Assembly (NCBI GenBank): GCA_030765185.1
Contig: JAVCDE010000027.1
Coordinates: 46,132-110,131, forward strand
Direction of reading: 5' to 3'
Origin: Candidatus Aceula meridiana
Lineage (GTDB): Bacteria; Omnitrophota; Gorgyraeia; Zapsychrales; Aceulaceae
Length of the DNA stretch: 64,000 nucleotides
Part shown: piece after piece, positions 1 to 64,000 of the stretch
How positions within the stretch are numbered: the first letter of the stretch is position 1
Layout of the letters: every line of letters begins with the position of its first letter
The notes under the pieces: generated by a model
The model's database searches: none
Told to the model about the DNA's origin: nothing
Seen by the model: the letters and a program-made list of their open reading frames with translations, nothing else
Translations under genes and position numbers: made by a program

Positions 1-2
1 TT

Positions 3-1280
3 AAGATTGAAGATTTATTTTATACGTTCCGCGCTGTCCCATTTACAGAAAATCAAGTCAAAAAAAACCGAATTCTTTTCCTTGGGATTCGCAAAGAAAC
101 GTTAACAAAATATTCTCAGGTTTTTGAACAAGCAAATGGTAAAGTTATCAGCGCTGAGCCCGCATCAATAAATTTACTAAGACTTCTTATTTGGAAAAAA
201 AGAATTCAGCCTGATGAAAAAATTGCAATTATTCAACTTAATGATGGTGAAGGCGCCATTACAATTATTGAAAAACAACTGCCCCAATTCATTCGTGATT
301 TTCTTTTATTTTCTACAAATGAAAAAGAAAGAATGGAAAATCCCGAAGAAATAATAAAACGTATTCGCAACGAAGTTCATATTTCTCGTGATTTTTATAA
401 ACGTCAATTTTCTTCCATCTCTGCCGACCATGAAATTAAACAAATTTTTATCTTTTCAGATAAGCAAGGTGAAGAAATAGCAAAAGCTATTGAAGATGAG
501 ACAGAGGTTAAAACATCTGTCTTCAACATTGACCAGTCTATAGATGGTATGTCGTCTACGGCTGTCAGCCCCCTTGTTTTAAATGCACTTGGCGCATCCT
601 TAAGCTCAATTATCCGATTAACAGCCGAGCTTGACCTTGTTAAATCTCAAGTTGTCAACACAGCTGCTGGGATAGCTCTTGATGATTTTGGAAATCGTTC
701 GCCAAACTTTAGCCTTACGGCAAAAATTGCAGGCGCCTGTGCACTCATCATTGGGATTCTTTTTTGGGTATCGTACTCTCAAAATCTTCCTCTTTTAAAC
801 AAAAAGAATAAACTCAAGATTACCGAAAAGAAATATCAGCACTTTTCAGCCCAGACCCTCCGCAAAAAAACAATCGAGATGACGCTCAAAAATAAAGAAT
901 ATCATGTCATTCGCTTTCGAAGTGACGTTACCAGCTTGCTTTCACTTTTGCCGAAGCTTCTTCCTAAGGGAGTCTGGCTAAGCAACGTAAAAATCGACTA
1001 TGAGGATTCCTTAAAAAAAGGACAAACTCCAAAAAAGGAGGACACCCTTGAAACAAAAGTCCTTTTAGACCTCAATGGCTATTCCTATGCCGAAGACTTA
1101 AGCAAGCAAATTAATCTCATTGAAAATTTGGTTGAAAACTTAAAAAATAATGACAGCTTAAAACAAAAAATTGAAAGTTTTAAGCTCAATACCGTTAACA
1201 AAGCTGAGCTAGAAGGGTTTCCTGTGACATCTTTTAAAATAACGATAACTTTGCTCAAGGAAAACAATGATCGATCTTAA
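3..1280 (+). CDS. Type IV pilus assembly protein, PilM-PilN fusion (5' end lies outside the window)
   Basis: Reading frame is open from window position 3 into the 333..1280 ORF. The N-terminal part resembles the PilM actin-like ATPase C-terminus. The C-terminal part has a single TM segment (ACALIIGILFWVSY) followed by a periplasmic region, as in PilN. It sits first in the pilMNOPQ-like operon. Confidence 0.55.
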   Translation, partial: KIEDLFYTFRAVPFTENQVKKNRILFLGIRKETLTKYSQVFEQANGKVISAEPASINLLRLLIWKKRIQPDEKIAIIQLNDGEGAITIIEKQLPQFIRDFLLFSTNEKERMENPEEIIKRIRNEVHISRDFYKRQFSSISADHEIKQIFIFSDKQGEEIAKAIEDETEVKTSVFNIDQSIDGMSSTAVSPLVLNALGASLSSIIRLTAELDLVKSQVVNTAAGIALDDFGNRSPNFSLTAKIAGACALIIGILFWVSYSQNLPLLNKKNKLKITEKKYQHFSAQTLRKKTIEMTLKNKEYHVIRFRSDVTSLLSLLPKLLPKGVWLSNVKIDYEDSLKKGQTPKKEDTLETKVLLDLNGYSYAEDLSKQINLIENLVENLKNNDSLKQKIESFKLNTVNKAELEGFPVTSFKITITLLKENNDRS

Positions 1281-1902
1281 AAAATTAAATGAAATTGACA
1301 TTAAGACATTGTTCAAGCCTGATACTTTTCAAGGAGCTCTTAATTTTGAGCAGCTACAAAATAATCTCTTCAAGAGAAAAGATATCTTGATCAACATTGT
1401 CCTCGTCCTCGCGACACTTTTTGGAATTAATGCTGTTATCAAAAACAAAAATGCCGAATCAACTCTATTAAAAACAGAAATTGAAGAGCTTGAAAAAAAG
1501 ACAGATGCAATTGCTGAATACGAAAAACAAGAAAAAGTCAAAAATAATTTTATGGCGAGTGTCCCCAAAGGCTTTAGCGGATTCACAGATGTTATTGACA
1601 AAGTTTCTGTTCTTGCCGATGAAGCAGGTGTCAAAATCCGCTCATTTGATCCGGCTGAATCTCAAGAAAGTGATTTTTTCGTTACTGAAAAGGTCGGATT
1701 TCTTGTCTCAGCTGATAACTACAATGACATGCTATCATTTGTAAATAAAATCGAAACCTCCGAAGAAGGCTTACGGATTGATTCTTGGTCAAATAACGAA
1801 AAAAGAAGAGTTCGGCAAAAAATAAATGAAATAAAAAAAGAGGAGGCCTCTGAAGATTACATTCTTCGTTTATCTTCGATTAGGCTAAAAAATGCGAAAT
1901 AA
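1267..1902 (+). CDS. PilO-like pilus assembly protein
   Basis: 211 aa. N-terminal TM helix (LINIVLVLATLFGINAVI), then a coiled-coil and periplasmic domain. Start overlaps the preceding gene. Position matches pilO in a pilMNOPQ operon. Confidence 0.45.
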   Translation: MIDLKKLNEIDIKTLFKPDTFQGALNFEQLQNNLFKRKDILINIVLVLATLFGINAVIKNKNAESTLLKTEIEELEKKTDAIAEYEKQEKVKNNFMASVPKGFSGFTDVIDKVSVLADEAGVKIRSFDPAESQESDFFVTEKVGFLVSADNYNDMLSFVNKIETSEEGLRIDSWSNNEKRRVRQKINEIKKEEASEDYILRLSSIRLKNAK

Positions 1903-2341
1903 ATATTTATTTATACTCTTAAGTATTATTGTCTTCACTTGCATGGCGAATCGCGCATCTGCTTCGTCGAAGAATATCAATTTGACCGAAATTCGAAACC
2001 CTTTTGAATCTTGGCTTCCAAAAATCGAAGAAATTGTTGAAAAAACCCAAGAAACCACTAAGATAATAAAAGAAGTTGCTAAGCCGAAGGTTGAAGAATC
2101 AATATTGCCAATAGAAACACCAAAAATTCTGAAGCCAAAAGAACCGCCAAGCGTTCGAATAACCGGACTCATATGGAATAGCGATCGGCCGCAAGCAATT
2201 ATTAATAATCATGTCGTTTCTGAAGGGGATGCCGTTGAAGATTTCACAATTGTTCGCATACACCCTAGCGGCATTGATATTGATTTTTTGGGTGAGATTT
2301 TTACAATTAAAATCGAAAAAACTCAAGTTAATGCCATATAA
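1892..2341 (+). CDS. PilP-like periplasmic/lipoprotein pilus assembly protein
   Basis: 149 aa with an N-terminal signal peptide (LFILLSIIVFTCMANRASA). Small periplasmic protein located just before the secretin gene. Confidence 0.35.
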   Translation: MRNKYLFILLSIIVFTCMANRASASSKNINLTEIRNPFESWLPKIEEIVEKTQETTKIIKEVAKPKVEESILPIETPKILKPKEPPSVRITGLIWNSDRPQAIINNHVVSEGDAVEDFTIVRIHPSGIDIDFLGEIFTIKIEKTQVNAI

Positions 2342-2356
2342 AACGGAGGCATTTTA

Positions 2357-3856
2357 ATGAAAAAAATAGGAAAAAAATTTTTGCTTGTGCTGTGCGTGAG
2401 TGTGTTCACTTTTTTTTCCTTAACAAATTATGGTCTATGCAACTCTCTTTCTCGTTATCATCAAAGCCTCTTTTCTGAATATTCTCAAAGAATTTCAATG
2501 GACTTTAAAGACGCTGACCTACGCAGTGTATTAAAAATCTTCTCCCAACAATCAGGATTAAACTTCATCGCTGCCACAGACGTAGCTAACATGACCATCA
2601 CACTCTACTTAGACGATGTTCCTGTTGAAGAAGCTCTTGAACGCATTCTTTATGCTAATGGGCTCATGTATGAAATTGAACCAGGAAGCGACATTTTTAT
2701 TGTTAAAAAAGTTGAGAAACCTGCACAAAATTTAATTACTCGTGTCTACCCTTTAAAACATGCTACTGTTTCTAGCTCCAAGCTTCTTACGCTTTTTGAA
2801 GATGGGGACGAGGGAAGCTCGTCTTCATCCTCCGGAGGAGAGGACGAAGAATCTAAAGAAGGTATTTTGTTTGCTATCGAAAGCATCTTAACAGTATCCG
2901 GAAAGGTTATTGAAGATTCTAGGACAAACAGTCTTATTGTTACAGATATCCCAAGCCAATTCCCATTGATTGAAAGGACAATTGCTAGTCTCGACGTTCC
3001 TATCGTCCAAGTCCTCATCGAAGTTGAAATGCTTGATATTTCCAAAAATACTGCTGAACAACTTGGAATAAAATTCGGAGATACACTGCTCTCTTTTTCC
3101 GGAGCCAAGCGTGAACACGTCTACCCCTGGGATCAGAATGCCCTTCTTGATAAAGGTTATGAATTTGACACAGAATACACATCTGGCACCATTGACGCAT
3201 CAGGCCTTACAATGATCTTACAATTTCTTAAAACAATTTCCGATACAAAATCTCTTGCAGCGCCAAAGATTTTAACGCTTAATAACCATACAGCAGAACT
3301 CAAACTTTCGACTGATGAAGCTATCGGGGTTACAACCTCAACAACAAGTTCTGAAGGAATCGCAACAGCATCTGTTGAGGCTGAAAGAGCATTAACTGGT
3401 GTTTTTCTAAATGTTACTCCGCAAATTAACCCCCAAACAGGCGAGATTATTATGTCTGTTTATCCTCGTGTCATTGAAGCAAGAACAGGGGAAACATTTG
3501 CAAGTACAACCTTCCGCGATCCTGAAGAGAGAGGAACAAAATCAATTTTAAAAACTTCTGACGGCGAAACAATTTACATCGGAGGACTCAAGAGAATTGA
3601 AGCAGTAAAAACAATCACAAAAATTCCTATTCTTGGCGATATTCCTTTTATAGGTAGCGCCTTCCGCCACAAAGGTGCAAGTGAAGAAGAACGTGAACTT
3701 GTGATTTTTATTACTCCACGCATCATAAGAGATGCGAATTCCATTCCGTCAACAGCAGCAAACACTTTCATGCGTGAACAAAACTATCCCGAACGTAAAC
3801 TTCAAGAAATCGAACGCGCCCTGTTAATCACAGAACAACGACGACGTACAAAATGA
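2357..3856 (+). CDS. pilQ: Type IV pilus / T2SS secretin (PilQ/GspD family)
   Basis: Signal peptide. N0-type secretin N domain (DADLRSVLKIFSQQSGLNFIAATDV). C-terminal secretin motif (IPILGDIPFIGSAFRHKG...ELVIFITPRII). Confidence 0.8.
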   Translation: MKKIGKKFLLVLCVSVFTFFSLTNYGLCNSLSRYHQSLFSEYSQRISMDFKDADLRSVLKIFSQQSGLNFIAATDVANMTITLYLDDVPVEEALERILYANGLMYEIEPGSDIFIVKKVEKPAQNLITRVYPLKHATVSSSKLLTLFEDGDEGSSSSSSGGEDEESKEGILFAIESILTVSGKVIEDSRTNSLIVTDIPSQFPLIERTIASLDVPIVQVLIEVEMLDISKNTAEQLGIKFGDTLLSFSGAKREHVYPWDQNALLDKGYEFDTEYTSGTIDASGLTMILQFLKTISDTKSLAAPKILTLNNHTAELKLSTDEAIGVTTSTTSSEGIATASVEAERALTGVFLNVTPQINPQTGEIIMSVYPRVIEARTGETFASTTFRDPEERGTKSILKTSDGETIYIGGLKRIEAVKTITKIPILGDIPFIGSAFRHKGASEEERELVIFITPRIIRDANSIPSTAANTFMREQNYPERKLQEIERALLITEQRRRTK

Positions 3857-5559
3857 GCCGATTACGATTAGGTGAAATCTTAGTCCAGCAAGGATTAATT
3901 AATGAAAGTCAACTGGAACAATCTATTGCTGCCCAAAAACAGCAGCGAGGTCGCATAGGCGAAGTTCTGATACGCCTAGGGTTCGTGCGTGAACTTGATA
4001 TTGTTGTTGCCCTCGCTAAACAACTCAGTGTCCCATATGTTTCCAAAGAATCAGGATTGTTAAAACCACAGTCCCCGGAAATCTTAACCCTTGTTCCTAA
4101 AGATTTTGCCCAGAAAAATTTTGTTCTTCCGCTTTCACTCAACAACAACTCTCTGACATGCGCCATTTTTGACCCCTTAGACCTTCTTTTAATTGATAAT
4201 CTGCGAAAAATTACCGGACGAGACATTAACCTAGTCCTTGCTACTAAAAAAGATATCGCCCAATCTACAGAAGAGTGGTATAGCAAAGAAGGGAAGTCAG
4301 CCCTCTCTGAGGCTGTTCAGGATACCTATGATGTCTCACCTAAGGATGAAGTCCATATTGAACGCAAACACGAGACAGAGCTTAGCATTGACAAACTTAT
4401 TGAACGAGCAGAAGAAGCTCCTGTTGTTAAACTTGTTGACCTCATTATTAGACAAGCGATTGATCAAAGAGCCAGCGATATTCACATTGAATCTTATAAA
4501 GATAAAATTTCTCTACGTTATCGCGTTGATGGCGCCTTATGCGAACTTCCACCACCGGCTCGCCATCTTCTTTTGCCAATTATCTCAAGAATTAAAATTC
4601 TGGCAAAACTCGATATTGCAGAAAAACGTCTTCCTCAAGATGGCGCAATTATTGCCAAATTGGAAGATAGAACCGTTGACCTTCGTATTTCAACAATTCC
4701 AACGGTCTGGGGCGAAAAAGTTGTTATGCGTATTCTTGACAAAGGAGCTATCGAGCTTGACATCGCGACTCTTGGCTTTGATCAAGGTCAGCTTGACTCT
4801 ATTCGTAAGGCTATAAAAGCACCTTTTGGATTAGTTTTTGTAACAGGTCCTACAGGAAGCGGAAAATCGACAACACTTTATTCATCTTTAAGCGAAATTA
4901 TCGACTCAACGAAAAATATTATGACATGCGAAGACCCTGTGGAATACCGGCTTAATGGCGTTAACCAAGTTCAAGTACGGCCAGAAATTGGCCTAACATT
5001 TGCCTCAGCTTTACGCTCATTCTTGCGACAAGACCCTGATATTATTATGGTCGGGGAGGTTCGAGATATGGAAACTGCGCAAATCTGCGTGCGTGCCGCC
5101 TTAACAGGCCATCTTGTTTTAAGCACGCTTCACACCAACGATGCGGCCTCGGCGGTTACACGCCTCATAGACATTGGAATTCCATCGTACCTTTTAACGC
5201 CATCGCTTGTTTTAGTTATTGCTCAGCGCCTAGCCCGCAAATTATGCCCACAATGCAAAGAGGCCTACGAGCCTTCCGCTGAACAACTTGGAAAAATTAA
5301 AATTAAATCAGATTTAATTTATCGTGCTAAAGGTTGCGAAAAATGTAACCATACCGGATACAAAGGACGTATGGTTGTTAGCGAGGTCCTACTCGTTGAC
5401 GATGTCATTAAAAAAATTATCGGAACAACTTCTTCTTATACAGATATTCGTGATGCTGCTCAAAAAAATGGCATGAGCACCTTATTTGAAACCGGCATTA
5501 AAAAAGTCGAGGCTGGCATAACAAGTCTTGATGAAATCTTGAGCGTAACATTAACATAA
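3853..5559 (+). CDS. pilB: Type IV pilus assembly ATPase PilB (GspE family)
   Basis: N-terminal GSPII_E N domain (LGEILVQQGLINESQLEQ). Walker A (GPTGSGKST). Asp box and tetracysteine motif (CPQC...CEKC). Start overlaps pilQ stop (ATGA). Confidence 0.9.
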   Translation: MSRLRLGEILVQQGLINESQLEQSIAAQKQQRGRIGEVLIRLGFVRELDIVVALAKQLSVPYVSKESGLLKPQSPEILTLVPKDFAQKNFVLPLSLNNNSLTCAIFDPLDLLLIDNLRKITGRDINLVLATKKDIAQSTEEWYSKEGKSALSEAVQDTYDVSPKDEVHIERKHETELSIDKLIERAEEAPVVKLVDLIIRQAIDQRASDIHIESYKDKISLRYRVDGALCELPPPARHLLLPIISRIKILAKLDIAEKRLPQDGAIIAKLEDRTVDLRISTIPTVWGEKVVMRILDKGAIELDIATLGFDQGQLDSIRKAIKAPFGLVFVTGPTGSGKSTTLYSSLSEIIDSTKNIMTCEDPVEYRLNGVNQVQVRPEIGLTFASALRSFLRQDPDIIMVGEVRDMETAQICVRAALTGHLVLSTLHTNDAASAVTRLIDIGIPSYLLTPSLVLVIAQRLARKLCPQCKEAYEPSAEQLGKIKIKSDLIYRAKGCEKCNHTGYKGRMVVSEVLLVDDVIKKIIGTTSSYTDIRDAAQKNGMSTLFETGIKKVEAGITSLDEILSVTLT

Positions 5560-5596
5560 CCTACTTATCATAAAGCCTTTTTATTAAAATCACTCT

Positions 5597-6844
5597 ATGC
5601 TTACCTTTTCATATACTGTTAAAGACGAAAATGGAAAAACCATTAAAGGAATGGCAGATGCCGTTGATAAGGAAACCCTTGTCGAACAGCTCCAGAGACA
5701 AGGATACTACATTGTCAATGTGGCCCTTCCGACAAAAGAATCTCTAGAGGCTACACCTGTACAAAAATCTAAACCTACAAAAAAATTCTCTCATAACAAA
5801 GTTGACATGTCCGACAAGTTGCTCTTTTCCAGACAACTGGCAACCATGCTTGAAGCCGGCGTTAATCTTTTGCGAAGCCTTAATGTTATTGTTGGTCAAA
5901 TCGAAAGCAAACAATTTCATAAAATTTTGACCCAAGTTCGTGACGATATCGAACAAGGTCTCTCTCTAAGCGTTGCTTTAGCAAAATATCCAAAAGTTTT
6001 CAGTACTCTTTGGGTTAGCTTAGTTGAAGTTGGTGAAGCTTCAGGGACCATGCCAATGGTTCTTGATAAACTTGCCTTTTATATTGAACGCGAAGAAAAA
6101 TTTCGCTCAGCCGTTATTTCAGGCCTTATTTATCCAGCGCTTTTATTTATTGTGGCCATTGGAGCTATTTTGGTCTTTGCCTTTGTTATCGGGCCCAAGT
6201 TTGAAGACCTCTATGGCCAATTTGACGCAGAGCTTCCTGCGCTGACAGTAGCAGTCCTTGGATTTTTTAAATTATTGACCAAACATTTTTTTCAGCTTTT
6301 AGGCGTAATATGTGTTATATTTGTATTAGCGAGAAAATATTTTAGAACACCAATCGGACAGGTGCAATTGGAAGGCTTTATCTTTATGCTTCCAGTGGCA
6401 GGTCCGGTTATTAAAACGATTGTTGTGGAGAAATTTACTTCGCAGATGTCTATTTTAATAGACACAGGTGTTCCTATTCTCTATGCGCTAGATATTGTTG
6501 AACGCATGATAGGAAACAAAACCTGCGAAGCTGTGATAAAGCAGATGAAAGAAAAGGTCCGGGAAGGAAGACTCGTCTCCGAGGAGATGTCTAAAAGTAA
6601 TTTTTTCCCTCCCATGGCCACCCAGATGATCGCTATTGGAGAAGAAACAGGCGAACTGGGAAAAATGCTAAATCACGTTGCGGAATTCTACCAACGCTTC
6701 GTAGAAACCTTCATCCACCGTTTCGCCACAATCTTCGAACCCTTTATGCTTATTTTTATGGGTGCCACTATTGGTGTTTTGGTCCTCGCCATGTTTCTGC
6801 CGATATTTGATATTTCGTCTATGGCAGGAGGAGGAGGAGGATAA
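5597..6844 (+). CDS. pilC: Type IV pilus inner-membrane platform protein PilC (GspF family)
   Basis: 415 aa with a duplicated T2SSF domain and three TM regions. Typical pilB-pilC order. Confidence 0.85.
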   Translation: MLTFSYTVKDENGKTIKGMADAVDKETLVEQLQRQGYYIVNVALPTKESLEATPVQKSKPTKKFSHNKVDMSDKLLFSRQLATMLEAGVNLLRSLNVIVGQIESKQFHKILTQVRDDIEQGLSLSVALAKYPKVFSTLWVSLVEVGEASGTMPMVLDKLAFYIEREEKFRSAVISGLIYPALLFIVAIGAILVFAFVIGPKFEDLYGQFDAELPALTVAVLGFFKLLTKHFFQLLGVICVIFVLARKYFRTPIGQVQLEGFIFMLPVAGPVIKTIVVEKFTSQMSILIDTGVPILYALDIVERMIGNKTCEAVIKQMKEKVREGRLVSEEMSKSNFFPPMATQMIAIGEETGELGKMLNHVAEFYQRFVETFIHRFATIFEPFMLIFMGATIGVLVLAMFLPIFDISSMAGGGGG

Positions 6845-6963
6845 GGCTCTTTGACAATAATGAAAGGGGGTTTAAAAAAAAGAAAAAAATTCTTGAGATT
6901 AAATAAATTACGGTATAATAATAGTATAAATTTTATAAAACCAGGTTAAATAAGGAGGAAAAA

Positions 6964-7404
6964 ATGAGAATCAAAAATACAAAAGGTTTCACGTTGCTTG
7001 AAGTTATCATCGTTGTTATCATTGTCGCAGTTTTAGCCAGTGTGGCAATGCCGAAAATATCTTCATCCATTAACTTTTCTAAGGCAAAGGAAGCTCTCGG
7101 CTTTATCTCTGCCGCGAGAACTGCAATGGAGCAATGCTATCTTATGCAAAACAACACTTACACAAACTGTGACTGCGACGCATCAACTGCAGGATCTCTT
7201 TGCGAAGATATTTTAGGTGTTTCAATGGACGGAAAATATTTTCAAAACTATGAAATTGTTGGCGCGGATGCAACCGATTACACTATCCAGGTATGGTATG
7301 GAGTTAGCAAGGCAGCAGGGAATGCCAATTGGATAAAATTTGCTACAGCAGATGACCCATCAATCACAGGCGGTGGTTATTTCTCAAAATTAGTTGCACA
7401 ATAA
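6964..7404 (+). CDS. Type IV pilin (prepilin, class III signal; candidate major pilin)
   Basis: Leader MRIKNTKG|FTLLEV with Gly at -1 and Glu at +5, then a hydrophobic alpha1 helix. C-terminal Cys pairs. Promoter-like TTGAGA-N15-TATAAT and RBS AAGGAGG upstream. Confidence 0.75.
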   Translation: MRIKNTKGFTLLEVIIVVIIVAVLASVAMPKISSSINFSKAKEALGFISAARTAMEQCYLMQNNTYTNCDCDASTAGSLCEDILGVSMDGKYFQNYEIVGADATDYTIQVWYGVSKAAGNANWIKFATADDPSITGGGYFSKLVAQ

Positions 7405-7466
7405 AATTGATAATTACTGCTTAGAGAGCAGAAAAATTAACCCAGGGGCTCTTACAGAGCCCCTGG

Positions 7467-7898
7467 TTGTTATCCGAAACTCATAAAATGAAAAAACTAA
7501 AAAATCTCTCCGCTGTTACACTTACCGAACTTATTCTTGTTGTTATCATTGTCGGGATTCTCGTAGGTTTTGGAATTCCAAAATATCAAAAAGCCATCAA
7601 ACAGGCTAAAGAAAAAAACGCCATTGTCAATTTACGCCTTATCAAAACTGCCCAAAACATTTATCGCGCTGAAGTTAAAAATTATTATCCACATCCTGCA
7701 GGGGGATTGGCAGACGCAGATATGATTAATACCAATTTAAAGCTCGGCCTTATCGAAGATGATGTCACATATACCTGCGCGAGTGGAAGTCTGACGAGTT
7801 TTACCTGCACAGCAGGTGATACTTCTGCGGGATGGCGATATGAAATTACACAAAGTTTAGACGCACCAGCATGCTCAGCGGGTGTGTGTTCCTATTAA
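7467..7898 (+). CDS. Prepilin-like (pseudopilin) protein
   Basis: N-terminus ...KNLSA|VTLTELILVVIIVGILVG has Glu at +5 but Ala rather than Gly at -1. C-terminal Cys residues. Confidence 0.6.
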   Translation: MLSETHKMKKLKNLSAVTLTELILVVIIVGILVGFGIPKYQKAIKQAKEKNAIVNLRLIKTAQNIYRAEVKNYYPHPAGGLADADMINTNLKLGLIEDDVTYTCASGSLTSFTCTAGDTSAGWRYEITQSLDAPACSAGVCSY

Positions 7899-7904
7899 AA
7901 TATC

Positions 7905-8249
7905 ATGAAGAGTAAAAACTCCTCTCAAGGTTTTTCAATCGTCGAAGTTGTTGTCTCTGCCCTTATTTTTATGATCGTGGCAGCCGGCACATTTGCCGTG
8001 TTTTCTATGGCCCGGTCAAAATCAGTAACCTCCGAAGACGAACTCACGGCAATTAATTTTGCCCGCAGATACCTGCAAAGTTTACGCCCGCTTGTGGAAC
8101 AGGGAACCCCTTTTCCTCTAGACTGTGATAATGCGTTACACGACCTTATCGATGCCGAATTAGGCGAACAAACAGGCCAATATCGCTGCGACAATACCTT
8201 AGTAGGGGGAGCACACCAGGTAACTCTAACCATATCTTGGGATGAATAA
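7905..8249 (+). CDS. Prepilin-like minor pilin (GspI/PilV-like)
   Basis: MKSKNSSQG|FSIVEVVVS prepilin motif. 114 aa. Confidence 0.65.
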   Translation: MKSKNSSQGFSIVEVVVSALIFMIVAAGTFAVFSMARSKSVTSEDELTAINFARRYLQSLRPLVEQGTPFPLDCDNALHDLIDAELGEQTGQYRCDNTLVGGAHQVTLTISWDE

Positions 8250-8252
8250 AAA

Positions 8253-8630
8253 ATGAATAGAAAAAACGCCTTAACGTTCCTTGAGTTAATTGTTGTCGTC
8301 ATTCTCGTAAGTATATTTGCGGCGTTCGGCGTTGGGCGCTATCAAAAGCTCATGACAAGCACACGTCAAAAAGATGCGATTAACAACCTTATTCTAATTA
8401 AGGCTGCACAAAAAATTTATTTTGCAAAAAATGGGGAATATCTCCCCAATGCCGGAACAGTTGCGATAGGAGAAATTAATTCAGGCTTGCATCTGTCCAT
8501 TGTTGAACCTAACAATCTCACTTATATCTGTGAAGACGATGGACCCACCAACTACAAATGCGAAGCCGAATATAGTGGCAGTCCTAACTGGACGTGTACT
8601 ATAGCAAACGATTCAAAACCATCATGCTAA
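8253..8630 (+). CDS. Prepilin-like (pseudopilin) protein
   Basis: MNRKNA|LTFLELIVVVILVS has Glu at +5 and Ala at -1. C-terminal Cys residues. Confidence 0.6.
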   Translation: MNRKNALTFLELIVVVILVSIFAAFGVGRYQKLMTSTRQKDAINNLILIKAAQKIYFAKNGEYLPNAGTVAIGEINSGLHLSIVEPNNLTYICEDDGPTNYKCEAEYSGSPNWTCTIANDSKPSC

Positions 8631-9223
8631 TACGCATAAAACACCTATTATCAAAAAACGGCTTAACCTTAACAGAACTAGTCGTTGCAACCATACTTAT
8701 GGGTGTTATTATGCTCGGCGTGGCTTCAATTGACATCGGTATCCGCAATGCCTTTGAAGGCACCACAGAAAACATCGCCGTTACCTCTGAGGTGTCTAGC
8801 ATAATGCACCACATCTCAACGAATGCTAATCAGGCAACAGGATGGGCAGGCGTCACAAGCGATCCGGATGCAGCAGGTTTTGTCCTTAGCGGGGCGTCAA
8901 AGCTATCTATTCGGGTTGATGATTCAAATCCACCTACGCCAGATGACCTGACGAAGGATAATTGGCATATTTATGATGCCGCAATAGCTGCTAATTCCAT
9001 AACTTATTGTGTGAGGCCTACCTCAAACGGAGTATGCCTAATAACAGATCAGCATCTTGGCAACGGTAGAATTTTAACGTTCACCCCGCAACTTTTAGAC
9101 ACCCAAACTCTTGTCGTAACGATTTCTGGAAGGTTTGACCCGTCTGAGCCAGGTGACGCAATCACAAACCCTGGCTACGTTCTCAGATCTGTTTTTACTT
9201 CTTCTTCAATGAGCGGAGGTTAA
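8624..9223 (+). CDS. Prepilin-like minor pilin (PilW-like)
   Basis: MLIRIKHLLSKNG|LTLTELVVATIL prepilin motif. The ATG at 8624 overlaps the upstream stop. The ORF track extends to 8594, but a leader starting at 8624 is more typical. Confidence 0.55.
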   Translation: MLIRIKHLLSKNGLTLTELVVATILMGVIMLGVASIDIGIRNAFEGTTENIAVTSEVSSIMHHISTNANQATGWAGVTSDPDAAGFVLSGASKLSIRVDDSNPPTPDDLTKDNWHIYDAAIAANSITYCVRPTSNGVCLITDQHLGNGRILTFTPQLLDTQTLVVTISGRFDPSEPGDAITNPGYVLRSVFTSSSMSGG

Positions 9224-9274
9224 TTGGAGAGGATTGATTCTTCTCAATTTGTCATTTGGTTGATTTACTTCTTT

Positions 9275-9347
9275 GGGCCGATAGTTCAGCTGGGAGAATG
9301 TCTGGTTCGCAATCAGAAGGTCGGGGGTTCAAATCCCCCTCGGTCCA
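9275..9347 (+). tRNA. tRNA-Ala (anticodon CGC)
   Basis: Manual cloverleaf fold: acceptor GGGCCGA/TCGGTCC with the G3:U70 Ala identity pair, anticodon loop TTCGCAA, T-loop TTCAAAT, discriminator A. CCA not encoded. Confidence 0.85.
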
Positions 9348-9417
9348 CTGGATGGACAAAAATCTAAAAAAGCGCTTTCTCCTATGCAGTATTTCTGAGA
9401 CTTCTTCCTCAAAATAA

Positions 9418-9426
9418 TGCTATACT
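9418..9426 (+). promoter_or_regulatory. Extended -10 promoter (TGcTATACT) for the repeat-pilin gene
   Basis: TG-n-TATACT lies 69 nt upstream of the ATG. A near-identical element sits upstream of the pilin gene at 49665. Confidence 0.4.
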
Positions 9427-9494
9427 TTAAGTAAGATATAAAATTTGGACTTATTAGATACATTTATATTATTTTATATTATAAGGAGAGTCTC

Positions 9495-10460
9495 ATGAAC
9501 GAAATAATAAACAAGAATACAAAAAGAAGTTTCGGCTTTACGCTGACTGAGGTCATCATAGCTATCAGCGTTGTTTCAGCGTTGGCTGCGATTGGTATTT
9601 CAAAATTTCCAATTCTTGTCGAAAAGGAAAGGGTAAAAGCTGTTGAGCGCGTCTTAGCAGATATGCAGGCTTCCCAACGGCGTTATTTTCAGGACACCAA
9701 AACTTATGCTAACACAAAAGAAAAACTCGATACAGAGTGGAAAAACGTAACCGGATTTGCAATATCCGTTTTAAACAATGCATCTCGCGTTGCTATGGCA
9801 GACCGCCGTCCCATCAAGGATTACGTTCTTTCTGTTGATGCAGGAGGAGGGATTACCTGCAGCGGAGAATATTGCGGTTTGCTTGCCTATAGCAATGACA
9901 CTCTAGGCGGCGGAGAGCCAGACCCCCCCGGATGCGAATTAGAATGCCCCCCATCTCTAGGGGTAAACGAAGAAAAGTGTATCTGTGAAGAGCCAGCCGG
10001 ATGCGAATTAGAATGCAAAGAACCTCTAGTGCTAAACAAAGAAAAGTGTATCTGTGAAGAAGTAGCCGGATGCGAATTAACATGCAAAGAACCTCTAGTG
10101 CTAAACAAAGAAAAGTGTATCTGTGAAGAAGTAGCCGGATGCGAGTTAGAATGCAAAGAACCTCTAGTGCTAAACAAAGAAAAGTGTATCTGTGAAGAGC
10201 CAGCCGGATGCGAATTAACATGCAAAGAACATCTAGTGTTAAACAAGGAGAAATGTATCTGTGAAGAAATTTCAGCATCTAATTGTGCGAAAGTTGAAAC
10301 TTGCAAAGAAGAAGGCTTTGTCTGGAGCAACACTGAGTGCGAATGTGTTAAGGATCCTGATGCGACCGTAGATGCCGATACGGCCGTAGATGCCGATACG
10401 GGTTGGTCTTCCTGGATAGAAAGGATAAAGAAGCTTTTTCCCAATTGGAGCCTGAGGTGA
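9495..10460 (+). CDS. Prepilin-like surface protein with C-terminal tandem 4-Cys repeats
   Basis: N-terminus MNEIINKNTKRSFG|FTLTEVIIAIS is a class III signal. The C-terminal half holds about 5 repeats of the 20-aa unit EKCICEE[PV]AGCEL[ET]CKE[PH]LVLNK. It ends in a D/A/T-rich tail (DPDATVDADTAVDADTG). RBS AAGGAGAG upstream. Confidence 0.7.
   Translation: MNEIINKNTKRSFGFTLTEVIIAISVVSALAAIGISKFPILVEKERVKAVERVLADMQASQRRYFQDTKTYANTKEKLDTEWKNVTGFAISVLNNASRVAMADRRPIKDYVLSVDAGGGITCSGEYCGLLAYSNDTLGGGEPDPPGCELECPPSLGVNEEKCICEEPAGCELECKEPLVLNKEKCICEEVAGCELTCKEPLVLNKEKCICEEVAGCELECKEPLVLNKEKCICEEPAGCELTCKEHLVLNKEKCICEEISASNCAKVETCKEEGFVWSNTECECVKDPDATVDADTAVDADTGWSSWIERIKKLFPNWSLR
9926..10268 (+). repeat. 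Tandem 60-bp in-frame coding repeats (about 5.7 copies)
   Basis: Direct reading finds near-identical 60-mers (...gaaaagtgtatctgtgaagaRSYagccggatgcgaRttaRMatgcaaagaacMtctagtgYtaaacaaa...). The first copy is degenerate. The repeats explain the long spurious minus-strand ORFs 9853..10278 and 9887..10444. Confidence 0.8.
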
Positions 10461-10555
10461 CCTTAGACGTCTACGGTACAAAGTCGCTTGTAAGATAACG
10501 TCGCTTCCAAGGCCCACGCCATCTTTGCCGTAATTTTTGTGACTAATAATAATTG

Positions 10556-10598
10556 AAAAAGCCCCGCTAATTTTTAGCGGGGCTTTTCTTTTGCTTTT
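10556..10598. terminator. Rho-independent (bidirectional-type) terminator
   Basis: Hairpin GAAAAAGCCCCGCTAA-ttt-TTAGCGGGGCTTTTC followed by TTTTGCTTTTTTT. A-tract upstream and T-tract downstream. Confidence 0.65.
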
Positions 10599-10625
10599 TT
10601 TAAAATCAATGCTAATATAATTCTC

Positions 10626-11363
10626 ATGCACCGAGCATTTCTTAAAACTTTAACAACAAATCAAAAAACTGTTACCCTTGCCGACTCATCGGAAATCCAT
10701 CATATTAAAAGAGTCCTTCGGCTTAAAGCCGGTGATGCCATCACACTTTTTAATGGGCAGGGGATAGAAGCCAAAGGCAAAATTTCCTCGTTTTCAAAAA
10801 ACTGTGTCCAAATCAAAATTGAAAAAATAACATCTGAAAAACATACCGGTCCAATTCTTACACTCGCCTGCGCGATTCCTAAAAAAGCTAAATTTCAAAC
10901 CATTATTGAAAAATGCACAGAGCTTGAAATCGATGAAATCATTCCGCTTGCGACAAAACGAACAGAAGTGCGCTTAAACGAGCTCCAAGCCCAAAAAAAA
11001 CTTATCCGCTACCAATCGGTGGCTATCAACGCCGCTAAGCAATCAAAAAGAAAAACTATTCCCGTAATATTACCTGTTGCTGACCTTAAGGGTGCACTGC
11101 AGCAAATCGATAAAAATACAATTGCTTTTATCGGATGCTTAGACGGTAACCGAAAATTATTAAAGTCTGTCCTTACCGAAGAATTAAAGGAAAAAGGACG
11201 CATTATTTTTTTCATCGGCCCAGAAGGAGACTTTACCAGTGAAGAAATAAAATCCGCGATTGATAGCGGATGCATTCCTATTGACCTAGGAAAGACTGTT
11301 CTTAAAGTTGATACAGCTGCGATTTCTGTTGTTTCATTTGCTCGCCTTTTATTATATTCTTAA
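10626..11363 (+). CDS. rsmE: 16S rRNA (uracil1498-N3)-methyltransferase RsmE
   Basis: 245 aa. N-terminal PUA-like region (HHIKRVLRLKAGDAITLFNGQG) and C-terminal SPOUT fold (IFFIGPEGDFTSEE). Family-level match. Confidence 0.75.
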   Translation: MHRAFLKTLTTNQKTVTLADSSEIHHIKRVLRLKAGDAITLFNGQGIEAKGKISSFSKNCVQIKIEKITSEKHTGPILTLACAIPKKAKFQTIIEKCTELEIDEIIPLATKRTEVRLNELQAQKKLIRYQSVAINAAKQSKRKTIPVILPVADLKGALQQIDKNTIAFIGCLDGNRKLLKSVLTEELKEKGRIIFFIGPEGDFTSEEIKSAIDSGCIPIDLGKTVLKVDTAAISVVSFARLLLYS

Positions 11364-11365
11364 CC

Positions 11366-11387
11366 CGGATTTTGTTAACAAAATCCG
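11366..11387. promoter_or_regulatory. 22-bp perfect palindrome CGGATTTTGTTAACAAAATCCG
   Basis: Seen directly, 3 nt after the rsmE stop. No trailing T-tract, so it is not a canonical intrinsic terminator. A second palindrome GTCGCAccttgtTGCGAC lies at 11404..11421. Confidence 0.4.
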
Positions 11388-11612
11388 CTCACAAAGCCGA
11401 GGCGTCGCACCTTGTTGCGACTTGCGAGACAGACCCCACCAAAGGCATTTTGCATTTGATTTTCCTTTCCTCATACATCGAAAAATGAAAAAAATGCTAA
11501 ATAAGAAAATTTGGTTAAGTAAAAATACTAATATTATATAAGAAAAACTTTTTACTCTGATAAAGAGTTGTAACATACTCTATGTCAGGGTGTTGCAAAC
11601 CTCTTGAAACAA

Positions 11613-11641
11613 TTGACAACAAATTGTTCCTCATGTATAAT
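11613..11641 (+). promoter_or_regulatory. Consensus sigma70-type promoter of recA (TTGACA-17-TATAAT)
   Basis: TTGACA at 11613-11618, a 17-nt spacer and TATAAT at 11636-11641, about 47 nt upstream of the recA ATG. An imperfect inverted repeat AACAATT-N7-AATTGTT overlaps the -35. Confidence 0.6.
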
Positions 11642-11688
11642 TCATTTCTTAATCGAATTCGGAAAAGAGAGATAGAAAGGGAATACGT

Positions 11689-12705
11689 ATGAAAAATCAG
11701 AAAAAAACGGATAACTCTGAGAATAAACAAAAAGCTTTAGAGTTAGCCCTAAGCCAAATTGAAAAACAATTTGGTAAAGGTTCCATTATGAAGCTGGGTA
11801 ATGACTTTGTCGCAGACGTCGAGGCGATTCCAACAGGCTCGCTTGCCTTAGACATAGCCCTTGGCATAGGCGGTGTACCGCGTGGCCGTGTTATTGAAAT
11901 CTACGGACCGGAATCTTCCGGAAAAACAACGCTCACATTAAGCATCATTAATCAAACTCAAAAGCTCAATGGCGTTGCCGCTTTTATCGATGCTGAGCAT
12001 GCCTTTGATTCGTCTTATGCGAAGAAGCTAGGTGTCCAACTCGACGACCTTTTAGTTTCTCAGCCAGATACAGGAGAACAAGCTTTAGAGATTGCGGAAA
12101 CTCTTGTCCGCTCGAATGCGGTTGATTTAGTCGTCATTGACTCTGTGGCAGCTCTTACGCCACGCGCTGAGATTGAAGGAGACATGGGCGATTCGCACAT
12201 GGGACTTCAGGCAAGGTTGATGTCACAGGCACTTCGAAAGCTAACAGCCGCGATTTCAAAATCTAAAACATGCGTTATCTTTATCAATCAAATTCGTATG
12301 AAAATTGGCGTCATGTTTGGTTCTCCGGAAACAACTACCGGTGGCCGTGCTTTAAAATTCTACTCTTCAGTACGCATTGATTTAAGGCGTATTGAAACTT
12401 TAAAACAAGGGGATGTGGCGATTGGAAATCGCGTTAAAGCAAAGATTGTAAAAAACAAAGTCGCAGCGCCTTTCCGCGAAGCACGCTTTGAAATTCACTT
12501 TAGCGAAGGAATTTCACGCACAAGCGATGTTCTTGATTTAGGCATTGATAACGAGCTTATTAATAAATCCGGCTCATGGTTTTCTTATGAAGATCAGAAA
12601 ATCGGCCAGGGACGTGAAAGTGCCCGTGCCTTCTTAAAAGAGAATCCAAAAATTCTTGAAAAGATCGAAAAAGAAGTTCGCGAGAAATTTAACGCTAGTA
12701 GATAA
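11689..12705 (+). CDS. recA: Recombinase RecA
   Basis: Unmistakable RecA sequence: [32 protein letters not shown] (Walker A), L1 and L2 loops, 338 aa. Confidence 0.97.
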
Positions 12706-12709
12706 GCTA

Positions 12710-13177
12710 ATGTCATCGAAGCGCTGTGATCACGAAAAAAAAGCACAAACCACAGCGCTTCGTTTAATTAAAATCCGCTTTCGAAGCGAGCAAGAACTTC
12801 GACAACGTCTGCGTTTAAAGAAAATTCCAAAAGTAGCGATTGAAAAGACAATTAGTTATTTGAAAAACATTGGACTTATCGACGATACACAATTTGCTAA
12901 AGATTGGATTCAAGCTCGGCTTTATAAGAATTTTGGCATAAACCGCATCAAGCTTGAGCTTCAACAAAAAGAAATTTCTAAAGCAATTATCGACAAAGAG
13001 CTTGCTGTAGCTGAAAAAAAGAATGACGAAGAAGCTATCGTTCAAGCACTCATCGAAAAAAGAATCAAACGCTATCGAGGACTAGAACCTATCGTAATCA
13101 AAAGACGGTTATACAGCTACCTTGCACGCAAAGGATTTTTAGGTGAAACCATCTTAAGGGCCTTAAATCAATCATGA
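12710..13177 (+). CDS. recX: Regulatory protein RecX
   Basis: Lies directly downstream of recA. Three-helix repeat architecture typical of RecX. ATG at 12710 directly follows the recA stop. The track ORF extends to 12656 in the same frame but would overlap recA by 50 nt. Confidence 0.7.
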   Translation: MSSKRCDHEKKAQTTALRLIKIRFRSEQELRQRLRLKKIPKVAIEKTISYLKNIGLIDDTQFAKDWIQARLYKNFGINRIKLELQQKEISKAIIDKELAVAEKKNDEEAIVQALIEKRIKRYRGLEPIVIKRRLYSYLARKGFLGETILRALNQS

Positions 13178-15795
13178 AAACAGCAGAAATAAGAAGAAAA
13201 TTCTTAGAATTCTTTGCATCCAAAAATCATAGTGTGTTGCCAAGCGACTCGCTGGTGCCGAAAGATGACCCGACAGTCCTTTTTACGACTGCAGGCATGC
13301 AGCAGTTTAAAAAGCAATTTTTAGGCCAGCTTGAAGGCTTTACAAGAGCTGCCACATCACAAAAATGCTTACGCACCGATGATTTGGATGAGGTTGGAAA
13401 AACCGCTTTTCATCATACGTTCTTTGAAATGCTAGGCAATTTTTCTTTCGGTGATTACTTTAAAAAAGACGCCATTGCTTGGGGCTGGGAATTTTTAACT
13501 AGAATTATCGCAATCCCGCAGGAAAAACTTTGGGTGTCCGTCTATAAAGACGATAGAGAGGCTGAAGATATCTGGATTAAAGAAATTAAAATTGATCCTA
13601 AAAAATTAGTTCGCTTAGGCGATAAAAGCAACTTTTGGCCGTCTGAGGCTAAACAAAAAGGCCCTAATGGTCCTTGCGGGCCTTGCTCAGAAATCTTTTA
13701 TGATTACGGGGAAAATGTTGGATGCCAAAAGACAGGCTGTAATCCTGATTGTAGCTGTGGACGTTTTGCTGAAATATGGAATTTAGTCTTTACACAATTT
13801 AACCGTAAAGACGGTGGTGAACTTGAACCATTACCGGCTAAGAATATTGATACGGGCATGGGCCTCGAGCGGCTAGCTGCCGTTGCGCAAGGAAAACCAA
13901 CGAACTTTGAAATCGATTTATTTGAACCTATTTTTTCAGAGATTAATACGCAAGAGGTGCAGGCAAACATCTCGCTTTCAAAGCGCGAGAAAAATATTAT
14001 CGCTGATCACATCCGTGCTATTGTTTTTGGTATTGCCGATGGTGTCGTTCCGTCTAACGAAGGACGCGGCTATGTAATGAAAAGGCTTATTACGGATATT
14101 ACAGATATTGTTTTAGAAAAAGGCGATAACTCATTTATCTACAAGCTTGTTCCGGCTGTTGTTACGGCCATGAAAGACACATACGAAAATTTGGTAAAAA
14201 AACAAAACAACATCGCGACTTGGATACAAAAGACCGAAGAGGGCTATAAGAAAGTACGCAAAGAACGCATTCCTGAGCTTAAAAAAGAAGCGCAGACGAA
14301 TCCAAGCGAGTTAGGAAGAATTATTTTTAAATACCGGGATACTTATGGGCTTACTCTAGCAGCGGCAAATTCAACGCTTTTATCAATCGACATTCCTGAA
14401 GAGGCAATAAAAAATGCCACGGCAAAGGCTGAAGAGCTCATGGACCAACAACGCGAAAAATCACGTGCCGCAAGCAAGATGACAGGAGATGTCTTTATGG
14501 CCGATGAACTTAATCTCAACGTTGCAAAAACAAACTTTTTAGACCAAGATGAGGCAAAGGTAAAAATCCTAAAACTTTTCATAGGCAATACTGATAAAGA
14601 TCGCGTAAGCCAAGGCGATGAAATTAAAATTGTTATGGATAAGACACCATTTTATGCTGAATCCGGTGGACAAATGGGCGATACCGGCGTTATCGAAAGT
14701 GGAAGCAATTTGATTGAAGTGACACAAACACAAAAAATTTCTGGTGTATTTGTTCATGTCGGAACAGTTAAAAAGGGATCATTTAAATCAGATGAAACAG
14801 TTTTAGCGAAAATTGATAAAGAGCGCCGAATGGCTATTATGCGCAACCATACTGGAACGCATCTTTTGCAGGCTGCTCTGCGTCAAGTGTTAGGCTCCCA
14901 TGTCCAGCAACAAGGTTCGCTAGTGGCAAAAGACCGCTTACGCTTTGATTTTACGCATCCCAAGGCTTTAAAGAGAGATGAACTTATTGAAATTGAAGAT
15001 ATTGTTAACCGAAATATTCGCACTTGCACGCCTATCGGTAAAAAAGAAATGCCACTCGCCGAAGCGCAAAAGCAGGGGGCCTTAGCATTTTTTGCCGAGA
15101 AATACAACCAAAAAGTACGTGTTGTTTCGATGGGCGAATTTTCTAAAGAACTTTGCGGAGGAACACATCTTAACAATACCGGCGAAGTTGGTCTTTTAAA
15201 AATTATCTCAGAAAGCGCCATTGCCCAAGGCATTCGCCGCCTTGAAGCCACAACTGGCGATGCGGCTCTTAAAATGGTACACGACGCCGAACAAACTTTA
15301 GAACAAGTTGCCCAAGCGCTAAAAGCTCCTGTTGACGAGGTGGCGGGTCGCCTGGAAGCCCAACAAAAAAGAATAAAACAAATACAAAAACAACTTTCAG
15401 AATCTAAGCTTCAAGAGGTCAAAAGCTCTGTTGTTGACATTATTGCAAAGTCAAAGACCGTCAAAGGGGTAAAAATTGTTTCGCATGTTTTTGATAGTCT
15501 TGACGTAGAAACGCTTAAAAGAATTTCTGACCTCATTAAACAAAAAACAAAATCTGCCGTGATTGCGTTGGCAGCAAAGCAAGAAAAAAACGCCTTTGTT
15601 GTTGTTTCTGTTACAGACGATTTAATTAAAAAAAATATCAAGGCAAACGATATTATTGAGGACATCGCTCCAATGATCAACGGAAGCGGAGGCGGCCGAC
15701 CAACATTGGCGCAGGCTGGCAGCAAAGACGTAAAAGATTTAAACAAAGCGTTAGATGAAATCGAAAACATTGTAAAAGGAAAATTTAACTCATGA
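13174..15795 (+). CDS. alaS: Alanine--tRNA ligase
   Basis: 873 aa. Class II AlaRS catalytic core (FTTAGMQQFK). Editing-domain Zn motif (HTGTHLLQAAL...CGGTH). C-terminal DHHA1 domain (GGGRP). Confidence 0.95.
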   Translation: MKTAEIRRKFLEFFASKNHSVLPSDSLVPKDDPTVLFTTAGMQQFKKQFLGQLEGFTRAATSQKCLRTDDLDEVGKTAFHHTFFEMLGNFSFGDYFKKDAIAWGWEFLTRIIAIPQEKLWVSVYKDDREAEDIWIKEIKIDPKKLVRLGDKSNFWPSEAKQKGPNGPCGPCSEIFYDYGENVGCQKTGCNPDCSCGRFAEIWNLVFTQFNRKDGGELEPLPAKNIDTGMGLERLAAVAQGKPTNFEIDLFEPIFSEINTQEVQANISLSKREKNIIADHIRAIVFGIADGVVPSNEGRGYVMKRLITDITDIVLEKGDNSFIYKLVPAVVTAMKDTYENLVKKQNNIATWIQKTEEGYKKVRKERIPELKKEAQTNPSELGRIIFKYRDTYGLTLAAANSTLLSIDIPEEAIKNATAKAEELMDQQREKSRAASKMTGDVFMADELNLNVAKTNFLDQDEAKVKILKLFIGNTDKDRVSQGDEIKIVMDKTPFYAESGGQMGDTGVIESGSNLIEVTQTQKISGVFVHVGTVKKGSFKSDETVLAKIDKERRMAIMRNHTGTHLLQAALRQVLGSHVQQQGSLVAKDRLRFDFTHPKALKRDELIEIEDIVNRNIRTCTPIGKKEMPLAEAQKQGALAFFAEKYNQKVRVVSMGEFSKELCGGTHLNNTGEVGLLKIISESAIAQGIRRLEATTGDAALKMVHDAEQTLEQVAQALKAPVDEVAGRLEAQQKRIKQIQKQLSESKLQEVKSSVVDIIAKSKTVKGVKIVSHVFDSLDVETLKRISDLIKQKTKSAVIALAAKQEKNAFVVVSVTDDLIKKNIKANDIIEDIAPMINGSGGGRPTLAQAGSKDVKDLNKALDEIENIVKGKFNS

Positions 15796-17015
15796 AAATT
15801 CTTAAAACCGATGGCCCAGGCATTCAAAAACTCTACGACCGAAACCTTTATGCACGGAAAAAGCGCATCGAAGAAAAAGTGCGCCGTATTATCGAAGATA
15901 TTCGCGCTAAGGGTGATGATGCCGTTATCAAATACACAAAACGTTTTGACAACGTCAAGTTAACGCAGAAACAAATTAAGGTTACTGAAAATGAAATCAG
16001 CGCAGCTTATCAAGGCATTACAAGTGACTTTATCTCAACCCTAAAAATTATTATCAACAATGTTTCACTCTTTTATAAAAAACAGCTCAAAAAACCTTGC
16101 CGTGTTAAAAACGAAGACGGCGTTATCTTAAGGGAAAAAATTACACCTCTAGATTCTATCGGTATTTATGTTCCGGCAGGCACAGCGCCTTTGGTTTCAT
16201 CAGTCTATATGTCCGTTATTCCGGCTAAAATTGCCGGAGTCAAGCGTATTGTCCTTGTTTCCCCACCAGATAAGACGGGAAACATTAATCCTCACATCTT
16301 GGCTGTTGCGAATTTATTAAAGGTTAACGAAATCTATAAAATCGGAGGAGCACAGGCTATTGCCGCGCTTGCTTTTGGCACTAAAACTGTCCCTAAGGTA
16401 GACAAAATCATTGGCCCGGGTAACATGTATGTAACCGAGGCTAAGCGTCAACTTTTTGGATATGCAGATATCGATATGCTCGCCGGCCCCAGCGAATTGG
16501 CAATTATTGCCGGACGCCAAAGCAATCCTGACTATATTTTGGCAGACCTAGAATCACAAGCTGAACATTTAGGAGGTCTGGCAGTTTTAATTACACCATC
16601 AAAAAAACTTGTGAAACAGCTAAAACAATATATCCCTAATGGCTATGTCGTTCATACAAAAAACATGGCAGAGACTATTGATGTGGCCAACCGTCTTGCT
16701 CCGGAACACTTGCAAATTATGACAACGAATGCGTCAGGTATTGCGAATAAAATTCAAAATGCTGGTGCAATTTTCTTAGGACTTTATAGTCCAACAGCAG
16801 TCGGCGATTACATTGCCGGTCCAAGCCATGTTTTACCGACATTAGGGACAGCAAAATTTTTCTCAGGCTTATGTCTTTCGGACTTTACAAAGACAAGCCA
16901 TATCATTGCTTATTCAAAAAAAGCTCTAGAGCGCGTTCGCGAACCGATTGAGAAAGTTGCACTTCTAGAGGGACTAACGAAACATAACGAATCTGTTCAG
17001 ATACGATTTAAATAA
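15792..17015 (+). CDS. hisD: Histidinol dehydrogenase
   Basis: 407 aa. HisD family motifs (IYVPAGTAPLVSSVYM, GGAQAIAALAFGT, GPGNMYVTEAKR). Confidence 0.9.
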   Translation: MKILKTDGPGIQKLYDRNLYARKKRIEEKVRRIIEDIRAKGDDAVIKYTKRFDNVKLTQKQIKVTENEISAAYQGITSDFISTLKIIINNVSLFYKKQLKKPCRVKNEDGVILREKITPLDSIGIYVPAGTAPLVSSVYMSVIPAKIAGVKRIVLVSPPDKTGNINPHILAVANLLKVNEIYKIGGAQAIAALAFGTKTVPKVDKIIGPGNMYVTEAKRQLFGYADIDMLAGPSELAIIAGRQSNPDYILADLESQAEHLGGLAVLITPSKKLVKQLKQYIPNGYVVHTKNMAETIDVANRLAPEHLQIMTTNASGIANKIQNAGAIFLGLYSPTAVGDYIAGPSHVLPTLGTAKFFSGLCLSDFTKTSHIIAYSKKALERVREPIEKVALLEGLTKHNESVQIRFK

Positions 17016-17030
17016 GAAAGGACGCGTTTT

Positions 17031-17648
17031 ATGTTCAAACAAAAAAAGGAACGCAAAGCCAAGTTCGAGCGTAAAAGTACTGAGACGGAAATTACGGCTG
17101 AACTTAATGTAGACGGCCAAGGAAAATCCAATGTTCAAACACATATCGGCATCCTTAACCACATGCTGGAACTTTTTTCATTTCATGGGCTGTTTGATTT
17201 AAATCTGACCGTTGCAAAAGCCGATACAGATATTGATATCCACCACACAAATGAAGATATCGGTATTGTTCTAGGAAAGGTATTTAAAAAAGCGCTTGAT
17301 AAAAAAGTCAGTATCCGCCGTTTTGGTTTTGCAGCTGCTCCTATGGAAGAAACATTCTCTGAAGTCATTATTGACATCAGCGGACGCGGTTATTTTACGC
17401 TCAAGACAGAAGAGGGGTTAATCGCCAAAATGCAAGATGGCTACTCAATAACCTACCTAGAGCACTTTCTAGAATCTTTCGCGCACAGCCTTGGAGCAAA
17501 CTTAATTGTTAACATCAAAAATGCAGGCGAAGACTTGCACACAATTCTTGAAACAGTTTTCAAAGCGTTAGGCTTAGCTCTAGACCAAGCGACAACTGTT
17601 GATGCGCGTCGTGACGGCATACCATCAACTAAAGGAATTATCGACTAA
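17031..17648 (+). CDS. hisB: Imidazoleglycerol-phosphate dehydratase
   Basis: 205 aa. IGPD motifs (ILNHMLELFSFHG, IDIHHTNEDIGIVLG). Confidence 0.9.
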   Translation: MFKQKKERKAKFERKSTETEITAELNVDGQGKSNVQTHIGILNHMLELFSFHGLFDLNLTVAKADTDIDIHHTNEDIGIVLGKVFKKALDKKVSIRRFGFAAAPMEETFSEVIIDISGRGYFTLKTEEGLIAKMQDGYSITYLEHFLESFAHSLGANLIVNIKNAGEDLHTILETVFKALGLALDQATTVDARRDGIPSTKGIID

Positions 17649-18250
17649 TGATTGCCATCATTGACTATGGAATGGGAAATCTGCGCAGTGTGCAAAAAGC
17701 CCTTGAGAGAGTCGGCGCATCTGCCACTGTTACTGATGACCCTGAACTCATTAAAACGGCTGAAAAGATAGTCCTACCCGGCGTAGGAGCTATCCGCCCT
17801 GCTATGGAGAAGCTGCAAGCTCTTGAGATGATTCCTGTTATTAAAAAAGTGATTGGCAAAAACAAACCTTTTCTGGGAATTTGTTTAGGCCTACAGCTTC
17901 TTTTTGAAAAAAGCGATGAAGGAGGCGAAGTCAAAAGTCTTGGTGTTTTGCCAGGAGTCGTGACGCGTTTTTCCGCCCTAAAAGTTCCTCACATGGGCTG
18001 GAATCAACTGCGCATTGAAAATAAAAACTGCGCACTTTTTAGCGGAATTCAAGATAATGTTAATGCATATTTTTGTCACTCGTATTATGTCGCTCCTGCC
18101 GATAATTCTGTCGTTTCCACAACAACCGATTACGGTGTTAGCTTTGCCTCATCTGTGTGCAAAAATAATGTTTTCGGAGTACAGTTTCACCCTGAAAAAA
18201 GCCAAGAAATTGGATTACAAATTTTAAAAAACTTTGTGGAGCTAAAATGA
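17648..18250 (+). CDS. hisH: Imidazole glycerol phosphate synthase, glutamine amidotransferase subunit
   Basis: 200 aa class I GATase. IAIIDYGMGNLRSV, catalytic Cys in GICLGLQLL, and HPEKS. Confidence 0.9.
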   Translation: MIAIIDYGMGNLRSVQKALERVGASATVTDDPELIKTAEKIVLPGVGAIRPAMEKLQALEMIPVIKKVIGKNKPFLGICLGLQLLFEKSDEGGEVKSLGVLPGVVTRFSALKVPHMGWNQLRIENKNCALFSGIQDNVNAYFCHSYYVAPADNSVVSTTTDYGVSFASSVCKNNVFGVQFHPEKSQEIGLQILKNFVELK

Positions 18251-18978
18251 TTATTATTCCTGCGATTGACATTAAAAATGGAAAAGTTGTCCGCCTAACA
18301 CAAGGAAAATTTGATCAAGAAACCATCTATGATCAAGATCCTATTTCCGTTGCCAAAAATTGGGAATCTCAAGGAGCAGAGCTTATTCATATTGTTGACC
18401 TTGATGGAGCCCAAACAGGAGAGATAGCGAATCTGGATACTATTTTAAAAATCCGGGAAGCGGTCAAGGTTCCCCTTGAGGTCGGAGGCGGAATCCGAAA
18501 CACCGGAACAATTGATAAACTTTTAAACGCTGGCATCAGCCGCGTTATCTTAGGAACCCGTGCTGTTGAGGATCCTAATTTCTTAAGTGGCATCCTCTGC
18601 GAATGGGACAAACAAATCGCTGTTAGTATTGACTGCGCTAACGGCAAAGTTACGAAAAAAGGATGGACTGAGACTTCTGATATCGACGGCAAAGACTTGG
18701 CGCGGCAACTTGCGAATTTAGAGCTTCAAACCTTAATCTATACCGATATTGCAAGAGACGGCGTTCTGGTTGGCCCAAACATTCAAGGAATTAAAGAAAT
18801 GCTCTCAGCGATCAATATTCCTATGATTGCATCTGGCGGTATCTCAACTTTAGATGACATTAAAGCACTTGCGTCGCTTAACACGCCACAGCTAATCGGG
18901 GTCATTGTTGGAAAAGCCCTTTATGAACAAAAATTTACAGTTAAAGAAGCGATTGCTGCATGCTCACAAAACGTATAA
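18247..18978 (+). CDS. hisA: ProFAR isomerase (1-(5-phosphoribosyl)-5-[(5-phosphoribosylamino)methylideneamino]imidazole-4-carboxamide isomerase)
   Basis: 243 aa. [17 protein letters not shown] and (beta/alpha)8 HisA motifs (GGGIRN, SGGIS). Confidence 0.9.
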
Positions 18979-19715
18979 TTCCTTGTTTGGATGTCAAAAA
19001 TGGCCGCGTAGTTAAAGGCATTAATTTTGTTGAATTGCGTGATGCCGGAGATCCGGTCGAGTGTGCTAAGACCTATGACCAGGCACAGGCCGATGAAATT
19101 GTATTTTTAGATATTACGGCAAGCCATGAGAAACGCCCAATCTTTTTAGATGTTGTAAAAAAAACAGCAGAACAAGTTTTTATGCCCTTAACCGTTGGTG
19201 GAGGAATCAATAGTGTTGAAGATATCCGCGAACTTTTAAACGCCGGCGCAGATAAAGTTTCAATAAATACCTCTGCGGTACAAAACCCTGGGCTAATTAG
19301 CGAATCTGCAAAACGATTTGGAAGTCAGTGCATCGTAGTCGCCATTGATGCTAAAAAGAAAAAAGACTCTTGGGAAGTTTATACACACGGCGGCCGCACG
19401 GCAACAGGCAAAGATGCTATTGTCTGGGCTAAAAAAGCAGAAGAATTAGGCGCCGGAGAAATCCTTTTAACCAGCATGGATTGCGATGGAACCAAAAACG
19501 GATTTGATTTACCGCTAACCAAGACTATTTGTGATGCTGTCAATATTCCGGTCATTGCCTCAGGCGGTGCCGGTTCATTAGAGCATTTCTACGATGTCTT
19601 TACGAAGACTTCAGCCGATGCAGGTCTTGCCGCGTCAATATTTCACTACGGAGAGATTCCGATTGGCGATGTTAAAAAGTACTTAAAAAATAAATTAATT
19701 GGAGTAAGAACATAA
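18960..19715 (+). CDS. hisF: Imidazole glycerol phosphate synthase, cyclase subunit
   Basis: 251 aa. [23 protein letters not shown] and ASGGAG. Confidence 0.92.
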
Positions 19716-20065
19716 TGATTAAAGAAGAAATAATTCTCACAACACAATCTGTTAAGAAACTAAAGTTTAACAAAGAAGGACTTATTCCGGCTATTGTTCA
19801 AGACTACAAAACAAAAAATGTCTTAATGCTAGCCTATATGAATTTGGTCTCTTTAAAGAAAACGATCAAAGACGGAAAAACATGTTTTTGGTCAAGGTCC
19901 CGTAAAGAATACTGGACAAAGGGCATGACCTCAGGACATTTTCAATTTGTTAAAAATATCTATTATGATTGCGACTTAGATACATTGCTGATTGCTGTGC
20001 GTCAAGTGGGCGGAGCATGCCACACAGGAAAAAAGACATGCTTTTATCGTAAATTAAAGAAATGA
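19715..20065 (+). CDS. hisI: Phosphoribosyl-AMP cyclohydrolase (HisI domain only)
   Basis: 116 aa. C-x16-C...CH Zn/Mg motifs ([20 protein letters not shown]). No fused HisE pyrophosphohydrolase domain. Confidence 0.85.
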
Positions 20066-20124
20066 ACCCACCCCGGGTAATGCACGGGATTTTTGGGCGA
20101 AATGCTGAGCGGCTTTAACCACGC

Positions 20125-21636
20125 ATGTATAATATGAGCTATCCAACAAAAAAAGAATTTCTAAAACTAACAAAAAAAGGAAACCTTATTCCTGTTTATC
20201 AGGAAATCTTGGGAGACCTTGAAACACCGGTGGGAGCCTATCTTAAGTTTGCCCATAAGGCAAAGTATGCTTTTTTGCTAGAATCCGTCGAGGGCGGAGA
20301 GAAGGTGTCGCGCTATTCTTTTTTAGCCAAAGACCCAAAAATGATTTTCAAAAGCCAAAACAATAAGGCTGAAATTATTACTTTTGAAGAATCCGGAACT
20401 AAAAAAACAACGCGTCCTATCAAAGGAGAACCTTTAAAAATCGTTGAAGAAATTATGTCCCAATACAAATTTGTCCCGGTTAAGGGCCTTCCAAGATTTT
20501 GTGGTGGCTTTATCGGCTACATGGGCTACGACACAGTACGGTTTTTTGAAAACCTTCCCAAAAAACCTAAGGATGATTTAAAGCTTCCAGACATCGTGCT
20601 GTCTTTGACAAAAACTTTAGTTATTTTTGATCATCTTAATCATACGATTAAGATTGTTTCATGCGTTCATGTTAACCCAAAAGACAACGCCCGTAAAAAA
20701 GCGGCAGCTTATGATAAAGCACAAGAAGCCATTGCCAAGGTTATTCAAGAGCTTAAAACATCCTATCTGCCAGAACCTAAGTTTTCAAAAAAAATAAAGA
20801 AGCAGAAAGTCACATCCAATTTTACAGAAGCTAAATTTAAAAAAGCTGTTGTTGAGGCCAAAAAGAAAATTCGTGCAGGCGACATTATTCAGGTCGTTCT
20901 TTCGCAGCGATTCCAAACAAAAATTCATACTGACCCGCTTAGCATTTATCGAACGCTTCGAAACGTCAATCCATCTCCTTACATGTATCTTTTGAGATTT
21001 GATGACGTTCATATCGTCGGTTCATCTCCAGAACTTCTCATCCGATGCGAAAATGATGTGGTCGAAACTCGACCCATTGCCGGCACTCGCCCACGGGGAA
21101 AAACAGACAAAGAAGACGAAGCCCTAGCCAAAAGCCTTTTGGCAGACCCTAAAGAACGCGCAGAACATATCATGCTTGTTGATCTTGGAAGAAACGATTT
21201 AGGACGCGTTTGTCGACGAGGGACTGTTAAACTTTCCGAATTTATGAAAATCGAGAATTATTCACATGTCATGCACATTGTCAGCAACGTTCGAGGAATT
21301 CTAAAAAAGGGCAAAACGATTTTTGATGTTATTCGCGCAGGATTTCCTGCCGGAACTGTCTCTGGAGCACCAAAAATCCGCGCCATGGAAATTATTGATG
21401 AGCTTGAACCCGTATCCCGCGGACCATATGCCGGATGCATTGGGTATTTAAGCTTTTCCGGAAACTTAGACACCTGTATTACTATCCGAACCATTGTAAT
21501 CAAGAATAAAACAGCTTATATCCAAGCCGGAGCAGGCATTGTAGCTGACTCAAATCCAAAAAAAGAATACATTGAAACGCGTAATAAGGCTAAAGCGCAA
21601 ATTGCAGCTATTGAAGCTGCACATCAAAATTTCTAA
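20125..21636 (+). CDS. Anthranilate synthase component I family (TrpE/PabB-type chorismate-utilising enzyme)
   Basis: 503 aa. Chorismate-binding C-terminal domain (PIAGTRPRG, PVSRGPYAGCIGY, AGAGIVADSNP). The PIAGT variant is TrpE-like. No trpG/trpD partner in the window. Confidence 0.75.
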   Translation: MYNMSYPTKKEFLKLTKKGNLIPVYQEILGDLETPVGAYLKFAHKAKYAFLLESVEGGEKVSRYSFLAKDPKMIFKSQNNKAEIITFEESGTKKTTRPIKGEPLKIVEEIMSQYKFVPVKGLPRFCGGFIGYMGYDTVRFFENLPKKPKDDLKLPDIVLSLTKTLVIFDHLNHTIKIVSCVHVNPKDNARKKAAAYDKAQEAIAKVIQELKTSYLPEPKFSKKIKKQKVTSNFTEAKFKKAVVEAKKKIRAGDIIQVVLSQRFQTKIHTDPLSIYRTLRNVNPSPYMYLLRFDDVHIVGSSPELLIRCENDVVETRPIAGTRPRGKTDKEDEALAKSLLADPKERAEHIMLVDLGRNDLGRVCRRGTVKLSEFMKIENYSHVMHIVSNVRGILKKGKTIFDVIRAGFPAGTVSGAPKIRAMEIIDELEPVSRGPYAGCIGYLSFSGNLDTCITIRTIVIKNKTAYIQAGAGIVADSNPKKEYIETRNKAKAQIAAIEAAHQNF

Positions 21637-21702
21637 TAACAATCTTGAAATGTAATCAAAAACAGTTAATATAGTATAATTATCAATAGAAAGAGGGGTA
21701 AA

Positions 21703-21951
21703 ATGGAAGTACGCATTAGATTACAGCGGATAGGGAAATCAGCGAAAAAGCGATACAATTACCGCATCGTAGCTATTAAAAAACAAGCGAAGCGTGATTC
21801 TCGCACTCTTGATATCCTTGGCTATTACGATCCTGCAAAAAAGCCTGCGGTTGTTTCTCTTGACCAGCAAAAGCTGGAAAAATGGATCAAGCAAGGTGCT
21901 CAGATGAGCGACACTGTAAAAAACTTAGCAAAAAAATTAAAAAAAGCATAA
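21703..21951 (+). CDS. rpsP: 30S ribosomal protein S16
   Basis: 82 aa (MEVRIRLQRIGKSAKKRYNYRIVA...LGYYDP). Promoter-like TTGAAA...TATAGTATAAT upstream. Confidence 0.9.
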   Translation: MEVRIRLQRIGKSAKKRYNYRIVAIKKQAKRDSRTLDILGYYDPAKKPAVVSLDQQKLEKWIKQGAQMSDTVKNLAKKLKKA

Positions 21952-21981
21952 AAACATCTTTACTAAAGAAGCGAGGTTACT

Positions 21982-22263
21982 ATGGGCGGAGAATCAGCCG
22001 TTAATCCTATGGGCATGCTTATTCCTTATGCCTTAATTTTTGCAGTGTTTTACTTTTTAGTTATTAAACCGCAAAAAGATAAACAAAAGCAGCACGAGGC
22101 TATGGTTGGTGATTTAAAAAAAAATGACGAAGTTGTAACCTCCGGAGGTATCCACGGAACAGTTGTGAATACAAAAGATGCCACAATTACTGTTCGTGTT
22201 GATGATAATGTAAAAATCGAAATCGACAGATCCGCAGTGCTGCGCGTGATCAAAAAGACTTAA
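21982..22263 (+). CDS. yajC: Preprotein translocase subunit YajC
   Basis: 93 aa. Single TM then the conserved YajC motif (KKNDEVVTSGGIHGTVV). Sits directly upstream of secDF. Confidence 0.75.
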   Translation: MGGESAVNPMGMLIPYALIFAVFYFLVIKPQKDKQKQHEAMVGDLKKNDEVVTSGGIHGTVVNTKDATITVRVDDNVKIEIDRSAVLRVIKKT

Positions 22264-22281
22264 AATAAGGAGTTTTCAACA

Positions 22282-24489
22282 ATGAAGAGCTTAAAAACTC
22301 GCCTACTTATTATTTTTGGGGTTATCATTGCCTCAATCTACTTTGCCTTTCCACTTGAAAAACGTATCAATCTTGGGCTTGACCTTAAAGGTGGCATGCA
22401 CTTGGTTTTACGTGTTGAAACAGAAAAAATTTCCGAGGATGCACGAAAAGATGCTGTTGTTCGAGCCATGGAAATTCTACGCAAACGTATTGACGGGATG
22501 GGCGTTGGCGAAACGCTTATTCAGAGGCAAGGTGACAACCAAATTCTTGTTCAATTGCCTGGCGTTACAGACCGTGATTCTGCGATGGCCATGATCGGAA
22601 AAGTCGCCCAGCTTTCTTTTAAGCTTGTCAGCAATGATCCGAACCTTTTAAGTCAAGCCATTGCAGGAGAGATTCCTGAAGGATATGAGCTTAAATACAC
22701 TGAAGATGATGATGGCAGCAAACGACCGCTCCTTGTCGAAAAAGAGATTGCATTAGGCGGACAAACAGTTAAAGATGCCCGCGTAGATTTTGATCAAACC
22801 GGTTTTGGCCAACCTCATATTTCTCTAACACTAAATAGTGAAGGCGCAAAAACATTTGGAAGAATTACTCAAGAAAATATCGGCAAACAGCTTGCGATTA
22901 TCTTAGATGAGGAAGTTATTTCAGCACCAAACATCAAAGATTCAATCTTAAGCGGAAATGCACAAATCACAGGACGTTTTTCATTTGATGAGGCTAACCT
23001 TTTAGCATTATCTTTGCGTTCAGGTGCGCTTCCGGCTCCAATGAAAATCGAAGAAGAGAGGACTGTTGGCCCACTCCTTGGAAAAGACTCTATTGAGGCT
23101 GGCATCAAAGCTACTGTTGTCGGTGGCATTGCCGTTCTTATTTTTATGTTTGCCTGGTATTTTATTTCAGGACTTATCGCGGACATTGCTTTAGCTTTAA
23201 ACCTTCTTATGATCGTAGGCGCTATGGGATTCTTGAATATGATGATGCCGGATGCGCAAGCAACACTTACTCTGCCTGGCATTGCGGGTATTATTCTAAC
23301 GCTTGGGATGGCTGTTGACGCCAATGTTCTGATTAACGAGCGTATTCGTGAAGAAATTGCCAACGGCCGGCCATTGCAAGCTGCCGTCAGTAATGGTTTT
23401 AACAAAGCATTTAAGGCAATTGTTGACTCAAACATGACAACGCTTATCGCTGCTTTTATGCTCTTTCAATTTGGCTCTGGTCCGATTAAAGGTTTTGCGG
23501 TTACTCTTTCAATTGGTTTAGTCATCAGCCTTTTTACAGCACTGTTTGTCACAAAAGCACTTTTTGATCTTCTCATTAATATAAAAATTTTACGCTCGCT
23601 TCCGAGTCTACGCCTGATTAAAGGAACAAAAATTGACTTTGTTGCCAAGCGTTACTTTTGCTACGTTATCTCGACAGTTGTTCTTGTTGCTGGGATGCTT
23701 GCGCTCTTTTCTAAAAAAGATGCAGCCTACGGCATTGACTTTGTCGGAGGCCAGGTTCAAGAATATCAATTTGAAAATCCGGTAGCCGTGGATGATATCC
23801 GCACCTCTTTGTCTAACAAAGGCTTAAAAAATATTGTTATTCAACAGTTTGATAAAAGCCCAGAAACAATCATGATCCGCACCTCAGATGATAGCTATGA
23901 TACGGTTTCTCAAACGTTTAAAGATGAATACTCAGATAATTCCTTTGAGCTTCTGCGTGTTGAGAAGGTCGGACCAGTCGTTGGAAAAGTTCTGCGTAAG
24001 CGCGCGCTCTTGGCTATGTTGTTTGCTTTAGCCGGAATTTTGATTTTTGTTGGATTCCGCTTTAAACATTTTGACTTTGCTGCCGCTGGTGTCATTGCTC
24101 TTTTACATGACGTTGTTATTACCCTTGGAATCCTTGCCATGACAGGACGTCAGATTGACTTGTTGGTTATCACGGCGCTTCTAACAATTGCAGGTTATTC
24201 CATAAACGACACTATTGTTATCTACGACCGTGTCCGTGAAAATCTCCTTAAAGCCAAAAAGACAACCTTACGCGATGTGATTAATTTAAGCGTTAATCAA
24301 ACTTTAGGACGGACTGTTTTGACAACAGTTACAACGCTTCTCGTTGTTACGGCCCTTTACTTTCTAGGCGGCCACGTCCTTAACACTTTTGCGTTTTGTC
24401 TTTTGATTGGATTTATTTCCGGAACCTATTCAACAATTTTTATTGCGTCACCGCTCGTTTTAATTTGGCAAAAAAAAGTAAAACGATAG
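22282..24489 (+). CDS. secDF: Protein translocase subunit SecDF (fused SecD-SecF)
   Basis: 735 aa. 12 TM segments in two 6-TM blocks with periplasmic P1 domains. SecD/SecF signature (GMAVDANVLINERIREE). Confidence 0.9.
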   Translation: MKSLKTRLLIIFGVIIASIYFAFPLEKRINLGLDLKGGMHLVLRVETEKISEDARKDAVVRAMEILRKRIDGMGVGETLIQRQGDNQILVQLPGVTDRDSAMAMIGKVAQLSFKLVSNDPNLLSQAIAGEIPEGYELKYTEDDDGSKRPLLVEKEIALGGQTVKDARVDFDQTGFGQPHISLTLNSEGAKTFGRITQENIGKQLAIILDEEVISAPNIKDSILSGNAQITGRFSFDEANLLALSLRSGALPAPMKIEEERTVGPLLGKDSIEAGIKATVVGGIAVLIFMFAWYFISGLIADIALALNLLMIVGAMGFLNMMMPDAQATLTLPGIAGIILTLGMAVDANVLINERIREEIANGRPLQAAVSNGFNKAFKAIVDSNMTTLIAAFMLFQFGSGPIKGFAVTLSIGLVISLFTALFVTKALFDLLINIKILRSLPSLRLIKGTKIDFVAKRYFCYVISTVVLVAGMLALFSKKDAAYGIDFVGGQVQEYQFENPVAVDDIRTSLSNKGLKNIVIQQFDKSPETIMIRTSDDSYDTVSQTFKDEYSDNSFELLRVEKVGPVVGKVLRKRALLAMLFALAGILIFVGFRFKHFDFAAAGVIALLHDVVITLGILAMTGRQIDLLVITALLTIAGYSINDTIVIYDRVRENLLKAKKTTLRDVINLSVNQTLGRTVLTTVTTLLVVTALYFLGGHVLNTFAFCLLIGFISGTYSTIFIASPLVLIWQKKVKR

Positions 24490-24517
24490 ACGCTATAAGT
24501 CAAAGACCCTCACAGAG

Positions 24518-26407
24518 ATGTTTAGATCGCTGAAATTTTTTGTCGCCCAGACTGTGTCAAGCGAAACAATCCTCAAAAATCTTGTTGCATTTGGCTACAC
24601 GCATGTGGATGCCATTTTAGAAGAAGGGGACTTTTGTAAACGCGGTGGAATTATTGATATCTTTCCAACCAACTTTGATTCGCCGGTACGCATCGATTTA
24701 GACGATGACAAAATCCGTTCAATTGCCAGCTACAATCTCACAACAGGAAAATCCATCTGGCAACACCACATTGTCATTATCCTTCCTAAAAGAAAATCTA
24801 AAAAAGACAACTTTTCTTCCGAGACACCATTAAATAATTTTGTTGATGTCGCCCAAGGCGATTATGTTGTTCATAACAACCATGGCATCGGAAAATTCTT
24901 AGGCATTGAAGAACGTGTATTCAAAGATGAAAAAAAGGAACACCTTGTTCTTGAATACGCAAACGGAGACAAACTTTTTGTTCCTAAAAATGATATCCAC
25001 TTAGTACAAAAATATGTTGGCTTTACCAAAAAACCACCGCGCCTTTACCGCCTTGGTTCGGGAAAGTGGAAAAAAATCCGCGCGCGTATTCAAAAACGTA
25101 TTCAACAATTCGCCGCTGAGCTTTTGCATATTCAAGCCTTAAGGGCAAGCCTCGAAGGTTTTTCATTTGACAAGAATAATTCTTGGCAAAAAGAATTTGA
25201 AAAGAACTTTTCTTTTAAAGAGACTCCGGATCAAAAAAGGGCCTGGCAAGAAGTTAAGGCTGATATGGAATCTAAATACCCGATGGACAGGCTTATTTGC
25301 GGCGATGTCGGCTATGGGAAAACCGAAGTGGCTATGCGGGCCGCCTTTAAGGCCGTCATGAATAACAAGCAAGTTGCTATATTAGTCCCGACAACAATTT
25401 TAGCGGAGCAACATTATTATAATTTCTTAAAACGAGTTAAACAGTTTCCGGTTGAAATCGCGATGCTCAACCGATTCCGCACGCCCAAAGAACAAACTGA
25501 AATCATTAAGAGTCTTGCTAAAGGGGGCGTTGATATTATTATCGGAACACATCGCCTTTTGTCAGATGATATTATCTTTAAAGATTTGGGACTTGTTATT
25601 ATTGATGAGGAACAACGTTTTGGAGTGAAGGCTAAGGAAAAACTAAAACGTTATCGGCTTTTAGTTGATGTCTTGACATTAACGGCAACGCCAATTCCGC
25701 GCACCCTTTACATGGCTATTACAGGGGCTCGTGATATGTCAGCAATTAATACACCACCGCAAAATCGTATTCCTGTTTCAACTCATCTTATTGAATTTGA
25801 CGAAGATATTATTAAAGACGCCATCTCCCGAGAACTTCGGCGAAAAGGGCAAACGTTTTTTCTCCATAATCGGGTTGAAGATATTGATAAAATTGGTAAT
25901 ATTATAAAAAAGCTTGTTCCCAGGGCGCAAGTCTGCGTAGCTCATGGGCAAATGCCTGGTCGCCTTTTGGAAAGAATTATGTTACAATTCTTAAAAGGTG
26001 ACATAGATATTCTCGTATGCACCACGATCATTGAATCTGGCATTGACATCCCGAACGCCAATACCCTTCTTGTTAACAGGGCTGACCGTTTTGGTTTGGC
26101 CGATTTACACCAATTGCGCGGAAGGGTTGGCCGCTTTACAAATAAGGCATATTCTTATTTTATTACACCTCCAAAAAATGCAATTTCACCACAGGCTAAA
26201 TCAAGACTTGAGGCTATTGCCAAATACAGCGGGTTAGGGGCAGGATTCAATATCGCATTTGAAGATTTGCAAATCCGCGGAGGAGGAAATTTGCTCGGGG
26301 AACAGCAACATGGATACATTTCTTCCGTTGGGTTTGATTTATATTGCCGTCTTTTAAAGGAATCTGTTGAAAATCTAAGAAACGCACACAAAGGAGACAC
26401 CGAATGA
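24518..26407 (+). CDS. mfd: Transcription-repair coupling factor Mfd, minimal form (lacks the UvrB-homology module and C-terminal D7)
   Basis: 629 aa. D3-like region (GGIIDIFPTNFDSPVRIDLDDDKIRSI). RNAP-interacting CarD-like domain (LVLEYANGDKLFVPKNDIHLVQKYVG). SF2 helicase motifs GDVGYGKTEVAMRAAF, DEEQRFGV, TLTATPIPRTL and HQLRGRVGR. Confidence 0.8.
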   Translation: MFRSLKFFVAQTVSSETILKNLVAFGYTHVDAILEEGDFCKRGGIIDIFPTNFDSPVRIDLDDDKIRSIASYNLTTGKSIWQHHIVIILPKRKSKKDNFSSETPLNNFVDVAQGDYVVHNNHGIGKFLGIEERVFKDEKKEHLVLEYANGDKLFVPKNDIHLVQKYVGFTKKPPRLYRLGSGKWKKIRARIQKRIQQFAAELLHIQALRASLEGFSFDKNNSWQKEFEKNFSFKETPDQKRAWQEVKADMESKYPMDRLICGDVGYGKTEVAMRAAFKAVMNNKQVAILVPTTILAEQHYYNFLKRVKQFPVEIAMLNRFRTPKEQTEIIKSLAKGGVDIIIGTHRLLSDDIIFKDLGLVIIDEEQRFGVKAKEKLKRYRLLVDVLTLTATPIPRTLYMAITGARDMSAINTPPQNRIPVSTHLIEFDEDIIKDAISRELRRKGQTFFLHNRVEDIDKIGNIIKKLVPRAQVCVAHGQMPGRLLERIMLQFLKGDIDILVCTTIIESGIDIPNANTLLVNRADRFGLADLHQLRGRVGRFTNKAYSYFITPPKNAISPQAKSRLEAIAKYSGLGAGFNIAFEDLQIRGGGNLLGEQQHGYISSVGFDLYCRLLKESVENLRNAHKGDTE

Positions 26408-27363
26408 AGAGTAAGTTACTTTTTCTATTAATCATGACATCATTTATCTTTCCTTCAGCGAACTGCTTTGCTTCAACAAGCTATGAGGATAAAATCATTG
26501 CTGTTGTTAATGATGATGTTATCACGTTGAAAGATTATAAAGAATATCTCGGAATCATTCAAATGAGCCTTGTTTCTTCCGGGCGTAGCCAAGAAGAAAT
26601 TGATGAAATTATGAGTTATTATCAAACGAATGGGCTAAAAAGCCTTATCGATGATAAGCTCCTTGTCGATGCAGCAGACGCAAAAGGGCTTACCATCCGG
26701 GACGAAATGATCGATAAGCGTATTGAAGAACTTAAAGAAAAATATCCTTCTGAAGAAATGTTTTTGAAAGATGTCGTTTCTCAAGGAATGACTCTTACCG
26801 ATGTCCGCCAAAAAATTATAAACCAGCTTAAGGCCAAGTATGTCGAAGAAGCCGAAGTCCGCTCAAAGGTTTTTGTAAGTCCTCAAGATGTTAGTCTTTT
26901 TTATTTTGAGAATAAAGAGAAATTTCAACGTCCAGCGAGTGTTGACCTTGACTCTATTTTTATAGCCTATAACGATAACCCTGAGCAAACGAAAGACAAA
27001 ATTAAAGAAATTCTGGATCTCGTCAAAAATCCGCAAAAACTTCCGGAAAGTCAAAGATCCTTTAAAGACATTGCTAAGAAATTCTCAGAATCCCCATCGA
27101 TTGGAATCATCCAAAAGGGAGAAATGCTTCCAAAAATTGAAAAAGTCGTATTTAGCTTAAAAGTGGGAGAAACCTCCGGCCCTGTTGAAGCGAATTCAGG
27201 AATTTTTATTTTTCACCTTAAAGAAAAAATTCCGGAAGAACTTGCTAAGCTTGAAGAAGTTAAAAATAAAATTTATGATTTTCTTTTTCAGCAGCGCCTT
27301 ACTGAACAGCGTAATGCATGGCTTGATAGCCTAAAACAAGACGCCTACATCGAAATCAAATAA
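26404..27363 (+). CDS. Periplasmic peptidyl-prolyl isomerase/chaperone (SurA/PrsA-like)
   Basis: 319 aa. Signal peptide, SurA-N-like helical domain and a parvulin-type PPIase region (IIQKGEMLPKIEKVVFSLKVGETSGPVEANSGIFIFHL). Confidence 0.6.
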   Translation: MKSKLLFLLIMTSFIFPSANCFASTSYEDKIIAVVNDDVITLKDYKEYLGIIQMSLVSSGRSQEEIDEIMSYYQTNGLKSLIDDKLLVDAADAKGLTIRDEMIDKRIEELKEKYPSEEMFLKDVVSQGMTLTDVRQKIINQLKAKYVEEAEVRSKVFVSPQDVSLFYFENKEKFQRPASVDLDSIFIAYNDNPEQTKDKIKEILDLVKNPQKLPESQRSFKDIAKKFSESPSIGIIQKGEMLPKIEKVVFSLKVGETSGPVEANSGIFIFHLKEKIPEELAKLEEVKNKIYDFLFQQRLTEQRNAWLDSLKQDAYIEIK

Positions 27364-27382
27364 ATTCTTAAAGAGATTCCTC

Positions 27383-28324
27383 ATGCCTAAAATTAAAAAA
27401 CCTAACATTGTCATTACGATGGGTGACCCTTGCGGAATTGGACCGGAAATTATTGCAAAAGCTTTGTGTCACCCTCAAGTAAACAAGCTCGGTAATTTTC
27501 ATATCATAGGTGATTATCAAGTCTTTTCAAAATATGCAAAAAAACCCGTAGCCAACACAACCTTTCTCGATTTAAAAAATATTTCCAAACCTCTTGAAAT
27601 TGCTACGGTAAACAAAAAAGCAGGACAGGCCTCTCTGGAATATTTAGATACAGCCTTGAGTTTGCTTAAAGCAAAAAAGTTCTCAGCCCTTGTAACAGGA
27701 CCGGTTTGCAAAGAAGCTGTTCAGATGGTAATTCCAAAATTTAAAGGCCACACTGAATATCTGGCCAATTTTTTCGGCATTAAAAAATACGATATGATGT
27801 TCGTTGTAGATCAATTAAAAATCGTCGTGGCAACCCGTCACATCCCATTATCAAAAGTTTCGAAAGCTATTACTTTAAAATCAATTTATCAAACTATTGA
27901 TTTAACCGCAAAATCTCTCAAGACATTCTTTAAATTAAAAAATCCGAAAATTGCTATTTGCGGGCTCAATCCTCACGCGGGAGAAGGAGGGGGCATCGGC
28001 AAAGAAGAAGTAACAACTATCACTCCTGCAATAAAAAAAGCTCAGCGCCTTTATCCTAAAGTCTTAGGCCCTTTTGCTGCGGACACACTTTTTTGCCCAT
28101 CTGCTTTAAAGAAATTTGATGCCGTTATTGCCATGTACCACGACCAAGGCCTTATCCCAACGAAAGCAACATCCTTTAATAAGCTTGTTAATTTTACAAT
28201 TGGACTTCCTATCATCAGAACGTCACCGGCACACGGAACAGCCTTTGACATCGTTGGAAAAAATAAGGCAAATCCTTCCTCGATGATCGAATCAATTAAG
28301 CTAGCTGCCCGGCTTGCAAAATGA
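27383..28324 (+). CDS. pdxA: 4-hydroxythreonine-4-phosphate dehydrogenase
   Basis: 313 aa. PdxA family motifs (ITMGDPCGIGPEI, GHTEYLA, AICGLNPHAGEGG). Confidence 0.85.
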   Translation: MPKIKKPNIVITMGDPCGIGPEIIAKALCHPQVNKLGNFHIIGDYQVFSKYAKKPVANTTFLDLKNISKPLEIATVNKKAGQASLEYLDTALSLLKAKKFSALVTGPVCKEAVQMVIPKFKGHTEYLANFFGIKKYDMMFVVDQLKIVVATRHIPLSKVSKAITLKSIYQTIDLTAKSLKTFFKLKNPKIAICGLNPHAGEGGGIGKEEVTTITPAIKKAQRLYPKVLGPFAADTLFCPSALKKFDAVIAMYHDQGLIPTKATSFNKLVNFTIGLPIIRTSPAHGTAFDIVGKNKANPSSMIESIKLAARLAK

Positions 28325-29121
28325 AAAAGCTTTCTTCTGCAATAAAACCAAAAAAACGCTTCGGACAAAACTTCCTTATTAATCCTCACATCGTTAATAA
28401 AATTATTCTCGCCTGTGATCTTAAGTCCTCAGATTCAATCGTTGAGATTGGTCCAGGAAAAGGTGCTTTAACAGGTCACATTGCTCCCAAAGTAAAAAAT
28501 CTATTTGCCATTGAAAAGGATAAAGTTCTTGCAAAAGAACTCTCCGGTAACCTTGAAAATAAAAATATCACTTTTTACAATGCGGATTTTCTCAAATTTA
28601 ATCTTGAAAGTCTCGGGAAGAGATTAAAGGTAGTTGGGAATATTCCATACTACATTTCGTCACCGATTATTGAAAAAATAATCAACAACCGAAATTTTAT
28701 TGACAGCGCTTTTATTATGGTTCAGCTTGAATTTGGCAAACGTCTCGTTGCTAGTCCACACTCCAAAGACTATGGCTCTCTAAGCTGTTTTATCCAGTAT
28801 TACTATAAGCCAAGCCTTTTATTTAAAATTAAAAATACTTCATTTTACCCTCACCCAAAAGTCCAATCCTGTTTCATGCGACTTGACCCTGTAGAGGACT
28901 CATCTCTTAAAGCTAAAGACGAAAAATTACTATTTCAAATTATCCGCCAGGCCTTTCAGCAAAGACGAAAAACACTTCGCAATTCCCTTGCCGCATTACT
29001 TAAAATACGAAACTCTCAGGATGTTTTTGAGAAACTCAATATTGATCCGCGCTTGCGTGCTGAAAATCTCTTCTTAAAAGACTTCATCCGCATTGCAGGC
29101 CACGTACACTCTAACTGTTAG
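28321..29121 (+). CDS. rsmA: 16S rRNA (adenine1518/1519-N6)-dimethyltransferase
   Basis: 266 aa. FGQNFLINPHIVNKI and VEIGPGKGALT SAM motif, NIPYYISSPI. Confidence 0.85.
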   Translation: MKKLSSAIKPKKRFGQNFLINPHIVNKIILACDLKSSDSIVEIGPGKGALTGHIAPKVKNLFAIEKDKVLAKELSGNLENKNITFYNADFLKFNLESLGKRLKVVGNIPYYISSPIIEKIINNRNFIDSAFIMVQLEFGKRLVASPHSKDYGSLSCFIQYYYKPSLLFKIKNTSFYPHPKVQSCFMRLDPVEDSSLKAKDEKLLFQIIRQAFQQRRKTLRNSLAALLKIRNSQDVFEKLNIDPRLRAENLFLKDFIRIAGHVHSNC

Positions 29122-29181
29122 AATTATAAAAAAATTATCCGACAATGGATAGTTGATAAAAAGAAGGGGTGGTTTAACGAA

Positions 29182-29562
29182 TTAAACGCCGTCGAACCAC
29201 TTTTTTTGAAATCGCTTTCCTTCGCGTTCGAAGGCGCAATTAAAAATCATATCTTGTACTTTTTCACTAATCTCTTCAAATCGTACACCAACTAAAAAAT
29301 CTCGTCCTTCAAACCTGCCCCAAGTCACGCGACCCTGAGTTTGGATTGAAACTCCATCGGTAAGTTCAATAGTCAAAGAAAGCTTCTCGGAGTCTTCAAT
29401 CTTTTCATACGACCTCATACAAACCCCAGTATTGCTGATATCCCTGCTAACACATTCGTGAAAATTAACACCATTTTGATGCTTGTATGTGATCTTGTTA
29501 GCAACTTCCCATCGAGGAAAATAACGGTGGTCGCTTTGAGTGCCACTGATCTGATTGTTCAT
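29182..29562 (-). CDS. Stand-alone PilZ-domain (c-di-GMP-binding) protein
   Basis: PilZ signatures R-x3-R (HRYFPRWE) and D-x-S-x2-G (SRDISNTG). ATG at 29562 is preceded by GAAGGA. The track ORF starts at a GTG 42 nt further upstream. Confidence 0.6.
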   Translation of the reverse strand: MNNQISGTQSDHRYFPRWEVANKITYKHQNGVNFHECVSRDISNTGVCMRSYEKIEDSEKLSLTIELTDGVSIQTQGRVTWGRFEGRDFLVGVRFEEISEKVQDMIFNCAFEREGKRFQKKWFDGV

Positions 29563-29781
29563 CGTAGATCCTTCAACTGTTGTAGGGATAAATAAAAAAA
29601 CCACTTAACCTAGTACTTGGTTCCGTGGCTAATTTAAATATAGCATAATAAACTTGTGATGACAAGATAAGAGTTTTAAATCTTTACCCCATGTTTGCTT
29701 GACACAGATGAGGTGCAGTGGTAAAAATAGAATACGAATTCTGAAAAAAAATTAACACAAAGCAAGAAGGCAAAGATATTT

Positions 29782-30162
29782 ATGGAAAAACGAATTTTTT
29801 ATCACGACACTGATGCCGGAGGAGTTGTTTACTATGGCCGCTATTTAAACTACCTTGAAGAAGCAAGAACAGAATTTCTTGACAACAGAGGCCTCAGCGT
29901 TGTCGAATTTACAAACCAAGGATATCTTTATGCTGTCCGCAAGTGCAACATAACCTATAGAAGCCCAGCACGTTACGGAGAGACCATTAACTGCACAGCC
30001 GAACTTAAAAAGGTCACTGCTGCTCAGCTTATTTTTGATCAAAAAATCACAGAAAAAGGGACAAACCGGCTAATGGTCGAAGCCGAAGTAACTTTAGTTT
30101 GTCTAACCTCTGATTTTAAACCTGCTCAAATTCCAGATAACCTCAAAGAAAAGCTTGCCTAA
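29782..30162 (+). CDS. Acyl-CoA thioesterase, YbgC/4HBT family
   Basis: 126 aa hotdog fold (FYHDTDAGGVVYYGRYLNYLEEAR, catalytic Asp). Confidence 0.7.
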   Translation: MEKRIFYHDTDAGGVVYYGRYLNYLEEARTEFLDNRGLSVVEFTNQGYLYAVRKCNITYRSPARYGETINCTAELKKVTAAQLIFDQKITEKGTNRLMVEAEVTLVCLTSDFKPAQIPDNLKEKLA

Positions 30163-30273
30163 GTCAGGCATCCTTTCCGTGCTTTTCCTGCATGTTTTAA
30201 TGAGTTTTACCTTGTCACTTTTAGCCTTTGATGCTAATATATCTATCTTAATATAAATCAAAATATATAAATT

Positions 30274-30558
30274 ATGATTACTAAAAAAGACGTCCAATAC
30301 ATCGCACACCTTTCCCGCATTCACCTTGCTGAGAATGAAGCGGAATCACTCACTAAAAATCTTGAAGGCATTTTAACCTACATTGAAAAGCTCAAAAAGC
30401 TTGATGTCGCAGATGTTAAGCCAACGAGCCATGTTCTTCCTTTAGAAAACGTTTTTCGTGAAGACGTTGTACGCGAATCGCTTTCACAAAATGATGTAAT
30501 GAATATGGCTGTTGAAAAAAACAAAGGATCGTTTAAAGTGCCCCAGGTTATCGAATGA
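30274..30558 (+). CDS. gatC: Asp/Glu-tRNA amidotransferase subunit C
   Basis: 94 aa ([16 protein letters not shown]...[19 protein letters not shown]). Confidence 0.85.
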
Positions 30559-31988
30559 AGCTAAACGAACTTACCGCACACGAAGCTCTCGCTGCTTTTA
30601 AGGCCAAAACAACAACCCCAAAGGCACTTTTAGAGACGGTTAAAAATGCTATTAACCGTACTGAAAAAAAAGTTAATGCATTTGCCCATCTTGATGAAAT
30701 TCCTTACAACTCAAAAGAAGATGCAAAAGCTCCTATCCCAATTGCTATTAAAGATAATATTTGCATCAAAGATTACCCGACAACTTGCGCTTCGCATATT
30801 TTAAAAAATTTTAAACCTCTATACGACGCCACAGTTATTAGCAAGCTGAGGGAGTCCGGAGCTAATTTCTTGGGCCACTCCAATATGGATGAGTTTGCTT
30901 TTGGGTCATCTACTGAAACATCACACTTTGGCCCAACAAAAAACCCATGGAATTTGGATTGTGTCCCTGGTGGGTCCAGCGGAGGCTCAGCCGCTGCTGT
31001 AGCTGCCAATGAGACAATTTGGGCTCTCGGGTCTGATACGGGAGGCTCTATTCGCCAACCTGCATCATTTTGCGGTGTTGTTGGATTAAAACCTACTTAC
31101 GGACTTGTATCCCGCTATGGACTTATTGCTTTTGCGTCGAGCTTAGATCAAATTGGCCCATTTACCAAAGATGTCGAAGATTGCGCCTTACTTCTTAACC
31201 TCATTGCCGGACATGATGAATATGATTCAACCTCTGCAAAAATTGAGATTCCAGATTACACAAAATCTCTAATTAATGATGCAAAGGGATTAAAAATTGC
31301 CATTCCCAAAGAATATTTTATTGAAGGAATTTCTCCTGATGTTAAGGCCAGTGTTGATGAAGCCATCGCGCTTTTGAAAAAGAAGGGGGCAACATTTACA
31401 GAAATTTCTATGCCTCATACCGAATATGCCGTAGCAACCTATTACATATTGGCAACGGCTGAGGCAAGTTCAAACTTAGCACGATTTGACGGAATTCAAT
31501 ATGGTTTACGTTCTTTACCAAAAGAGCAAAGAAAAACTTCTCTAATCGACCTTTACGAAGAAACACGAAATCAAGGTTTTGGACAAGAAGCCAAACGCCG
31601 CATTATGCTTGGAACATATTCCTTATCTGCAGGCTATTATGATGCATATTATCTAAGGGCCCAAAAGGTACGAACACTCATTAAAAAAGACTTTGACGAT
31701 GCCTTCAAACAATTTGATGCGATTATTACTCCGACGTCTCCGACAACGGCTTTTAAAATTGGCGAAAAAACCTCAAATCCTCTTTCGATGTACTTGTCAG
31801 ATATCTATACCATTTCTGCAAATTTAGCCGGTATCCCTGCGGTTTCAATTCCATGTGGATTTTCAAAAGACAATCTCCCAATCGGGCTTCAAATTATGAC
31901 AAAGCCGTTTGACGAGCAAATGCTTTTCCGCACAGCTTATAGCTATGAACAAAATACAGATTGGCACAAGAAAAGAGTGAACTTATGA
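30555..31988 (+). CDS. gatA: Asp/Glu-tRNA amidotransferase subunit A
   Basis: 477 aa amidase signature ([25 protein letters not shown]). Confidence 0.92.
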
Positions 31989-33421
31989 AAAACTACGAGA
32001 CCGTCATAGGGCTTGAAGTTCACCTCCAACTTAACACTAAAACAAAAATCTTTTGTGGATGCGCAAATACTTTTGGACAAAATGCTAATACGCTCACGTG
32101 CCCAATCTGCCTAGGACTACCAGGAACACTTCCTGTTTTTAATAAAGAAGTTCTTAAAAATGGTATTCGCGTCGGCCTCGCATTGAATTGTAAAATTAAT
32201 TCTTTTGTCAAATTTGACCGAAAAAATTATTATTACCCAGATTTGCCTAAGGCATATCAAATTTCACAATATGATTTTCCAATCGCCAAAGATGGCTATC
32301 TGCCTGTGCAAATAGATGGCCAGCTTAAAAATATTGGCATCACCCGAGCTCATATGGAAGAGGACGCTGGAAAACTTATCCATGACTCCGAAATTAAAGC
32401 CAGTTTAGTTGATTATAACCGAACAGGAACACCTCTTGTTGAAATTGTTAGCGAGCCAGATATCCGCTCGCCTCAAGAAGCTTATGATTACTTAACAAGT
32501 CTAAAACTTCTTATGCAATATTTAGATGTCTCAGATTGCGACATGGAAAAGGGTTCTTTACGCTGTGATGCAAACATTTCTTTAAGAAAAGAAGGTGCCA
32601 AGGAATTTGGAACAAAGGCAGAGGTTAAGAATCTTAATTCTTTTAAAGCGGTTAAAAGCGCTCTTGAGTTTGAAGTTGGCCGCCAAAAAAAACTTCTTGA
32701 TTCTGGTGAGCGAGTTGTTCAGGAAACGCGGCTTTGGGATGAGGCCAAACAAATTACGCTTTCGATGCGAAGCAAGGAAGAGGCCCATGATTACCGTTAT
32801 TTTCCTGAGCCGGATCTTGTGCCTTTTACCGTCGATCAAAAAGTTATCGATGCCGCAAGAAAAGCCCTTCCGGAATTTCCCCTTGCAAAGAGCGGCCGTT
32901 TTATCAAAGAATACGGGCTTTCTGAATACGATGCCGATGTTTTAATCCAAGATAAGAATCTTTCCCAATTCTTTGAAGACTGTATCGTCAATTACAATGA
33001 ACCAAAAAAAATCTGCAACTGGATTTCTGGTGCGCTTAAACAAGAACTTAATGCCAAAAAAATAAATTTTCCCGAAGCAAAGCTATCTGTTGATCATTTT
33101 ATTTCTCTTATTCAAAAAGTTGATGATGGCACTGTCAGTAACTTAGCGGGAAAAGATGTTTTAAAAATCATGCTTGATACACATAAGGACCCCAATGCCA
33201 TTATCAGTAATAAGGGCCTTGCACAGGTTTCTGACGAAGGCGCATTAGAAAATATTATTGCGGAAGTCGTTTCTGAAAATCCACAAATTGTCGAACAAAT
33301 TAAATTAGGAAAAGAAAGCGCCATTGGATTTCTTGTCGGCCAATCAATGCGCAAAACCCAAGGAAAAGCTAATCCCAAAATTATAAATCAGATGTTAAAA
33401 AGGAGAATTCTCGATGTTTAA
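31985..33421 (+). CDS. gatB: Asp/Glu-tRNA amidotransferase subunit B
   Basis: GatB motifs ([20 protein letters not shown]) and C-terminal GatB/YqeY domain. ATG at 31985 overlaps the gatA TGA. The track ORF extends to 31961. Confidence 0.9.
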
Positions 33422-34703
33422 AAAGTTTCTCATTGCCACCATTTGCATTTTTTCTGTTCTTTTGATGGCTCAAAGCGCTATGTGCGAAATTGACAAAAAT
33501 GATAAAATTGACTCCGATCTTTATGCTCAAATTGAACTTTTTAGCTATGCCTTAACAACGGTTCAGGCGGCTTACACTGAAGAGCCAACAGCAAAAGACC
33601 TCATCTACGGATCCCTTAAGGGCATGCTGAGCTCTCTTGATCCTCACAGCCAATTCCTAACCCCGGAAGACTACAAGGACTTAAAAACAGAAACAGAAGG
33701 CAAATTTGGTGGACTTGGCATTGAAATTTCTATTCGCGATAACCTTTTAACTGTTATCACGCCTCTTGAAGACACGCCGGCCTGGAATGTCGGAATTAAG
33801 GCAATGGATAGCATCATTAAAATTGAAGGCGAGTCAACAAAAGATATCACCTTAAGCGAAGCCGTTAAAAAACTACGCGGAAAACCAGGCACCAAAGTTG
33901 ATGTAACCATTTTTCGCGAAAGCGCAGGAAAAATCCTTGAATTTACAATTACGCGCGAGGTCATTCACATTCAAGATGTTAAGGATGTTATGATTTTAGA
34001 TGATGACATCGGCTACATTCGCTTGACGGAATTTCGAGAAGATTCTCATAAAGAATTTAGAAAAGCTTTAGACCAACTAAAAGGAGAAGGGGCTCAAGCT
34101 CTTATTTTAGATTTAAGAAATAACCCTGGTGGGTTGCTTAATGTTGCCATTGATATCACCGAGGAATTCTTACCTGAAGGTGAAACAATTGTATCAATAA
34201 AATCTCGCAATCCATCGCAAAACAGCGTTTCTAAATCCTCGAACAAAAATGGCGACTATCTTGAATGGCCGATGATTGTTCTAATAAACGAAGGAAGTGC
34301 CTCAGGCAGTGAAATTTTAGCTGGCGCTCTTAAGGACAATAAACGTGCTGTGACTTTAGGAACAAAATCCTATGGTAAGGGTTCAGTTCAATCTGTCATT
34401 CCTCTGCCAGATGGCGCAGGATTAAAGCTAACCACTAGCAAATACTTTACGCCATCCGGCCAATCAATCCATGGAATCGGCATCAATCCGGATGTTGTTG
34501 TTGAGCGTAAATTTGAATTAGATAGCATTGAAAAAGATGAAAAAAGTACCGCTAAAGAAATTTTTAATAATGTCGAGAATGGCGATCAACAGATAGATTC
34601 AGAAACAAAAGAAAAAACTACAGCTAAAGAGAAACTTTTATCCGATAATCAAGTTCAATCAGCGATTAGCGTGCTCCAGGGCATCAAAGTTTATCGTAAT
34701 TAA
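33414..34703 (+). CDS. ctpA: Carboxyl-terminal processing protease (S41 family)
   Basis: 429 aa. Signal peptide, PDZ domain and S41 catalytic region (DLRNNPGGLL...GSASGSEILAGAL...KSYGKG). Confidence 0.85.
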   Translation: MFKKFLIATICIFSVLLMAQSAMCEIDKNDKIDSDLYAQIELFSYALTTVQAAYTEEPTAKDLIYGSLKGMLSSLDPHSQFLTPEDYKDLKTETEGKFGGLGIEISIRDNLLTVITPLEDTPAWNVGIKAMDSIIKIEGESTKDITLSEAVKKLRGKPGTKVDVTIFRESAGKILEFTITREVIHIQDVKDVMILDDDIGYIRLTEFREDSHKEFRKALDQLKGEGAQALILDLRNNPGGLLNVAIDITEEFLPEGETIVSIKSRNPSQNSVSKSSNKNGDYLEWPMIVLINEGSASGSEILAGALKDNKRAVTLGTKSYGKGSVQSVIPLPDGAGLKLTTSKYFTPSGQSIHGIGINPDVVVERKFELDSIEKDEKSTAKEIFNNVENGDQQIDSETKEKTTAKEKLLSDNQVQSAISVLQGIKVYRN

Positions 34704-34706
34704 TTT

Positions 34707-35531
34707 ATGTCCTTAACAAAAAGTCAATTCTCAAAACGTAACATTATCATTGGGGTCGGCATCTTTTGTGTTGCGAGCCTTGTTGTCGCTTTTGCCTTAA
34801 AGTCCATTCGTACAAATAGCCTCACTCAGACTCCAAAAGCCGCTCCTGAGCCCATAGGACGCATTGCCATCATTCTCGATGATTGGGGCTACAATTCCAA
34901 AGGTTGCGCCTTTTTAGAAAAAATCGATATCCCTGTCGCAGTGTCAATTCTTCCTGAGTTACACTATAGCCAAGACATGGCGCGCTGCGCACATCAGAAC
35001 AATAAAGAAGTTATGTTGCATCTTCCACTCGAGCCTCATAAATTCTCTGAAACATATCCGGACGGCTACGTTATTTTATCTTCAATGACGAAAGATGAAG
35101 TCTTTGCCCATCTTGATAAATTCTTTAAAAATATTCCGTTTGTTGTCGGGGCCAATAACCATATGGGGTCAAAGGCAACTGAAAACAGAGAGCTCATGAA
35201 AACTATCTTTTCATATCTCCATAAAAATAATTTCTTCTTCATCGATAGCTTAGTCTCCAGCGATTCAATCTGCGAATCAGTGGCTCAAGGGGAGGGTGTT
35301 TCATTTCTCCGCCGAAATGTTTTTTTGGATAACGAAGCAAACTCAGAATATATCAAAGGGCAACTTGATCAGCTTGCCAAACGGGCAAGAAAATATGGCT
35401 TCGCCCTTGGGATTGGTCATGACAGGCCCTTGACTCAGAAAGCCCTCTTAGAATACGGACAAGAAATGAAGAATCAAGGATTTGATTTCGTAACAGTTAA
35501 AGAACTAATTGATTATGCCAAAAAAAAATAA
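34707..35531 (+). CDS. Divergent polysaccharide deacetylase family protein (YibQ-like)
   Basis: 274 aa. N-terminal TM, IAIILDDWGYN and HLPLEP motifs typical of the YibQ family. Confidence 0.6.
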   Translation: MSLTKSQFSKRNIIIGVGIFCVASLVVAFALKSIRTNSLTQTPKAAPEPIGRIAIILDDWGYNSKGCAFLEKIDIPVAVSILPELHYSQDMARCAHQNNKEVMLHLPLEPHKFSETYPDGYVILSSMTKDEVFAHLDKFFKNIPFVVGANNHMGSKATENRELMKTIFSYLHKNNFFFIDSLVSSDSICESVAQGEGVSFLRRNVFLDNEANSEYIKGQLDQLAKRARKYGFALGIGHDRPLTQKALLEYGQEMKNQGFDFVTVKELIDYAKKK

Positions 35532-36528
35532 AATAAACATCCTAGGCATTGAAACCTCTTGCGATGAAACAGCGGCTTCGGTTATCCAGAGCGGAAAACT
35601 CATTCTTTCAAATGTTGTCGCCTCAAGCTTGCATCTGCATAAAAAATACGGAGGGATCATCCCAGAGATTGCATCACGCAAACAACTCGAGCTGATCGAC
35701 AAGGTTGTTGAACGTGCTCTGAAAAATGCAAAGCTTAAGATAAACGACATTCATGCAATAGCCGTCACAACACATCCCGGATTAGTTGGTTCGCTTCTAG
35801 TTGGAATTTCTTGGGCGCGCGCATTGTCTTACGCGCTAAAAAAACCATTAATTGAAATTGATCATATCAAGGCGCATCTTTACGCTGGGTTTCTTAAGGA
35901 TATGAAGTCAAAAACAGACACTTCCTCTCAGAGGCTTCCCGCAGTTGGCCTTGTCGCCTCAGGCGGTCATTCTAGCTTGTTTTATGTAAAATCATTTGAT
36001 AATTTTAAGCTTCTAGGACAAACACGAGATGATGCCGCCGGAGAAGCCTATGATAAAGTCGCCCGCATTCTGGGATTAGGATACCCGGGAGGCCCTGTTA
36101 TTGATCGCCTTGCGAAAAAGGGGAAAAACAAAGATATCCATTTCCCAAGAGCTGATCTTGGCCAAACGCTTGATTTTAGCTTTAGTGGATTAAAAACGGC
36201 AGTTTACTATTATGAAAAAAAATGGAAGGATAAAAAATCTTTGCCCATTAATAAAATCGCTTACGCATTTCAAGAAAGTGTTGTTCAATCGCTTGTCAAA
36301 AAAAGTATTTCAGGTTGCTTGCAAAAGAAAGTTAAAACCCTTATTGTAGGAGGAGGGGTAGCAGCCAATTCTGCCTTGCGGAAAAAGTTACAAGAAGCCG
36401 GCCAACTTCATAGAATTAAAGTTATTTTTCCAAGCCTTAATCTTTGTATGGACAATGCAGCCATGATTGCTGGCTTAGGATACCACTTCTTTATAAAAAA
36501 ACAAAAAAATAAAGGGAGGAAGCATTGA
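35509..36528 (+). CDS. tsaD: tRNA N6-adenosine threonylcarbamoyltransferase
   Basis: 339 aa Kae1/TsaD family (ILGIETSCDETAASV, VASGGHSSL, GGGVAAN). Confidence 0.88.
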   Translation: MIMPKKNKINILGIETSCDETAASVIQSGKLILSNVVASSLHLHKKYGGIIPEIASRKQLELIDKVVERALKNAKLKINDIHAIAVTTHPGLVGSLLVGISWARALSYALKKPLIEIDHIKAHLYAGFLKDMKSKTDTSSQRLPAVGLVASGGHSSLFYVKSFDNFKLLGQTRDDAAGEAYDKVARILGLGYPGGPVIDRLAKKGKNKDIHFPRADLGQTLDFSFSGLKTAVYYYEKKWKDKKSLPINKIAYAFQESVVQSLVKKSISGCLQKKVKTLIVGGGVAANSALRKKLQEAGQLHRIKVIFPSLNLCMDNAAMIAGLGYHFFIKKQKNKGRKH

Positions 36529-36968
36529 TCGAGCAAATTACCGAAACCTTAATCAAAGTTCTCTTAACTACTTTTCTATGTGGGGCGATTGGAGCAGAAA
36601 GATTTACTCGACATAAAGGAGCAGGAATGCGAACCCACATCTTAATTGGCGTCGGAGCAACGCTGCTCGTATTGACTTCTTATCATGTTTTTGATATATA
36701 TAAGGATGTTGGAGACATTGACCCGACTCGCATTATCGCCGCAATTGTAACAGGAATTGGTTTTTTATGTGCCGGAACAATTATTCGAGGAGGGGCAAAT
36801 GTTACAGGCCTCACCACAGCGGCAACTTCTTGGACTGTTGCCGGAATCGGTATTTCAGTTGGCTGTGGAAACTATATCGCTGCTATCATTGTTACTATTG
36901 TTGTTTTCTGGGTCCTTTTGGGGCTTCGGTCGGCGGAAAAGAAAATTGAAAGATTTTTTAACAGTTAA
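36525..36968 (+). CDS. MgtC/SapB family membrane protein
   Basis: 147 aa. 4-5 TM helices. MgtC signature (GAIGAERFTRHKGAGMRTHILIGVGA). Confidence 0.7.
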   Translation: MIEQITETLIKVLLTTFLCGAIGAERFTRHKGAGMRTHILIGVGATLLVLTSYHVFDIYKDVGDIDPTRIIAAIVTGIGFLCAGTIIRGGANVTGLTTAATSWTVAGIGISVGCGNYIAAIIVTIVVFWVLLGLRSAEKKIERFFNS

Positions 36969-36991
36969 TCTACAGGGGAGGGAAAGCCGCC

Positions 36992-37504
36992 ATGAGAGAT
37001 AAAAGAAATAAAAAGAATACAGAAGAAAAAGCAATTGAAATTAACGCAGAAATGCAAGGAACCCTATCTTTTGGTGACCCTGTAAACTTACGCATCAATG
37101 GCATGTTTGAAGGAACACTGCAGACACGTGGCACATTAACAATCGGAGAAGAAGCTTCTGTTGAAGCACGAATTACCGGTGAAAGCATCATTGTTGCCGG
37201 AAAAGTTAAAGGCGACGTCTCTGCTCAGACAATGCTGGTTCTTATGCCAACAGCTGAACTTACAGGAAACATCACAACTCCAAAGCTTAATATCGTTGAA
37301 GGCGCTATTTTCCAAGGCAAGTGCCACATGCTCAACGAAAGCCTTACCCTAGAAGAAGCCTCGAAATACCTCGAGCTTGATATTCCTTCGGTTATTGAGA
37401 TGGCAAATGCTGGCAATATCCCAGCGACTCGAAGTGGAGACGAATGGAAATTTGAACGTGCAAAGATTGACCGATGGATCGTGCTTGAAAAAGCAAAGGG
37501 CTAA
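36992..37504 (+). CDS. Bactofilin (polymer-forming cytoskeletal protein) with a fused C-terminal excisionase-type HTH domain
   Basis: Bactofilin beta-helix repeats (GTLTIGEEASVEARITGESIIVAGKVKGDVSA...NIVEGAIFQGKCHM). C-terminal HTH_17-like segment (LTLEEASKYLELDIPSVIEMANAGNIPATRSGDEWKFERAKIDRWI). Confidence 0.65.
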   Translation: MRDKRNKKNTEEKAIEINAEMQGTLSFGDPVNLRINGMFEGTLQTRGTLTIGEEASVEARITGESIIVAGKVKGDVSAQTMLVLMPTAELTGNITTPKLNIVEGAIFQGKCHMLNESLTLEEASKYLELDIPSVIEMANAGNIPATRSGDEWKFERAKIDRWIVLEKAKG

Positions 37505-37540
37505 TCCCTCTCACTAAAAACTAAGGGAAAAAACTAACCT

Positions 37541-37843
37541 ATGGCTGATCAATTTATCTCTGTTCGAGAAGCTGCCCAAGCTTTAAGAATTTCAGAGCGA
37601 AAAATTATGGAACTGGTAGACGAAGAAAGGCTCCAGGCCTATCGCATCGCAGGCCAATTTATTCGTTTTAAACGAAGTGACGTCTTGTCTTTAAAAAGTG
37701 CTGGAACCGTTGCCTCGGAAACAACTCATCACGAATACACAAGGCGTGAGCGATTTTACGACTTTATTTATTTTAATGATTTTTATATTCTTTCTTTTTT
37801 TATTGTTCTTTTTTTCCTCTATATCATCTTTACAAACGCATGA
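37541..37843 (+). CDS. Excisionase-family HTH DNA-binding protein with a C-terminal hydrophobic (TM) tail
   Basis: HTH_17-like N-terminus (FISVREAAQALRISERKIMELVDEERLQAYRIAGQFIRFKRSDV). Residues 73-100 are strongly hydrophobic (FYDFIYFNDFYILSFFIVLFFLYIIFT). Confidence 0.5.
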   Translation: MADQFISVREAAQALRISERKIMELVDEERLQAYRIAGQFIRFKRSDVLSLKSAGTVASETTHHEYTRRERFYDFIYFNDFYILSFFIVLFFLYIIFTNA

Positions 37844-37910
37844 TCCGATCCTTACCTTTTAAGAAAATTCTTGATATTTGTTTTGCTTTCGCGTAAAATG
37901 CACTCTCTCT

Positions 37911-37987
37911 GGCGGCGTAGCTCAGCCCGATAGAGCACTCGGTTCATACCCGATTTGTCACTGGTTTAAATCCAGTCGCCGCCACCA
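37911..37987 (+). tRNA. tRNA with CAU anticodon (elongator tRNA-Met or tRNA-Ile2; not initiator)
   Basis: Manual fold: acceptor GGCGGCG/CGCCGCC with a paired 1:72, anticodon loop TTCATAC, T-loop TTTAAAT, encoded CCA. Promoter TTGATA-17-TAAAAT upstream. Initiator hallmarks (1:72 mismatch, three G:C pairs in the anticodon stem) are absent. Confidence 0.8.
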
Positions 37988-38078
37988 CTTTTTCTTTTCC
38001 TTAAATGCTTGCACGCCTTTTCAGTTCCAAGTATAATACACATGCTTTAGTAAACTTTTCTACAAAGGAAAAAATGCA

Positions 38079-38657
38079 TTGAGAAAAAAATTTAGCCTAC
38101 TCATCCTAATAATAACATTACTTCTGTCGCCTAAAATTACTTTTGCCCAGGGAGAAGGTATTGACTCCATTTATAAAAAAGAAAAAATTGAGTCCATTTA
38201 TGATGTTAAAAAAATCGAAGATGTTTCCGTAGGACGCCTTCGTCTGTACATCCTTTCTGATGAAAACCGCAAAAAATACGAAGAGGCGCTTGCCAAGTGG
38301 GAAGCCGCCAAATCAAAACGTATCACTATCGAAAATAAAATTGCCGACACTAAAAAGAAATTGCGTGATTTTAAGCTAAACAAGCCATCAATGGTCGGAA
38401 AAAAAGAACAAAAGCTTGTTAAAAAAATTGAAAAAGCAAAAACAGTAGTTGAAAAGGCGCAAAGAAAACTTAAAAAGCTTGAATCTGAATACGACTCAAA
38501 ATTCGCGAAAGAAAAAGCAAAAATCCAGAAAAAAGAAGATAAAATAGCTAAAAAAATTAAAAAAGAACAAGGAAAACTTGCAAAAGCAAAAAAAATGGAA
38601 GAAGCGGCTCTCAAAAAACTAAAATCTCTAGAAAAACAACTTAAAATACCCAAATAA
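38079..38657 (+). CDS. Secreted lysine-rich coiled-coil protein (hypothetical)
   Basis: TTG start with an AAAGGAAAAAA RBS. Signal peptide (LLILIITLLLSPKITFAQG). The remaining 170 aa are about 30% Lys with heptad-like KKxEKAK repeats. Confidence 0.45.
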   Translation: MRKKFSLLILIITLLLSPKITFAQGEGIDSIYKKEKIESIYDVKKIEDVSVGRLRLYILSDENRKKYEEALAKWEAAKSKRITIENKIADTKKKLRDFKLNKPSMVGKKEQKLVKKIEKAKTVVEKAQRKLKKLESEYDSKFAKEKAKIQKKEDKIAKKIKKEQGKLAKAKKMEEAALKKLKSLEKQLKIPK

Positions 38658-38659
38658 TT

Positions 38660-39205
38660 ATGAAAAAAAATAACTTAAGAATTTTTCTCATTACGCTCTC
38701 TTTTATGTCTATTACGACAATTATTAGTGCCCAAACTGTAAGGGAACCACTGTTTCACTCTTTATCACAAGAAAAAAACAAAACTTACAAAATTGAAAAA
38801 GTTACTAAGACGGGCATCTTAAAACTAGATGACGGACGTTATGTAAAGCTTATCGGCTTAAAAAATCTTCCTCCCTGCAAAAAAGAATTCAAGCGCAATC
38901 CACAAGGAATTATTATTGAAGAATATAGCCCCGTAATCCCTGTAGAAGAATTAGCGTATAATTTTATAACTGAACTCCTTGAAAAGAAGGAAGTCACCCT
39001 TGAGCTTGACGAACAATATCGCGACATGGAAGGTTACATCTTAGGCTACATTTTCTTAAAAGACGGAACATTTGCAAATGCCGAAATTCTTAGAAACGGC
39101 TATGCTAGCTTGCGCATTTCACCTCCAAACCTTAAATACGAGAATGAACTCCGTCAATCCTACCAAGAAGCCAGTCGAGAAAAACGCGGATTGCACGGAG
39201 AATAG
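38660..39205 (+). CDS. Secreted thermonuclease (SNase-like) family protein
   Basis: 181 aa. Signal peptide and an SNase/OB fold (GRYVKLIGL...GYILGYIFLKDGTFANAEILRNGYASL). Confidence 0.65.
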   Translation: MKKNNLRIFLITLSFMSITTIISAQTVREPLFHSLSQEKNKTYKIEKVTKTGILKLDDGRYVKLIGLKNLPPCKKEFKRNPQGIIIEEYSPVIPVEELAYNFITELLEKKEVTLELDEQYRDMEGYILGYIFLKDGTFANAEILRNGYASLRISPPNLKYENELRQSYQEASREKRGLHGE

Positions 39206-39315
39206 CATGGGAGAGACCTGGGCTTTGATGGTAGTTCTTGTCTTGCTTTTACTTCTAATCGCAGTCTTTGGCACCCGATGGTTTAATCAATTTTAGTTTG
39301 CCTTAGTTTTTTGCA

Positions 39316-40302
39316 ATGATCAAAAAAATCACCCGATTCTCACAAAGCCAAAACTTACTGAATCCCGGAATGAAAATTATTGTCGGAGTTTCCGGAGGTC
39401 CGGATTCAATAGCTCTATTACATGTTTTGAGCAAGCTACGCCACCGCCTTGGACTTAAAATTTATGTTGCACACTTTAATCATGGAATTCGAAGCGAAGC
39501 TGCGAAAGACCAGAATTTTGTAAAAACTTTTTCCAAACAACTCAATTTGTCGTTTTATTCAAAAAAAGAAAAAATTCAAAAAAAAAATAAATCCCTAGAG
39601 GAAAGAGCAAGAGAGGCCCGATTCGCTTTTTTATGTGCTCTCGCTAAGAAAACAAATGCCGATGCCATTGCCCTGGGTCACACGCAGAACGATCTCGCCG
39701 AGACAGTCCTCATGAGAATAATACGAGGAAGTGGTCTTTTGGGCTTACGCAGCATTCTCCCTAAGCGCATCATCAACAAAAACGCTATCATTCGTCCTCT
39801 TTTGTGTGTGAGTCGCACAGAAGTTAACAAATATCTAAAAAAACATAAGCTTAAATACTGTGTAGATAAAACAAATTCTCAGCAAGATTTCCTTCGCAAT
39901 AAAATCCGTCTAACCCTTATTCCCATTCTTGAAAAGAATTATAACCCAAATATCAAAGAAATTCTAATTTCCTTATCTCAAACATCATCTTTAGACTATG
40001 AATATTTAGAATTACAAGGGAGGAAAGCCTTCAAAAAACTTTCAAAAAACTCAGTAAAACTAAAGTCTGTTCACCTCAACCAAAAAAACTTTAAAAATCT
40101 TCACCCTGCTTTGCAACGCATTGTTGTTCGGTTGTCTATCGAAAACGTCCAAGGAAGCATGCGCCGCCTAACTCTGAAACACATTCTAGAAATTGAAAAG
40201 TTGCTCAAGGCTGACTCACCTTATGGTGTTGTTAGCTTGCCTCAAGGAGTAGAGGTTCTTAAAAAACATCAGGATCTCCTCATTCAAAAGAGTTCCCATT
40301 AA
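39316..40302 (+). CDS. tilS: tRNA(Ile)-lysidine synthetase
   Basis: 328 aa. PP-loop (IIVGVSGGPDSIALLHVL). TilS N-terminal domain motifs (VAHFNHGIR, ALGHTQNDLAETVLMRIIRG). Confidence 0.8.
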   Translation: MIKKITRFSQSQNLLNPGMKIIVGVSGGPDSIALLHVLSKLRHRLGLKIYVAHFNHGIRSEAAKDQNFVKTFSKQLNLSFYSKKEKIQKKNKSLEERAREARFAFLCALAKKTNADAIALGHTQNDLAETVLMRIIRGSGLLGLRSILPKRIINKNAIIRPLLCVSRTEVNKYLKKHKLKYCVDKTNSQQDFLRNKIRLTLIPILEKNYNPNIKEILISLSQTSSLDYEYLELQGRKAFKKLSKNSVKLKSVHLNQKNFKNLHPALQRIVVRLSIENVQGSMRRLTLKHILEIEKLLKADSPYGVVSLPQGVEVLKKHQDLLIQKSSH

Positions 40303-40383
40303 TTTTAAACCAACCCTTGATTAAATATTTAGAATCATTATAATATTTTATCTAATACTTATACTTAAGATAAAGAGGAGAAA

Positions 40384-42306
40384 ATGAGAAAGAAAATTCA
40401 GCCCAAACGAAACGACAAAAAAACCCCTGGCAAAAATTCTACTTCCAGCAGTAGCCTTTGGCTTTGGCTTGGAATTATTTTTGCAATATTGATTTTTATG
40501 AGCCAGTCCGAATTTAAGTCTGCTACCGCTCCAAAAGAATTGAGCTACAGCGAATTTTACACAATCCTTAAAGATAATCACGAAACTTCTCAAATCACCT
40601 CAATTGCAATGACAGAAAATCAAATTGAGGGAACGATGAACGATGGCTCACAATTTAAAGTTATTATTCCCGCAGACGATGAAGTTATCTTAGGGCTTAT
40701 TCGAGAGAATGTTTCTGATTTTAAAATCCTGATTCCCAACACGTTCTGGAGTAATCTTATTTTTTCTCTGGGTCCAATCCTTATTCTCATCTTATTCTTT
40801 TGGTTTTTATCCAACCGCGGGGCTCAGATGGGAAACCGCCTTTGGTCATTTAGCAAGTCTAAGGCCAAAATGACAGCCGGAAAGAACGGGAAGATCACTT
40901 TTTTAGATGTTGCGGGAGTCGATGAGGCAAAAGAAGAACTCCAAGAAGTTATTCAATTTCTTAAAGACCCTAAAAAGTTTGAAAGGCTTGGCGGAAAAAT
41001 TCCTAAAGGAGTCCTTTTAGTCGGACGCCCCGGAACTGGAAAAACACTTTTGGCTAAAGCTGTTGCCGGAGAAGCCGATGTCCCATTCTTCTCACTTAGT
41101 GGATCAGATTTTGTTGAAATGTTTGTCGGCGTAGGCGCTTCCCGTGTCCGTGATTTATTTGATCAAGCTCGTAAGGCATCAAAAACCGCCGGAAAAGGAG
41201 CTATTATTTTCATTGATGAAATTGATGCCGTAGGCCGTTTACGTTTTTCCGGAATCGGAGGGGGAAACGACGAAAGAGAACAAACCCTTAATGCTCTTCT
41301 CGTAGAGATGGATGGGTTTGATACCCATGGTGGTCTTATTGTTGTTGCAGCAACAAATCGTCCAGACACTCTGGACCCAGCCCTTCTTCGTCCAGGCCGT
41401 TTTGACCGCCAAATCGTTGTGCCGTTACCTGACATTACGGGACGCGAGGCAATTTTAAAAGTCCACACCAAAAATATCAAATTAGGAGATAATGTTGATT
41501 TACGTAAACTTGCCCAGCAGACTGTTTATTTCTCAGGAGCTGACTTAGCTAATGCCTGCAACGAAGCTGCGCTTCTAGCTGCGAGAAAAAATAAAGAATC
41601 TGTAGGACATGTTGAAATGCAAGAGGCCATTGAGCGCGTAACCATGGGGCCTGAGAAAAAAAGCCGCATTGTTTCCAAGAAAGATAAAGAGATTACTTCT
41701 TTTCATGAAGCAGGCCATGCATTATTGTCGCTCTTAGTCGAAGGGGCTGATCCTTTTACCAAGGTTTCCATTATTCCTAGAGGAATGGCCGGCGGATACA
41801 CGATTACACCCCCGATGGAAGACAAGCAAACTTGGGGAAGAAAAGAACTCATGGCAAAAATTATTGTTGCTTTAGGCGGCCGTGCGGCCGAAGATATCTT
41901 TTTGAAAGATATTACCACCGGCGCACAGAATGACCTTCAACAGGCCACTGCCATCGCTCGTGCTATGATTTGCGAATACGGCATGAGCAACAAGCTTGGA
42001 ACGCTTACCCTTGGACACCATCAAGGTCAAATATTCTTAGGGCGCGATATGGTTGAGCAGAAAAACTATAGCGAAGATACTGCAAAAGCTATTGACCAAG
42101 AAATTCGATTTCTAATCAGTAAATCTTATGTCAAGGCAAAAGAATTATTGTCAGATAACAAAGAAAAGATTGCAACTCTTGTCGATAGGCTTAAAGAAAG
42201 GGAAGTTCTCGATGTTGAAGAGGTTAGGCTCTTAATTGGTGTTGCCACCTTGGAAAAAAACCTAACTCCACCTAAAACGGATGATAATAATCATGCCGTC
42301 GGTTAG
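40384..42306 (+). CDS. ftsH: ATP-dependent zinc metalloprotease FtsH
   Basis: 640 aa. Two TM segments, AAA Walker A/B ([19 protein letters not shown]), SRH, HEAGHAL zinc motif. Confidence 0.95.
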
Positions 42307-43189
42307 TTTTTCTCAAAGGAAAAAATTTACATTTCGCGCGCGAGACACCATGATTCTGCTTGGTCGACAAACAAAATTAATGGCGGTCTTAAACCTTACT
42401 CCGGATTCTTTTAGCCAAGATGGACTCCTAAGAAAAAAACTTTACGATACCTCTTATAAAGTAGCGTACGCTCAAAAATTAATTAAAGAGGGTGGAGACA
42501 TTGTCGATGTCGGTGGAGAATCAACGCGCCCGGAATCCAGAAGAGTGGCCATCAGCGAAGAACTAAAACGGACTATTCCAACCATTCGCCTTCTTGCAAA
42601 GAAGACAAAAATTCCAATCTCGATTGACACTTACAAGCCCGAAGTCGCCGAGCAAGCCCTTGATTCAGGAGCAAGCATTGTCAATAACATCAAGGGGACA
42701 AACCTTACAAAATCAATGCTACAAGTTATAAAAAAATACGATGCCGCTGTCATTCTCATGCACATTCACGGCAATCCTAAAACAATGCAAAAACATATTT
42801 TCTACAAAGATGTCGTTCAAGAAATTATCAATGCCTTACGAAAATCTATTGAAAAATGCTTGGAAAGCGGAATCAAATCAGATAAAATCATAATAGACCC
42901 AGGAATTGGATTCGGAAAAACTGTTGAACACAACCTTAAAATTATTAGACATTTATCCGATCTAAAAATTCTCAAAAAACCTATTTTGATTGGAGCATCA
43001 CGAAAATCTTTTATAGGAAAAATTCTTCAAAAGGATGTTTCGGGAAGAATAATGGGGACTGCTGCTTCTGTATGCGCCGCGATTTTTAATGGTGCGCATA
43101 TTATCCGCATTCATGATGTTAAAAAAATGAAAGAAGCAGCTACAATGGCAGACGCTTTTTTAAGCATTAATGAAAATAAGATGGTTTAA
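42281..43189 (+). CDS. folP: Dihydropteroate synthase
   Basis: DHPS motifs (LNLTPDSFSQDG, DIVDVGGESTRP, GASRKSF). True start is probably an internal ATG (42293 or 42350), since the track ORF overlaps the ftsH end. Confidence 0.85.
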   Translation: MIIIMPSVSFSQRKKFTFRARDTMILLGRQTKLMAVLNLTPDSFSQDGLLRKKLYDTSYKVAYAQKLIKEGGDIVDVGGESTRPESRRVAISEELKRTIPTIRLLAKKTKIPISIDTYKPEVAEQALDSGASIVNNIKGTNLTKSMLQVIKKYDAAVILMHIHGNPKTMQKHIFYKDVVQEIINALRKSIEKCLESGIKSDKIIIDPGIGFGKTVEHNLKIIRHLSDLKILKKPILIGASRKSFIGKILQKDVSGRIMGTAASVCAAIFNGAHIIRIHDVKKMKEAATMADAFLSINENKMV

Positions 43190-43191
43190 AA

Positions 43192-43965
43192 ATGATCGAA
43201 ACAATTTTAAATATTTGGAATTTTATCAAACCAGAAGTTGAGATTGCTGTTCTTTGGTATGTCTTTTATCAAATTCTTGTTTTTTTCGAAGGAACACGCG
43301 CATTCCAAGTTTTTAAAGGCTTTGTCTATCTTTTAGTTGCTTTTTTACTATCCCAGATGTTAGAGCTAACAACACTTAATTGGTTGTTAAGGAATTTCTT
43401 TGCCATATCCATTATCGCTGTCCTCATTATTTTTCAACAGGAGCTTCGCCAAGGATTAGCCCGCCTAGGACAACAACACCTTTTCAATTTAAGCCTTGAA
43501 GAATCCGAACTTTTAGCTGTTATTAAAGAAATTATAACCGCCGCCCATAAATTGGCGCGCCGAAAAATTGGCTGTATCATAGCTATTGAGCGAGATGCGA
43601 AATTAAAAACGTATGTTGAAAGTGGCGTTGCTTTAGACGCAAAAGTTTCTGCAGAGCTTATTCAAAGCATTTTCATGCCAACAACACCCCTACATGATGG
43701 CGGCATTGTTATTAATAATGAGCGCATCTTAGCTGCTGCATGCTTGTTTCCATTATCCGAAAATGCAAATTTAAGTAAAATCATCGGAACGCGCCATCGA
43801 GCTGCTCTGGGTATCACAGAACAAACCGATGCTATCGCGATTATTGTTTCAGAAGAAACAGGGAATATCTCTGTTGCCGCTGATGGCCGATTTATTCCGG
43901 TTGTAAACAAAGAACGCTTTTCGAGTATCTTAAAAAATCTTTTATTTAAGCAAAGCAAAAAATAA
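43192..43965 (+). CDS. cdaA: Diadenylate cyclase CdaA (c-di-AMP synthase)
   Basis: 257 aa. Three N-terminal TM helices and a DAC domain (LHDGGIVI...GTRHRAALGITEQTDA). Confidence 0.8.
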   Translation: MIETILNIWNFIKPEVEIAVLWYVFYQILVFFEGTRAFQVFKGFVYLLVAFLLSQMLELTTLNWLLRNFFAISIIAVLIIFQQELRQGLARLGQQHLFNLSLEESELLAVIKEIITAAHKLARRKIGCIIAIERDAKLKTYVESGVALDAKVSAELIQSIFMPTTPLHDGGIVINNERILAAACLFPLSENANLSKIIGTRHRAALGITEQTDAIAIIVSEETGNISVAADGRFIPVVNKERFSSILKNLLFKQSKK

Positions 43966-44066
43966 TGAAAAAGTGGCTTACACATAACCTAGCCTTAAAA
44001 ATCATTGCCCTTGGGCTTGCTATTGTTACGTGGATGTACGTACACGGGGCCCTAATCCACAGCTAA
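43965..44066 (+). pseudogene. Truncated cdaR (ybbR)-like remnant, only the N-terminal TM anchor (33 codons)
   Basis: ATG overlaps the cdaA stop (TAATG). Encodes MKKWLTHNLALKIIALGLAIVTWMYVHGALIHS, which resembles the N-terminal anchor of CdaR/YbbR proteins (MxKFLxNxWAxKIIAL...). It stops before any YbbR domain. Confidence 0.35.
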
Positions 44067-44086
44067 TATCTTTAATAATTATCATC

Positions 44087-44806
44087 ATGCCAAAATTAGG
44101 AATTAACGTTGACCATGTTGCCACTGTTCGCCAGGCAAGAGAAGGATTCACGCCTGACCCTGTTTTGGCTGCAAAAATTTGTGAAGAGGCAGGGGCCCAT
44201 AGCATTGTGGCCCATCTTCGAGAAGACCGACGCCATATTCATGATCGCGATATCCAAAAACTTAAGAAAACTGTCAAGACACGCCTGAACCTAGAAATGT
44301 CCTTAAACAAGGATATTGTTGCTGTTGCCATAAAAATTAAACCCTACCAGGCAACACTTGTTCCTGAAAAACGACAAGAACTGACCACCGAAGGCGGCCT
44401 TGATGTTATTAAGAATTTTACAAAAATAAAACGTGTTACAAAAATTCTTTCTCAAAAAGGCATTCTCGTTAGCCTTTTTATTGATCCTCAAAAAAATCAA
44501 ATTATCGCCGCAAAGAGATCTGGCGCTAAATCAATTGAACTTCACACAGGTTGCTATGCTAATGCGCAAACACCTGTCGCCCTTAAAAAAGAATTTAAAA
44601 AAATAAAAAACGCTGTAAAAATCGGAAATAAATTAGGACTAGTGGTTAATGCAGGCCATGGCCTTAATTATAAAAACACGCAAACACTCGCAAAAATAGC
44701 TGGTATTGCGGAGTTGAATATTGGCCACTCAATTATTTCGCAGGCTATTTTTGTCGGGCTTAAGAAAGCCGTAAAAGATATGCTCAAACTTTGCAAACAA
44801 AAATGA
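44087..44806 (+). CDS. pdxJ: Pyridoxine 5'-phosphate synthase
   Basis: MPKLGINVDHVATVRQAR... is a canonical PdxJ N-terminus. ATG at 44087. The track ORF uses an upstream GTG that adds a non-conserved extension. Confidence 0.9.
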   Translation: MPKLGINVDHVATVRQAREGFTPDPVLAAKICEEAGAHSIVAHLREDRRHIHDRDIQKLKKTVKTRLNLEMSLNKDIVAVAIKIKPYQATLVPEKRQELTTEGGLDVIKNFTKIKRVTKILSQKGILVSLFIDPQKNQIIAAKRSGAKSIELHTGCYANAQTPVALKKEFKKIKNAVKIGNKLGLVVNAGHGLNYKNTQTLAKIAGIAELNIGHSIISQAIFVGLKKAVKDMLKLCKQK

Positions 44807-45153
44807 TTTTAGGACACGGAATAGATATCATTGAAGTTAGCCGCATCTCAAAAGCCATTGAGCGTTGGGGCGATGACTTTTTGCGACATGTTTTTACAGA
44901 TCAGGAAATTGCGTATTCAAAAAAACGCCGTTATCCCAATCAACATTTTGCTGCACGTTTTGCGGCAAAAGAAGCTGTTTTAAAAGCTATCGGGGAAAAC
45001 GCCCATATTAGCTGGACAGATATTGAAGTTATTAACCAGCATAATGGCAAGCCAACATGCTTATTTCACGAAAAAGAATTTGATAAGAAAATTTTTATTT
45101 CGATGTCGCACACAGAAAATTATGCAGTTGCCAGCGCCGTTATTACGACGTAA
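44803..45153 (+). CDS. acpS: Holo-[acyl-carrier-protein] synthase
   Basis: MILGHGIDIIEV...FAAKEAVLKA is an AcpS family sequence. ATG overlaps the pdxJ TGA. Confidence 0.8.
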   Translation: MILGHGIDIIEVSRISKAIERWGDDFLRHVFTDQEIAYSKKRRYPNQHFAARFAAKEAVLKAIGENAHISWTDIEVINQHNGKPTCLFHEKEFDKKIFISMSHTENYAVASAVITT

Positions 45154-45985
45154 TCCACACTCCCATAAAAATACATTTGGCCATGTTTTGGTTATTGCTG
45201 GCTCCAAAAGCATGCTTGGAGCCGGAGCATTAAGCAGCTTAGCTGCAATGCGGTCAGGAGCTGGCCTAGTTACTCTAGGCGTTCCCCAAAGCTTAAATAT
45301 TGCTGCGCAAAAAAAAATCTCTTCCGTTGTCATGACTTGGCCACTACCTGAGACAAAAGAGCAAAGTTTTTCCTTGGCATCCTTTCAGAAAATCGAAAAA
45401 AAGTTATCAAAATTTCAAGCTCTTACTATTGGTCCCGGATTATCTCAAAATCCATCAACTCAAAAACTCATCCGTAAAATAATCTCAGAATTAAAAATTC
45501 CAATGATTATTGATGCGGATGCTCTTAATGCGCTTTCAAAAAATACTTCGTCACTTATCAAAATTAAAGAAATGAAAATACTGACTCCCCACCTAGGAGA
45601 AATGGCGCGTTTGACAGGGCTTTCAAAAAAACATATTGAAGCTAACAAGCTAAAAGTTGCAAAAAACTTTGCCAAAAAATATCATTGCATACTTCTTCTT
45701 AAGGGCCACCGCACCGTTGTTGTCGCGCCTGATGGAAAAATTTACGTTAACAAAACTGGAAATGTTGGCCTTGCAACAGCCGGAAGCGGCGATGTCTTAA
45801 CCGGAATTATTGCGGCGTTCTTAGCGCAAGGCCTGTCCGGCTTTAATGCCGCAAGATGGGGAGCCTATGTTCACGGAAAAGCAGGGGACATTGCAGCAAA
45901 AGAAAAAGGGAGGGCCTCTCTTATCGCCACAGACATTATTGAAAACATATCAGCAGTCCTAAAAGATAGAAAGCCAAGAACATAA
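45122..45985 (+). CDS. nnr: ADP-dependent NAD(P)H-hydrate dehydratase (YjeF C-terminal/Nnr domain)
   Basis: HKNTFGHVLVIAGSKSMLGAGALSS... and GSGDVLTGIIAAFLAQG motifs. The sequence upstream of 45122 in this frame is acpS read out of frame. Confidence 0.75.
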   Translation: MQLPAPLLRRNPHSHKNTFGHVLVIAGSKSMLGAGALSSLAAMRSGAGLVTLGVPQSLNIAAQKKISSVVMTWPLPETKEQSFSLASFQKIEKKLSKFQALTIGPGLSQNPSTQKLIRKIISELKIPMIIDADALNALSKNTSSLIKIKEMKILTPHLGEMARLTGLSKKHIEANKLKVAKNFAKKYHCILLLKGHRTVVVAPDGKIYVNKTGNVGLATAGSGDVLTGIIAAFLAQGLSGFNAARWGAYVHGKAGDIAAKEKGRASLIATDIIENISAVLKDRKPRT

Positions 45986-46002
45986 GTGCCTTACCTGACA
46001 AC

Positions 46003-47871
46003 ATGCAAATAAAACAAACACGAAAATATGAATATCTGGTGTGGTCTTGTATTGCAATCTATGCTATTGCTTTTTTCTCATGCTCAGCTTTACGTTTTTT
46101 TGCTTTTGATTATTATGATATGGATTTTGCAGTCTACGCCCAAATCATATGGAATATTTTACATGGTTCTCTAAACAGTTCCGTCTTAGGCATAAATTTT
46201 ATCGGTCATCACGTTCATCTTATTGCCTTTCCAGTGGCCCTTATATACAAAATCATTCCGCACCCCTTAACGCTTTTATTCCTTCAAACTTTAGTTCTAG
46301 CTCTAGGAGCATACCCACTATATTTGATTGGACGCCACGCGATTGGTCCACGCCTAGCATTTGCAGTAAGTGCTACATATCTACTATATCCTAGTCTAGG
46401 ATATATGAATCTTTACGAATTCCATTTTACGCCATTTGCAACCTTGGCGCTTTTTTATATGATATATTTCTTTATTGAGAGAAAATATTTATTATTTATC
46501 ATATCAACAATATCGGCTCTTATTTGCCAAGAAAATATATCTTTAGCGGTGCTTGCCTTTGGAATTTATGCATTATTTTTACGAAGATCTCCTCGATGGT
46601 GGCTTTTTTTAATGATGGCAGGGATAGCTTATTTCTTGCTATGTGCAAAAATCATTCTCCCAGCACTAAATCCTGACACAATTCAATTTATGTCAATCTA
46701 TAAACATTTAGGGGGAAGCTACGTAGAAATAATTTACAACATATTTACTCACCCTAAAGCTGTTTTTCTCTACATGAGCACTCCTGAAAAAATATACTGG
46801 CTTACTCAATTATTTGGACCATTATTTTATCTTCCCCTGGCAAGTCCAGGATACTTAATTCCATCTATTCCTTTTTTTATGCAACATCTCCTTTCTAGTC
46901 GTCCTCAAGAAATCGACATCCATCTTCATTACACAGCGGAATTAATACCTTTTATTTTCGTATCATTTATTTTCGGTATTAAGAAATTGATTTCCACTCG
47001 AATATTTTTAAAAAGAGAGCTCTCCCTGATGTGGATAATTTTAGCTTTTTCTATTTTTAATGCAGTTGCCGCAGGACCGCATTTTCGTCTATTCAAAAAA
47101 AGCTCTATTGTGCAAAATTATCATGATAATATAAAATCAAAACTCCTTCGAAAGATCCCAAAAGATGCGGCGGTCTTGGCAACATTTGAATTTATGCCTT
47201 CCTTGAGCAATAGGAAAAATTTATTCTCTTTTCATCATGTTTTAAGAGGCTACTACACTCTTTCAAATAAACCCTACAAGCTGCCAAGAAAAATTGATTA
47301 TGCTTTAATTGATTTCAACGATCCTTTGACGCTTGGATCTTTCTATTCTCCGCAACAATATAAAAACATTCAAGCTCTTATCGAAGAACAAAATTTAGTA
47401 GCTATTGAGATAAGAAATAATTTTGTTTTATTTAAAAAAGGAGGCGTCAAGGGAAAGCCTCTCTATAAAGCCTCCCAAAAAAATTCGATCTCTTCAGGAA
47501 AGAAAGGTACTATTATTGACGGCACCCTAAAACTAAATGGAATTAAAGCAATAAACAAAGGGGACACTGTCGAAGCTATTTTTGATTGGACCGCACTAGA
47601 AAAAACATCAAAGGATATCGGAATCTTTTTTAAATTTAGCGATGCCTTAGGAGATCTCGTTGACCAAACAACAAGTCAAATTTGCTACAGAATTTATCCA
47701 ACTCAGGCATGGAAAAAAGGCGAACATATTTCTGACTATAAATATCTAGTTATTCCCCCTATTCTAAAAGGAAAACCATATGATATACTCATAGGGTTCT
47801 ATGATTTTAAAACCAAAAGGATATTGAAGTCGGGAATCCCTCTCGAAATTTCAAAAGAAAGCAATTTATGA
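46003..47871 (+). CDS. DUF2079-family polytopic membrane protein (GT-C-fold glycosyltransferase-like) with a C-terminal extracytoplasmic domain
   Basis: 622 aa. About 11 TM helices in the first 390 aa. Acidic first-loop motif (FDYYDMDFAVYAQIIWNILHGS). Conserved GHHVHLIAFPVALIY...PLTLLFLQTLVLALGAYPLYLIGR block recalled for DUF2079. About 230-aa soluble C-terminal domain. Confidence 0.55.
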   Translation: MQIKQTRKYEYLVWSCIAIYAIAFFSCSALRFFAFDYYDMDFAVYAQIIWNILHGSLNSSVLGINFIGHHVHLIAFPVALIYKIIPHPLTLLFLQTLVLALGAYPLYLIGRHAIGPRLAFAVSATYLLYPSLGYMNLYEFHFTPFATLALFYMIYFFIERKYLLFIISTISALICQENISLAVLAFGIYALFLRRSPRWWLFLMMAGIAYFLLCAKIILPALNPDTIQFMSIYKHLGGSYVEIIYNIFTHPKAVFLYMSTPEKIYWLTQLFGPLFYLPLASPGYLIPSIPFFMQHLLSSRPQEIDIHLHYTAELIPFIFVSFIFGIKKLISTRIFLKRELSLMWIILAFSIFNAVAAGPHFRLFKKSSIVQNYHDNIKSKLLRKIPKDAAVLATFEFMPSLSNRKNLFSFHHVLRGYYTLSNKPYKLPRKIDYALIDFNDPLTLGSFYSPQQYKNIQALIEEQNLVAIEIRNNFVLFKKGGVKGKPLYKASQKNSISSGKKGTIIDGTLKLNGIKAINKGDTVEAIFDWTALEKTSKDIGIFFKFSDALGDLVDQTTSQICYRIYPTQAWKKGEHISDYKYLVIPPILKGKPYDILIGFYDFKTKRILKSGIPLEISKESNL

Positions 47872-49553
47872 TAAACGAAACAAAATGCCATCTGTGTGGA
47901 AGCTCCTCCTATCGAGTTAAGTACGGTTCATCTAAAACCATAAAAGACTTTACGCAAGCAGGCTATAAAATAACAGACCATTCGACAGATGGGCCCATAA
48001 GAATTATTTCTTGCCTTAGGTGTGGGTTATCCTTTCTTAATCCGAAGCTAGACAACCAAACCATTTTGGACAACTATGCCTCGATGACTGATGAAAAATA
48101 TATCGAAGAGGAGGAGGGGCGCAGAAAATCAGCTCGCTCCGTCTTAAATTATTTAAAAAAATTTAAAAACCCAGGGCGTCTCCTTGATGTAGGCTGCGCC
48201 TCAGGATTTCTTTTAGATGAAGCAAAAAAGCTAGGCTGGGAGGTCTACGGAGTAGAGCTTTCTCAGTGGGCCGCCAAATACGCCCATGGCAAATTACAAC
48301 TAAACAATGTTATTCAAGGAACTTTAAAAGAAGCGAATTTCCAGAATAATTTCTTTGACGCAGTTTTAATGATCGATGTGATTGAGCATCTTTCTAATCC
48401 AAAAGCGATGCTCTATAGAATACGACAACTTTTAAAACCTTCCGGAGTCCTATGCTGCAGCACCCCCGACATTGATAGCACTGTCAGCAAAATATTAAAA
48501 GCAAAATGGTGGGGAATAAAGCAATCCCATTTATATTATTTTAATAAATCAACACTTAGCAAACTTCTTGTTTCAACGGGATTTTTCCCAATGAAAATAC
48601 GTTCTCATGCAAGAACCTTCTCCCTAGGATACTGGTTCTCAAACCTATCTTCCTACACCTCATTCTTAAAATTTATAAATCCTTTTCTTAAAAAGAATCC
48701 AAAACTAAAATCAAGACTTTTGAGTCTCTCCCTAGGAGATCAAATCGAAATATTTGCTCGCAAAAGCCGCCAAATAAAATACCTTCCAGAGTTAGAAATG
48801 ACAGAGCCACAAGCAATAAAAGGAGAGAAGAAAAAAATTGTTGCTGTCCTTCCGGCATATAACGCAGAAGAAACTTTAAAAATAACAGTAGGCGATATCC
48901 CTAGAGATACGATAGATGATATCATCCTTGTAGACGATGCCAGTAAAGATAATACCGTTGCAATGGCTCGTCAGCTAGGGCTTCACGTCTTTCGACATAA
49001 TAAAAATAAAGGATATGGAGGAAATCAGAAAACCTGCTATCGGAAAGCTCTGGAAATGGGAGCAGATATCATAATCATGGTGCATCCTGACTACCAATAC
49101 GATCCAAAAGCTATTCCAAGGCTCATAGAGCCTTTGATAAAAGGAAAAGCTGATGCTGTTTTTGGTTCTCGAATGATGAAGGGAAGCGCCCTCGAAGGTG
49201 GCATGCCCATGTGGAAGCATAGTGCAAACATTCTATTAACAGCGCTTGAAAATGTAACGCTTGGAATATATTTAACAGAATATCATACAGGATTAAGAGC
49301 TTATAGCAAAAAATACCTAGAAAATATAAATTTTGAAGCTAACTCAAATAATTTTGTTTTTGATACAGAAATTATTGTTCAAGGTGCTTTAAAATTTATG
49401 CGTCTTGAAGAGGTTCCCATTAAAACAAGATATTTTGATGAAGCTTCGTCTATACAGCTGTGGCCCTGCATTGTCTATGGACTGGGAATATTAAAAACAC
49501 TATTGAAAGTTATTATTCATAGAACTATTTTTCGCTTTAAACAGTTTGAATAA
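47868..49553 (+). CDS. Zn-ribbon + class I SAM-dependent methyltransferase + family-2 glycosyltransferase (DPM1/GtrB-like) fusion protein
   Basis: N-terminal CxxC...CxxC. SAM motif LLDVGCASGFLLDEA...VIEHL. C-terminal GT2 (VLPAYNAEETL...VDDASKDNT...HPDYQYDP...GSRMM) with two C-terminal TM helices typical of polyprenyl-phosphate sugar synthases. Confidence 0.7.
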   Translation: MINETKCHLCGSSSYRVKYGSSKTIKDFTQAGYKITDHSTDGPIRIISCLRCGLSFLNPKLDNQTILDNYASMTDEKYIEEEEGRRKSARSVLNYLKKFKNPGRLLDVGCASGFLLDEAKKLGWEVYGVELSQWAAKYAHGKLQLNNVIQGTLKEANFQNNFFDAVLMIDVIEHLSNPKAMLYRIRQLLKPSGVLCCSTPDIDSTVSKILKAKWWGIKQSHLYYFNKSTLSKLLVSTGFFPMKIRSHARTFSLGYWFSNLSSYTSFLKFINPFLKKNPKLKSRLLSLSLGDQIEIFARKSRQIKYLPELEMTEPQAIKGEKKKIVAVLPAYNAEETLKITVGDIPRDTIDDIILVDDASKDNTVAMARQLGLHVFRHNKNKGYGGNQKTCYRKALEMGADIIIMVHPDYQYDPKAIPRLIEPLIKGKADAVFGSRMMKGSALEGGMPMWKHSANILLTALENVTLGIYLTEYHTGLRAYSKKYLENINFEANSNNFVFDTEIIVQGALKFMRLEEVPIKTRYFDEASSIQLWPCIVYGLGILKTLLKVIIHRTIFRFKQFE

Positions 49554-49621
49554 AGAAATTCTTAAAAACAACAGCAAGCACATAAACTATTTTAATATTC
49601 TTCGCGCTGAATAATAAAGAA

Positions 49622-49630
49622 TGATATACT
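49622..49630 (+). promoter_or_regulatory. Extended -10 promoter (TGaTATACT) for the pilin gene 49665
   Basis: AATGaTATACTTatatTAAGTAAA is near-identical to the element upstream of the 9495 pilin gene (AATGcTATACTTTAAGTAAG). Confidence 0.4.
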
Positions 49631-49664
49631 TATATTAAGTAAATTATTAAAGAAGGAGTGTAGA

Positions 49665-50087
49665 ATGCGTACTTTTAAAATCAAAAGTTTCCCAAAAAAA
49701 AGCGGTTTCACTCTTATGGAAGTTATCATTGTCATTATTATTGCAGGCATTCTGGCAAGCGTGGCAATCCCGAGATACAGTGGCGCAATTGAAAAATCAA
49801 GAGCAGCAGAGGGAGCTTATATTTTAGGAACTTTGTTAGGTGCTCAAGAGCGTTACAATCTTGAAAATAGTAGCTACGCAGATGATCCCGCGTTATTAGA
49901 TGTGACAATTCCAACTCCAAGGAATTTTAACGACCCGAGCGTATCCTCAAATTGCTGCAACACTGATGATACCGTATGTGCCTCGATCGTGAGAGGGGGA
50001 GCATTATATACACTCAGTATACAATGCGATGGTGATATTGTATGCCTGAATGCTGAGGTTGGAGCTTGTGGAAGTGCTGGATACTAA
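49665..50087 (+). CDS. Type IV pilin-like protein (prepilin) with a Cys-rich C-terminal domain
   Basis: MRTFKIKSFPKKSG|FTLMEVIIVIIIAGILASVAIP is a class III signal. 8 Cys in the C-terminal 50 aa. RBS AAGAAGGAG. Confidence 0.7.
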   Translation: MRTFKIKSFPKKSGFTLMEVIIVIIIAGILASVAIPRYSGAIEKSRAAEGAYILGTLLGAQERYNLENSSYADDPALLDVTIPTPRNFNDPSVSSNCCNTDDTVCASIVRGGALYTLSIQCDGDIVCLNAEVGACGSAGY

Positions 50088-50102
50088 TATGGCTTTGACT
50101 AC

Positions 50103-50141
50103 AAAAAAGGCTCTTTGGGTTTTCCCAAAGAGCCTTTTTTT
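50103..50141. terminator. Bidirectional Rho-independent terminator between the convergent pilin and pfk genes
   Basis: AAAAAAGGCTCTTTGGG-tttt-CCCAAAGAGCCTTTTTTT is a perfect 11-bp stem flanked by A- and T-tracts. Confidence 0.7.
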
Positions 50142-50164
50142 ATTTCCTTATCTTCGCGAATGCT

Positions 50165-51370
50165 TTACAAATGACGCTCCACTTTCCCTTTAATTTCTTT
50201 AAAAGTAGGCTTTGGCTCAACACGCTTGCGCCCAAAACAAAGACCCATAGTCTCGTAAAAGGGAACAAGGTCAAGATCAACATGTCTTTGCTTAATCGCT
50301 TCTTTTGTTGCCATATAGCGCACTTCATCTCCTTGGATTCCAACAACAGTAACCCCAAAAATTCCCTTAGTTAAAAGAAGAACTGCGGCGGCTCCGGCTT
50401 CGCGGCCAAAATTTGCATCATAAGCTGAAGAGCGTCCGCAGCGAACTAAATGTCCCGGGGCAACAGAGCGAACTTCCGGAATTTCATAAAGTTTCTCAAC
50501 AAACATTTTTTCCTTTTTCATAAATTCTGTTATTTCTGGATCTTTTTTAAAACGCTTAGTGAGCTCCTGGCAGACATACTTACCAGCACCGGAAAGTTTT
50601 TTATGTCCAAAAGTATCAAACCCGGCTGACTCATCTGTTAATTCTTCGCCGTTTGAATTCTTTAGTCCTTCAGCAACAATAATCAAATAAGTTCCAGCGC
50701 GTACATCGCTCTGAGAAATCCGACGAGTAAAACGTTTCTTAGCATGCTCGTAAAGAGCATCAAAATCTACGGGAATCTCCGGAATCAAAACAGCATCTGC
50801 ATCAGCAGCCACACCACCGCGAAAAGCTGTATGTCCTGCGTAACGCCCAAAAACTTCCATAACAATAATGCGATTGTGTGTGCGACCCGTTGTTTTTAAA
50901 TCTTCGGCAAATGCCGCAATACGGCTAATGGTTGAATCTGCACCGACAGAATATGTCTGCAAATCCAAATCCATAGTTTTTGGAGCATGCACACATTTGA
51001 TTCCATGCTCAGAAAGGTCAACAATAACGCTTCCGGTATCATCGCCTCCGCTAATAACAAGCCCATCGATGTTAAATTTCTTTAACCCTTCTTTAATACG
51101 ATCATATTTCTTTTCATCATTAATTTTCTTAACCTTAACGCGAGAATGCCCAGCTTCAGACCCTGCAAGAGAAGAATTAACATTATCAATACGCTCTGGT
51201 GTAAGCTCGACTAAGCTGTCAAACTCTACTAAATTATAAAGCCCGGCATAACCATTAGGAATCACATAGCAAGAAACACCTTGCTTATGAGCCATCTGTG
51301 CTACACCCTTGACAACAGCGTTTAATCCTCCGCAATCTCCACCGCTTGTAATGATACCAATATTTTTCAT
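50165..51370 (-). CDS. pfp: 6-phosphofructokinase, pyrophosphate-dependent signature
   Basis: PFK family (IGIITSGGDCGGLNA). GGDDTG has Asp at the E. coli Gly104 position. APKTMDLD has Lys at the Gly124 position. Both substitutions are diagnostic of PPi-PFKs. Confidence 0.8.
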   Translation of the reverse strand: MKNIGIITSGGDCGGLNAVVKGVAQMAHKQGVSCYVIPNGYAGLYNLVEFDSLVELTPERIDNVNSSLAGSEAGHSRVKVKKINDEKKYDRIKEGLKKFNIDGLVISGGDDTGSVIVDLSEHGIKCVHAPKTMDLDLQTYSVGADSTISRIAAFAEDLKTTGRTHNRIIVMEVFGRYAGHTAFRGGVAADADAVLIPEIPVDFDALYEHAKKRFTRRISQSDVRAGTYLIIVAEGLKNSNGEELTDESAGFDTFGHKKLSGAGKYVCQELTKRFKKDPEITEFMKKEKMFVEKLYEIPEVRSVAPGHLVRCGRSSAYDANFGREAGAAAVLLLTKGIFGVTVVGIQGDEVRYMATKEAIKQRHVDLDLVPFYETMGLCFGRKRVEPKPTFKEIKGKVERHL

Positions 51371-51649
51371 TATTAAACTCCTTGGGTTAATTTTTGGAAA
51401 AAAATATTCTTTAAAACAAATCTAGACTATCATAACCACTTTAAGAAATCAATTGGAAAATAGAAGAAAAGAGGAGGGTAGTTGTGATATAATGCTTTCA
51501 ATAAATATCAGAATTTAAGTAAGAACGTTCTTTACAGCCTCTGGAAAATCTGGTATAAATAATTCTCGTTTTCTAGCATATTTTTGCTAACGCCCCGCTT
51601 GAAGTTAGCGGGAGTGGAAATTCTTTCTAATAGCTTTTTAATGTAATTT

Positions 51650-51725
<76 letters not shown>

Positions 51726-51738
51726 TTGTAAATAATAC

Positions 51739-51824
51739 GGGCAGATACTCAAGCGGTCAACGAGGGCAGACTGTAAATCTGCTGGTTTCGGCCTACGAGG
51801 GTTCGAATCCTTCTCTGCCCACCA
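51739..51824 (+). tRNA. tRNA-Tyr (anticodon GUA), class II with a long variable arm
   Basis: Acceptor GGGCAGA/TCTGCCC. Anticodon arm GCAGA-CTGTAAA-TCTGC is identical to E. coli tRNA-Tyr. 14-nt variable arm, T-loop TTCGAAT, encoded CCA. Confidence 0.85.
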
Positions 51825-51827
51825 TTT

Positions 51828-51901
51828 GCGAGAGTAGTTCAGTGGTAGAACACAAGCCTTCCAAGCTTGTTACGAGGGTTCGATTCCCTTCTCTCGCTCC
51901 A
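51828..51901 (+). tRNA. tRNA-Gly (anticodon UCC)
   Basis: Acceptor GCGAGAG/CTCTCGC. Anticodon arm CAAGC-CTTCCAA-GCTTG. 4-nt variable loop. U73 discriminator, typical of Gly. Encoded CCA. Confidence 0.85.
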
Positions 51902-51925
51902 TATTTTAAAAGGAGCAAAACCCCT

Positions 51926-52630
51926 ATGAAAGTTACCCTTCTTATTCCTACACTCAACGAAGAAGAAGGCATGAAAGCTATCATGCCTCGCATCAAGCCG
52001 GAATGGTACGATCAGCTCTTAATCGTTGACGGTCAGTCAACTGATGGAACTGTTGAATACTCAAAATCCCAAGGATACCCTGTCATCATCCAAAAGAAAA
52101 AAGGATTACGCGAAGCCTATAATGAAGCCTTGCCGCATATTGAAGGCGACGTTGTCTTAACTTTTAGCCCTGATGGAAACAGCATTCCTGAGCTCATCCC
52201 TGATTGCATCAACAAAATGAAAGAGGGCTACGACATGGTTATTGTTTCGCGCTATGCCAAAGGCGCCAAAAGCTATGATGATGATATGGTCACAGCGTTT
52301 GGAAACAAGCTGTTTACAACTTTTATCAACCTTTTTCACGGGGGTCACTATACAGATGCCATGGTTATGTTCCGTGCCTACAAAACACAACTGATTTACG
52401 ATTTAGATCTCGATAAAGATGAAAGCTACGCGTTTGAAGAAAAACTTTTTGGAACAAATGTCAGCTGGGAACCCTTAATATCTATCCGTGCCGCCAAACG
52501 TAAGCTAAAACTTGCCGATATTCCTGGAGATGAGCCTGCTAGAGAAGGAGGCGAGCGTAAACTTCAAATTATACGCTGGGGTGCGGCCTACATGTGGGAA
52601 GTCTTCCGCGAAATTTTTGTCTGGAAATAG
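51926..52630 (+). CDS. Family-2 glycosyltransferase (DPM1-like, soluble)
   Basis: ATG at 51926 with an AAAGGAG RBS. GT2 motifs (LLIPTLNEEEG, LIVDGQSTDGT, VIVSRY). The track ORF start at 51842 runs through the tRNA-Gly gene and is not credible. Confidence 0.7.
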   Translation: MKVTLLIPTLNEEEGMKAIMPRIKPEWYDQLLIVDGQSTDGTVEYSKSQGYPVIIQKKKGLREAYNEALPHIEGDVVLTFSPDGNSIPELIPDCINKMKEGYDMVIVSRYAKGAKSYDDDMVTAFGNKLFTTFINLFHGGHYTDAMVMFRAYKTQLIYDLDLDKDESYAFEEKLFGTNVSWEPLISIRAAKRKLKLADIPGDEPAREGGERKLQIIRWGAAYMWEVFREIFVWK

Positions 52631-52716
52631 CCTGCCACCCGCATGAAAAACCTCCATCAAAGTCAACAACTTTTCCCTTGAAAGCCTGCGTAGCTATAAT
52701 ATAATAGTATAAATAT

Positions 52717-52890
52717 TAATCTCGGGTTTACTGTGCAAAAACCCACCCATAGGGTGCTGCTTCGCAACTTGGTGCGACTATCGGGATTTACCCCGCCAAA
52801 GGCGGTTTTACAATAGAATTTTTTATCAGTTAATGTAAATGAAATATTCTATTGTAAAACTTCGGGTTTATATTTCTATCTGTTTTTTAG
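52717..52890 (+). other. Unassigned structured intergenic element (candidate small RNA or 5' leader of gpsA)
   Basis: Promoter-like TTGAAA-16-TATAAT at 52675-52706. Three direct repeats of TCGGG(A)TTTA (52722, 52781, 52862). Five hairpins, including a 14-bp perfect stem (52806-52819 / 52846-52859). T-tract at 52882-52888. Confidence 0.25.
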
Positions 52891-52906
52891 CCAAAAGGTA
52901 CAAATT

Positions 52907-53902
52907 ATGATTAAGCACGTTTCAGTTATTGGCGATGGAGGGTGGGGGACAACCCTAGCAATTCATTTATTAAAAAATGGATGTCCGGTTACGCTTTGGA
53001 GCCCATTCCCTAAATATGCCAAAATTTTAAAAAAAACACGAAAAAACAAAAAGTTTCTTCCTGGCGTAACAATCCCGAAAAAAATAAAGATTACAGATTG
53101 CTTAAAAACTGCTATCGAAGAATCTGACCTAATTGTCTTAGCTATCCCATCACAATACATTAAAAACATTCTCAAAAAGATTAAGAAATTTAATTCTTCC
53201 ACAAAATCCTTTTTAAGCGTTGTGAAGGGGATCGATACTGCCTCGCTCAAAAGAATGTCAGAAATTATTCATGATGAATTAGGAGCATCCATTAAGCTAG
53301 CTGTTCTTTCCGGACCAACTATTGCTAATGAAGTTGCCAATGGAATTCCTTCAGCAGCTGTCGTCGCATCACGCAACCGAAAACTAACAAAAACAATCCA
53401 AAAAACTTTTAACTCCCCGACCTTCCGCATCTATACAAACTCTGATATCATAGGAGTAGAAGTTGCCGGAAGCATTAAGAATATTATTGCTATTGCCTGC
53501 GGTGTCTGCGATGGATTAGGATTTGGGACAAATACAAAATCTGCCATTGTAACGCGAGGCCTTGCAGAGATGACACGACTAGGAAAGACCTTAGGCTCTA
53601 AAACAAAAACATTTTCCGGGTTAAGCGGATTAGGAGACTTAGCAACCACATGTTTTAGTCCTCAAAGTCGAAACCGTTATGTCGGCGAACAACTCGCCAA
53701 AGGTAAAAATATAAAACAAATTACCGCATCTATGCAGATGGTTGCCGAAGGTATTTCAACAGTCAAGGCAGTTTATCATCTAGGGAAAAAATACCATTTG
53801 GCGATGCCGATTACAAGCGAAGTTTTTCACATTATCTATAAAAGAAAAAATCCGTCTAAAGCAGTAAAAGATTTAATGGCTCGAAAAACAAAATCCGAAT
53901 AA
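52907..53902 (+). CDS. gpsA: Glycerol-3-phosphate dehydrogenase [NAD(P)+]
   Basis: 331 aa (VSVIGDGGWGTTLAIHL Rossmann motif, GPTIANEVA, GLGDLATTC). Confidence 0.9.
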   Translation: MIKHVSVIGDGGWGTTLAIHLLKNGCPVTLWSPFPKYAKILKKTRKNKKFLPGVTIPKKIKITDCLKTAIEESDLIVLAIPSQYIKNILKKIKKFNSSTKSFLSVVKGIDTASLKRMSEIIHDELGASIKLAVLSGPTIANEVANGIPSAAVVASRNRKLTKTIQKTFNSPTFRIYTNSDIIGVEVAGSIKNIIAIACGVCDGLGFGTNTKSAIVTRGLAEMTRLGKTLGSKTKTFSGLSGLGDLATTCFSPQSRNRYVGEQLAKGKNIKQITASMQMVAEGISTVKAVYHLGKKYHLAMPITSEVFHIIYKRKNPSKAVKDLMARKTKSE

Positions 53903-53913
53903 ACCTTTTTTTT

Positions 53914-53988
53914 CGGAGCGTAGCGCAGCCTGGCTAGCGCACTTGAATGGGGTTCAAGAGGTCCTGGGTTCAAGTCCCAGCGCTCCGA
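53914..53988 (+). tRNA. tRNA-Pro (anticodon GGG)
   Basis: Acceptor CGGAGCG/CGCTCCG with the C1:G72 pair characteristic of tRNA-Pro. Anticodon loop ATGGGGT with G37. T-loop TTCAAGT. Discriminator A. Confidence 0.85.
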
Positions 53989-54005
53989 TGATCTTAAAAA
54001 TTTAA

Positions 54006-54386
54006 ATGAAGGAGTTCATAATGGATCGTCCCGAAGAACGACGAAAGCATCTGCGCGTATCAAAACATTTTATCGTAACCTACTATGACGCTAACATCGC
54101 TGATGCTCAGCATAATGTTTCCCAGCTTAAAGATATCAGCCAAGGAGGGGTTTGCTTCTCAAGCTGCGCTGGGTTTCCAAAAAATAGCTTATTGCAAATT
54201 CTTATTAAAACTCCTTATCTTGCCGAAACTCTAAGCATAAAGGGTATTGTCGTTGACTGCGCTGAAAAGATTCCTGAAGTTATTTATGAAATACATGTTC
54301 AGCTTGAAGGTCTCACTCCGGAAACAGAGCTTATTCTAAAAAAGATTGAAAAGAATTTTATCGAATCTCAGCGAAATCAATATTAA
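54006..54386 (+). CDS. Stand-alone PilZ-domain (c-di-GMP-binding) protein
   Basis: 126 aa. R-x3-R (RRKHLRV) and D-x-S-x-GG (KDISQGGVCF) PilZ signatures. Confidence 0.6.
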   Translation: MKEFIMDRPEERRKHLRVSKHFIVTYYDANIADAQHNVSQLKDISQGGVCFSSCAGFPKNSLLQILIKTPYLAETLSIKGIVVDCAEKIPEVIYEIHVQLEGLTPETELILKKIEKNFIESQRNQY

Positions 54387-54401
54387 GCAAAGGATAAAGA
54401 A

Positions 54402-55700
54402 ATGAACAAAGTTCGTATAGGCCTCATCGGATGTGGAACCGTCGGAGCCGGTGTTATTAAAATCCTAAAAAACCAAAGTGTTCTTTTTAAGAAGAAATTT
54501 AATACAGAATTTTCTATAGTCAAAATCTGCGATCTTAATCCGCACATCGCGCAAAAGCTTAAAATCAACAAACATCTTTTTACAAAGAAATCTGATGACG
54601 TCCTTAACGACACGTCTATTGATGTTGTCATTGAACTCATTGGAGGCATTCATCCTGCCAAAGAAATTATTCTCAAAGCGCTTAAAGCCAAAAAACATGT
54701 CATTACAGCAAACAAAGCCGTCATCGCAAAGCATGGGACCGAGCTTTTCAAAGAAGCGATTAAGCAAAAAAGGAATATTTATTTTGAATCTTCCGTTAGC
54801 GCAGGTGTTCCTGTAATCAATGCAATCAATGAAGGGCTCTCAGGAAATACATTCAATGGGCTTTACGGCATTATCAACGGCACGTCAAACTTTATCCTAA
54901 GCGAAATGACGCAATCCCAATGTACTTTTAAAGAGGCTCTTGCTAACGCGCAAAAAAAAGGATATGCCGAGAGTAACCCAACTCTCGATATCAACGGAAT
55001 GGATGCAGCACATAAATTAGCCATTCTTGTACGTCTTTCTATCAATAAAACTATCGCATTAAGCAATATTCATGTCGAAGGCATTACCCATATCTCCCAT
55101 GAAGATATCGAGAATGCCAAAGAGCTTGGGCTAATTATTAAACCACTTGCGATTGCCAAGAAAATTAATAAGTCTGTTGAGCTACGCGTCCATCCCACGC
55201 TTATTGATAAAGATCATCCTTTAGCATCCGTTAATGGTGTTTTCAACGCTATCTTTTTGCAAACTGATCCTCTAGGCGACATCTTGCTTTACGGTCAAGG
55301 TGCAGGGCAAATGGCAGCAGCCTCAGGAGTCATTAGTGATCTCATCAATCTTTCGACAAAAGGAAAAAACGTTTCTCGGATACGCATGAAGAATATTTCA
55401 TTTGAGGATAAAAGTATCCGCATTCAGAAAATCGGAGAGGTTGAGACGCATTTTTATATCCGCTTTATGGCGATTGACAAACCAGGCGTTTTGTCTAAAA
55501 TCACCGGAATTCTAGGAAAGCATGGCATCAGCATCGAATCTGTTAATCAAAAAATAAGAAAAAAATCATCTGCGGTTCCTGTCATTGTACTCACACATAA
55601 AGCCAAAGAGAAAAAATTGCGCTTAGCTCTTGAGGAAATCACTAAGCTTTCTGTTGTCAAAAGCAAACCCGTTGCAATCCGAATGGAGAGCTTGTTATGA
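54402..55700 (+). CDS. hom: Homoserine dehydrogenase
   Basis: 432 aa. N-terminal NAD(P)-binding domain ([15 protein letters not shown]), catalytic domain and C-terminal ACT domain. Confidence 0.88.
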
Positions 55701-56749
55701 GTTGGAAAGGACTTATTCATAAATATAAAAAATTCTTACCGGTAACGGATAAAACACCGATTATCACATTGCAGGAAGGCAATACACCTCTGCTTTTATC
55801 TCGATATCTTAGCGAAAAAATTGGCCTTGATGTTTATTTAAAATACGACGGTGCAAATCCAACAGGATCTTTTAAAGACCGTGGTATGACCATGGCAATT
55901 TCTAAGGCCGTAGAAAAAGGTGTTAAGGCTGTGATGTGCGCCTCAACGGGAAATACATCCGCATCCGCTGCAGCTTTTTCTGCGCGCTGTGGGTTAAAGT
56001 GCATTGTCCTTATTCCTGAAGGCAACATTGCTTTAGGAAAACTTGCACAGGCAATGATTCATAATGCCCAAGTCATTGCGATTAAAGGCAATTTTGATGT
56101 CGCTTTAAATCTTGTAAAAACAATCACAGATGAATATCCTATTGAACTTGTCAATTCTCTTAATCCTTTTCGCATTGAGGGACAAAAAACAGCTCCGTTT
56201 GAAATTTGTGATTTCTTATCCGATGCACCTATTTTTCATTCTATCCCCGTCGGCAATGCTGGAAATATTACTGCCTACTGGAAAGGCTACAAAGAATATA
56301 AAGATAAAAAACTTTCAACACGTTTGCCTAAGATGCTCGGATTTCAAGCTGCTAAGTCTGCGCCAATTGTTGATGAAAAAATCATTGAGAATCCTGAAAC
56401 CATTGCAACGGCCATTCGCATTGGAAATCCAGCAAGCTGGGAGACCGCTACGGCCGCCCGCGATGAATCCGGCGGCCTTATCGATAAAGTTACTGATGAT
56501 GAAATTCTTTTAGCTTACAAAATTCTTGCCCGAGAGGAAGGGGTGTTTGTCGAACCGGCCTCAGCCGCTTCCGTTGCCGGAATTCTAAAACTAAATGAAG
56601 CTGGCTATTTTAAAGGACAAAAAGGAAATATTGTTTGCACCCTAACAGGGCACGGACTCAAAGACCCAAACCTTGCTGTTGAAAGCATTCAAAAACCTAT
56701 TGTTATTGAACCCGATTTAAAAACCGTCATTAAAGAAATTGGCTTGTAA
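55697..56749 (+). CDS. thrC: Threonine synthase
   Basis: 350 aa PLP fold-type II ([26 protein letters not shown]). Confidence 0.9.
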
Positions 56750-57392
56750 CGCATCCCTTCATAACAAAAAGATCTTAATAACCTGTGGGCCAACATGGGT
56801 TCCCATCGACCGTATCCGCGTCATTAGCAACGTCTCGACGGGCGAAATCGGACATCGCATTTCGCATCTTCTGTGTCGAGAAAAAGCCAAAGTTACACTT
56901 ATACAGGGTCCGGGGACGCACCCGTTAAGGCATCTTCCTTACAAAACAATTTCTTTTCGTTTTTTCGATGAATTTGCGAAAGTCGTTAAGAGCGAATTAC
57001 AAAAAACAAAATATGATGTTGTTATTCATGCCGCTGCGGTTTCCGATTATAAAATACGCCGGCCTCAAACAAAAAAAATTAGCTCAAATTTTAAAGAATT
57101 TAAACTCGAGCTTGTGCCAACACCAAAAATTATTCAAACAATTAAAAAATTAAATCCAAAAACTTTTCTTATTGGATTCAAACTTGAATCTGAGGCAAAG
57201 AAAGAATTTCTCGTTGCCCGCGCCGAGACTCTTATCAAGAAGGCAAAATGCGATCTCGTTGTCGCAAATCTTGCAACAAATAATTATTATAAGGGCTACA
57301 TCATTGATCGAACAAAAACGATCTTAGCTACAGAAACATCTCGCGAAAAAATGGCTCAGCACCTCGTTTCCATTTTAAAGGAAAAACTATGA
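56739..57392 (+). CDS. coaB: Phosphopantothenate--cysteine ligase (CoaB domain only)
   Basis: 217 aa. [29 protein letters not shown] matches the CoaB (DFP) nucleotide-binding region. No fused CoaC flavoprotein domain. Confidence 0.55.
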
Positions 57393-58594
57393 AATACATA
57401 GTCATTGTCCCTGACGGTATGGCTGACTATCCTATCGAATCTTTAGGAGGAAGGACGCCCTTAGAAAACGCCAACACCACCAATATGGATTTTATTACCC
57501 ATAACGGTATTCTCGGCCTTGTTCAAACAATTCCTTCAGGGCTACCAGCAGGGTCTGACGTAGGAAATCTCTCTGCGATGGGATACAATCCGCTAGAGCA
57601 TTTCTCCGGTCGTGCTCCTTTAGAAGCAGCCAATTTAGGCGTTGATCTTAAGGATAATGAAATTGCTTTTCGCTGCAATCTTGTTACCGTTGACCAAGGT
57701 CAAATGATTGATTACAGCGCTGGGCACATCCCATCTGAAGAGGCAAGCAAGATTATTGATGCTTTGAATAAAGAAATTCAAGTACCTGAAGTTAAATTTT
57801 ACGCCGGAAAAAGTTACCGACACTTAATGGTCGTTAAGACGCGTGATCCTAAGGCGCTTTTAAATATTCAATGCACACCTCCACATAATATTTTAAATCA
57901 AGAAATTAAAGATCACCTACCAAATGGAGCACAGGCTCAAGTTTTACTAAGCTTAATGGAGCGTTCAAAAAAAATACTCGAAAACCATCCAATCAATAAA
58001 ATCCGCCTAGATTTAAAACAAAATCCAGCCAATATGATATGGCTTTGGGGACAAGGTAAAAAACCAAAACTTCCTTCTTTCAAAAAAAAATTTGGCATTG
58101 ATGGTTCTGTTATCTCAGCTGTTGATTTGGTTAATGGTATTGGAAAGCTTGCAGGCTTAAAAGTCATCAGCGTTCCGGGCGTTAACGGATATTACGACAC
58201 AAATTACCAAGGAAAAGCTCAGTATGCTCTGGATTCTTTAAAAGAACGAGATTTTGTTTTTATTCATGTCGAGGCTCCTGATGAGGCAAGCCACAATGGA
58301 GACCTAAAAATGAAAATGGCCTGCATTGAGCGTATCGATAAAGAGGTGCTTGGAACTATTCTTAATCACTTTCATCCCCAGGATGATTTTCGAATTCTCG
58401 TTCTTCCCGACCACTATACGCCTGTTTCAAAGCGAACCCATACGAGCGAGCCGGTTTGCTTTGCAATGTTTGGTAAGGGGATTCCAAGGCCAGAAGAAGG
58501 CTTTTCTTTGAATGAACGTAATGCCAAAGAGTCTTCAATATTTTTTGAGAGCGGGAAGACCCTGATGGAATACTTCATTAAAAGGCACTTATAA
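57389..58594 (+). CDS. apgM: 2,3-bisphosphoglycerate-independent phosphoglycerate mutase, archaeal-type (ApgM family)
   Basis: 401 aa. [16 protein letters not shown]-terminus and metalloenzyme-superfamily motifs (HVEAPDEASHNGD, LPDHYTP). Confidence 0.8.
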   Translation: MKYIVIVPDGMADYPIESLGGRTPLENANTTNMDFITHNGILGLVQTIPSGLPAGSDVGNLSAMGYNPLEHFSGRAPLEAANLGVDLKDNEIAFRCNLVTVDQGQMIDYSAGHIPSEEASKIIDALNKEIQVPEVKFYAGKSYRHLMVVKTRDPKALLNIQCTPPHNILNQEIKDHLPNGAQAQVLLSLMERSKKILENHPINKIRLDLKQNPANMIWLWGQGKKPKLPSFKKKFGIDGSVISAVDLVNGIGKLAGLKVISVPGVNGYYDTNYQGKAQYALDSLKERDFVFIHVEAPDEASHNGDLKMKMACIERIDKEVLGTILNHFHPQDDFRILVLPDHYTPVSKRTHTSEPVCFAMFGKGIPRPEEGFSLNERNAKESSIFFESGKTLMEYFIKRHL

Positions 58595-58836
58595 ATCACG
58601 GTTTTAGCGCTTCCAGAGGCAATCGTTGACTCCTAACTGAAAAAAAGCCAACACTTTATATTTTTATTATAACTAATCTTATGCTTAAGGTGCCTTTTGA
58701 AGCTCTTTTTTAAAAAAAATGGTTAATATATATACATTATAAAATTTTTACTTGTATTTATCTGTATAATTCTTATAATACCAACTCTGATTCCCATAAT
58801 AGAGCTTTAGGTATTTCTTGAAAGAGGAAGATTTAA

Positions 58837-60063
58837 ATGAAAAAGAAAATTATTGTTCAGAAATTTGGCGGCTCATCTGTTGCCAACATTGATCGCATTA
58901 AAGAAGTTGCCAAGCGCATCGCGAGTTACAAGCGACATCGCCAAGATGTTGCTGTAGTCGTTTCTGCTTTGGGAGACACCACCGATAAGCTCGAGGAATT
59001 AGCATTTTCGATTGATGCACATCCACCGGAACGTGAAATGGATATGCTCATGTCCACTGGCGAACAGATTTCCTGTGCACTTTTAGCCATGGCTGTTAAA
59101 AAACTTGGATTTGATGCAGTTTCTTTTACCGGCGCTCAAGTTGGTATCCGCACAGATAAGGCACATACAAGGGCAAGAATTATCAAAATTGATGCACATC
59201 GCATCAAAAAGGCCTTTGCAGAAGATAAAATTGTTATCGTGGCCGGATTTCAGGGTGTCACGTCAGATGCTGAAATTACCACACTGGGACGCGGAGGATC
59301 AGACTTAACCGCTGTAGCTCTTGCCAAGGCGCTCGGTGCTAAGGTTTGCGAAATTTATACCGATGTTAAGGGAATCTATACAACCGATCCACGTATTGAA
59401 AAAAAGGCTAAAAAGCTTACAAAAATTACTTTTGAAGAAATGCTCGAAATGGCTGCTTTAGGTGCACAGGTTATGCAGACGCGATCTATCGAAGTAGCTA
59501 AGAAATATAATATTCCAATGCATGTCAGATCTAGTTTTTCTAAGGAGGAAGGAACCATGATTGTTCAAAAAAATGAAAAAATGGAAAGTGTCTCTGTAAG
59601 AGGCATCACATGTAACAAATCTGAAGCTAAGATTACAATCTGCAATGTTCCAGATAGGCCCGGCATTGCTGCAAGAATTTTTACAGAAATCTCTAAAGCT
59701 GAAGTCAGCGTTGATACCATTGTCCAAAACGTCAGCCATACGAGACAGACTGATATTTCTTTTACGGTTCCTAAAACTGAATTAACCAAAACGCTTAAAA
59801 CAATCCGCAATCTATCAGAAAAAATAAAAATTGGCGATGTCTCATCCGATAAAGATATCGCCCGGGTTTCTATCGTAGGCTCAGGTATGCGTTCACACAG
59901 AGGTGTGGCGGCAAAAATGTTCCAGACGCTTGCTGATAATAAAATTAATATCGAAATGATTACAACCTCTGAAATTAGCATTTCATGTATTATTAATCGT
60001 AAATCTTCTGATAAAGCGGTTAAAGTTTTGCACAAAAAGTTTAATTTAGAAAGGATCAATTGA
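58837..60063 (+). CDS. lysC: Aspartate kinase
   Basis: 408 aa (VQKFGGSSVAN, amino-acid kinase fold, two C-terminal ACT domains). Confidence 0.9.
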   Translation: MKKKIIVQKFGGSSVANIDRIKEVAKRIASYKRHRQDVAVVVSALGDTTDKLEELAFSIDAHPPEREMDMLMSTGEQISCALLAMAVKKLGFDAVSFTGAQVGIRTDKAHTRARIIKIDAHRIKKAFAEDKIVIVAGFQGVTSDAEITTLGRGGSDLTAVALAKALGAKVCEIYTDVKGIYTTDPRIEKKAKKLTKITFEEMLEMAALGAQVMQTRSIEVAKKYNIPMHVRSSFSKEEGTMIVQKNEKMESVSVRGITCNKSEAKITICNVPDRPGIAARIFTEISKAEVSVDTIVQNVSHTRQTDISFTVPKTELTKTLKTIRNLSEKIKIGDVSSDKDIARVSIVGSGMRSHRGVAAKMFQTLADNKINIEMITTSEISISCIINRKSSDKAVKVLHKKFNLERIN

Positions 60064-61634
60064 TCATGGCTAACGTCATCATATACGATACGACCCTTCG
60101 CGATGGATCGCAAACAGAAGGGGTGTCGTTTTCCGTTAATGACAAATTGCGCATCACAGAAAAACTTGATGAACTCGGCGTCCATTATGTTGAGGGCGGA
60201 TGGCCGGGCTCTAACCCTAAGGACAAAGAGTATTTCAAACAAGTTCAAAAAAAGAAATTAAAAAATACCGTTGTCGCGGCTTTTGGTTCGACTCGACGAT
60301 CCAAAATCACACCAGCGCAAGATATAAACTTGAGAGAACTCGTAAAGTCTCAGGCTAAAACCATTACAATTTTCGGAAAAAGCTGGGATTTTCACGTTAC
60401 TGATGTTCTAAAAACATCTCTGGAAGAAAACCTTGCGATGATTTCTGATTCTGTAAAATTTCTGAAAAAGAAAAAACGTGAAGTTTTTTACGATGCCGAA
60501 CATTTCTTTGATGCTTATAAGGCGAACCCTAGCTACGCCCTTAAAACAATTTTAGCGGCGCAATCAGCCGGTGCTGAGTATATCATTCTCTGTGACACAA
60601 ACGGAGGGTCACTCCCACAGGAAATTGAAAAAGCCATTAAAGAAATCAAACCAAAAATAAAGGTGCCTCTTGGCATCCATTGCCATAACGACTTAGCTCT
60701 TGCTGTGGCTAACAGCTTAGCTGCCGTGGAGTCTGGCTGCACACAAATCCAGGGAACATTTAACGGTTTAGGCGAACGTTGCGGTAATGCAGACCTAACA
60801 ACAATTATCGGAATCTTGCAAACCAAGACCAAGCACAAATCTATTCCGTCATCAAAGATCAAACACCTTACAGAGGCTGCTTATTTTTTAAGTGAGATGA
60901 GCAATTCGAAGCTTCCCGACAACCATGCATTTGTTGGTCACTCAGCTTTTGCGCATAAGGGAGGGGTGCACATTGATGCTATGTTAAAAAACTCTGCAGC
61001 TTATGAGCACCTTGATCCGAAAGTTGTGGGCAACCATAGACGGTTCCTTACATCAGAGCTCGCCGGAAAAATGCCTATCATTATGAAGGCAGAGGCAATG
61101 AACGTAAAACTTGATAAGAAATCTCCTCAGGCGAAAAAAATGCTCAAAAGCCTTCAGCTAAAAGAACAAAAGGGTTATCAATTTGAAGCAGCCGATGCCT
61201 CTTTTGAAATCTTCATGAAACGAGAACTTAAAAAATACCAGCCATTTTTTAAACTCGAAGGCTTTAAATCAACCGTTGAAAAGCGCCATGACGGAAAAGT
61301 TTTTGCGGAGGCATCGCTTCGCATCCGAGTCAAAGGCAAAGATGAGTTTAGCGCCTCAGACGGCGATGGTCCAGTTGACGCTTTAGATAAAGCACTGCGT
61401 AAAGTTTTAACAAAATTTTATCCAAATCTTGCCAAAATGCATTTAACCGACTACAAGGTTCGCGTGATTGACTCTAAATCAGCTACAGCAGCTAAGGTGC
61501 GCGTCTTAATCGAGTCGCAAGATGAAACCGATTCTTGGACAACCGTTGGAGTGCATGAAAACATAATCGAAGCAAGCTGGGAAGCTTTAAGAGACAGCAT
61601 CGAGTATAAACTTCTTAAGGACTTAAAAAAATAA
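60060..61634 (+). CDS. cimA: (R)-citramalate synthase (LeuA-family, CimA type)
   Basis: 524 aa. IYDTTLRDGSQTEGVSFSVNDKLRITEKLDELGVHYVEGGWPGSNPKD is the CimA-subfamily signature. C-terminal LeuA dimerisation/regulatory domain. Confidence 0.75.
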   Translation: MIMANVIIYDTTLRDGSQTEGVSFSVNDKLRITEKLDELGVHYVEGGWPGSNPKDKEYFKQVQKKKLKNTVVAAFGSTRRSKITPAQDINLRELVKSQAKTITIFGKSWDFHVTDVLKTSLEENLAMISDSVKFLKKKKREVFYDAEHFFDAYKANPSYALKTILAAQSAGAEYIILCDTNGGSLPQEIEKAIKEIKPKIKVPLGIHCHNDLALAVANSLAAVESGCTQIQGTFNGLGERCGNADLTTIIGILQTKTKHKSIPSSKIKHLTEAAYFLSEMSNSKLPDNHAFVGHSAFAHKGGVHIDAMLKNSAAYEHLDPKVVGNHRRFLTSELAGKMPIIMKAEAMNVKLDKKSPQAKKMLKSLQLKEQKGYQFEAADASFEIFMKRELKKYQPFFKLEGFKSTVEKRHDGKVFAEASLRIRVKGKDEFSASDGDGPVDALDKALRKVLTKFYPNLAKMHLTDYKVRVIDSKSATAAKVRVLIESQDETDSWTTVGVHENIIEASWEALRDSIEYKLLKDLKK

Positions 61635-61637
61635 TTC

Positions 61638-64000
61638 ATGGAAGAACTATCAAGCCGCTACCGACCTCAGGATGTTGAGGATAAATGGCGGCAGCATTGG
61701 GAGAAAAACAATCTTTTCCATGCTGTCGCCAATCCCAAAAAGAAACCCTATTCAGTTGTTATTCCACCACCGAATGTCACGGGAATTCTTCACATGGGCC
61801 ATGCCCTCAACAACACGCTTCAAGACATCCTCATCCGCTACAAACGCATGAAAGGCTTTGAAACGCTTTGGATGCCCGGGACAGACCATGCCGGCATTGC
61901 AACGCAGAACGTCGTTGAAAAGCAACTCGCTAAAGAAGGGAAAACCCGCCATGATGTTAGCCGTAAGAATTTCTTAGAAAGACTTTGGGCTTGGAAAAAA
62001 CAATACGGCGATACGATTATCCATCAGCTAAAAAAGTTGGGATCTTCCTGCGATTGGCAACGCACGCGATTTACCATGGACGATGGTTACAGCAAAGCTG
62101 TAAAAACCGTTTTTGTTAAACTCTACGAAAAAGGCTTGATCTATAGAGGAAAATATATTATCAATTGGTGTCCACGTTGCCACACAGCACTTTCCGATGA
62201 AGAAGCAGAACACCAAGACCATGAAGGCGCTTTGTATTACATACGCTATCCGCTTAAGGACAACCCTAAAGAGACAATCATTGTCGCCACAACCCGCCCG
62301 GAAACCATGCTCGGTGATACAGCAGTAGCCGTAAACCCAAAAGATAAAAGATACAAAAAGCTTATCGGCAAAACGATTGTGCTGCCTTTGATGGAACGCG
62401 AAATTCAAATTATTAGCGATGAATTTGTTGACCCCGCATTTGGAACCGGAGCTGTTAAAGTCACTCCGGCCCATGACCCAAATGACTTTGAGATGGGAAA
62501 ACGCCACAACCTGGAATTCATTAACATCTTCGGGCCTGATGCCGTCTTGAACGAAAACACGAAAGAATTTAACGGACTCGATCGTTTTAAAGGCAGAGAA
62601 ACTGTTATTAAAAAACTTAAAAATCTCGGACTCTTAGAAAAGATTGAAAAACATTCTCACGCCGTTGGCCATTGTTACCGCTGCGATACTATCGTCGAAC
62701 CATATCTTTCTAAACAATGGTTTGTCAAAATGGCTCCGTTAGCCAAGCCTGCTTTAGAAGTTGTCAAAAAGGGGGATATTAAATTTTATCCCGACCGCTG
62801 GACAAAAGTTTATTTGAATTGGATGGAAAATATCCGCGATTGGTGTATCTCGCGCCAAATCTGGTGGGGCCACCGCATTCCGGTGTGGTACTGCAAAAGT
62901 TGCGGAGAAGAAAAATTTATTGTCTCCCAAGAAGAGCCAAAGAATTGTCCGCACTGCAATGGAAAAGATCTTTCTCAAGATGAAGATGTTTTAGATACAT
63001 GGTTTTCATCATGGCTTTGGCCCTTTGCCACATTAGGCTGGCCGGACGAAGAAAAGGATGTTAAATATTTTTATCCGACATCAGCACTTTTTACTGCGCC
63101 TGAGATTATCTTTTTCTGGGTCGCACGCATGATTATGGCCGGATTAGAATTTCAAAAAAATATTCCGTTTACCGATGTCTACCTTCACGGAACAGTGCGC
63201 GATGCTAAAGGGCGAAAAATGTCAAAGTCCCTAGGCAATGCCATTGACCCATTAGAAATTATCGAAGAATACGGCGCAGACGCACTTCGTTTTAGCCTTA
63301 TTATGAACTCCGGACAGGATCTTTTCATTTCCAAAGAAAAATTTGAAATCGGCCGTAACTTTGCTAATAAGATTTGGAATGCCTCACGCCTCATTTTTAT
63401 GAACATAACGGAAGTTGATGGAAAAACGCTCTATAAAGAATTTGAACAATTGGACAAGAAAAAACTTTCTTTAGCAGAAAAATGGATCCTCTCAAGACTC
63501 CAAACAACAATCAAAAAAGTTGGAGAGGCTATCGAAAAATATCGATTCTCTGAGGCAGAAAACCTTATCTATGATTTTATCTGGAAAAACTTCTGCGATT
63601 GGTACCTTGAAATCGCTAAAAACGAATTAAAAGAAAAGAATGCCCAAGTTGTTACACTTTATGTTCTTGAGCAAACACTACGTATGATTCATCCTTTCTT
63701 GCCATTTTTGAGTGAAGAAATCTGGCAAAAAATCGACGCCGAGAACGGCTCGATTGTCACCCAGCCCTGGCCACAATATCAAAAAGAACTTGTTAGTCAA
63801 AAAATCGAAACTGAGCTTGATCAAATTATTGGCTTAATCAGTGCACTGCGCAATACACGCGCGCAATGGCGCATTGCCAATTCTGCAAAGATTGATTGCA
63901 TCTTGCAATCCTCAGAAGAAGGTGTTCTTAAAAATCTTGAAAAAGACAAAGACATGATATGCGCATTAGCACGTGTTGAAAACATCACCGTTCAAAAGAA
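61638..64000 (+). CDS. valS: Valine--tRNA ligase (3' end beyond the window)
   Basis: ATG at 61638. PPPNVTGILHMGHA (HIGH), class I editing domain and KMSKS. Open to the end of the window, about 787 codons visible. Absent from the ORF track because no stop lies inside the window. Confidence 0.93.
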   Translation, partial: MEELSSRYRPQDVEDKWRQHWEKNNLFHAVANPKKKPYSVVIPPPNVTGILHMGHALNNTLQDILIRYKRMKGFETLWMPGTDHAGIATQNVVEKQLAKEGKTRHDVSRKNFLERLWAWKKQYGDTIIHQLKKLGSSCDWQRTRFTMDDGYSKAVKTVFVKLYEKGLIYRGKYIINWCPRCHTALSDEEAEHQDHEGALYYIRYPLKDNPKETIIVATTRPETMLGDTAVAVNPKDKRYKKLIGKTIVLPLMEREIQIISDEFVDPAFGTGAVKVTPAHDPNDFEMGKRHNLEFINIFGPDAVLNENTKEFNGLDRFKGRETVIKKLKNLGLLEKIEKHSHAVGHCYRCDTIVEPYLSKQWFVKMAPLAKPALEVVKKGDIKFYPDRWTKVYLNWMENIRDWCISRQIWWGHRIPVWYCKSCGEEKFIVSQEEPKNCPHCNGKDLSQDEDVLDTWFSSWLWPFATLGWPDEEKDVKYFYPTSALFTAPEIIFFWVARMIMAGLEFQKNIPFTDVYLHGTVRDAKGRKMSKSLGNAIDPLEIIEEYGADALRFSLIMNSGQDLFISKEKFEIGRNFANKIWNASRLIFMNITEVDGKTLYKEFEQLDKKKLSLAEKWILSRLQTTIKKVGEAIEKYRFSEAENLIYDFIWKNFCDWYLEIAKNELKEKNAQVVTLYVLEQTLRMIHPFLPFLSEEIWQKIDAENGSIVTQPWPQYQKELVSQKIETELDQIIGLISALRNTRAQWRIANSAKIDCILQSSEEGVLKNLEKDKDMICALARVENITVQK

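Follow-up and report, generated by a model that had tools for sequence, protein, structure and literature searches.

A bactofilin fused to an excisionase-type winged helix and its tail-anchored HTH partner form a conserved two-gene module in Omnitrophota

The 64,000-nucleotide stretch of the Candidatus Aceula meridiana contig JAVCDE010000027.1 analyzed here (contig positions 46,132 to 110,131; hereafter, the window) contains two short adjacent genes, of which one encodes a fusion of a bactofilin with a winged helix-turn-helix (HTH) domain (BacHTH), and the other encodes a small membrane protein with an HTH domain of its own (HTH-TM). The pair is preceded by the gene for an MgtC family protein and followed by a tRNA gene. 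In window coordinates, the features are as follows.

36525..36968, + strand: MgtC-family membrane protein, membrane domain only, 147 aa (PF02308, E 1.5e-34)
36992..37504, + strand: BacHTH, bactofilin-winged HTH fusion protein, 170 aa (PF04519 and PF12728)
37031..37330, + strand: bactofilin beta-helix core of BacHTH, residues 14-113 (Foldseek, profile alignment to 6ria/2n3d, invariant columns)
37340..37501, + strand: C-terminal excisionase/MerR-type winged HTH of BacHTH, residues 117-170 (Foldseek, column composition, net charge)
37541..37843, + strand: HTH-TM, tail-anchored HTH_17 protein, 100 aa (PF12728, E 1.9e-9)
37871..37899, + strand: sigma-70-like promoter match TTGATA-17-TAAAAT, a consensus match directly upstream of the tRNA gene
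37911..37987, + strand: tRNA-Met(CAT), that is, tRNA(CAU) gene (ARAGORN)

The BacHTH and HTH-TM genes share one reading frame.

The first-pass annotation described the product of the first gene as a 170-aa protein with a bactofilin core and a C-terminal HTH_17/excisionase-like domain, and profile searches support both assignments. The ORF, which includes ..IVEGAIFQGKCHM, matches the Bactofilin family over residues 15-111 (PF04519; E 1.4e-24, 86.6 bits vs the Pfam cutoff of 27.9) and HTH_17 over residues 118-163 (PF12728; E 4.5e-8, 33.7 bits vs 27), and the excisionase model TIGR01764 (‘excise’) gives 33.9 bits, above its cutoff of 28.8. Structure prediction agrees: the AlphaFold2 model (mean pLDDT 84.6) comprises a beta-helix (residues 14-113), a gap of about 4 residues and a winged HTH (residues 117-169), with most of residues 21-100 at pLDDT of about 87-95, lower values at the ends of the core and less confidence in the inter-domain region (pLDDT 74-76; pTM 0.61). 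The linker between the domains is about 4 residues long in the main clade and 10-25 residues long in distant members of the family.

No stop codon or frameshift separates the two domains, and the same unbroken two-domain ORF is present in independent assemblies. Homologs of BacHTH form 1,112 clusters at 90% identity, with both Pfam domains detected in all 120 matches listed, and 226 GTDB species representatives encode the fusion, every organism-level label being Omnitrophota; the latter count is a lower bound that is biased to the main clade, because the genomes were scanned with a profile of the closer alignment (A1), the profile of the distant fusions having diverged too far for this purpose. 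Such recurrence, across over 1,100 protein clusters and the genomes of 226 species representatives, shows that the fusion is genuine and not an artifact; in every Omnitrophota genome found here to carry it, this bactofilin subfamily occupies one conserved locus. Several close relatives with a bactofilin domain alone (P0255, P0261, P0264 and P0276) were rejected as cases of HTH loss, their low-complexity C-termini resembling frameshifted assemblies. With regard to the distant lineages (L085, L087, L089), a protein search with P0271 retrieved bactofilin-only neighbors exclusively. In the literature searched, we found no publication describing a bactofilin-HTH fusion, in line with the initial impression that the fusion is unusual; the BacHTH/HTH-TM pair is uncharacterized and represents a variant on the known bactofilin theme.

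The second gene had been read as encoding another HTH_17 domain followed by a C-terminal membrane anchor, and this reading stands. Residues 6-50 of HTH-TM match HTH_17 (E 1.9e-9, 38.1 bits vs the cutoff of 27; TIGR01764, 41.1 bits vs 28.8), and in the AlphaFold2 model (pLDDT 81.5), the C-terminal hydrophobic tail is a predicted helix (residues 80-99). The protein thus consists of a cytoplasmic winged HTH (residues 5-54) with a wing rich in Arg and Lys (R35, R42, K44), a linker, a strongly conserved juxtamembrane motif, YT..ER..DF(F/I)YFNDFY, and a single transmembrane helix (residues 80-99), accompanied by a basic juxtamembrane stretch, that ends the protein. A BLASTP comparison of the HTH domains of BacHTH and HTH-TM yielded no match, so the two domains are not recent duplicates.

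The association of the two genes is nearly invariant: HTH-TM lies directly 3' of BacHTH in 88 of the 89 related loci (L089 is the sole exception), and the pairing holds in lineages that are only 33-47% identical and in different neighborhoods, such as the distant L083, L085 and L087, with their differing flanks. Both domains of BacHTH evolve under purifying selection (dN/dS of about 0.03-0.13, with dS saturated), the beta-helix being the more strongly conserved part (dN/dS 0.03-0.07). BacHTH and HTH-TM constitute a chromosomal, vertically inherited two-gene module in every Omnitrophota locus examined.

The pair is embedded in a conserved housekeeping array, gatAB-ctp-yibQ-tsaD-mgtC-[pair]-tRNA-SNase-tilS-ftsH, with the same gene order on both sides across at least 80 species. 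The mgtC gene, which is separated from BacHTH by 23 nt within this long co-directional array, immediately precedes the pair in roughly half of the loci; it is thus a common neighbor without being an obligatory one, and is found also in the distant lineage L085/L086, whose context otherwise differs. The tRNA(CAU) gene starts 67 nt past the stop codon of HTH-TM, just where the first-pass annotation placed it, and is the first downstream tRNA in 56 of the 77 related loci with enough downstream sequence. The sigma-70-like match directly upstream of the tRNA gene suggests that the latter is a separate transcription unit; this is a match to the consensus only, and the region contains fewer of these than the shuffled controls do.

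An Xis-like gene beside a tRNA could signify an integration site, and the first-pass annotation entertained the possibility that the locus is the scar of a mobile element. In principle, the remnant or cargo of an integrated element would fit the generic association of HTH_17 proteins with tRNA-adjacent islands and the PHROG excisionase matches, which are weak and at the domain level (E 1e-4 to 1e-5). Membership in the MAD1 family of the MADS defense system was rejected: the NF047737 equivalog model gives 34.7 and 21.5 bits, far below its cutoff of 80, and the PADLOC matches (E 6e-4 and 3.5e-5) are limited to the domain level. The conservation of gene order on both sides of the pair, with the tRNA fixed in place, argues against this origin. 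The pair and the tRNA are syntenic core genes across Omnitrophota; the 3' end of the tRNA has no repeat in the window, and no att-like repeat was detected; there is no GC anomaly or compositional shift; and, as the first-pass annotation already stated, no integrase is present, neither integrase nor transposase domains being detected among the scanned window ORFs of at least 150 aa. Searches of IMG/VR and phage GenBank identified no relatives, and the plasmid search gave only single-domain matches, without a fusion; a Leptospira plasmid match covering 78% of the query was rejected as a fusion, being an ordinary 147-aa bactofilin without the HTH. The pair lacks the hallmarks of a recombination directionality factor: integrase and att repeat are both missing, the synteny is that of core genes, and neither viruses nor plasmids yielded a relative. 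On the sequence data, derivation from a mobile element is refuted, and judging by synteny, the tRNA(CAU) is an ancestral neighbor of the pair, not an att site.

Bactofilins are known as membrane-bound scaffolds; a short peptide at the N-terminus attaches them, and their disordered tails recruit the clients. The best Foldseek matches of the BacHTH core are the right-handed beta-helices 6rib_A (E 1.8e-4) and 2n3d (E 1.3e-3), and also 6ria. In the profile alignment to 6ria/2n3d, F107 of BacHTH, which is invariant in 47 sequences, aligns with F105 of the Thermus thermophilus bactofilin TtBac and F130 of Caulobacter crescentus BacA, and the F130R substitution disrupts the polymerization interface of BacA (PMC12448750). 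The retention of this interface Phe suggests that the BacHTH beta-helix most likely still polymerizes. The bactofilin membrane-targeting motif, the N-terminal MFSKQAKS in which F2, K4 and K7 are essential (PMC12448750), is absent from BacHTH, which starts with MRDKRNKK in the window and with M-A/G-L-R-D-R-K in the family, without Phe at position 2. Compared with the canonical bactofilins (C. crescentus BacA and T. thermophilus Bac; 2n3d, 6rib), BacHTH has the beta-helix fold and the polymerization Phe in common but lacks the MFSK-type peptide, carries a folded winged HTH in place of the disordered C-terminal tail and comes with an obligate, co-encoded, tail-anchored partner.

Almost all characterized HTH_17, Xis and MerR-N domains bind DNA, and the predicted secondary structure of the HTH domains in BacHTH and HTH-TM follows the beta-alpha-alpha-beta-beta-alpha pattern of the Xis/BldC/MerR N-domain type of winged helix. 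The Foldseek matches of the fused domain are RdfS (8dgl), BldC (6ama), RacA (5i44), Pukovnik Xis (4j2n) and 1y6u, all with probability of at least 0.97 (0.99-1.0 for the four named proteins) and with E-values of 0.09-0.5, which are weak, the domain being so short; sequence searches of the PDB with either HTH gave marginal matches only (Pukovnik Xis, E of about 1). In BldC, the DNA-contacting residues are K26, T27, T29, R30, K33, R47 and R48, and Arg30 reads a base, such that R30A abolishes DNA binding (PMC5859096). At the BldC contact positions, BacHTH has P132, S133, V/L/I135, E/D136, N139 and K/R153 (68%); E136 sits at the Arg30 position, in a column that is E or D in 100% of the sequences, and neither the Lys26 nor the Lys33 position is basic across the family (P/S and N, respectively). 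This register was anchored on D24/D130 and G35/G141, with a BldC sequence that agrees with the residue numbering of PMC5859096. The net charge of the fused domain is -4.1 ± 1.3 over 72 loci (range -7 to 0), acidic in at least 71 of the 72, compared to about +5 for Pukovnik Xis over the aligned 46 residues. Thus, by column composition and net charge (-4), the basic recognition helix and wing with BldC-type DNA contacts are not found in BacHTH. Some conserved basic residues are kept, namely, K125, K/R147, R156 and K158, and could make a wing-based contact with DNA; moreover, the Arg30 position is acidic in HTH-TM, too, and may simply vary within the subfamily, and Pukovnik Xis has Asn there. On these sequence features, DNA binding by the fused HTH appears doubtful. 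The first reading of the locus, namely, direct coupling of a bactofilin scaffold to DNA, is weakened by the acidic character of the fused domain and the replacement of the base-reading Arg by Glu/Asp and should be considered unproven, and a protein-protein role of the fused domain, that is, docking to the basic HTH of HTH-TM, seems at least as likely.

The explanation we favor, with a chance that we would place slightly short of even, is that HTH-TM is the membrane receptor of a BacHTH polymer, the two being joined via their winged-helix domains. Under this model, the beta-helix of BacHTH would polymerize, having lost the usual N-terminal membrane-targeting peptide, and every subunit would display an acidic excisionase/MerR-type winged helix. 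HTH-TM, tail-anchored in the inner membrane and carrying a mildly basic winged helix on a short cytoplasmic tether, would serve the polymer as its dedicated receptor or anchor. Contact between the winged helices could be side by side, head to tail, as in domains of the Xis, BldC and RdfS type; BldC, Xis and RdfS oligomerize in this manner, and head-to-tail contacts between the winged HTH domains of BldC have been reported (PMC5859096). Alternatively, the fused domain might bind the juxtamembrane motif of HTH-TM; under either contact, the bactofilin scaffold would be attached to the membrane. The array might additionally hold DNA, mainly through the basic wing of HTH-TM, but the evidence does not require this. 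The charges of the two domains are of opposite signs (+2.1 ± 1.4 for the HTH of HTH-TM vs -4.1 ± 1.3 for the C-terminal domain of BacHTH, in 72 pairs), although they show no correlation across species (r = -0.06). Inter-protein mutual information, calculated from 70 pairs, is headed by alignment-end and phylogenetic artifacts, and a few pairs linking the C-terminal domain with the partner wing reach z of about 4.3-4.5. If the two winged helices dock, this would be a new mode of bactofilin membrane attachment and a reuse of the excisionase fold for protein-protein contact.

In the membrane protein RodZ, a cytoplasmic HTH binds MreB and is followed by a transmembrane segment. By likeness to RodZ-MreB, the cytoplasmic HTH of a membrane protein could bind a cytoskeletal polymer, as its receptor, instead of DNA. 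RodZ and HTH-TM are analogous, not homologous: RodZ has an XRE-type HTH (HTH_25), is bitopic with the N-terminus inside and possesses a periplasmic domain, whereas HTH-TM has only HTH_17 and is tail-anchored, lacking any periplasmic part. Binding of a chlamydial bactofilin to RodZ was considered as a precedent and dropped, the respective paper reporting no interaction (10.1101/2020.10.19.346502).

The receptor model has to be weighed against several alternatives. One possibility, not a likely one in our estimate but a serious contender, is a direct chromosome-membrane tether, in which both winged helices would bind DNA cooperatively, side by side like Xis or BldC, with the polymer and the tail-anchored protein pinning a chromosomal region to the membrane, analogous to RacA-DivIVA or bactofilin-PadC-ParB. 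Both proteins exceed the HTH_17 and excisionase thresholds, the two HTHs are always co-encoded, the structural neighbors of the fused domain are all DNA-bound winged HTHs, among them BldC, Xis and RdfS, which form filaments, and the chromosome anchor RacA (5i44), and basic residues are found in or after the wing in BacHTH (K/R147, R156, K158) and in the wing of the partner. Furthermore, bactofilins are already tied to chromosome organization in Myxococcus xanthus, where the BacNOP scaffold reaches DNA indirectly via PadC, ParA and ParB-parS (PMC5703909). The resemblance to BacNOP-PadC-ParABS lies in the link between a bactofilin scaffold and chromosome organization; here, however, the putative DNA-binding fold is within the bactofilin polypeptide itself, and no genes for ParA, ParB or PadC adjoin the pair. 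RacA combines the same fold with an oligomerizing module and anchors DNA at the membrane via DivIVA, but in BacHTH, in contrast to RacA and BldC, the oligomerizing module is a bactofilin beta-helix instead of a coiled coil, the domain is acidic, and Glu/Asp replaces the base-reading Arg. Besides the acidity of the fused domain and the acidic residue at the base-reading position in both proteins, the tether is disfavored by the third helix and C-terminal tail, which are not strongly basic, and by the search for operators, repeats and palindromes in and around the operon, which produced only chance-level short matches and no candidate binding site. DNA binding, if it occurs after all, would make BacHTH the first bactofilin with a direct link to DNA. 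The boldest version, in which the pair is a self-contained nucleoid-to-membrane anchor, universal in Omnitrophota, with the polymer, each subunit of which would bear one DNA-binding winged helix, zipping part of the chromosome onto a row of HTH-TM proteins in the inner membrane, strikes us as rather improbable; if true, it would mean that ultra-small PVC bacteria position their chromosome in a new way that does without ParB/PadC-type adaptors. Omnitrophota being an uncultivated phylum of nanobacteria, either outcome would offer a first handle on its cell biology.

Two further readings assign the bactofilin or the HTHs a different task altogether. The HTH could cap the C-terminal face of the beta-helix, leaving the bactofilin as a mere head-to-head dimerization device or spacer for two HTHs. 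In the main clade, the HTH follows the last beta-strand after only about 4 residues, so that the polymerization face could indeed be covered, and bactofilin filaments need both N-N and C-C interfaces (6rib cryo-EM; BacA F130R, PMC12448750). Nevertheless, the interface residue F107 is invariant, the longer linkers of the distant members show that tight capping is not conserved, and the beta-helix is the part of the protein under the stronger constraint, leaving a non-polymerizing dimer with a slim chance. Decidedly unlikely as well, in our view, is a switch in which the HTHs are transcription factors gated by polymerization or membrane sequestration, for example, reporting envelope stress. The precedent is BacR of Bacillus subtilis, an HTH protein that is encoded beside bactofilins, binds them and reaches the membrane through this recruitment; its DNA binding competes with bactofilin binding, and cell-wall stress releases it to the nucleoid (PMC13649987). 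As with BacR (YhbD, DUF4004) and BacE/BacF, an HTH gene shares an operon with a bactofilin gene here (88 of the 89 related loci), and there are envelope-related neighbors, namely, the Ctp protease and the YibQ-like deacetylase, as well as SPOR or PDZ proteins in distant lineages. However, BacR is a separate, soluble DUF4004 protein of Bacillota, whereas here one HTH_17 is covalently fused to the bactofilin and the other is permanently tail-anchored, with no obvious release step; DUF4004 (PF13171) has no match in BacHTH or HTH-TM at E up to 0.1. The close spacing to mgtC and the co-directional array leave no dedicated promoter or operator, and the recognition helix is devoid of DNA-reading residues. 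The fusion itself lends support, from a second phylum, to the recent report that bactofilins and the HTH protein BacR interact physically in Bacillus.

The bactofilin-winged-HTH fusion gene and its immediate surroundings include the following features of the window.

36992–37504, + strand: BacHTH, 170 aa, Bactofilin plus HTH_17 domains
37541–37843, + strand: HTH-TM, the partner protein, 100 aa, HTH_17 at residues 6–50 (E = 1.9e-9), hydrophobic C-terminus
37730–37840: juxtamembrane motif YT..ER..DF(F/I)YFNDFY, HTH-TM residues 64–99
37911–37987: tRNA-Met(CAT) (ARAGORN), 67 nt past the HTH-TM stop codon

The first-pass annotation described BacHTH as a bactofilin core with a C-terminal excisionase-like domain, and profile searches bear this out: PF04519 (Bactofilin) matches residues 15–111 (E = 1.4e-24) and PF12728 (HTH_17) residues 118–163 (E = 4.5e-8), both above the Pfam curated cutoffs, and TIGR01764 (‘excisionase family’) passes its own cutoff. 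The AlphaFold2 model (input alignment of 47 sequences, mean pLDDT 84.6) folds both domains as proposed, with a beta-helix (residues 14–113) separated by about 4 residues from a winged helix-turn-helix (117–169). In Foldseek searches of the PDB, the N-terminal part matches the T. thermophilus and C. crescentus bactofilins (6rib, 2n3d) and the C-terminal part matches the RdfS excisionase, BldC, RacA, and the Pukovnik and Tn916 Xis. The domains abut in the main Omnitrophota clade; distant members have a variable linker of 10–25 residues. A frameshift artefact is excluded because independent assemblies all hold the uninterrupted ORF. For both BacHTH domains and for the partner gene, Nei–Gojobori dN/dS against six relatives falls at ~0.03–0.13, with dS saturated.

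BacHTH matched 1,112 clusters among ~5.8 billion proteins, and the 120 clusters listed are all 150–190 aa long with both Pfam domains. HMMER, run exhaustively over 50%-identity representatives, recovered ~20–30 full-length fusion clusters, with identity down to ~33%, and 226 genomes among the GTDB species representatives encode BacHTH, the 80 retrieved of these bearing either Omnitrophota or generic MAG labels. The HTH-TM of the window is 100% identical to the Candidatus Aceula meridiana protein, so the window is in essence from that organism. Two proteins of the same bactofilin subfamily carry other C-termini, PilZ-like in P0266 and possibly TM in P0267; a conserved N-terminal segment, EK.LDV.A.MQG.L.F.DPVNL, is common to the subfamily including both. 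Database names are generic (‘polymer-forming cytoskeletal protein’, ‘excisionase family DNA binding protein’). Full-text literature searches for bactofilin found nothing in combination with excisionase, a single unrelated review with Omnitroph*, and separate-protein systems only with helix-turn-helix. A large bactofilin survey (PMC12448750) does not use the term ‘DNA-binding’, and in the passages considered, its fusions and architectures comprise experimental constructs, N-terminal motifs, and transmembrane variants. What is new here is the output domain of this bactofilin subfamily, together with the partner dedicated to it.

The conserved unit is the BacHTH and HTH-TM pair. In tblastn searches, HTH-TM directly follows BacHTH in all 82 loci with a partner and, with added loci, in 88 of 89. 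Among related loci, L083 (55% identical) keeps the main gene context and lacks mgtC; L085/L086 (47%) have wholly different flanks (BatD and TPR upstream; PDZ, TPR, and PolA downstream) and retain the mgtC-BacHTH-HTH-TM order; in L087 (34%), the pair comes after SPOR and TPR-PDZ genes, and the partner, an HTH protein of 97 aa, has its TM segment at the C-terminus. The sole exception, L089, is a 34%-identical variant in which the next ORF encodes a membrane protein rather than an HTH protein. In positions 1–6850 of that locus (JGI 3300009777, Ga0105164_10002154), the bactofilin-HTH_17 protein P0403 ends a magnetosome-like cluster (MamF_MmsF, an HTH_3 regulator, a Volactin-type actin, and a ParA/MipZ-like ATPase with an AMPK1_CBM domain) and may be a magnetosome-associated bactofilin variant.

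The window and an Omnitrophota contig with a 65%-identical fusion share one order, gatA-gatB-ctp(S41/PDZ)-Polysacc_deac_2-tsaD-mgtC-BacHTH-HTH-TM-...-tRNA(CAU)-SNase-tilS-ftsH-folP-cdaA. By tblastn, tsaD lies upstream of the pair in almost all loci and mgtC between tsaD and BacHTH in about half. The tRNA(CAU) gene, located by ARAGORN where the first reading had put it, is the first tRNA downstream of the pair in 56 of the 77 Omnitrophota loci with enough sequence, and is an ancestral neighbor of the pair. The 3′ half of the tRNA has no second copy in the window with up to 3 mismatches; in line with the first reading, no integrase or transposase domain occurs among the scanned window ORFs of at least 150 aa. 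GC content is flat over the region, IMG/VR and phage GenBank entries contain no relative, and plasmids yield single-domain matches only, the one long match, from a Leptospira plasmid, being a plain bactofilin. Matches in PADLOC, PHROG, and MADS are weak, domain-level, and below family cutoffs. Given the conserved core-gene context and the lack of an att repeat, an integrase, and viral or plasmid relatives of the fusion, we reject the earlier reading of the locus as the scar of an element.

HTH-TM fits its initial description as a second HTH_17 protein with a C-terminal membrane anchor, its model consisting of a winged HTH (5–54), a flexible linker, a short helix (68–78), and a terminal helix (80–99). 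Homologs stop 0–3 residues past the hydrophobic segment, so HTH-TM is predicted to be tail-anchored, the HTH lying on the cytoplasmic side. The stretch leading up to and into the membrane helix holds a motif, Y-T-x-x-E-R-x-x-D-F-F-Y-F-N-D-F-Y, that is strongly conserved among 47 homologs, more so than the HTH of the same protein (D74 and Y82 invariant; F75, Y77, N79, and F81 conserved in at least 90%); it has no known counterpart.

According to PMC12448750, the Phe mutations TtBac F105R and BacA F130R block polymerization. The equivalent BacHTH residue, F107, is invariant in the family, which supports, without proving, the prediction that BacHTH polymerizes; that the protein is instead a non-polymerizing dimer appears improbable. 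The same paper gives MFSKQAKS as the canonical membrane-targeting peptide, with F2, K4, and K7 essential; BacHTH has no peptide of this type, its N-terminus reading M-(A/G)-L-R-D-R-K... in the family at large and MRDKRNKK in the window. This lack, with a tail-anchored protein always encoded alongside, suggests that HTH-TM supplies the membrane anchor. We tentatively favor a membrane-anchored bactofilin scaffold for which HTH-TM would be the receptor. Contact would be made through the winged-helix domains of the two proteins, which are oppositely charged and of a family that habitually packs head-to-tail. Alternatively, the juxtamembrane motif of HTH-TM may be the actual bactofilin-binding peptide, reminiscent of PbpC, whose binding to BacA runs through a short conserved peptide in the cytoplasm (PMC12448750).

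Ranked second, and rather doubtful, is the original proposal that BacHTH couples the scaffold directly to DNA. BldC contacts DNA through K26, T27, T29, R30, W31, and K33 of the recognition helix and H46, R47, and R48 of the wing; R30 reads guanine and has its counterpart in an Arg used by RacA, and binding is lost in R30A (PMC5859096). In a short pairwise register anchored on D24/D130 and G35/G141, which carries this mapping, the BacHTH equivalents are P132 (P/S/T), S133, I135 (V/L/I), E136, M137, and N139, with E or D in place of the base-reading Arg in 47 of 47 sequences. The last 55 residues of BacHTH are acidic (net charge −4.1 ± 1.3, range −7 to 0, 72 species), against +2.1 ± 1.4 for the HTH of HTH-TM in the same number of species and about +5 for the aligned stretch of Pukovnik Xis. 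The acidic helix is suggested to be derived because P0300, a triple HTH_17 repeat protein that aligns with the fused domain, has basic recognition helices (YKLAKEG). However, basic residues are conserved in and past the BacHTH wing (K/R147, R156, K158), HTH-TM is likewise acidic at the R30-equivalent position, and Pukovnik Xis has Asn there. DNA binding may thus occur, as the fold would allow, though the residues point away from the canonical mode. In B. subtilis, the HTH protein BacR binds the bactofilins BacEF, which keep it at the membrane, so that it loses DNA binding (PMC13649987). The fusion can be read, by analogy, as independent support for such an HTH-bactofilin interaction; a BacR-like regulatory switch ranks below the DNA tether, and we give it little credence.

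The neighbors of the pair include envelope-related genes (Ctp, a YibQ-like deacetylase, SPOR and PDZ proteins, MgtC), a gene context in keeping with the envelope association usual for bactofilins. The MgtC/SapB gene (window 36525–36968; L085 5318–5755) encodes the membrane domain only and lies just before the pair in about half of the loci, also in distant L085 with otherwise unrelated flanks, a hint that the three genes may be functionally linked. The tRNA(CAU) gene lies between tsaD (35509–36528) and tilS (39316–40302), genes for t6A37 synthesis and for lysidine-34 synthesis on tRNA-Ile2(CAU), respectively, an arrangement that most Omnitrophota loci (56 of 77) share; if this tRNA is Ile2 rather than elongator Met, it would be a TilS substrate. 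The ORF at 38079–38657, between tRNA(CAU) and the SNase-like gene, encodes an extremely Lys/Glu-rich 192-aa protein with a signal peptide and no assigned family, found only in some relatives (L004, L005, L007) and replaced elsewhere by other small ORFs. Across window positions 1–64000, almost all genes are on the + strand; of the large genes on the minus strand, phosphofructokinase (50165–51370) alone has an assigned family. A type II secretion/type IV pilus-like set (secretin, T2SSE ATPase, T2SSF) occupies 2357–6844, and an Mfd/TRCF-like ORF (24518–26407; UvrB_inter, CarD_TRCF_RID, DEAD, Helicase_C), at 629 aa far below typical Mfd length, may reflect either reduction or a split gene.

Follow-up and report, generated by a model that had tools for sequence, protein, structure and literature searches.

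A conserved DUF2079 and methyltransferase–glycosyltransferase gene pair as a plausible periplasmic glycosylation module in Omnitrophota

Layout of the locus

The 64-kb stretch of DNA analysed here (the window) comes from the MAG of Candidatus Aceula meridiana, a member of the Omnitrophota. A gene for a DUF2079 membrane protein is followed on the same strand by a gene fusing a Zn-ribbon, a SAM-methyltransferase and a GT2 domain, and then by a pilin-like gene. The features are as follows (strand and basis given for each):

46003..47871, + strand: DUF2079 polytopic membrane protein, 622 aa (PF09852)
46108..46125, + strand: acidic D36-Y-Y-D39-M-D41 motif in the loop that follows TM1 (ortholog alignment, hhalign)
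47464..47841, + strand: C-terminal beta-sandwich of the DUF2079 protein, residues ~488-613 (conserved aromatic patch)
47868..47871, + strand: ATGA start/stop overlap of the DUF2079 and fusion genes, reading ...ttATGAtaa...
47868..49553, + strand: Zn-ribbon, SAM-methyltransferase and GT2 fusion, 561 aa (Pfam)
47868..48038, + strand: four-Cys Zn-ribbon at the fusion N-terminus, C7-x2-C10 ... C49-x2-C52 (alignment)
48054..48767, + strand: class I SAM-dependent methyltransferase domain, residues ~63-300 (Pfam, PDB, Foldseek)
48837..49427, + strand: GT-A fold GT2 domain of the DPM1/AglJ/PpgS/ArnC type, residues ~324-520 (Pfam, NCBIfam, PDB)
49458..49526, + strand: single C-terminal amphipathic helix, residues 531-553 (model, hydrophobic moment)
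49665..50087, + strand: orphan type IV pilin or pseudopilin-like gene, 140 aa, 6 Cys (N_methyl)
50103..50140, no strand assigned: intrinsic-terminator-like hairpin, 17-bp stem, with A and T runs on either side (sequence)
51926..52630, + strand: small DPM1/ArnC/GtrB-like GT2, 234 aa (Pfam, NCBIfam, PDB)

Judged from the sequence, the 4-bp ATGA overlap is a case of translational coupling between the DUF2079 and fusion genes. The strong hairpin at 50103..50140 separates the pilin gene from a convergent PFK gene and likely marks the end of the transcription unit. No terminator-like site was found between 49553 and 49665, and the pilin gene is possibly co-transcribed with the pair. The sequence features described in a first-pass annotation of this DNA were recovered where it had placed them, except that the GT2 lacks the TM helices expected at its C-terminus (see below), and the Pfam families that it had anticipated (PF09852, PF00535, Methyltransf_11 and Methyltransf_23) were all matched.

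The DUF2079 membrane protein

The product of the first gene matches PF09852 in Pfam at 195 bits, where the cutoff is 28. Its AF2 model (pLDDT 92.5) adopts a GT-C fold, and hhalign aligns it with PMT_2-type enzymes at 99.6% probability (E 1.1e-24, identity ~15%). The top Foldseek matches of the model are the oligosaccharyltransferases AglB, STT3 and PglB. Unlike the PMT_2/GT39 enzymes, the protein matches neither PF02366 nor PF13231, and the MIR or TPR domains of protein O-mannosyltransferases are absent. In the acidic first loop (FDYYDMD), D39 and D41 do not vary among 36 orthologs that are 34-73% identical, and hhalign places the motif on the Asp of the D-E pair that PMT_2-type enzymes carry in their loop 1. 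Structure and profile together strongly support a GT-C-fold glycosyltransferase, as the first-pass annotation had proposed, with D36, D39 and D41 as a candidate catalytic or metal-binding site. Loop 1 is predicted to be periplasmic from the positively charged N-terminus (3 K/R in 11 residues) and by analogy with GT-C structures.

The TM module (residues ~1-360) is followed by a predicted periplasmic C-terminal domain (~362-622). The large soluble domain expected there is borne out by a confident AF2 model, which comprises an alpha/beta part and a beta-sandwich. The latter has a conserved aromatic patch (W529, Y562, P566, W570), is common to other GT-C families and gives a weak Wzt_C-like signal; from the model, it is taken to be an accessory periplasmic domain. 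A Wzy_C/PglL-type domain was not found by Pfam. No member of the DUF2079 family has been biochemically characterised in the literature, which counts against reading the pair as a glycosylation module.

The fusion protein

All four cysteines of the N-terminal Zn-ribbon noted at first pass (C7, C10, C49, C52) are invariant in 36 orthologs, and the two CxxC pairs match the Zn-ribbon of MtmC in the alignment. In Pfam, the adjoining domain matches Methyltransf_23 (91 bits, 7.8e-26) as well as Methyltransf_11/12/25/31, and its invariant residues (G109, G113, D117, D170, E173, H174, H221) include the SAM-binding motif. Among PDB sequences the best match is 3cc8 (1.6e-21), while the alignments with MtmC (9.8e-8) and TcaB9 (1.7e-6) span the Zn-ribbon through the methyltransferase core. 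MtmC, KijD1 and TcaB9 are also the top Foldseek matches; as in these enzymes, a four-Cys Zn-ribbon precedes a class I SAM-methyltransferase, in register over ~240 residues. Unlike in these enzymes, the C-terminal NDP-sugar-binding domain is replaced by a GT2, and their Zn-binding and C-terminal domain models were not detected in the fusion by Pfam. H174 and H221 align with His residues of MtmC and presumably correspond to H181 and H225 of TcaB9. K218 and S220, in contrast, align to the Tyr and Glu of the MtmC YHEHL motif (which we take to be Y222 and E224 in TcaB9 numbering); this argues against a sugar methyltransferase, as does the higher score of generic small-molecule methyltransferases such as 3cc8. 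By sequence and model, the domain resembles the dTDP-sugar C3-methyltransferases MtmC and TcaB9, and a methylated lipid-linked sugar is a possible product.

The methyltransferase might instead be unrelated to the sugar, which would then be delivered unmethylated: it could act on a lipid, quinone-like or protein substrate, or serve as a non-catalytic regulatory or Zn-binding part. The generic character of the best matches (3cc8, UbiG-like and phosphoethanolamine methyltransferases) and the missing Tyr and Glu would suit such a role. It is distinctly unlikely, however, given the invariance of the SAM-binding motif and many other methyltransferase residues, the end-to-end alignment of Zn-ribbon and methyltransferase with sugar C-methyltransferases, and the persistence of the methyltransferase with the GT2 even where they are separate genes (L032 and L034).

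The GT2 domain matches PF00535 (Glycos_transf_2; 82 bits, 7.9e-23) in Pfam. In an NCBIfam search of 18,950 curated models, which listed 25 families, the three best matches were all lipid-phosphate sugar synthases (AglJ, 2e-24; PpgS, 2.9e-20; Dol-P-hexose transferase, 3.1e-18), and by sequence the best solved structures were PfDPMS (5mlz, 2e-11) and ArnC (3e-6). The segment HPDYQYDP aligns to DADLQHPP of DPMS; DPMS and ArnC share a D-x-Q-x-x-P motif that is kept here (D408, Q410, P413), together with an ArnC-like LRAY segment. Against a synthase reading, an invariant His (H406) replaces the first DxD aspartate, the domain reaches the curated cutoff of no named polyprenyl-phosphate GT family, and among the 50 Foldseek matches listed the top GT-A neighbours are soluble GpgS proteins, not DPMS. 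Among curated families and solved structures compared by sequence, polyprenyl-/dolichyl-phosphate sugar synthases come nearest to the domain, which agrees with the first-pass assignment at a level below family cutoffs. The TM helices assigned to its C-terminus give way to one amphipathic helix (residues 531-553), the sole hydrophobic segment of the protein, with a hydrophobic moment of 0.35-0.49 in 12 orthologs versus 0.05 in the true TM helices here; Lys is conserved at i and i+4. This helix is probably a membrane-interface anchor. PpgS and human DPM1 are likewise TM-less polyprenyl-phosphate sugar synthases that feed GT-C enzymes.

The second GT2 in the window, which is not adjacent to the pair and has no hydrophobic segment, is a possible alternative donor synthase on sequence grounds. 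It matches PF00535 (3.4e-15), NCBIfam AglJ (1.8e-27, below cutoff) and, in the PDB, 5mlz (3e-12), ArnC (9.5e-9) and GtrB sll0501 (1e-4), and shares 25% identity with the fusion's GT2 domain. Its listed ORF start at 51842 overlaps a tRNA-Gly (51828-51901).

Comparable two-gene arrangements occur in mycobacteria, where PpgS (Rv3631)/Rv3779 and MtxS/MtxT each combine a TM-less or small DPM1-like synthase with a GT-C enzyme and decorate cell-wall polysaccharide. The Omnitrophota pair is similar in that a small TM-less GT2 would feed a GT-C enzyme, the acceptor of the mycobacterial pairs being an envelope glycan, and in that PpgS is the second-best family for its GT2; it differs in its score (73 bits against the PpgS cutoff of 370), its extra methyltransferase domain, its GT-C family and its phylum. 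Gtr systems have three components, the GtrA flippase, the GtrB Und-P-Glc synthase and a serotype-specific GT-C (PMC11127046, which also mentions the MTX case). The pair shares with them a DPM1/GtrB/ArnC-kind GT2 and a GT-C membrane enzyme with an acidic first external loop, encoded in one operon. GtrB, however, has two TM helices, whereas the Omnitrophota GT2 has one amphipathic helix and a fused Zn-ribbon SAM-methyltransferase; the GT-C here belongs to the uncharacterised DUF2079 family, and the pair is core and vertically inherited, whereas Gtr systems are phage- or serotype-associated accessory elements. Also unlike Gtr, no GtrA, SMR or MATE flippase gene accompanies the pair in the 64-kb window. 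The first-pass remark that no flippase is visible stands, since the window has no GtrA-like small polytopic ORF or other candidate, and this counts against the module reading.

Conservation, neighbours and possible acceptors

The fusion lies downstream of DUF2079 in 34/40 ortholog loci. In 28 of those 34 the genes overlap or adjoin, with -103 to +21 bp between them, and in loci L032 and L034 the split methyltransferase and GT2 genes are still beside DUF2079, which indicates that the three activities stay together. Judging from these sequences, DUF2079 and the fusion form a conserved, translationally coupled pair in Omnitrophota. Counting against a module, the fusion is not next to DUF2079 in 6/40 ortholog loci, and it is missing from 18/19 loci of distant DUF2079 homologs, among them those of Eisenbacteria. 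Across Omnitrophota the pair is found in two different, unrelated housekeeping syntenies, a distribution that speaks for a general role in the envelope; other GT-C-like membrane proteins are often its neighbours.

The dTDP-rhamnose genes RmlA/C/D, all scoring above curated cutoffs, flank the pair in nine loci, a point in favour of sugar methylation by the fusion. They would also fit a fusion that is no polyprenyl-phosphate sugar synthase but a cytoplasmic enzyme that builds and caps an undecaprenyl-diphosphate-linked, rhamnose-containing polysaccharide, with DUF2079 acting independently or as an oligosaccharyltransferase, ligase or polymerase on this lipid-PP-glycan. Analogues are WsaE of Geobacillus, a methyltransferase-glycosyltransferase, and the WbdD/WbdA logic. 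Consistent with this are the oligosaccharyltransferases at the top of the DUF2079 structure matches, the Wzt_C-like signal (Wzt_C modules read methylated glycan termini) and a GT2 that is without TM helices and below polyprenyl-phosphate family cutoffs. Such a role is nonetheless unlikely, because the best NCBIfam matches are lipid-phosphate sugar synthases with no rhamnosyltransferase among the 25 families listed, the DPMS/ArnC motif and LRAY segment are kept, and rml genes are absent from the 64-kb window and from the context-A loci.

The first-pass annotation had proposed pilins as the target, so that DUF2079 would move a lipid-linked, possibly methylated sugar specifically to them. Precedents are TfpW, a GT-C-like arabinosyltransferase encoded beside pilA in P. 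aeruginosa Pa5196, and the pilin O-oligosaccharyltransferases PglL/TfpO. The product of 49665..50087 has an N_methyl match (Pfam, 2.2e-7) and an NCBIfam match to the GspG N-terminal region (3.4e-11, below cutoff). As at the TfpW locus, a membrane glycosyltransferase gene is near a pilin gene in A. meridiana, which starts 111 bp after the fusion on the same strand and is followed, not preceded, by the terminator. The earlier count of at least seven pilin-like proteins is matched by seven genes in the window; however, the other six (in a T4P/T2SS-like cluster at 6964-10460) and the pilus machinery are 36-46 kb from the pair. The arrangement is kept in L074-L076, the closest relatives (fusion 86% identical), where the pilin (59% identity) is less conserved than its neighbours (73% and 86%). 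Outside such near-identical relatives the adjacency does not hold: the expected neighbourhood conservation held for the pair itself, whereas a pilin-like gene adjoined it in 0/73 species-representative loci, the nearest being 4.5-7 kb away (L020, L021, L024, L029). In L001 and L010 the convergent PFK gene comes straight after the fusion, and at 50% identity the pilin's slot is filled by RmlA-RmlD or is empty. Unlike PglL/TfpO, moreover, the DUF2079 pair has no Wzy_C domain. Transfer specifically to pilins is thus highly improbable; the pilin gene is a lineage-specific neighbour of recent origin, and pilins as the target lack support.

The pair is thus a plausible periplasmic glycosylation module. 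The DPM1/AglJ/PpgS-like GT-A domain would take a sugar from a nucleotide-sugar donor and load it onto polyprenyl phosphate. The fused Zn-ribbon SAM-methyltransferase may methylate the sugar, either on the nucleotide sugar before transfer or on the lipid-linked sugar afterwards; this is the weakest step. Flipping of the lipid-linked sugar would fall to a transporter whose gene lies elsewhere in the genome, and DUF2079, with its GT-C fold and invariant loop-1 D-x-D, would move the sugar onto a periplasmic acceptor, its C-terminal beta-sandwich probably helping to bind that acceptor. The housekeeping syntenies, the dTDP-rhamnose and GT-C-like neighbours and the pilin-free loci speak for a general envelope glycan or glycoconjugate as acceptor rather than for pilins in particular. 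Most likely, the pair makes a lipid-linked, possibly methylated sugar in the cell that is attached to an envelope target outside the membrane, and we lean towards a module that is dedicated to envelope glycosylation and inherited vertically in Omnitrophota, with a general envelope acceptor.

A conserved pair of overlapping genes

The DUF2079 gene lies on the forward strand of the window and is followed by a gene for a fusion of a Zn-ribbon, a SAM-methyltransferase and a GT2 domain (MT-GT2), with a Cys-rich pilin-like gene just downstream. The window belongs to an Omnitrophota metagenome-assembled genome, and database entries 100% identical to the two proteins bear the name Candidatus Aceula meridiana. 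The three open reading frames were found exactly where the first-pass annotation had placed them, and its DUF2079, methyltransferase, GT2 and pilin assignments were reproduced by a Pfam search.

Protein-coding genes of the module and its surroundings
46003-47871, +, DUF2079 gene, 622 aa; Pfam PF09852, 195.4 bits against a cutoff of 28.2
47868-49553, +, MT-GT2 fusion gene, 561 aa; Pfam Methyltransf_23 and Glycos_transf_2
49665-50087, +, pilin-like gene, 140 aa; Pfam N_methyl prepilin motif
51926-52630, +, second small GT2 gene, 234 aa; DPM1/ArnC/GtrB-like, no hydrophobic segment, 'SPD' replacing DAD

The PF09852 match covers residues 39-444 of the DUF2079 protein, corresponding to profile positions 9-423 of 459, and the four bases ATGA are common to the end of the DUF2079 gene and the start of the fusion gene. 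The GC content at 46-48 kb is 0.346 against about 0.40; horizontal transfer was considered for this dip and rejected, as the pair lies in conserved synteny and the gene is an AT-codon-rich membrane-protein gene. The second GT2 gene lies 1.8 kb beyond the module and probably starts at the ATG at 51926, since the listed start at 51842 overlaps a tRNA-Gly gene (51828-51901); in the related locus L001, its ortholog is found approximately 5.5 kb from the pair. A tight Thr-Tyr-Gly tRNA cluster (51650-51901) is located between the phosphofructokinase gene (PFK) and the second GT2 gene, and a stand-alone small PilZ-domain protein (Pfam PF07238, 1.7e-7) is encoded at 54006-54386 (+).

Conservation of the pair was scanned with one genome per species, which yielded 73 loci carrying DUF2079 homologues. 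MT-GT2 is found downstream of DUF2079 in 34 of the 40 ortholog-type loci that have at least 1.8 kb of downstream sequence. It is fused in 28 of these 34, split into separate methyltransferase and GT2 genes in two, and partial or divergent in four, while the two genes overlap or abut (-103 to +21 bp) in 28 of the 34. Among distant DUF2079 loci (Eisenbacteria and others), only 1 of 19 has MT-GT2 downstream. The pair is kept in two unrelated syntenies: DapF-DapA-DapB-aminotransferase-PanC-AspDH precedes it and UvrA follows it in one, while in the other, which is that of the window, it is preceded by FtsH-FolP-CdaA-PdxJ-AcpS-NnrD and followed further on by PFK and RecN on the minus strand. As the genes stay together in changed surroundings and overlap at start and stop, there is good evidence that DUF2079 and MT-GT2 are functionally coupled.

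The DUF2079 protein and its C-terminal beta-sandwich

The DUF2079 family has no characterised member; its name is absent from the roughly 8 million full texts searched, where 'PF09852' occurs only in an unrelated membrane-motif study. An AlphaFold model built from an alignment of 36 orthologs (pLDDT 92.5, pTM 0.90) returned exclusively GT-C proteins as its first 21 Foldseek matches, and its N-terminal polytopic membrane module superimposes on solved GT-C structures. A sequence-profile search of PDB chains gave no match even at E 10, the GT-C link being visible by structure and HMM-HMM comparison alone. In the latter, DUF2079 matched a bacterial GT-C alignment, of which 15 of 18 members match Pfam PMT_2, with 99.6% probability (E 1.1e-24, 542 columns). 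The GT-C likeness proposed in the first-pass annotation was thus recovered by two routes, and the DUF2079 protein is, on its predicted structure and profile matches, a GT-C-fold enzyme. The folds of both members of the pair are as expected from their Pfam families.

The loop after the first transmembrane helix contains D39 and D41, both invariant in the 36 orthologs (34-73% identity), as are H70, E139, H141, E177, N178 and Y310. In the HMM-HMM alignment, the PMT_2-type loop 1 has a D-E pair whose Asp is matched by the invariant loop-1 Asp of DUF2079, and D39 and D41 would face the outside of the membrane. The conserved adjoining DPM1-like GT2 fits a lipid-phosphate-linked sugar as the putative DUF2079 donor and lends this assignment indirect support.

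A soluble region (residues ~362-622) is closed by a beta-sandwich (~488-613; window 47464-47841) with conserved W529, Y562, P566 and W570, the consensus of which includes LxGY, W..L, D..G, YPT..W..GE and G.Y. The sandwich has no Pfam model, and a Pfam scan of the GT-C C-terminal domain at E 10 gave nothing meaningful. In an exhaustive search it was found in 1573 cluster representatives, often in two or three tandem copies, and elsewhere it is located at the C-termini of PMT_2/PMT, TMEM260-like, YfhO and PTPS_related proteins. It is therefore a periplasmic accessory module common to several bacterial GT-C families, and its recurrence without a Pfam model makes it a candidate new domain family. 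Its likeness to carbohydrate-binding folds (Wzt_C and GH2 sugar-binding domains, by structure or profile) and to lipid-binding folds (NPC2/ML, RhoGDI, PDE6D and UNC119) is equally weak; the Pfam Wzt_C match reaches 1.5e-4 and occurs in 2 of 18 relatives.

The methyltransferase-GT2 fusion

The fusion was modelled with a pLDDT of 85.6 and is divided as follows.

Parts of the fusion protein (residues)
1-57, Zn-ribbon
63-300, class I methyltransferase
313-318, flexible linker
324-520, GT-A domain
531-553, amphipathic helix

The four cysteines of the Zn-ribbon are invariant. Searched with Foldseek, the whole fusion is matched best by MtmC, KijD1 and TcaB9 (E 4e-14 to 1e-11), dTDP-4-keto-6-deoxyhexose C3-methyltransferases that likewise have an N-terminal four-Cys Zn-ribbon. 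A profile of residues 1-312 matches MtmC at 9.8e-8 and TcaB9 at 1.7e-6 over a span from the Zn-ribbon into the methyltransferase core. Aligned with MtmC, the fusion has both CxxC pairs in register, and its invariant H174 and H221 are opposite His residues of MtmC, which we take to correspond to H181 and H225 of TcaB9. The Tyr and Glu of the MtmC YHEHL motif, in contrast, are replaced by K218 and S220, and the C-terminal NDP-sugar-binding domain of the NDP-hexose C3-methyltransferases is absent, with the GT2 domain in its place. Judged from these alignments, the methyltransferase is an architectural relative of TcaB9, KijD1 and MtmC and not a member of their family, and a sugar substrate is plausible. 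Generic methyltransferases outscore the sugar enzymes for the N-terminus (3cc8, 1.6e-21), and the Zn-ribbon and the C-terminal lid of the methyltransferase, scanned separately against Pfam at E 10, gave nothing meaningful. A methyltransferase without relation to the sugar, a reading that overlaps with a lipid-linked sugar pathway, is considered rather improbable.

The closest NCBIfam matches of the GT-A domain are AglJ (86.5 bits, 2e-24), PpgS (72.7 bits, 2.9e-20) and a haloarchaeal Dol-P-hexose transferase (65.5 bits, 3.1e-18), followed by GpgS (1.9e-10) and ArnC (4.2e-7), all far under the curated cutoffs (325-375 bits for the first three). Its best PDB sequence matches are Pyrococcus Dol-P-Man synthase (DPMS; 2e-11) and ArnC (3e-6). 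The segment HPDYQYDP aligns with DADLQHPP, retaining D408, Q410 and P413, with an invariant His in place of the first Asp. By sequence, the GT-A domain is thus nearer to the polyprenyl-phosphate type of the earlier assignment (AglJ, PpgS, DPMS and ArnC) than to the soluble enzymes, while structure is ambiguous, as the GT-A neighbours among the top 50 Foldseek matches of the fusion are soluble GpgS proteins; the domain may be a member of the polyprenyl-phosphate sugar synthases.

The C-terminal transmembrane helices that had been ascribed to the GT2 gave way to one amphipathic helix, residues 531-553. Its hydrophobic moment is 0.35-0.49 in 12 orthologs and Lys is conserved at positions i and i+4, so that it is predicted to lie at the membrane interface as an amphipathic helix. 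This single helix is compatible with a monotopic enzyme and differs from the architecture of GtrB and ArnC. Transmembrane helices are present in GtrB, ArnC and archaeal DPMS; PpgS and human DPM1 are polyprenyl-phosphate sugar synthases without them that feed GT-C enzymes. These synthases serve as a working analogy for the GT2 domain. A different use of the same domains would be a cytoplasmic build-and-cap fusion resembling WsaE or WbdD, with DUF2079 using a lipid-PP-glycan; we regard this as unlikely.

Pilins, neighbouring genes and a proposed pathway

The first-pass annotation proposed that the pair could glycosylate pilin-like proteins. In the TfpW and PglL/TfpO systems the glycosyltransferase gene is conserved beside a pilin gene, whereas here a pilin-like gene adjoins the pair in none of the 73 loci, either by phmmer with the window pilin or by a scan for the prepilin motif, which, inspected by hand, recovers five of the seven window pilins and is thus of imperfect sensitivity. 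A positive identification was obtained for the genes directly downstream in other loci: RmlA, UvrA, PFK or a TPR membrane protein. In L001 and L010 the fusion gene abuts a convergent PFK gene. The nearest pilin-like genes elsewhere are 4.5-7 kb from the pair, in four loci; motif matches in L046, L047 and L053, at about -380 bp, fall within the DUF2079 ORF and were rejected as false positives. A pilin occupies the slot only in the closest relatives (fusion 86%, DUF2079 73% and pilin 59% identical), and in a relative at 50% identity the slot holds RmlA-RmlD. Neither protein of the pair has a Pfam match to Wzy_C, the O-antigen-ligase-type domain of PglL/TfpO. The window pilin may well be co-transcribed with the pair, as read from the sequence: it has a strong terminator-like site behind it, at 50103-50140, and none before it. 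With adjacency in 0 of 73 loci, glycosylation specific to pilins is very improbable and the pilin story does not hold.

The strong site, a hairpin with a 17-bp stem and A and T runs on its flanks, separates the pilin gene from the convergent PFK gene and could stop transcription in both directions. The orphan pilin at 49665 lies approximately 36-46 kb downstream of the pilus machinery and six other pilin genes. These form a T4P/T2SS-like cluster (333-10460, +) encoding PilN- and PilO-like proteins, a secretin, a T2SSE ATPase, a T2SSF platform protein and pilin-like proteins at 6964, 7467, 7905, 8253, 8594 and 9495.

In nine loci (L003, L008, L010, L014, L019, L030, L033, L044 and L077), the pair is adjoined by dTDP-L-rhamnose genes that exceed the curated cutoffs (RmlA 438 bits, RmlC 216, RmlD 255), together with a 4,6-dehydratase-like gene; these may hint at the module's sugar or acceptor. 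Polytopic neighbours in relatives include a PMT_2-like protein, an 11-TM family, a TPR-bearing 10-TM protein, which follows MT-GT2 in seven loci, and tandem DUF2079 paralogs. Paralogs, tandem or nearby, are found in L008, L010, L019, L029 and L013, with a single 1068-aa fused ORF in L019. The tandem paralogs and the TPR protein after MT-GT2 suggest that one donor synthase serves several membrane transferases. The 11-TM family (604-627 aa) has no Pfam match and lies directly upstream of DUF2079 in L074 (2595-4478) and L077 (572-2386), where its two members share 28% identity; it could be a further GT-C-like enzyme or the missing transporter. A tblastn search of the window for the rml, TPR-GT-C, 11-TM and other neighbour families of its relatives found none. 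As first noted, no flippase is visible: by hydropathy there is no small polytopic ORF near the pair, the single one in the window being MgtC-like by eye (36525-36968), and clustering of neighbours in the 73 loci gave no recurrent flippase-like cluster.

We lean, by a little, towards a model in which a lipid-linked sugar is made by the fusion and transferred outside by DUF2079. At the cytoplasmic membrane surface, the fusion would charge polyprenyl phosphate with a sugar and methylate that sugar before or after the transfer. A transporter encoded away from the pair would then flip the lipid-linked sugar, and DUF2079 would pass the sugar to a periplasmic acceptor via its loop-1 D-x-D. Of this model, the folds, motifs, coupling and conservation are shown; its donor chemistry, methylation target, topology and acceptor are inferred. 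A more specific proposal, which we hold tentatively and rate as doubtful, is that methylation of the sugar with SAM and its transfer to polyprenyl phosphate are coupled in one polypeptide and that DUF2079, as a new GT-C family, installs the exported methylated sugar on a phylum-wide envelope glycoconjugate. Given the MtmC/TcaB9-like Zn-ribbon methyltransferase and the recurrent rml neighbours, that sugar is perhaps a methyl-hexose or methyl-6-deoxyhexose.

On the favoured model, the module would work like the two- and three-component periplasmic glycosylation systems, as defined in PMC11127046, and like the mycobacterial PpgS/Rv3779 pair. Synthase and GT-C genes are co-located and co-inherited in Gtr-type systems, as they are here, but the small flippase gene (GtrA/SMR/MATE) of the Gtr-type locus was not found near the pair. 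The module differs from all these systems in its uncharacterised GT-C family, its TM-less GT2 fused to a Zn-ribbon methyltransferase, the lack of a linked flippase and its core, phylum-wide distribution. It is not mentioned in a preprint on complete Omnitrophota genomes (10.64898/2026.06.07.730766).

Real leads open to testing are the conserved methyltransferase-synthase fusion and the unmodelled beta-sandwich; the latter, shared by several GT-C families, could found a new domain family. DUF2079 now has a confidently predicted fold, a motif that is a candidate for catalysis and a conserved partner, the donor synthase, which makes a directly testable enzyme pair. The fused methyltransferase-GT2 would give periplasmic glycosylation systems a new way to modified lipid-linked sugars and, if the proposal is true, an undescribed route by which sugars already methylated are added, after export, to periplasmic or surface glycans. 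Bacteria of the phylum Omnitrophota are uncultured, ultra-small and often depend on a host, and their surface chemistry is, to our knowledge, essentially unknown; a phylum-wide glycosylation module embedded among housekeeping genes is a concrete handle on their envelope.

Follow-up and report, generated by a model that had tools for sequence, protein, structure and literature searches.

In the window, which is the whole 64,000-nt stretch of Candidatus Aceula meridiana DNA that was analysed, a family-2 glycosyltransferase gene (GT2) ends at position 52630 and is followed, after a spacer of 276 nt, by gpsA (52907-53902, + strand; Pfam NAD_Gly3P_dh_N, E 3e-47, and NAD_Gly3P_dh_C, E 4e-57). The spacer holds the promoter-like element that a first reading of the letters (the original prediction) had claimed, a TTGAAA-16-TATAAT on the + strand at 52678-52705 with 11/12 consensus matches, and this promoter is conserved in relatives. 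Between its -10 box and the gpsA ribosome-binding region lies a 150-nt element, designated copy A (52719-52868, + strand, boundaries good to ~2 nt). As read from the sequence, the element is flanked by TA on the left (52717-52718, within the TTAA at 52716-52719) and on the right (52869-52870), and its junctions are TTAA and TTTA, respectively. The T-tract claimed near the end of the element is present at 52883-52888. No terminator-like site was called on the + strand 3' of the long hairpin at copy A.

The GT2 ORF, taken from its mechanical GTG start at 51842, overlaps a tRNA-Gly gene (51828-51901) over positions 51842-51901. Since the GT2 proteins of the relatives are 234 aa long, versus 262 aa here, the true start is probably ~28 codons downstream.

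The element had been described as non-coding, and no + strand ORF of at least 30 aa was found inside copy A. The sole ORF of at least 30 aa that overlaps it, a TTG ORF encoding 34 aa, runs on the - strand, and no gene was called over copy A in two same-species contigs (L081 and L082). All three of the direct repeats claimed for this stretch were recovered, TCGGGTTTA at 52722-52730 and 52862-52870 and TCGGGATTTA at 52781-52790. The repeat at 52722-52730 lies at the left end of copy A, and the one at 52862-52870 consists of its last 7 nt and the flanking TA. Two or more copies of TCGGGTTTA were obtained in 8/100 shuffles of the whole window and one or more of TCGGGRTTTA in 23/100, so that neither count is unusual; what is notable about the repeats is that all three sites fall within 150 nt. 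The perfect 14-bp AT-rich stem of the original prediction, TTTTACAATAGAAT, was confirmed as a pairing of 52806-52819 with 52846-52859; counted over its full length, the stem has arms of 22 nt with 91% complementarity. On the + strand the fold z-score was -3.45 for 52712-52906 and -3.88 for 52718-52875, with 0/200 dinucleotide shuffles equally stable in each case. A candidate internal promoter at 52787-52814 (TTTACC-16-TACAAT) was rejected as weak (9/12) and, by reading, not conserved in the second copy described below.

A second copy between rsmE and recA

When the element was used as an nhmmer query, a second match was obtained in the window at ~11364-11468 (E 6.3e-7). The full second copy, copy B, is 153 nt long (11363-11515, + strand) and scored 107 bits with a covariance model. 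The copies are ~63% identical and lie 41 kb apart in the 64-kb window. A two-copy HMM recovered both at 90-93 bits, and the covariance model did so at 107-110 bits. Copy B is flanked by TA at 11361-11362 and 11516-11517, within TTAA at 11360-11363 and 11515-11518. It is located between rsmE (10626-11363) and recA (11689-12705), where it directly follows the stop codon of rsmE and precedes the recA promoter, a perfect TTGACA-17-TATAAT at 11613-11641. The parts recognised in it are H1 (11366-11387), P2 (11389-11396 with 11421-11427), H3 (11405-11420), a conserved block (11433-11446) and H6 (11447-11502).

All reading frames of copies A and B hold stop codons. A small protein or pseudogene was considered as an explanation of their similarity; the ungapped alignment was similar in every frame, with an in-frame stop in copy B, and this reading was rejected as uninformative.

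H1 of copy B (11366-11387) is a perfect 22-bp palindrome, CGGATTTTGTTAACAAAATCCG. The terminal repeat of the Neisseria Correia element reads GGATTAACAAAAA-C, and GTTAACAAAATCC, which is part of copy B H1, is loosely like it, probably by coincidence.

Both insertion sites are empty in relatives

GpsA of the window is 100% identical to a protein recorded for Candidatus Aceula meridiana, an Omnitrophota MAG. After this same-species record, the next-best GpsA proteins are only ~71% identical, and that of Ca. Aceula lacicola is among them. The gpsA locus (site A) was compared in seven relatives, namely A. lacicola (L001/L182), L002, L003, L004, L178/L179, L180 and L181. The GT2-gpsA gene order and the promoter are kept in 7/7, and in L178 and L182, which were compared over a longer stretch, the wider synteny extends over ~20 kb. 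The GT2-gpsA spacer measures 113-116 nt in L178, L179, L181 and L182 versus 276 nt in the window, and the extra DNA of the window forms a single block: copy A is absent from this spacer in all seven relatives, and their gpsA ATG stands close behind the -10 box. L002, L178, L179, L181 and L182, as well as L001, L003, L004 and L180, all keep the promoter stretch CTTGAAAG...TATAATATAAT...TAAATAT. Because it aligns across relatives that have no insert, the gpsA promoter is older than the insert and not part of it.

These comparisons do not support the suggestion that the element is a leader or regulator of gpsA, as it is missing from the spacer of all seven relatives. The original prediction had proposed that the lack of a discrete transcript and of conservation or covariation in relatives would make the stretch AT-rich spacer with chance hairpins. 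No conservation was found at orthologous loci, but the element is not chance spacer; it is a repeated insert with conserved structure.

Site B gave a similar picture. RsmE is ~70% identical in L183, L184 and L185 versus 53% in A. lacicola (L186), which makes the first three closer relatives than A. lacicola. The rsmE-recA order is kept in L183 and A. lacicola, and L184 and L185 align across the end of rsmE and the adjoining spacer. A clean gap with both flanks aligned was observed in L183, L184 and L185, and L186 is also without the copy. In the window the site reads TTCTTAA, then the insert (CCCGG...TTTGGTTA), then AGTAAAAAT; the empty site reads TTCTTAG followed by AGTAATAAT in L183 and CTCTT followed by AGTAAGAAT in L185.

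The recA promoter downstream of copy B is itself conserved in L183, L184 and L186, where a conserved GAAACAATTGACAA precedes it. In the window an inverted repeat, ACAATT-N7-AATTGT, overlaps the recA -35 box and is only partly conserved in the relatives; it could be an operator or could have arisen by chance.

Two other Omnitrophota MAGs, L005 and L072, carry different GC-rich, repeat-like inserts with internal inverted repeats in the GT2-gpsA spacer, each at ~2790-2990. That of L005 has cgtgcgcagtgcgtactgcgtgttgcgtta ... taacgcaatacgcccgacgcaatacgaac, and that of L072 has repeated gtaagacg motifs facing cgtcttac. Small repeats that are unrelated to each other may have landed in the GT2-gpsA spacer repeatedly. 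Further upstream, at 45986-50164 of the window, between a Carb_kinase gene and a minus-strand PFK gene, there are three extra ORFs of 622 aa, 561 aa and 140 aa, the last of them pilin-like (N_methyl motif and a weak ComP_DUS match). At the same position L178 has nothing (7218-7286) and L182 only a 131-aa N_methyl protein (6889-7415). The extra ORFs represent a gene insertion that is specific to the lineage and not far from gpsA.

Common architecture and paired changes

The two copies have the same order of modules (H1, P2 around H3, the conserved block and H6), and both are oriented with their neighbouring genes. H1 of copy A is a 5' subterminal hairpin, GGGTTT/AAACCC (52724-52744, + strand), which folds; copy B has CGGATTTTG/CAAAATCCG at the same place, and two pairs are changed on both sides by eye if a 1-nt register shift is allowed. 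P2 (52746-52753 with 52778-52784, + strand) was found in the RNAalifold consensus, where it encloses H3 (52746-52784 in all). H3 itself, TCGCA-ACTTGG-TGCGA at 52762-52777 on the + strand, has a stem that is identical in both copies. Taken together, P2 and H3 keep 11/11 pairs in both copies with 3 changed on both sides, which is 100% pairing against 27-50% in slid-strand controls.

The conserved block ACCCCGCCAAAGGC (52790-52803, + strand) is identical to copy B at 13/14 positions. In copy A it could be framed by the hairpin CCGCC/GGCGG, which is impossible in copy B, so the constraint here is on the sequence and not on pairing. Conservation across the whole core (55/87 positions, 63%) is blocky, reaching 16/18 positions in TCGCAnCTTGnTGCGACT and 13/14 in ACCCCnCCAAAGGC.

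H6, the AT-rich hairpin near the 3' end (52805-52860, + strand), to which the 14-bp stem of copy A belongs, is common to the two copies and spans exactly 56 nt in each. In H6, 4/11 aligned pairs are changed on both sides, and 95.5% of cells pair versus 41-55% in the slid controls. These paired-change tests compare two sequences only and are of limited strength; 31/500 and 71/500 shuffles do as well. Two G-U pairs (pair 35-62 and one in the H6 extension) form on the + strand only. The fold z-scores were -3.9 for copy A and -2.2 for copy B.

The four short GC hairpins of the original prediction all occur in the minimum-free-energy fold of copy A, but only GGGTTT/AAACCC and TCGCA/TGCGA are common to copy B; CACCC/GGGTG and CCGCC/GGCGG belong to copy A alone. 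Nor does copy B preserve the three direct repeats. As copy B also stands in an unrelated context, the proposal that the repeats form a regulator-binding array found no support.

The left 85 nt, or core, of the element are 55% GC versus 40% for the genome, and H6 is 18-25% GC. That stems of 9-15 perfect pairs stay intact at ~63% identity is hard to reconcile with neutral decay alone. Either selection acts on the structure at the present sites, or two master elements that had already diverged gave rise to the copies recently, and the latter case predicts more copies elsewhere in the genome.

Ends of the element and search for a transposase

TA stands on both sides of both copies and may be a target-site duplication, although TA is frequent by chance in AT-rich spacers and the empty sites of the relatives are too diverged for a duplication to be read to the exact base. 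The end-anchored terminal inverted repeat is weak, with 6/12 matches in each copy (P ~0.06 each), and local-alignment shuffle tests of the terminal inverted repeats gave p = 0.57 for copy A and p = 0.09 for copy B. Each end forms its own local hairpin, and the two ends do not pair together. The left hairpin is only 3-5 nt from the junction, and GTAG is absent from both copies.

Of the window ORFs, 33 were tested, 9 of which had no Pfam match; none was recognised as a transposase, and neither a Y1 transposase nor TnpB was among them. The Pfam-matched ORFs of the window have core functions, which include type II/IV secretion, pilus, RecA, RecX, AlaS, histidine biosynthesis, TrpE and SecDF, among others.

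The longest apparent intergenic gap of the window, the 645 nt between trpE and secDF (21637-22281), is not empty. It holds two small ORFs, both below the 100-aa ORF cut-off, of which 21703-21951 (MEVRIRLQRIGKS...) is by eye like ribosomal protein S16 and 21982-22263 is by eye like YajC.

Searches for known families and further copies

The original prediction had named no known RNA family for the element, and the Rfam results agree with it. At gathering scores, Rfam 15 returned only tRNAs from the whole window. E-value scans of both copies gave only hairpin-shaped sub-threshold matches (E at least 0.24 at copy A), the best of which scored 20-21 bits against thresholds of 41-86 bits. A tRNA or tmRNA fragment or an attachment-site remnant was considered for the ...CCCCNCCA ending and rejected for want of ARAGORN or Rfam support.

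Run with filters off over the 64-kb window, the covariance model (R1) found only copies A and B. R1 and nhmmer searches gave no credible further copy in ~472 kb of gpsA loci (80 relatives, mostly Omnitrophota, and two same-species contigs), and the 49 kb examined on either side of gpsA in the nearest relatives likewise yielded none. The two same-species contigs, L081 and L082, match the model exactly like copy A and add no variation; for RsmE of the window, the contig index has no record. No copy was found in 15 kb of rsmE loci or 381 kb of recA loci, and overall there were none in ~1.06 Mb of other loci, mostly of other Omnitrophota. None of the RecA-anchored metagenome loci has rsmE beside recA. 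A JGI metagenome pattern scan with TCGCANNTTGNTGCGAN{10,14}CCCCNCCAAAGG gave 0 matches, and the matches from two IMG/VR pattern scans scored no better under R1 than the seeded motif; we estimate that their number is about that expected by chance. Searches with blastn against phage and plasmid collections gave nothing with E <0.5, and no paper describing such repeats in Omnitrophota was found in the library searched, where the one paper to mention both this phylum and MITEs appears to deal with a chlamydial symbiont of hydra.

Discussion

Two homologous copies that are ORF-less, flanked by TA and both clean insertions bear the signature of a small non-autonomous mobile repeat (PMC2229807). The element is thus probably an undescribed ~150-nt non-coding interspersed repeat, MITE-like in the broad sense of a non-autonomous mobile element, and the structured stretch in front of gpsA is real but most likely not a gpsA-specific regulator. 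Both copies are situated in intergenic DNA of a compact core-genome region. Small mobile repeats of bacteria are <200 bp, non-coding and intergenic, have TA at their ends, and contain stem-loops that are co-transcribed with neighbouring genes (PMC2229807). Our element resembles MITEs in its size (150/153 nt), its lack of a coding frame and its filled versus empty sites. Most bacterial small mobile repeats are also A+T-rich, which is typical rather than defining (PMC2229807), and in this respect the element differs, with 41% GC over its whole length versus 40% for the genome. Several further observations speak against a mobile repeat. Two copies were seen, both within the 64-kb window, and their two invariant internal blocks are not what one expects if the element is purely a parasite in decay. 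The terminal inverted repeats are weak, each end has a hairpin of its own, the 33 window ORFs scanned gave no transposase and the left 85 nt are GC-rich.

We envisage that the element inserted at TA (or TTAA) in AT-rich intergenic DNA in the lineage of Candidatus Aceula meridiana, presumably moved by a transposase encoded elsewhere. Copy A would have landed ~13 nt 3' of the -10 box that gpsA already possessed, and copy B directly behind the rsmE stop codon. Transcription from the conserved gpsA promoter, with a predicted start near 52712, would make copy A the first part of the gpsA mRNA, and the insert would now belong to the gpsA 5' UTR. That UTR would have been lengthened from an estimated 25-35 nt in the relatives to ~195 nt, most of it consisting of the element. 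Any effect on gpsA through mRNA stability, processing or partial termination would probably be a side effect of the insertion and not dedicated control.

Among described systems, the element most resembles the class formed by Correia, RUP, ERIC and BOX. Like Correia/NEMIS of Neisseria, RUP of Streptococcus pneumoniae and ERIC of enterobacteria, it is <200 bp, non-coding and intergenic with TA junctions, has filled and empty sites, and is co-oriented and presumably co-transcribed with its neighbours, adding stem-loops to UTRs (PMC2229807). Unlike them, it has weak terminal inverted repeats (6/12), a chain of local hairpins instead of one end-to-end hairpin, a GC-rich left half, two copies that are only 63% alike and no partner insertion sequence among the window ORFs scanned. 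With the modular pneumococcal BOX elements and with the Caulobacter repeat, of which the 5' and 3' halves fold independently (PMC3049150; PMC2229807), it shares several separate stem-loops in place of a single palindrome and a location in UTRs. It has no sequence relationship to either, and the two copies give no sign of a variable module copy number. Subterminal hairpins, the lack of a clear terminal inverted repeat, the TTAA at the left junction and the single orientation recall PATEs and REP/REPIN elements. Against this likeness, the hairpin stands too close to the junction for an IS608-type layout, there is no GTAG head, no Y1 or TnpB was seen among the ORFs tested, and TA at both junctions is just as compatible with a duplication.

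The features that sit least easily with a simple parasite could mean that the element is or carries a functional RNA module, such as a paralogous sRNA, a ribozyme, a scaffold for a guide RNA or a regulator whose seed is C-rich. The activity would then reside in the 85-nt core, and mobility would be no more than its means of spread. The blocky conservation of TCGCAnCTTGnTGCGACT and ACCCCnCCAAAGGC, the paired changes in P2 and H6, the G-U pairs found on the + strand only, the fold z-scores of both copies and the fact that both face the direction of transcription all point this way. Yet the comparison consists of two sequences, for which the covariation statistics are capped at 31/500 and 71/500 shuffles, both copies lack a promoter of their own and a canonical terminator, and neither the ~1.06 Mb of other loci, the JGI pattern scan nor Rfam yielded a copy or a family; we regard a functional RNA module as possible, though on balance unlikely. 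Rather less likely is the version in which a mobile cassette carries the 85-nt GC-rich core as a new functional RNA, with the AT-rich hairpin and the TA-flanked ends serving mobility only. Such a core could consist of the 5' hairpin, the covarying helix round an invariant TCGCA-N6-TGCGA and an invariant, single-stranded ACCCCnCCAAAGGC, and it could regulate in trans by pairing of its C-rich block with Shine-Dalgarno-like sequences, or serve as a scaffold RNA for a nuclease or recombinase whose gene lies elsewhere in the genome.

Mobility of another kind would be at work if the element were a hairpin-ended derivative of a single-strand transposon, that is, a PATE (an IS200/IS605 remnant that has lost its ORFs) or a REP-like element mobilised by a Y1 transposase, inserted 3' of TTAA without target duplication. 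A convincing terminal inverted repeat is absent, each end has its own subterminal hairpin, and within each copy the 5' arms of these hairpins are alike (GGGTTTAC/GGTTTTAC in A and GGATTTTG/GCATTTTG in B); TTAA at the left junction of both copies and their common orientation are in keeping with this. The IS608 architecture needs room for a guide and cleavage-site arrangement between hairpin and junction, and the 3-5 nt to the left hairpin do not provide it. No GTAG-type REP head was seen, no Y1 transposase or TnpB was among the ORFs tested, and no transposon-associated RNA family turned up when either copy was scanned against Rfam by E-value, which leaves this derivation doubtful. A cis-acting leader dedicated to gpsA, whether riboswitch, attenuator or protein-binding site, was suggested by the highly structured element between promoter and start codon and by the U-rich stretch after the long hairpin. 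The comparative data largely refute it and make it very improbable: the element is absent from the gpsA leader in all seven relatives, in which gene order and promoter are kept; copy B, 3' of rsmE and upstream of recA's own promoter, is not a comparable leader; the direct repeats are not conserved in copy B; and no terminator-like site follows the hairpin on the + strand. Chance hairpins and repeats in AT-rich spacer would account for short repeats that are not unusual against whole-window shuffles and for terminal inverted repeats that are not significant. This last explanation is refuted by the second copy (E 6e-7) and by the empty sites, which show both loci to be clean insertions, and copy A also folds more stably than every shuffle; hardly any probability attaches to it.

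Read as a lineage-specific insertion, the orphan structured RNA candidate in front of gpsA is explained, and its mis-annotation as a gpsA riboswitch is avoided. If a functional core RNA were nevertheless present, the element would be an example of an RNA module spreading by transposition. As a probable mobile repeat, it appears to represent an undescribed small repeat family in Omnitrophota, and its position shows that an essential lipid-precursor gene, gpsA, tolerates a structured insert of 150 nt between its promoter and its ribosome-binding site.
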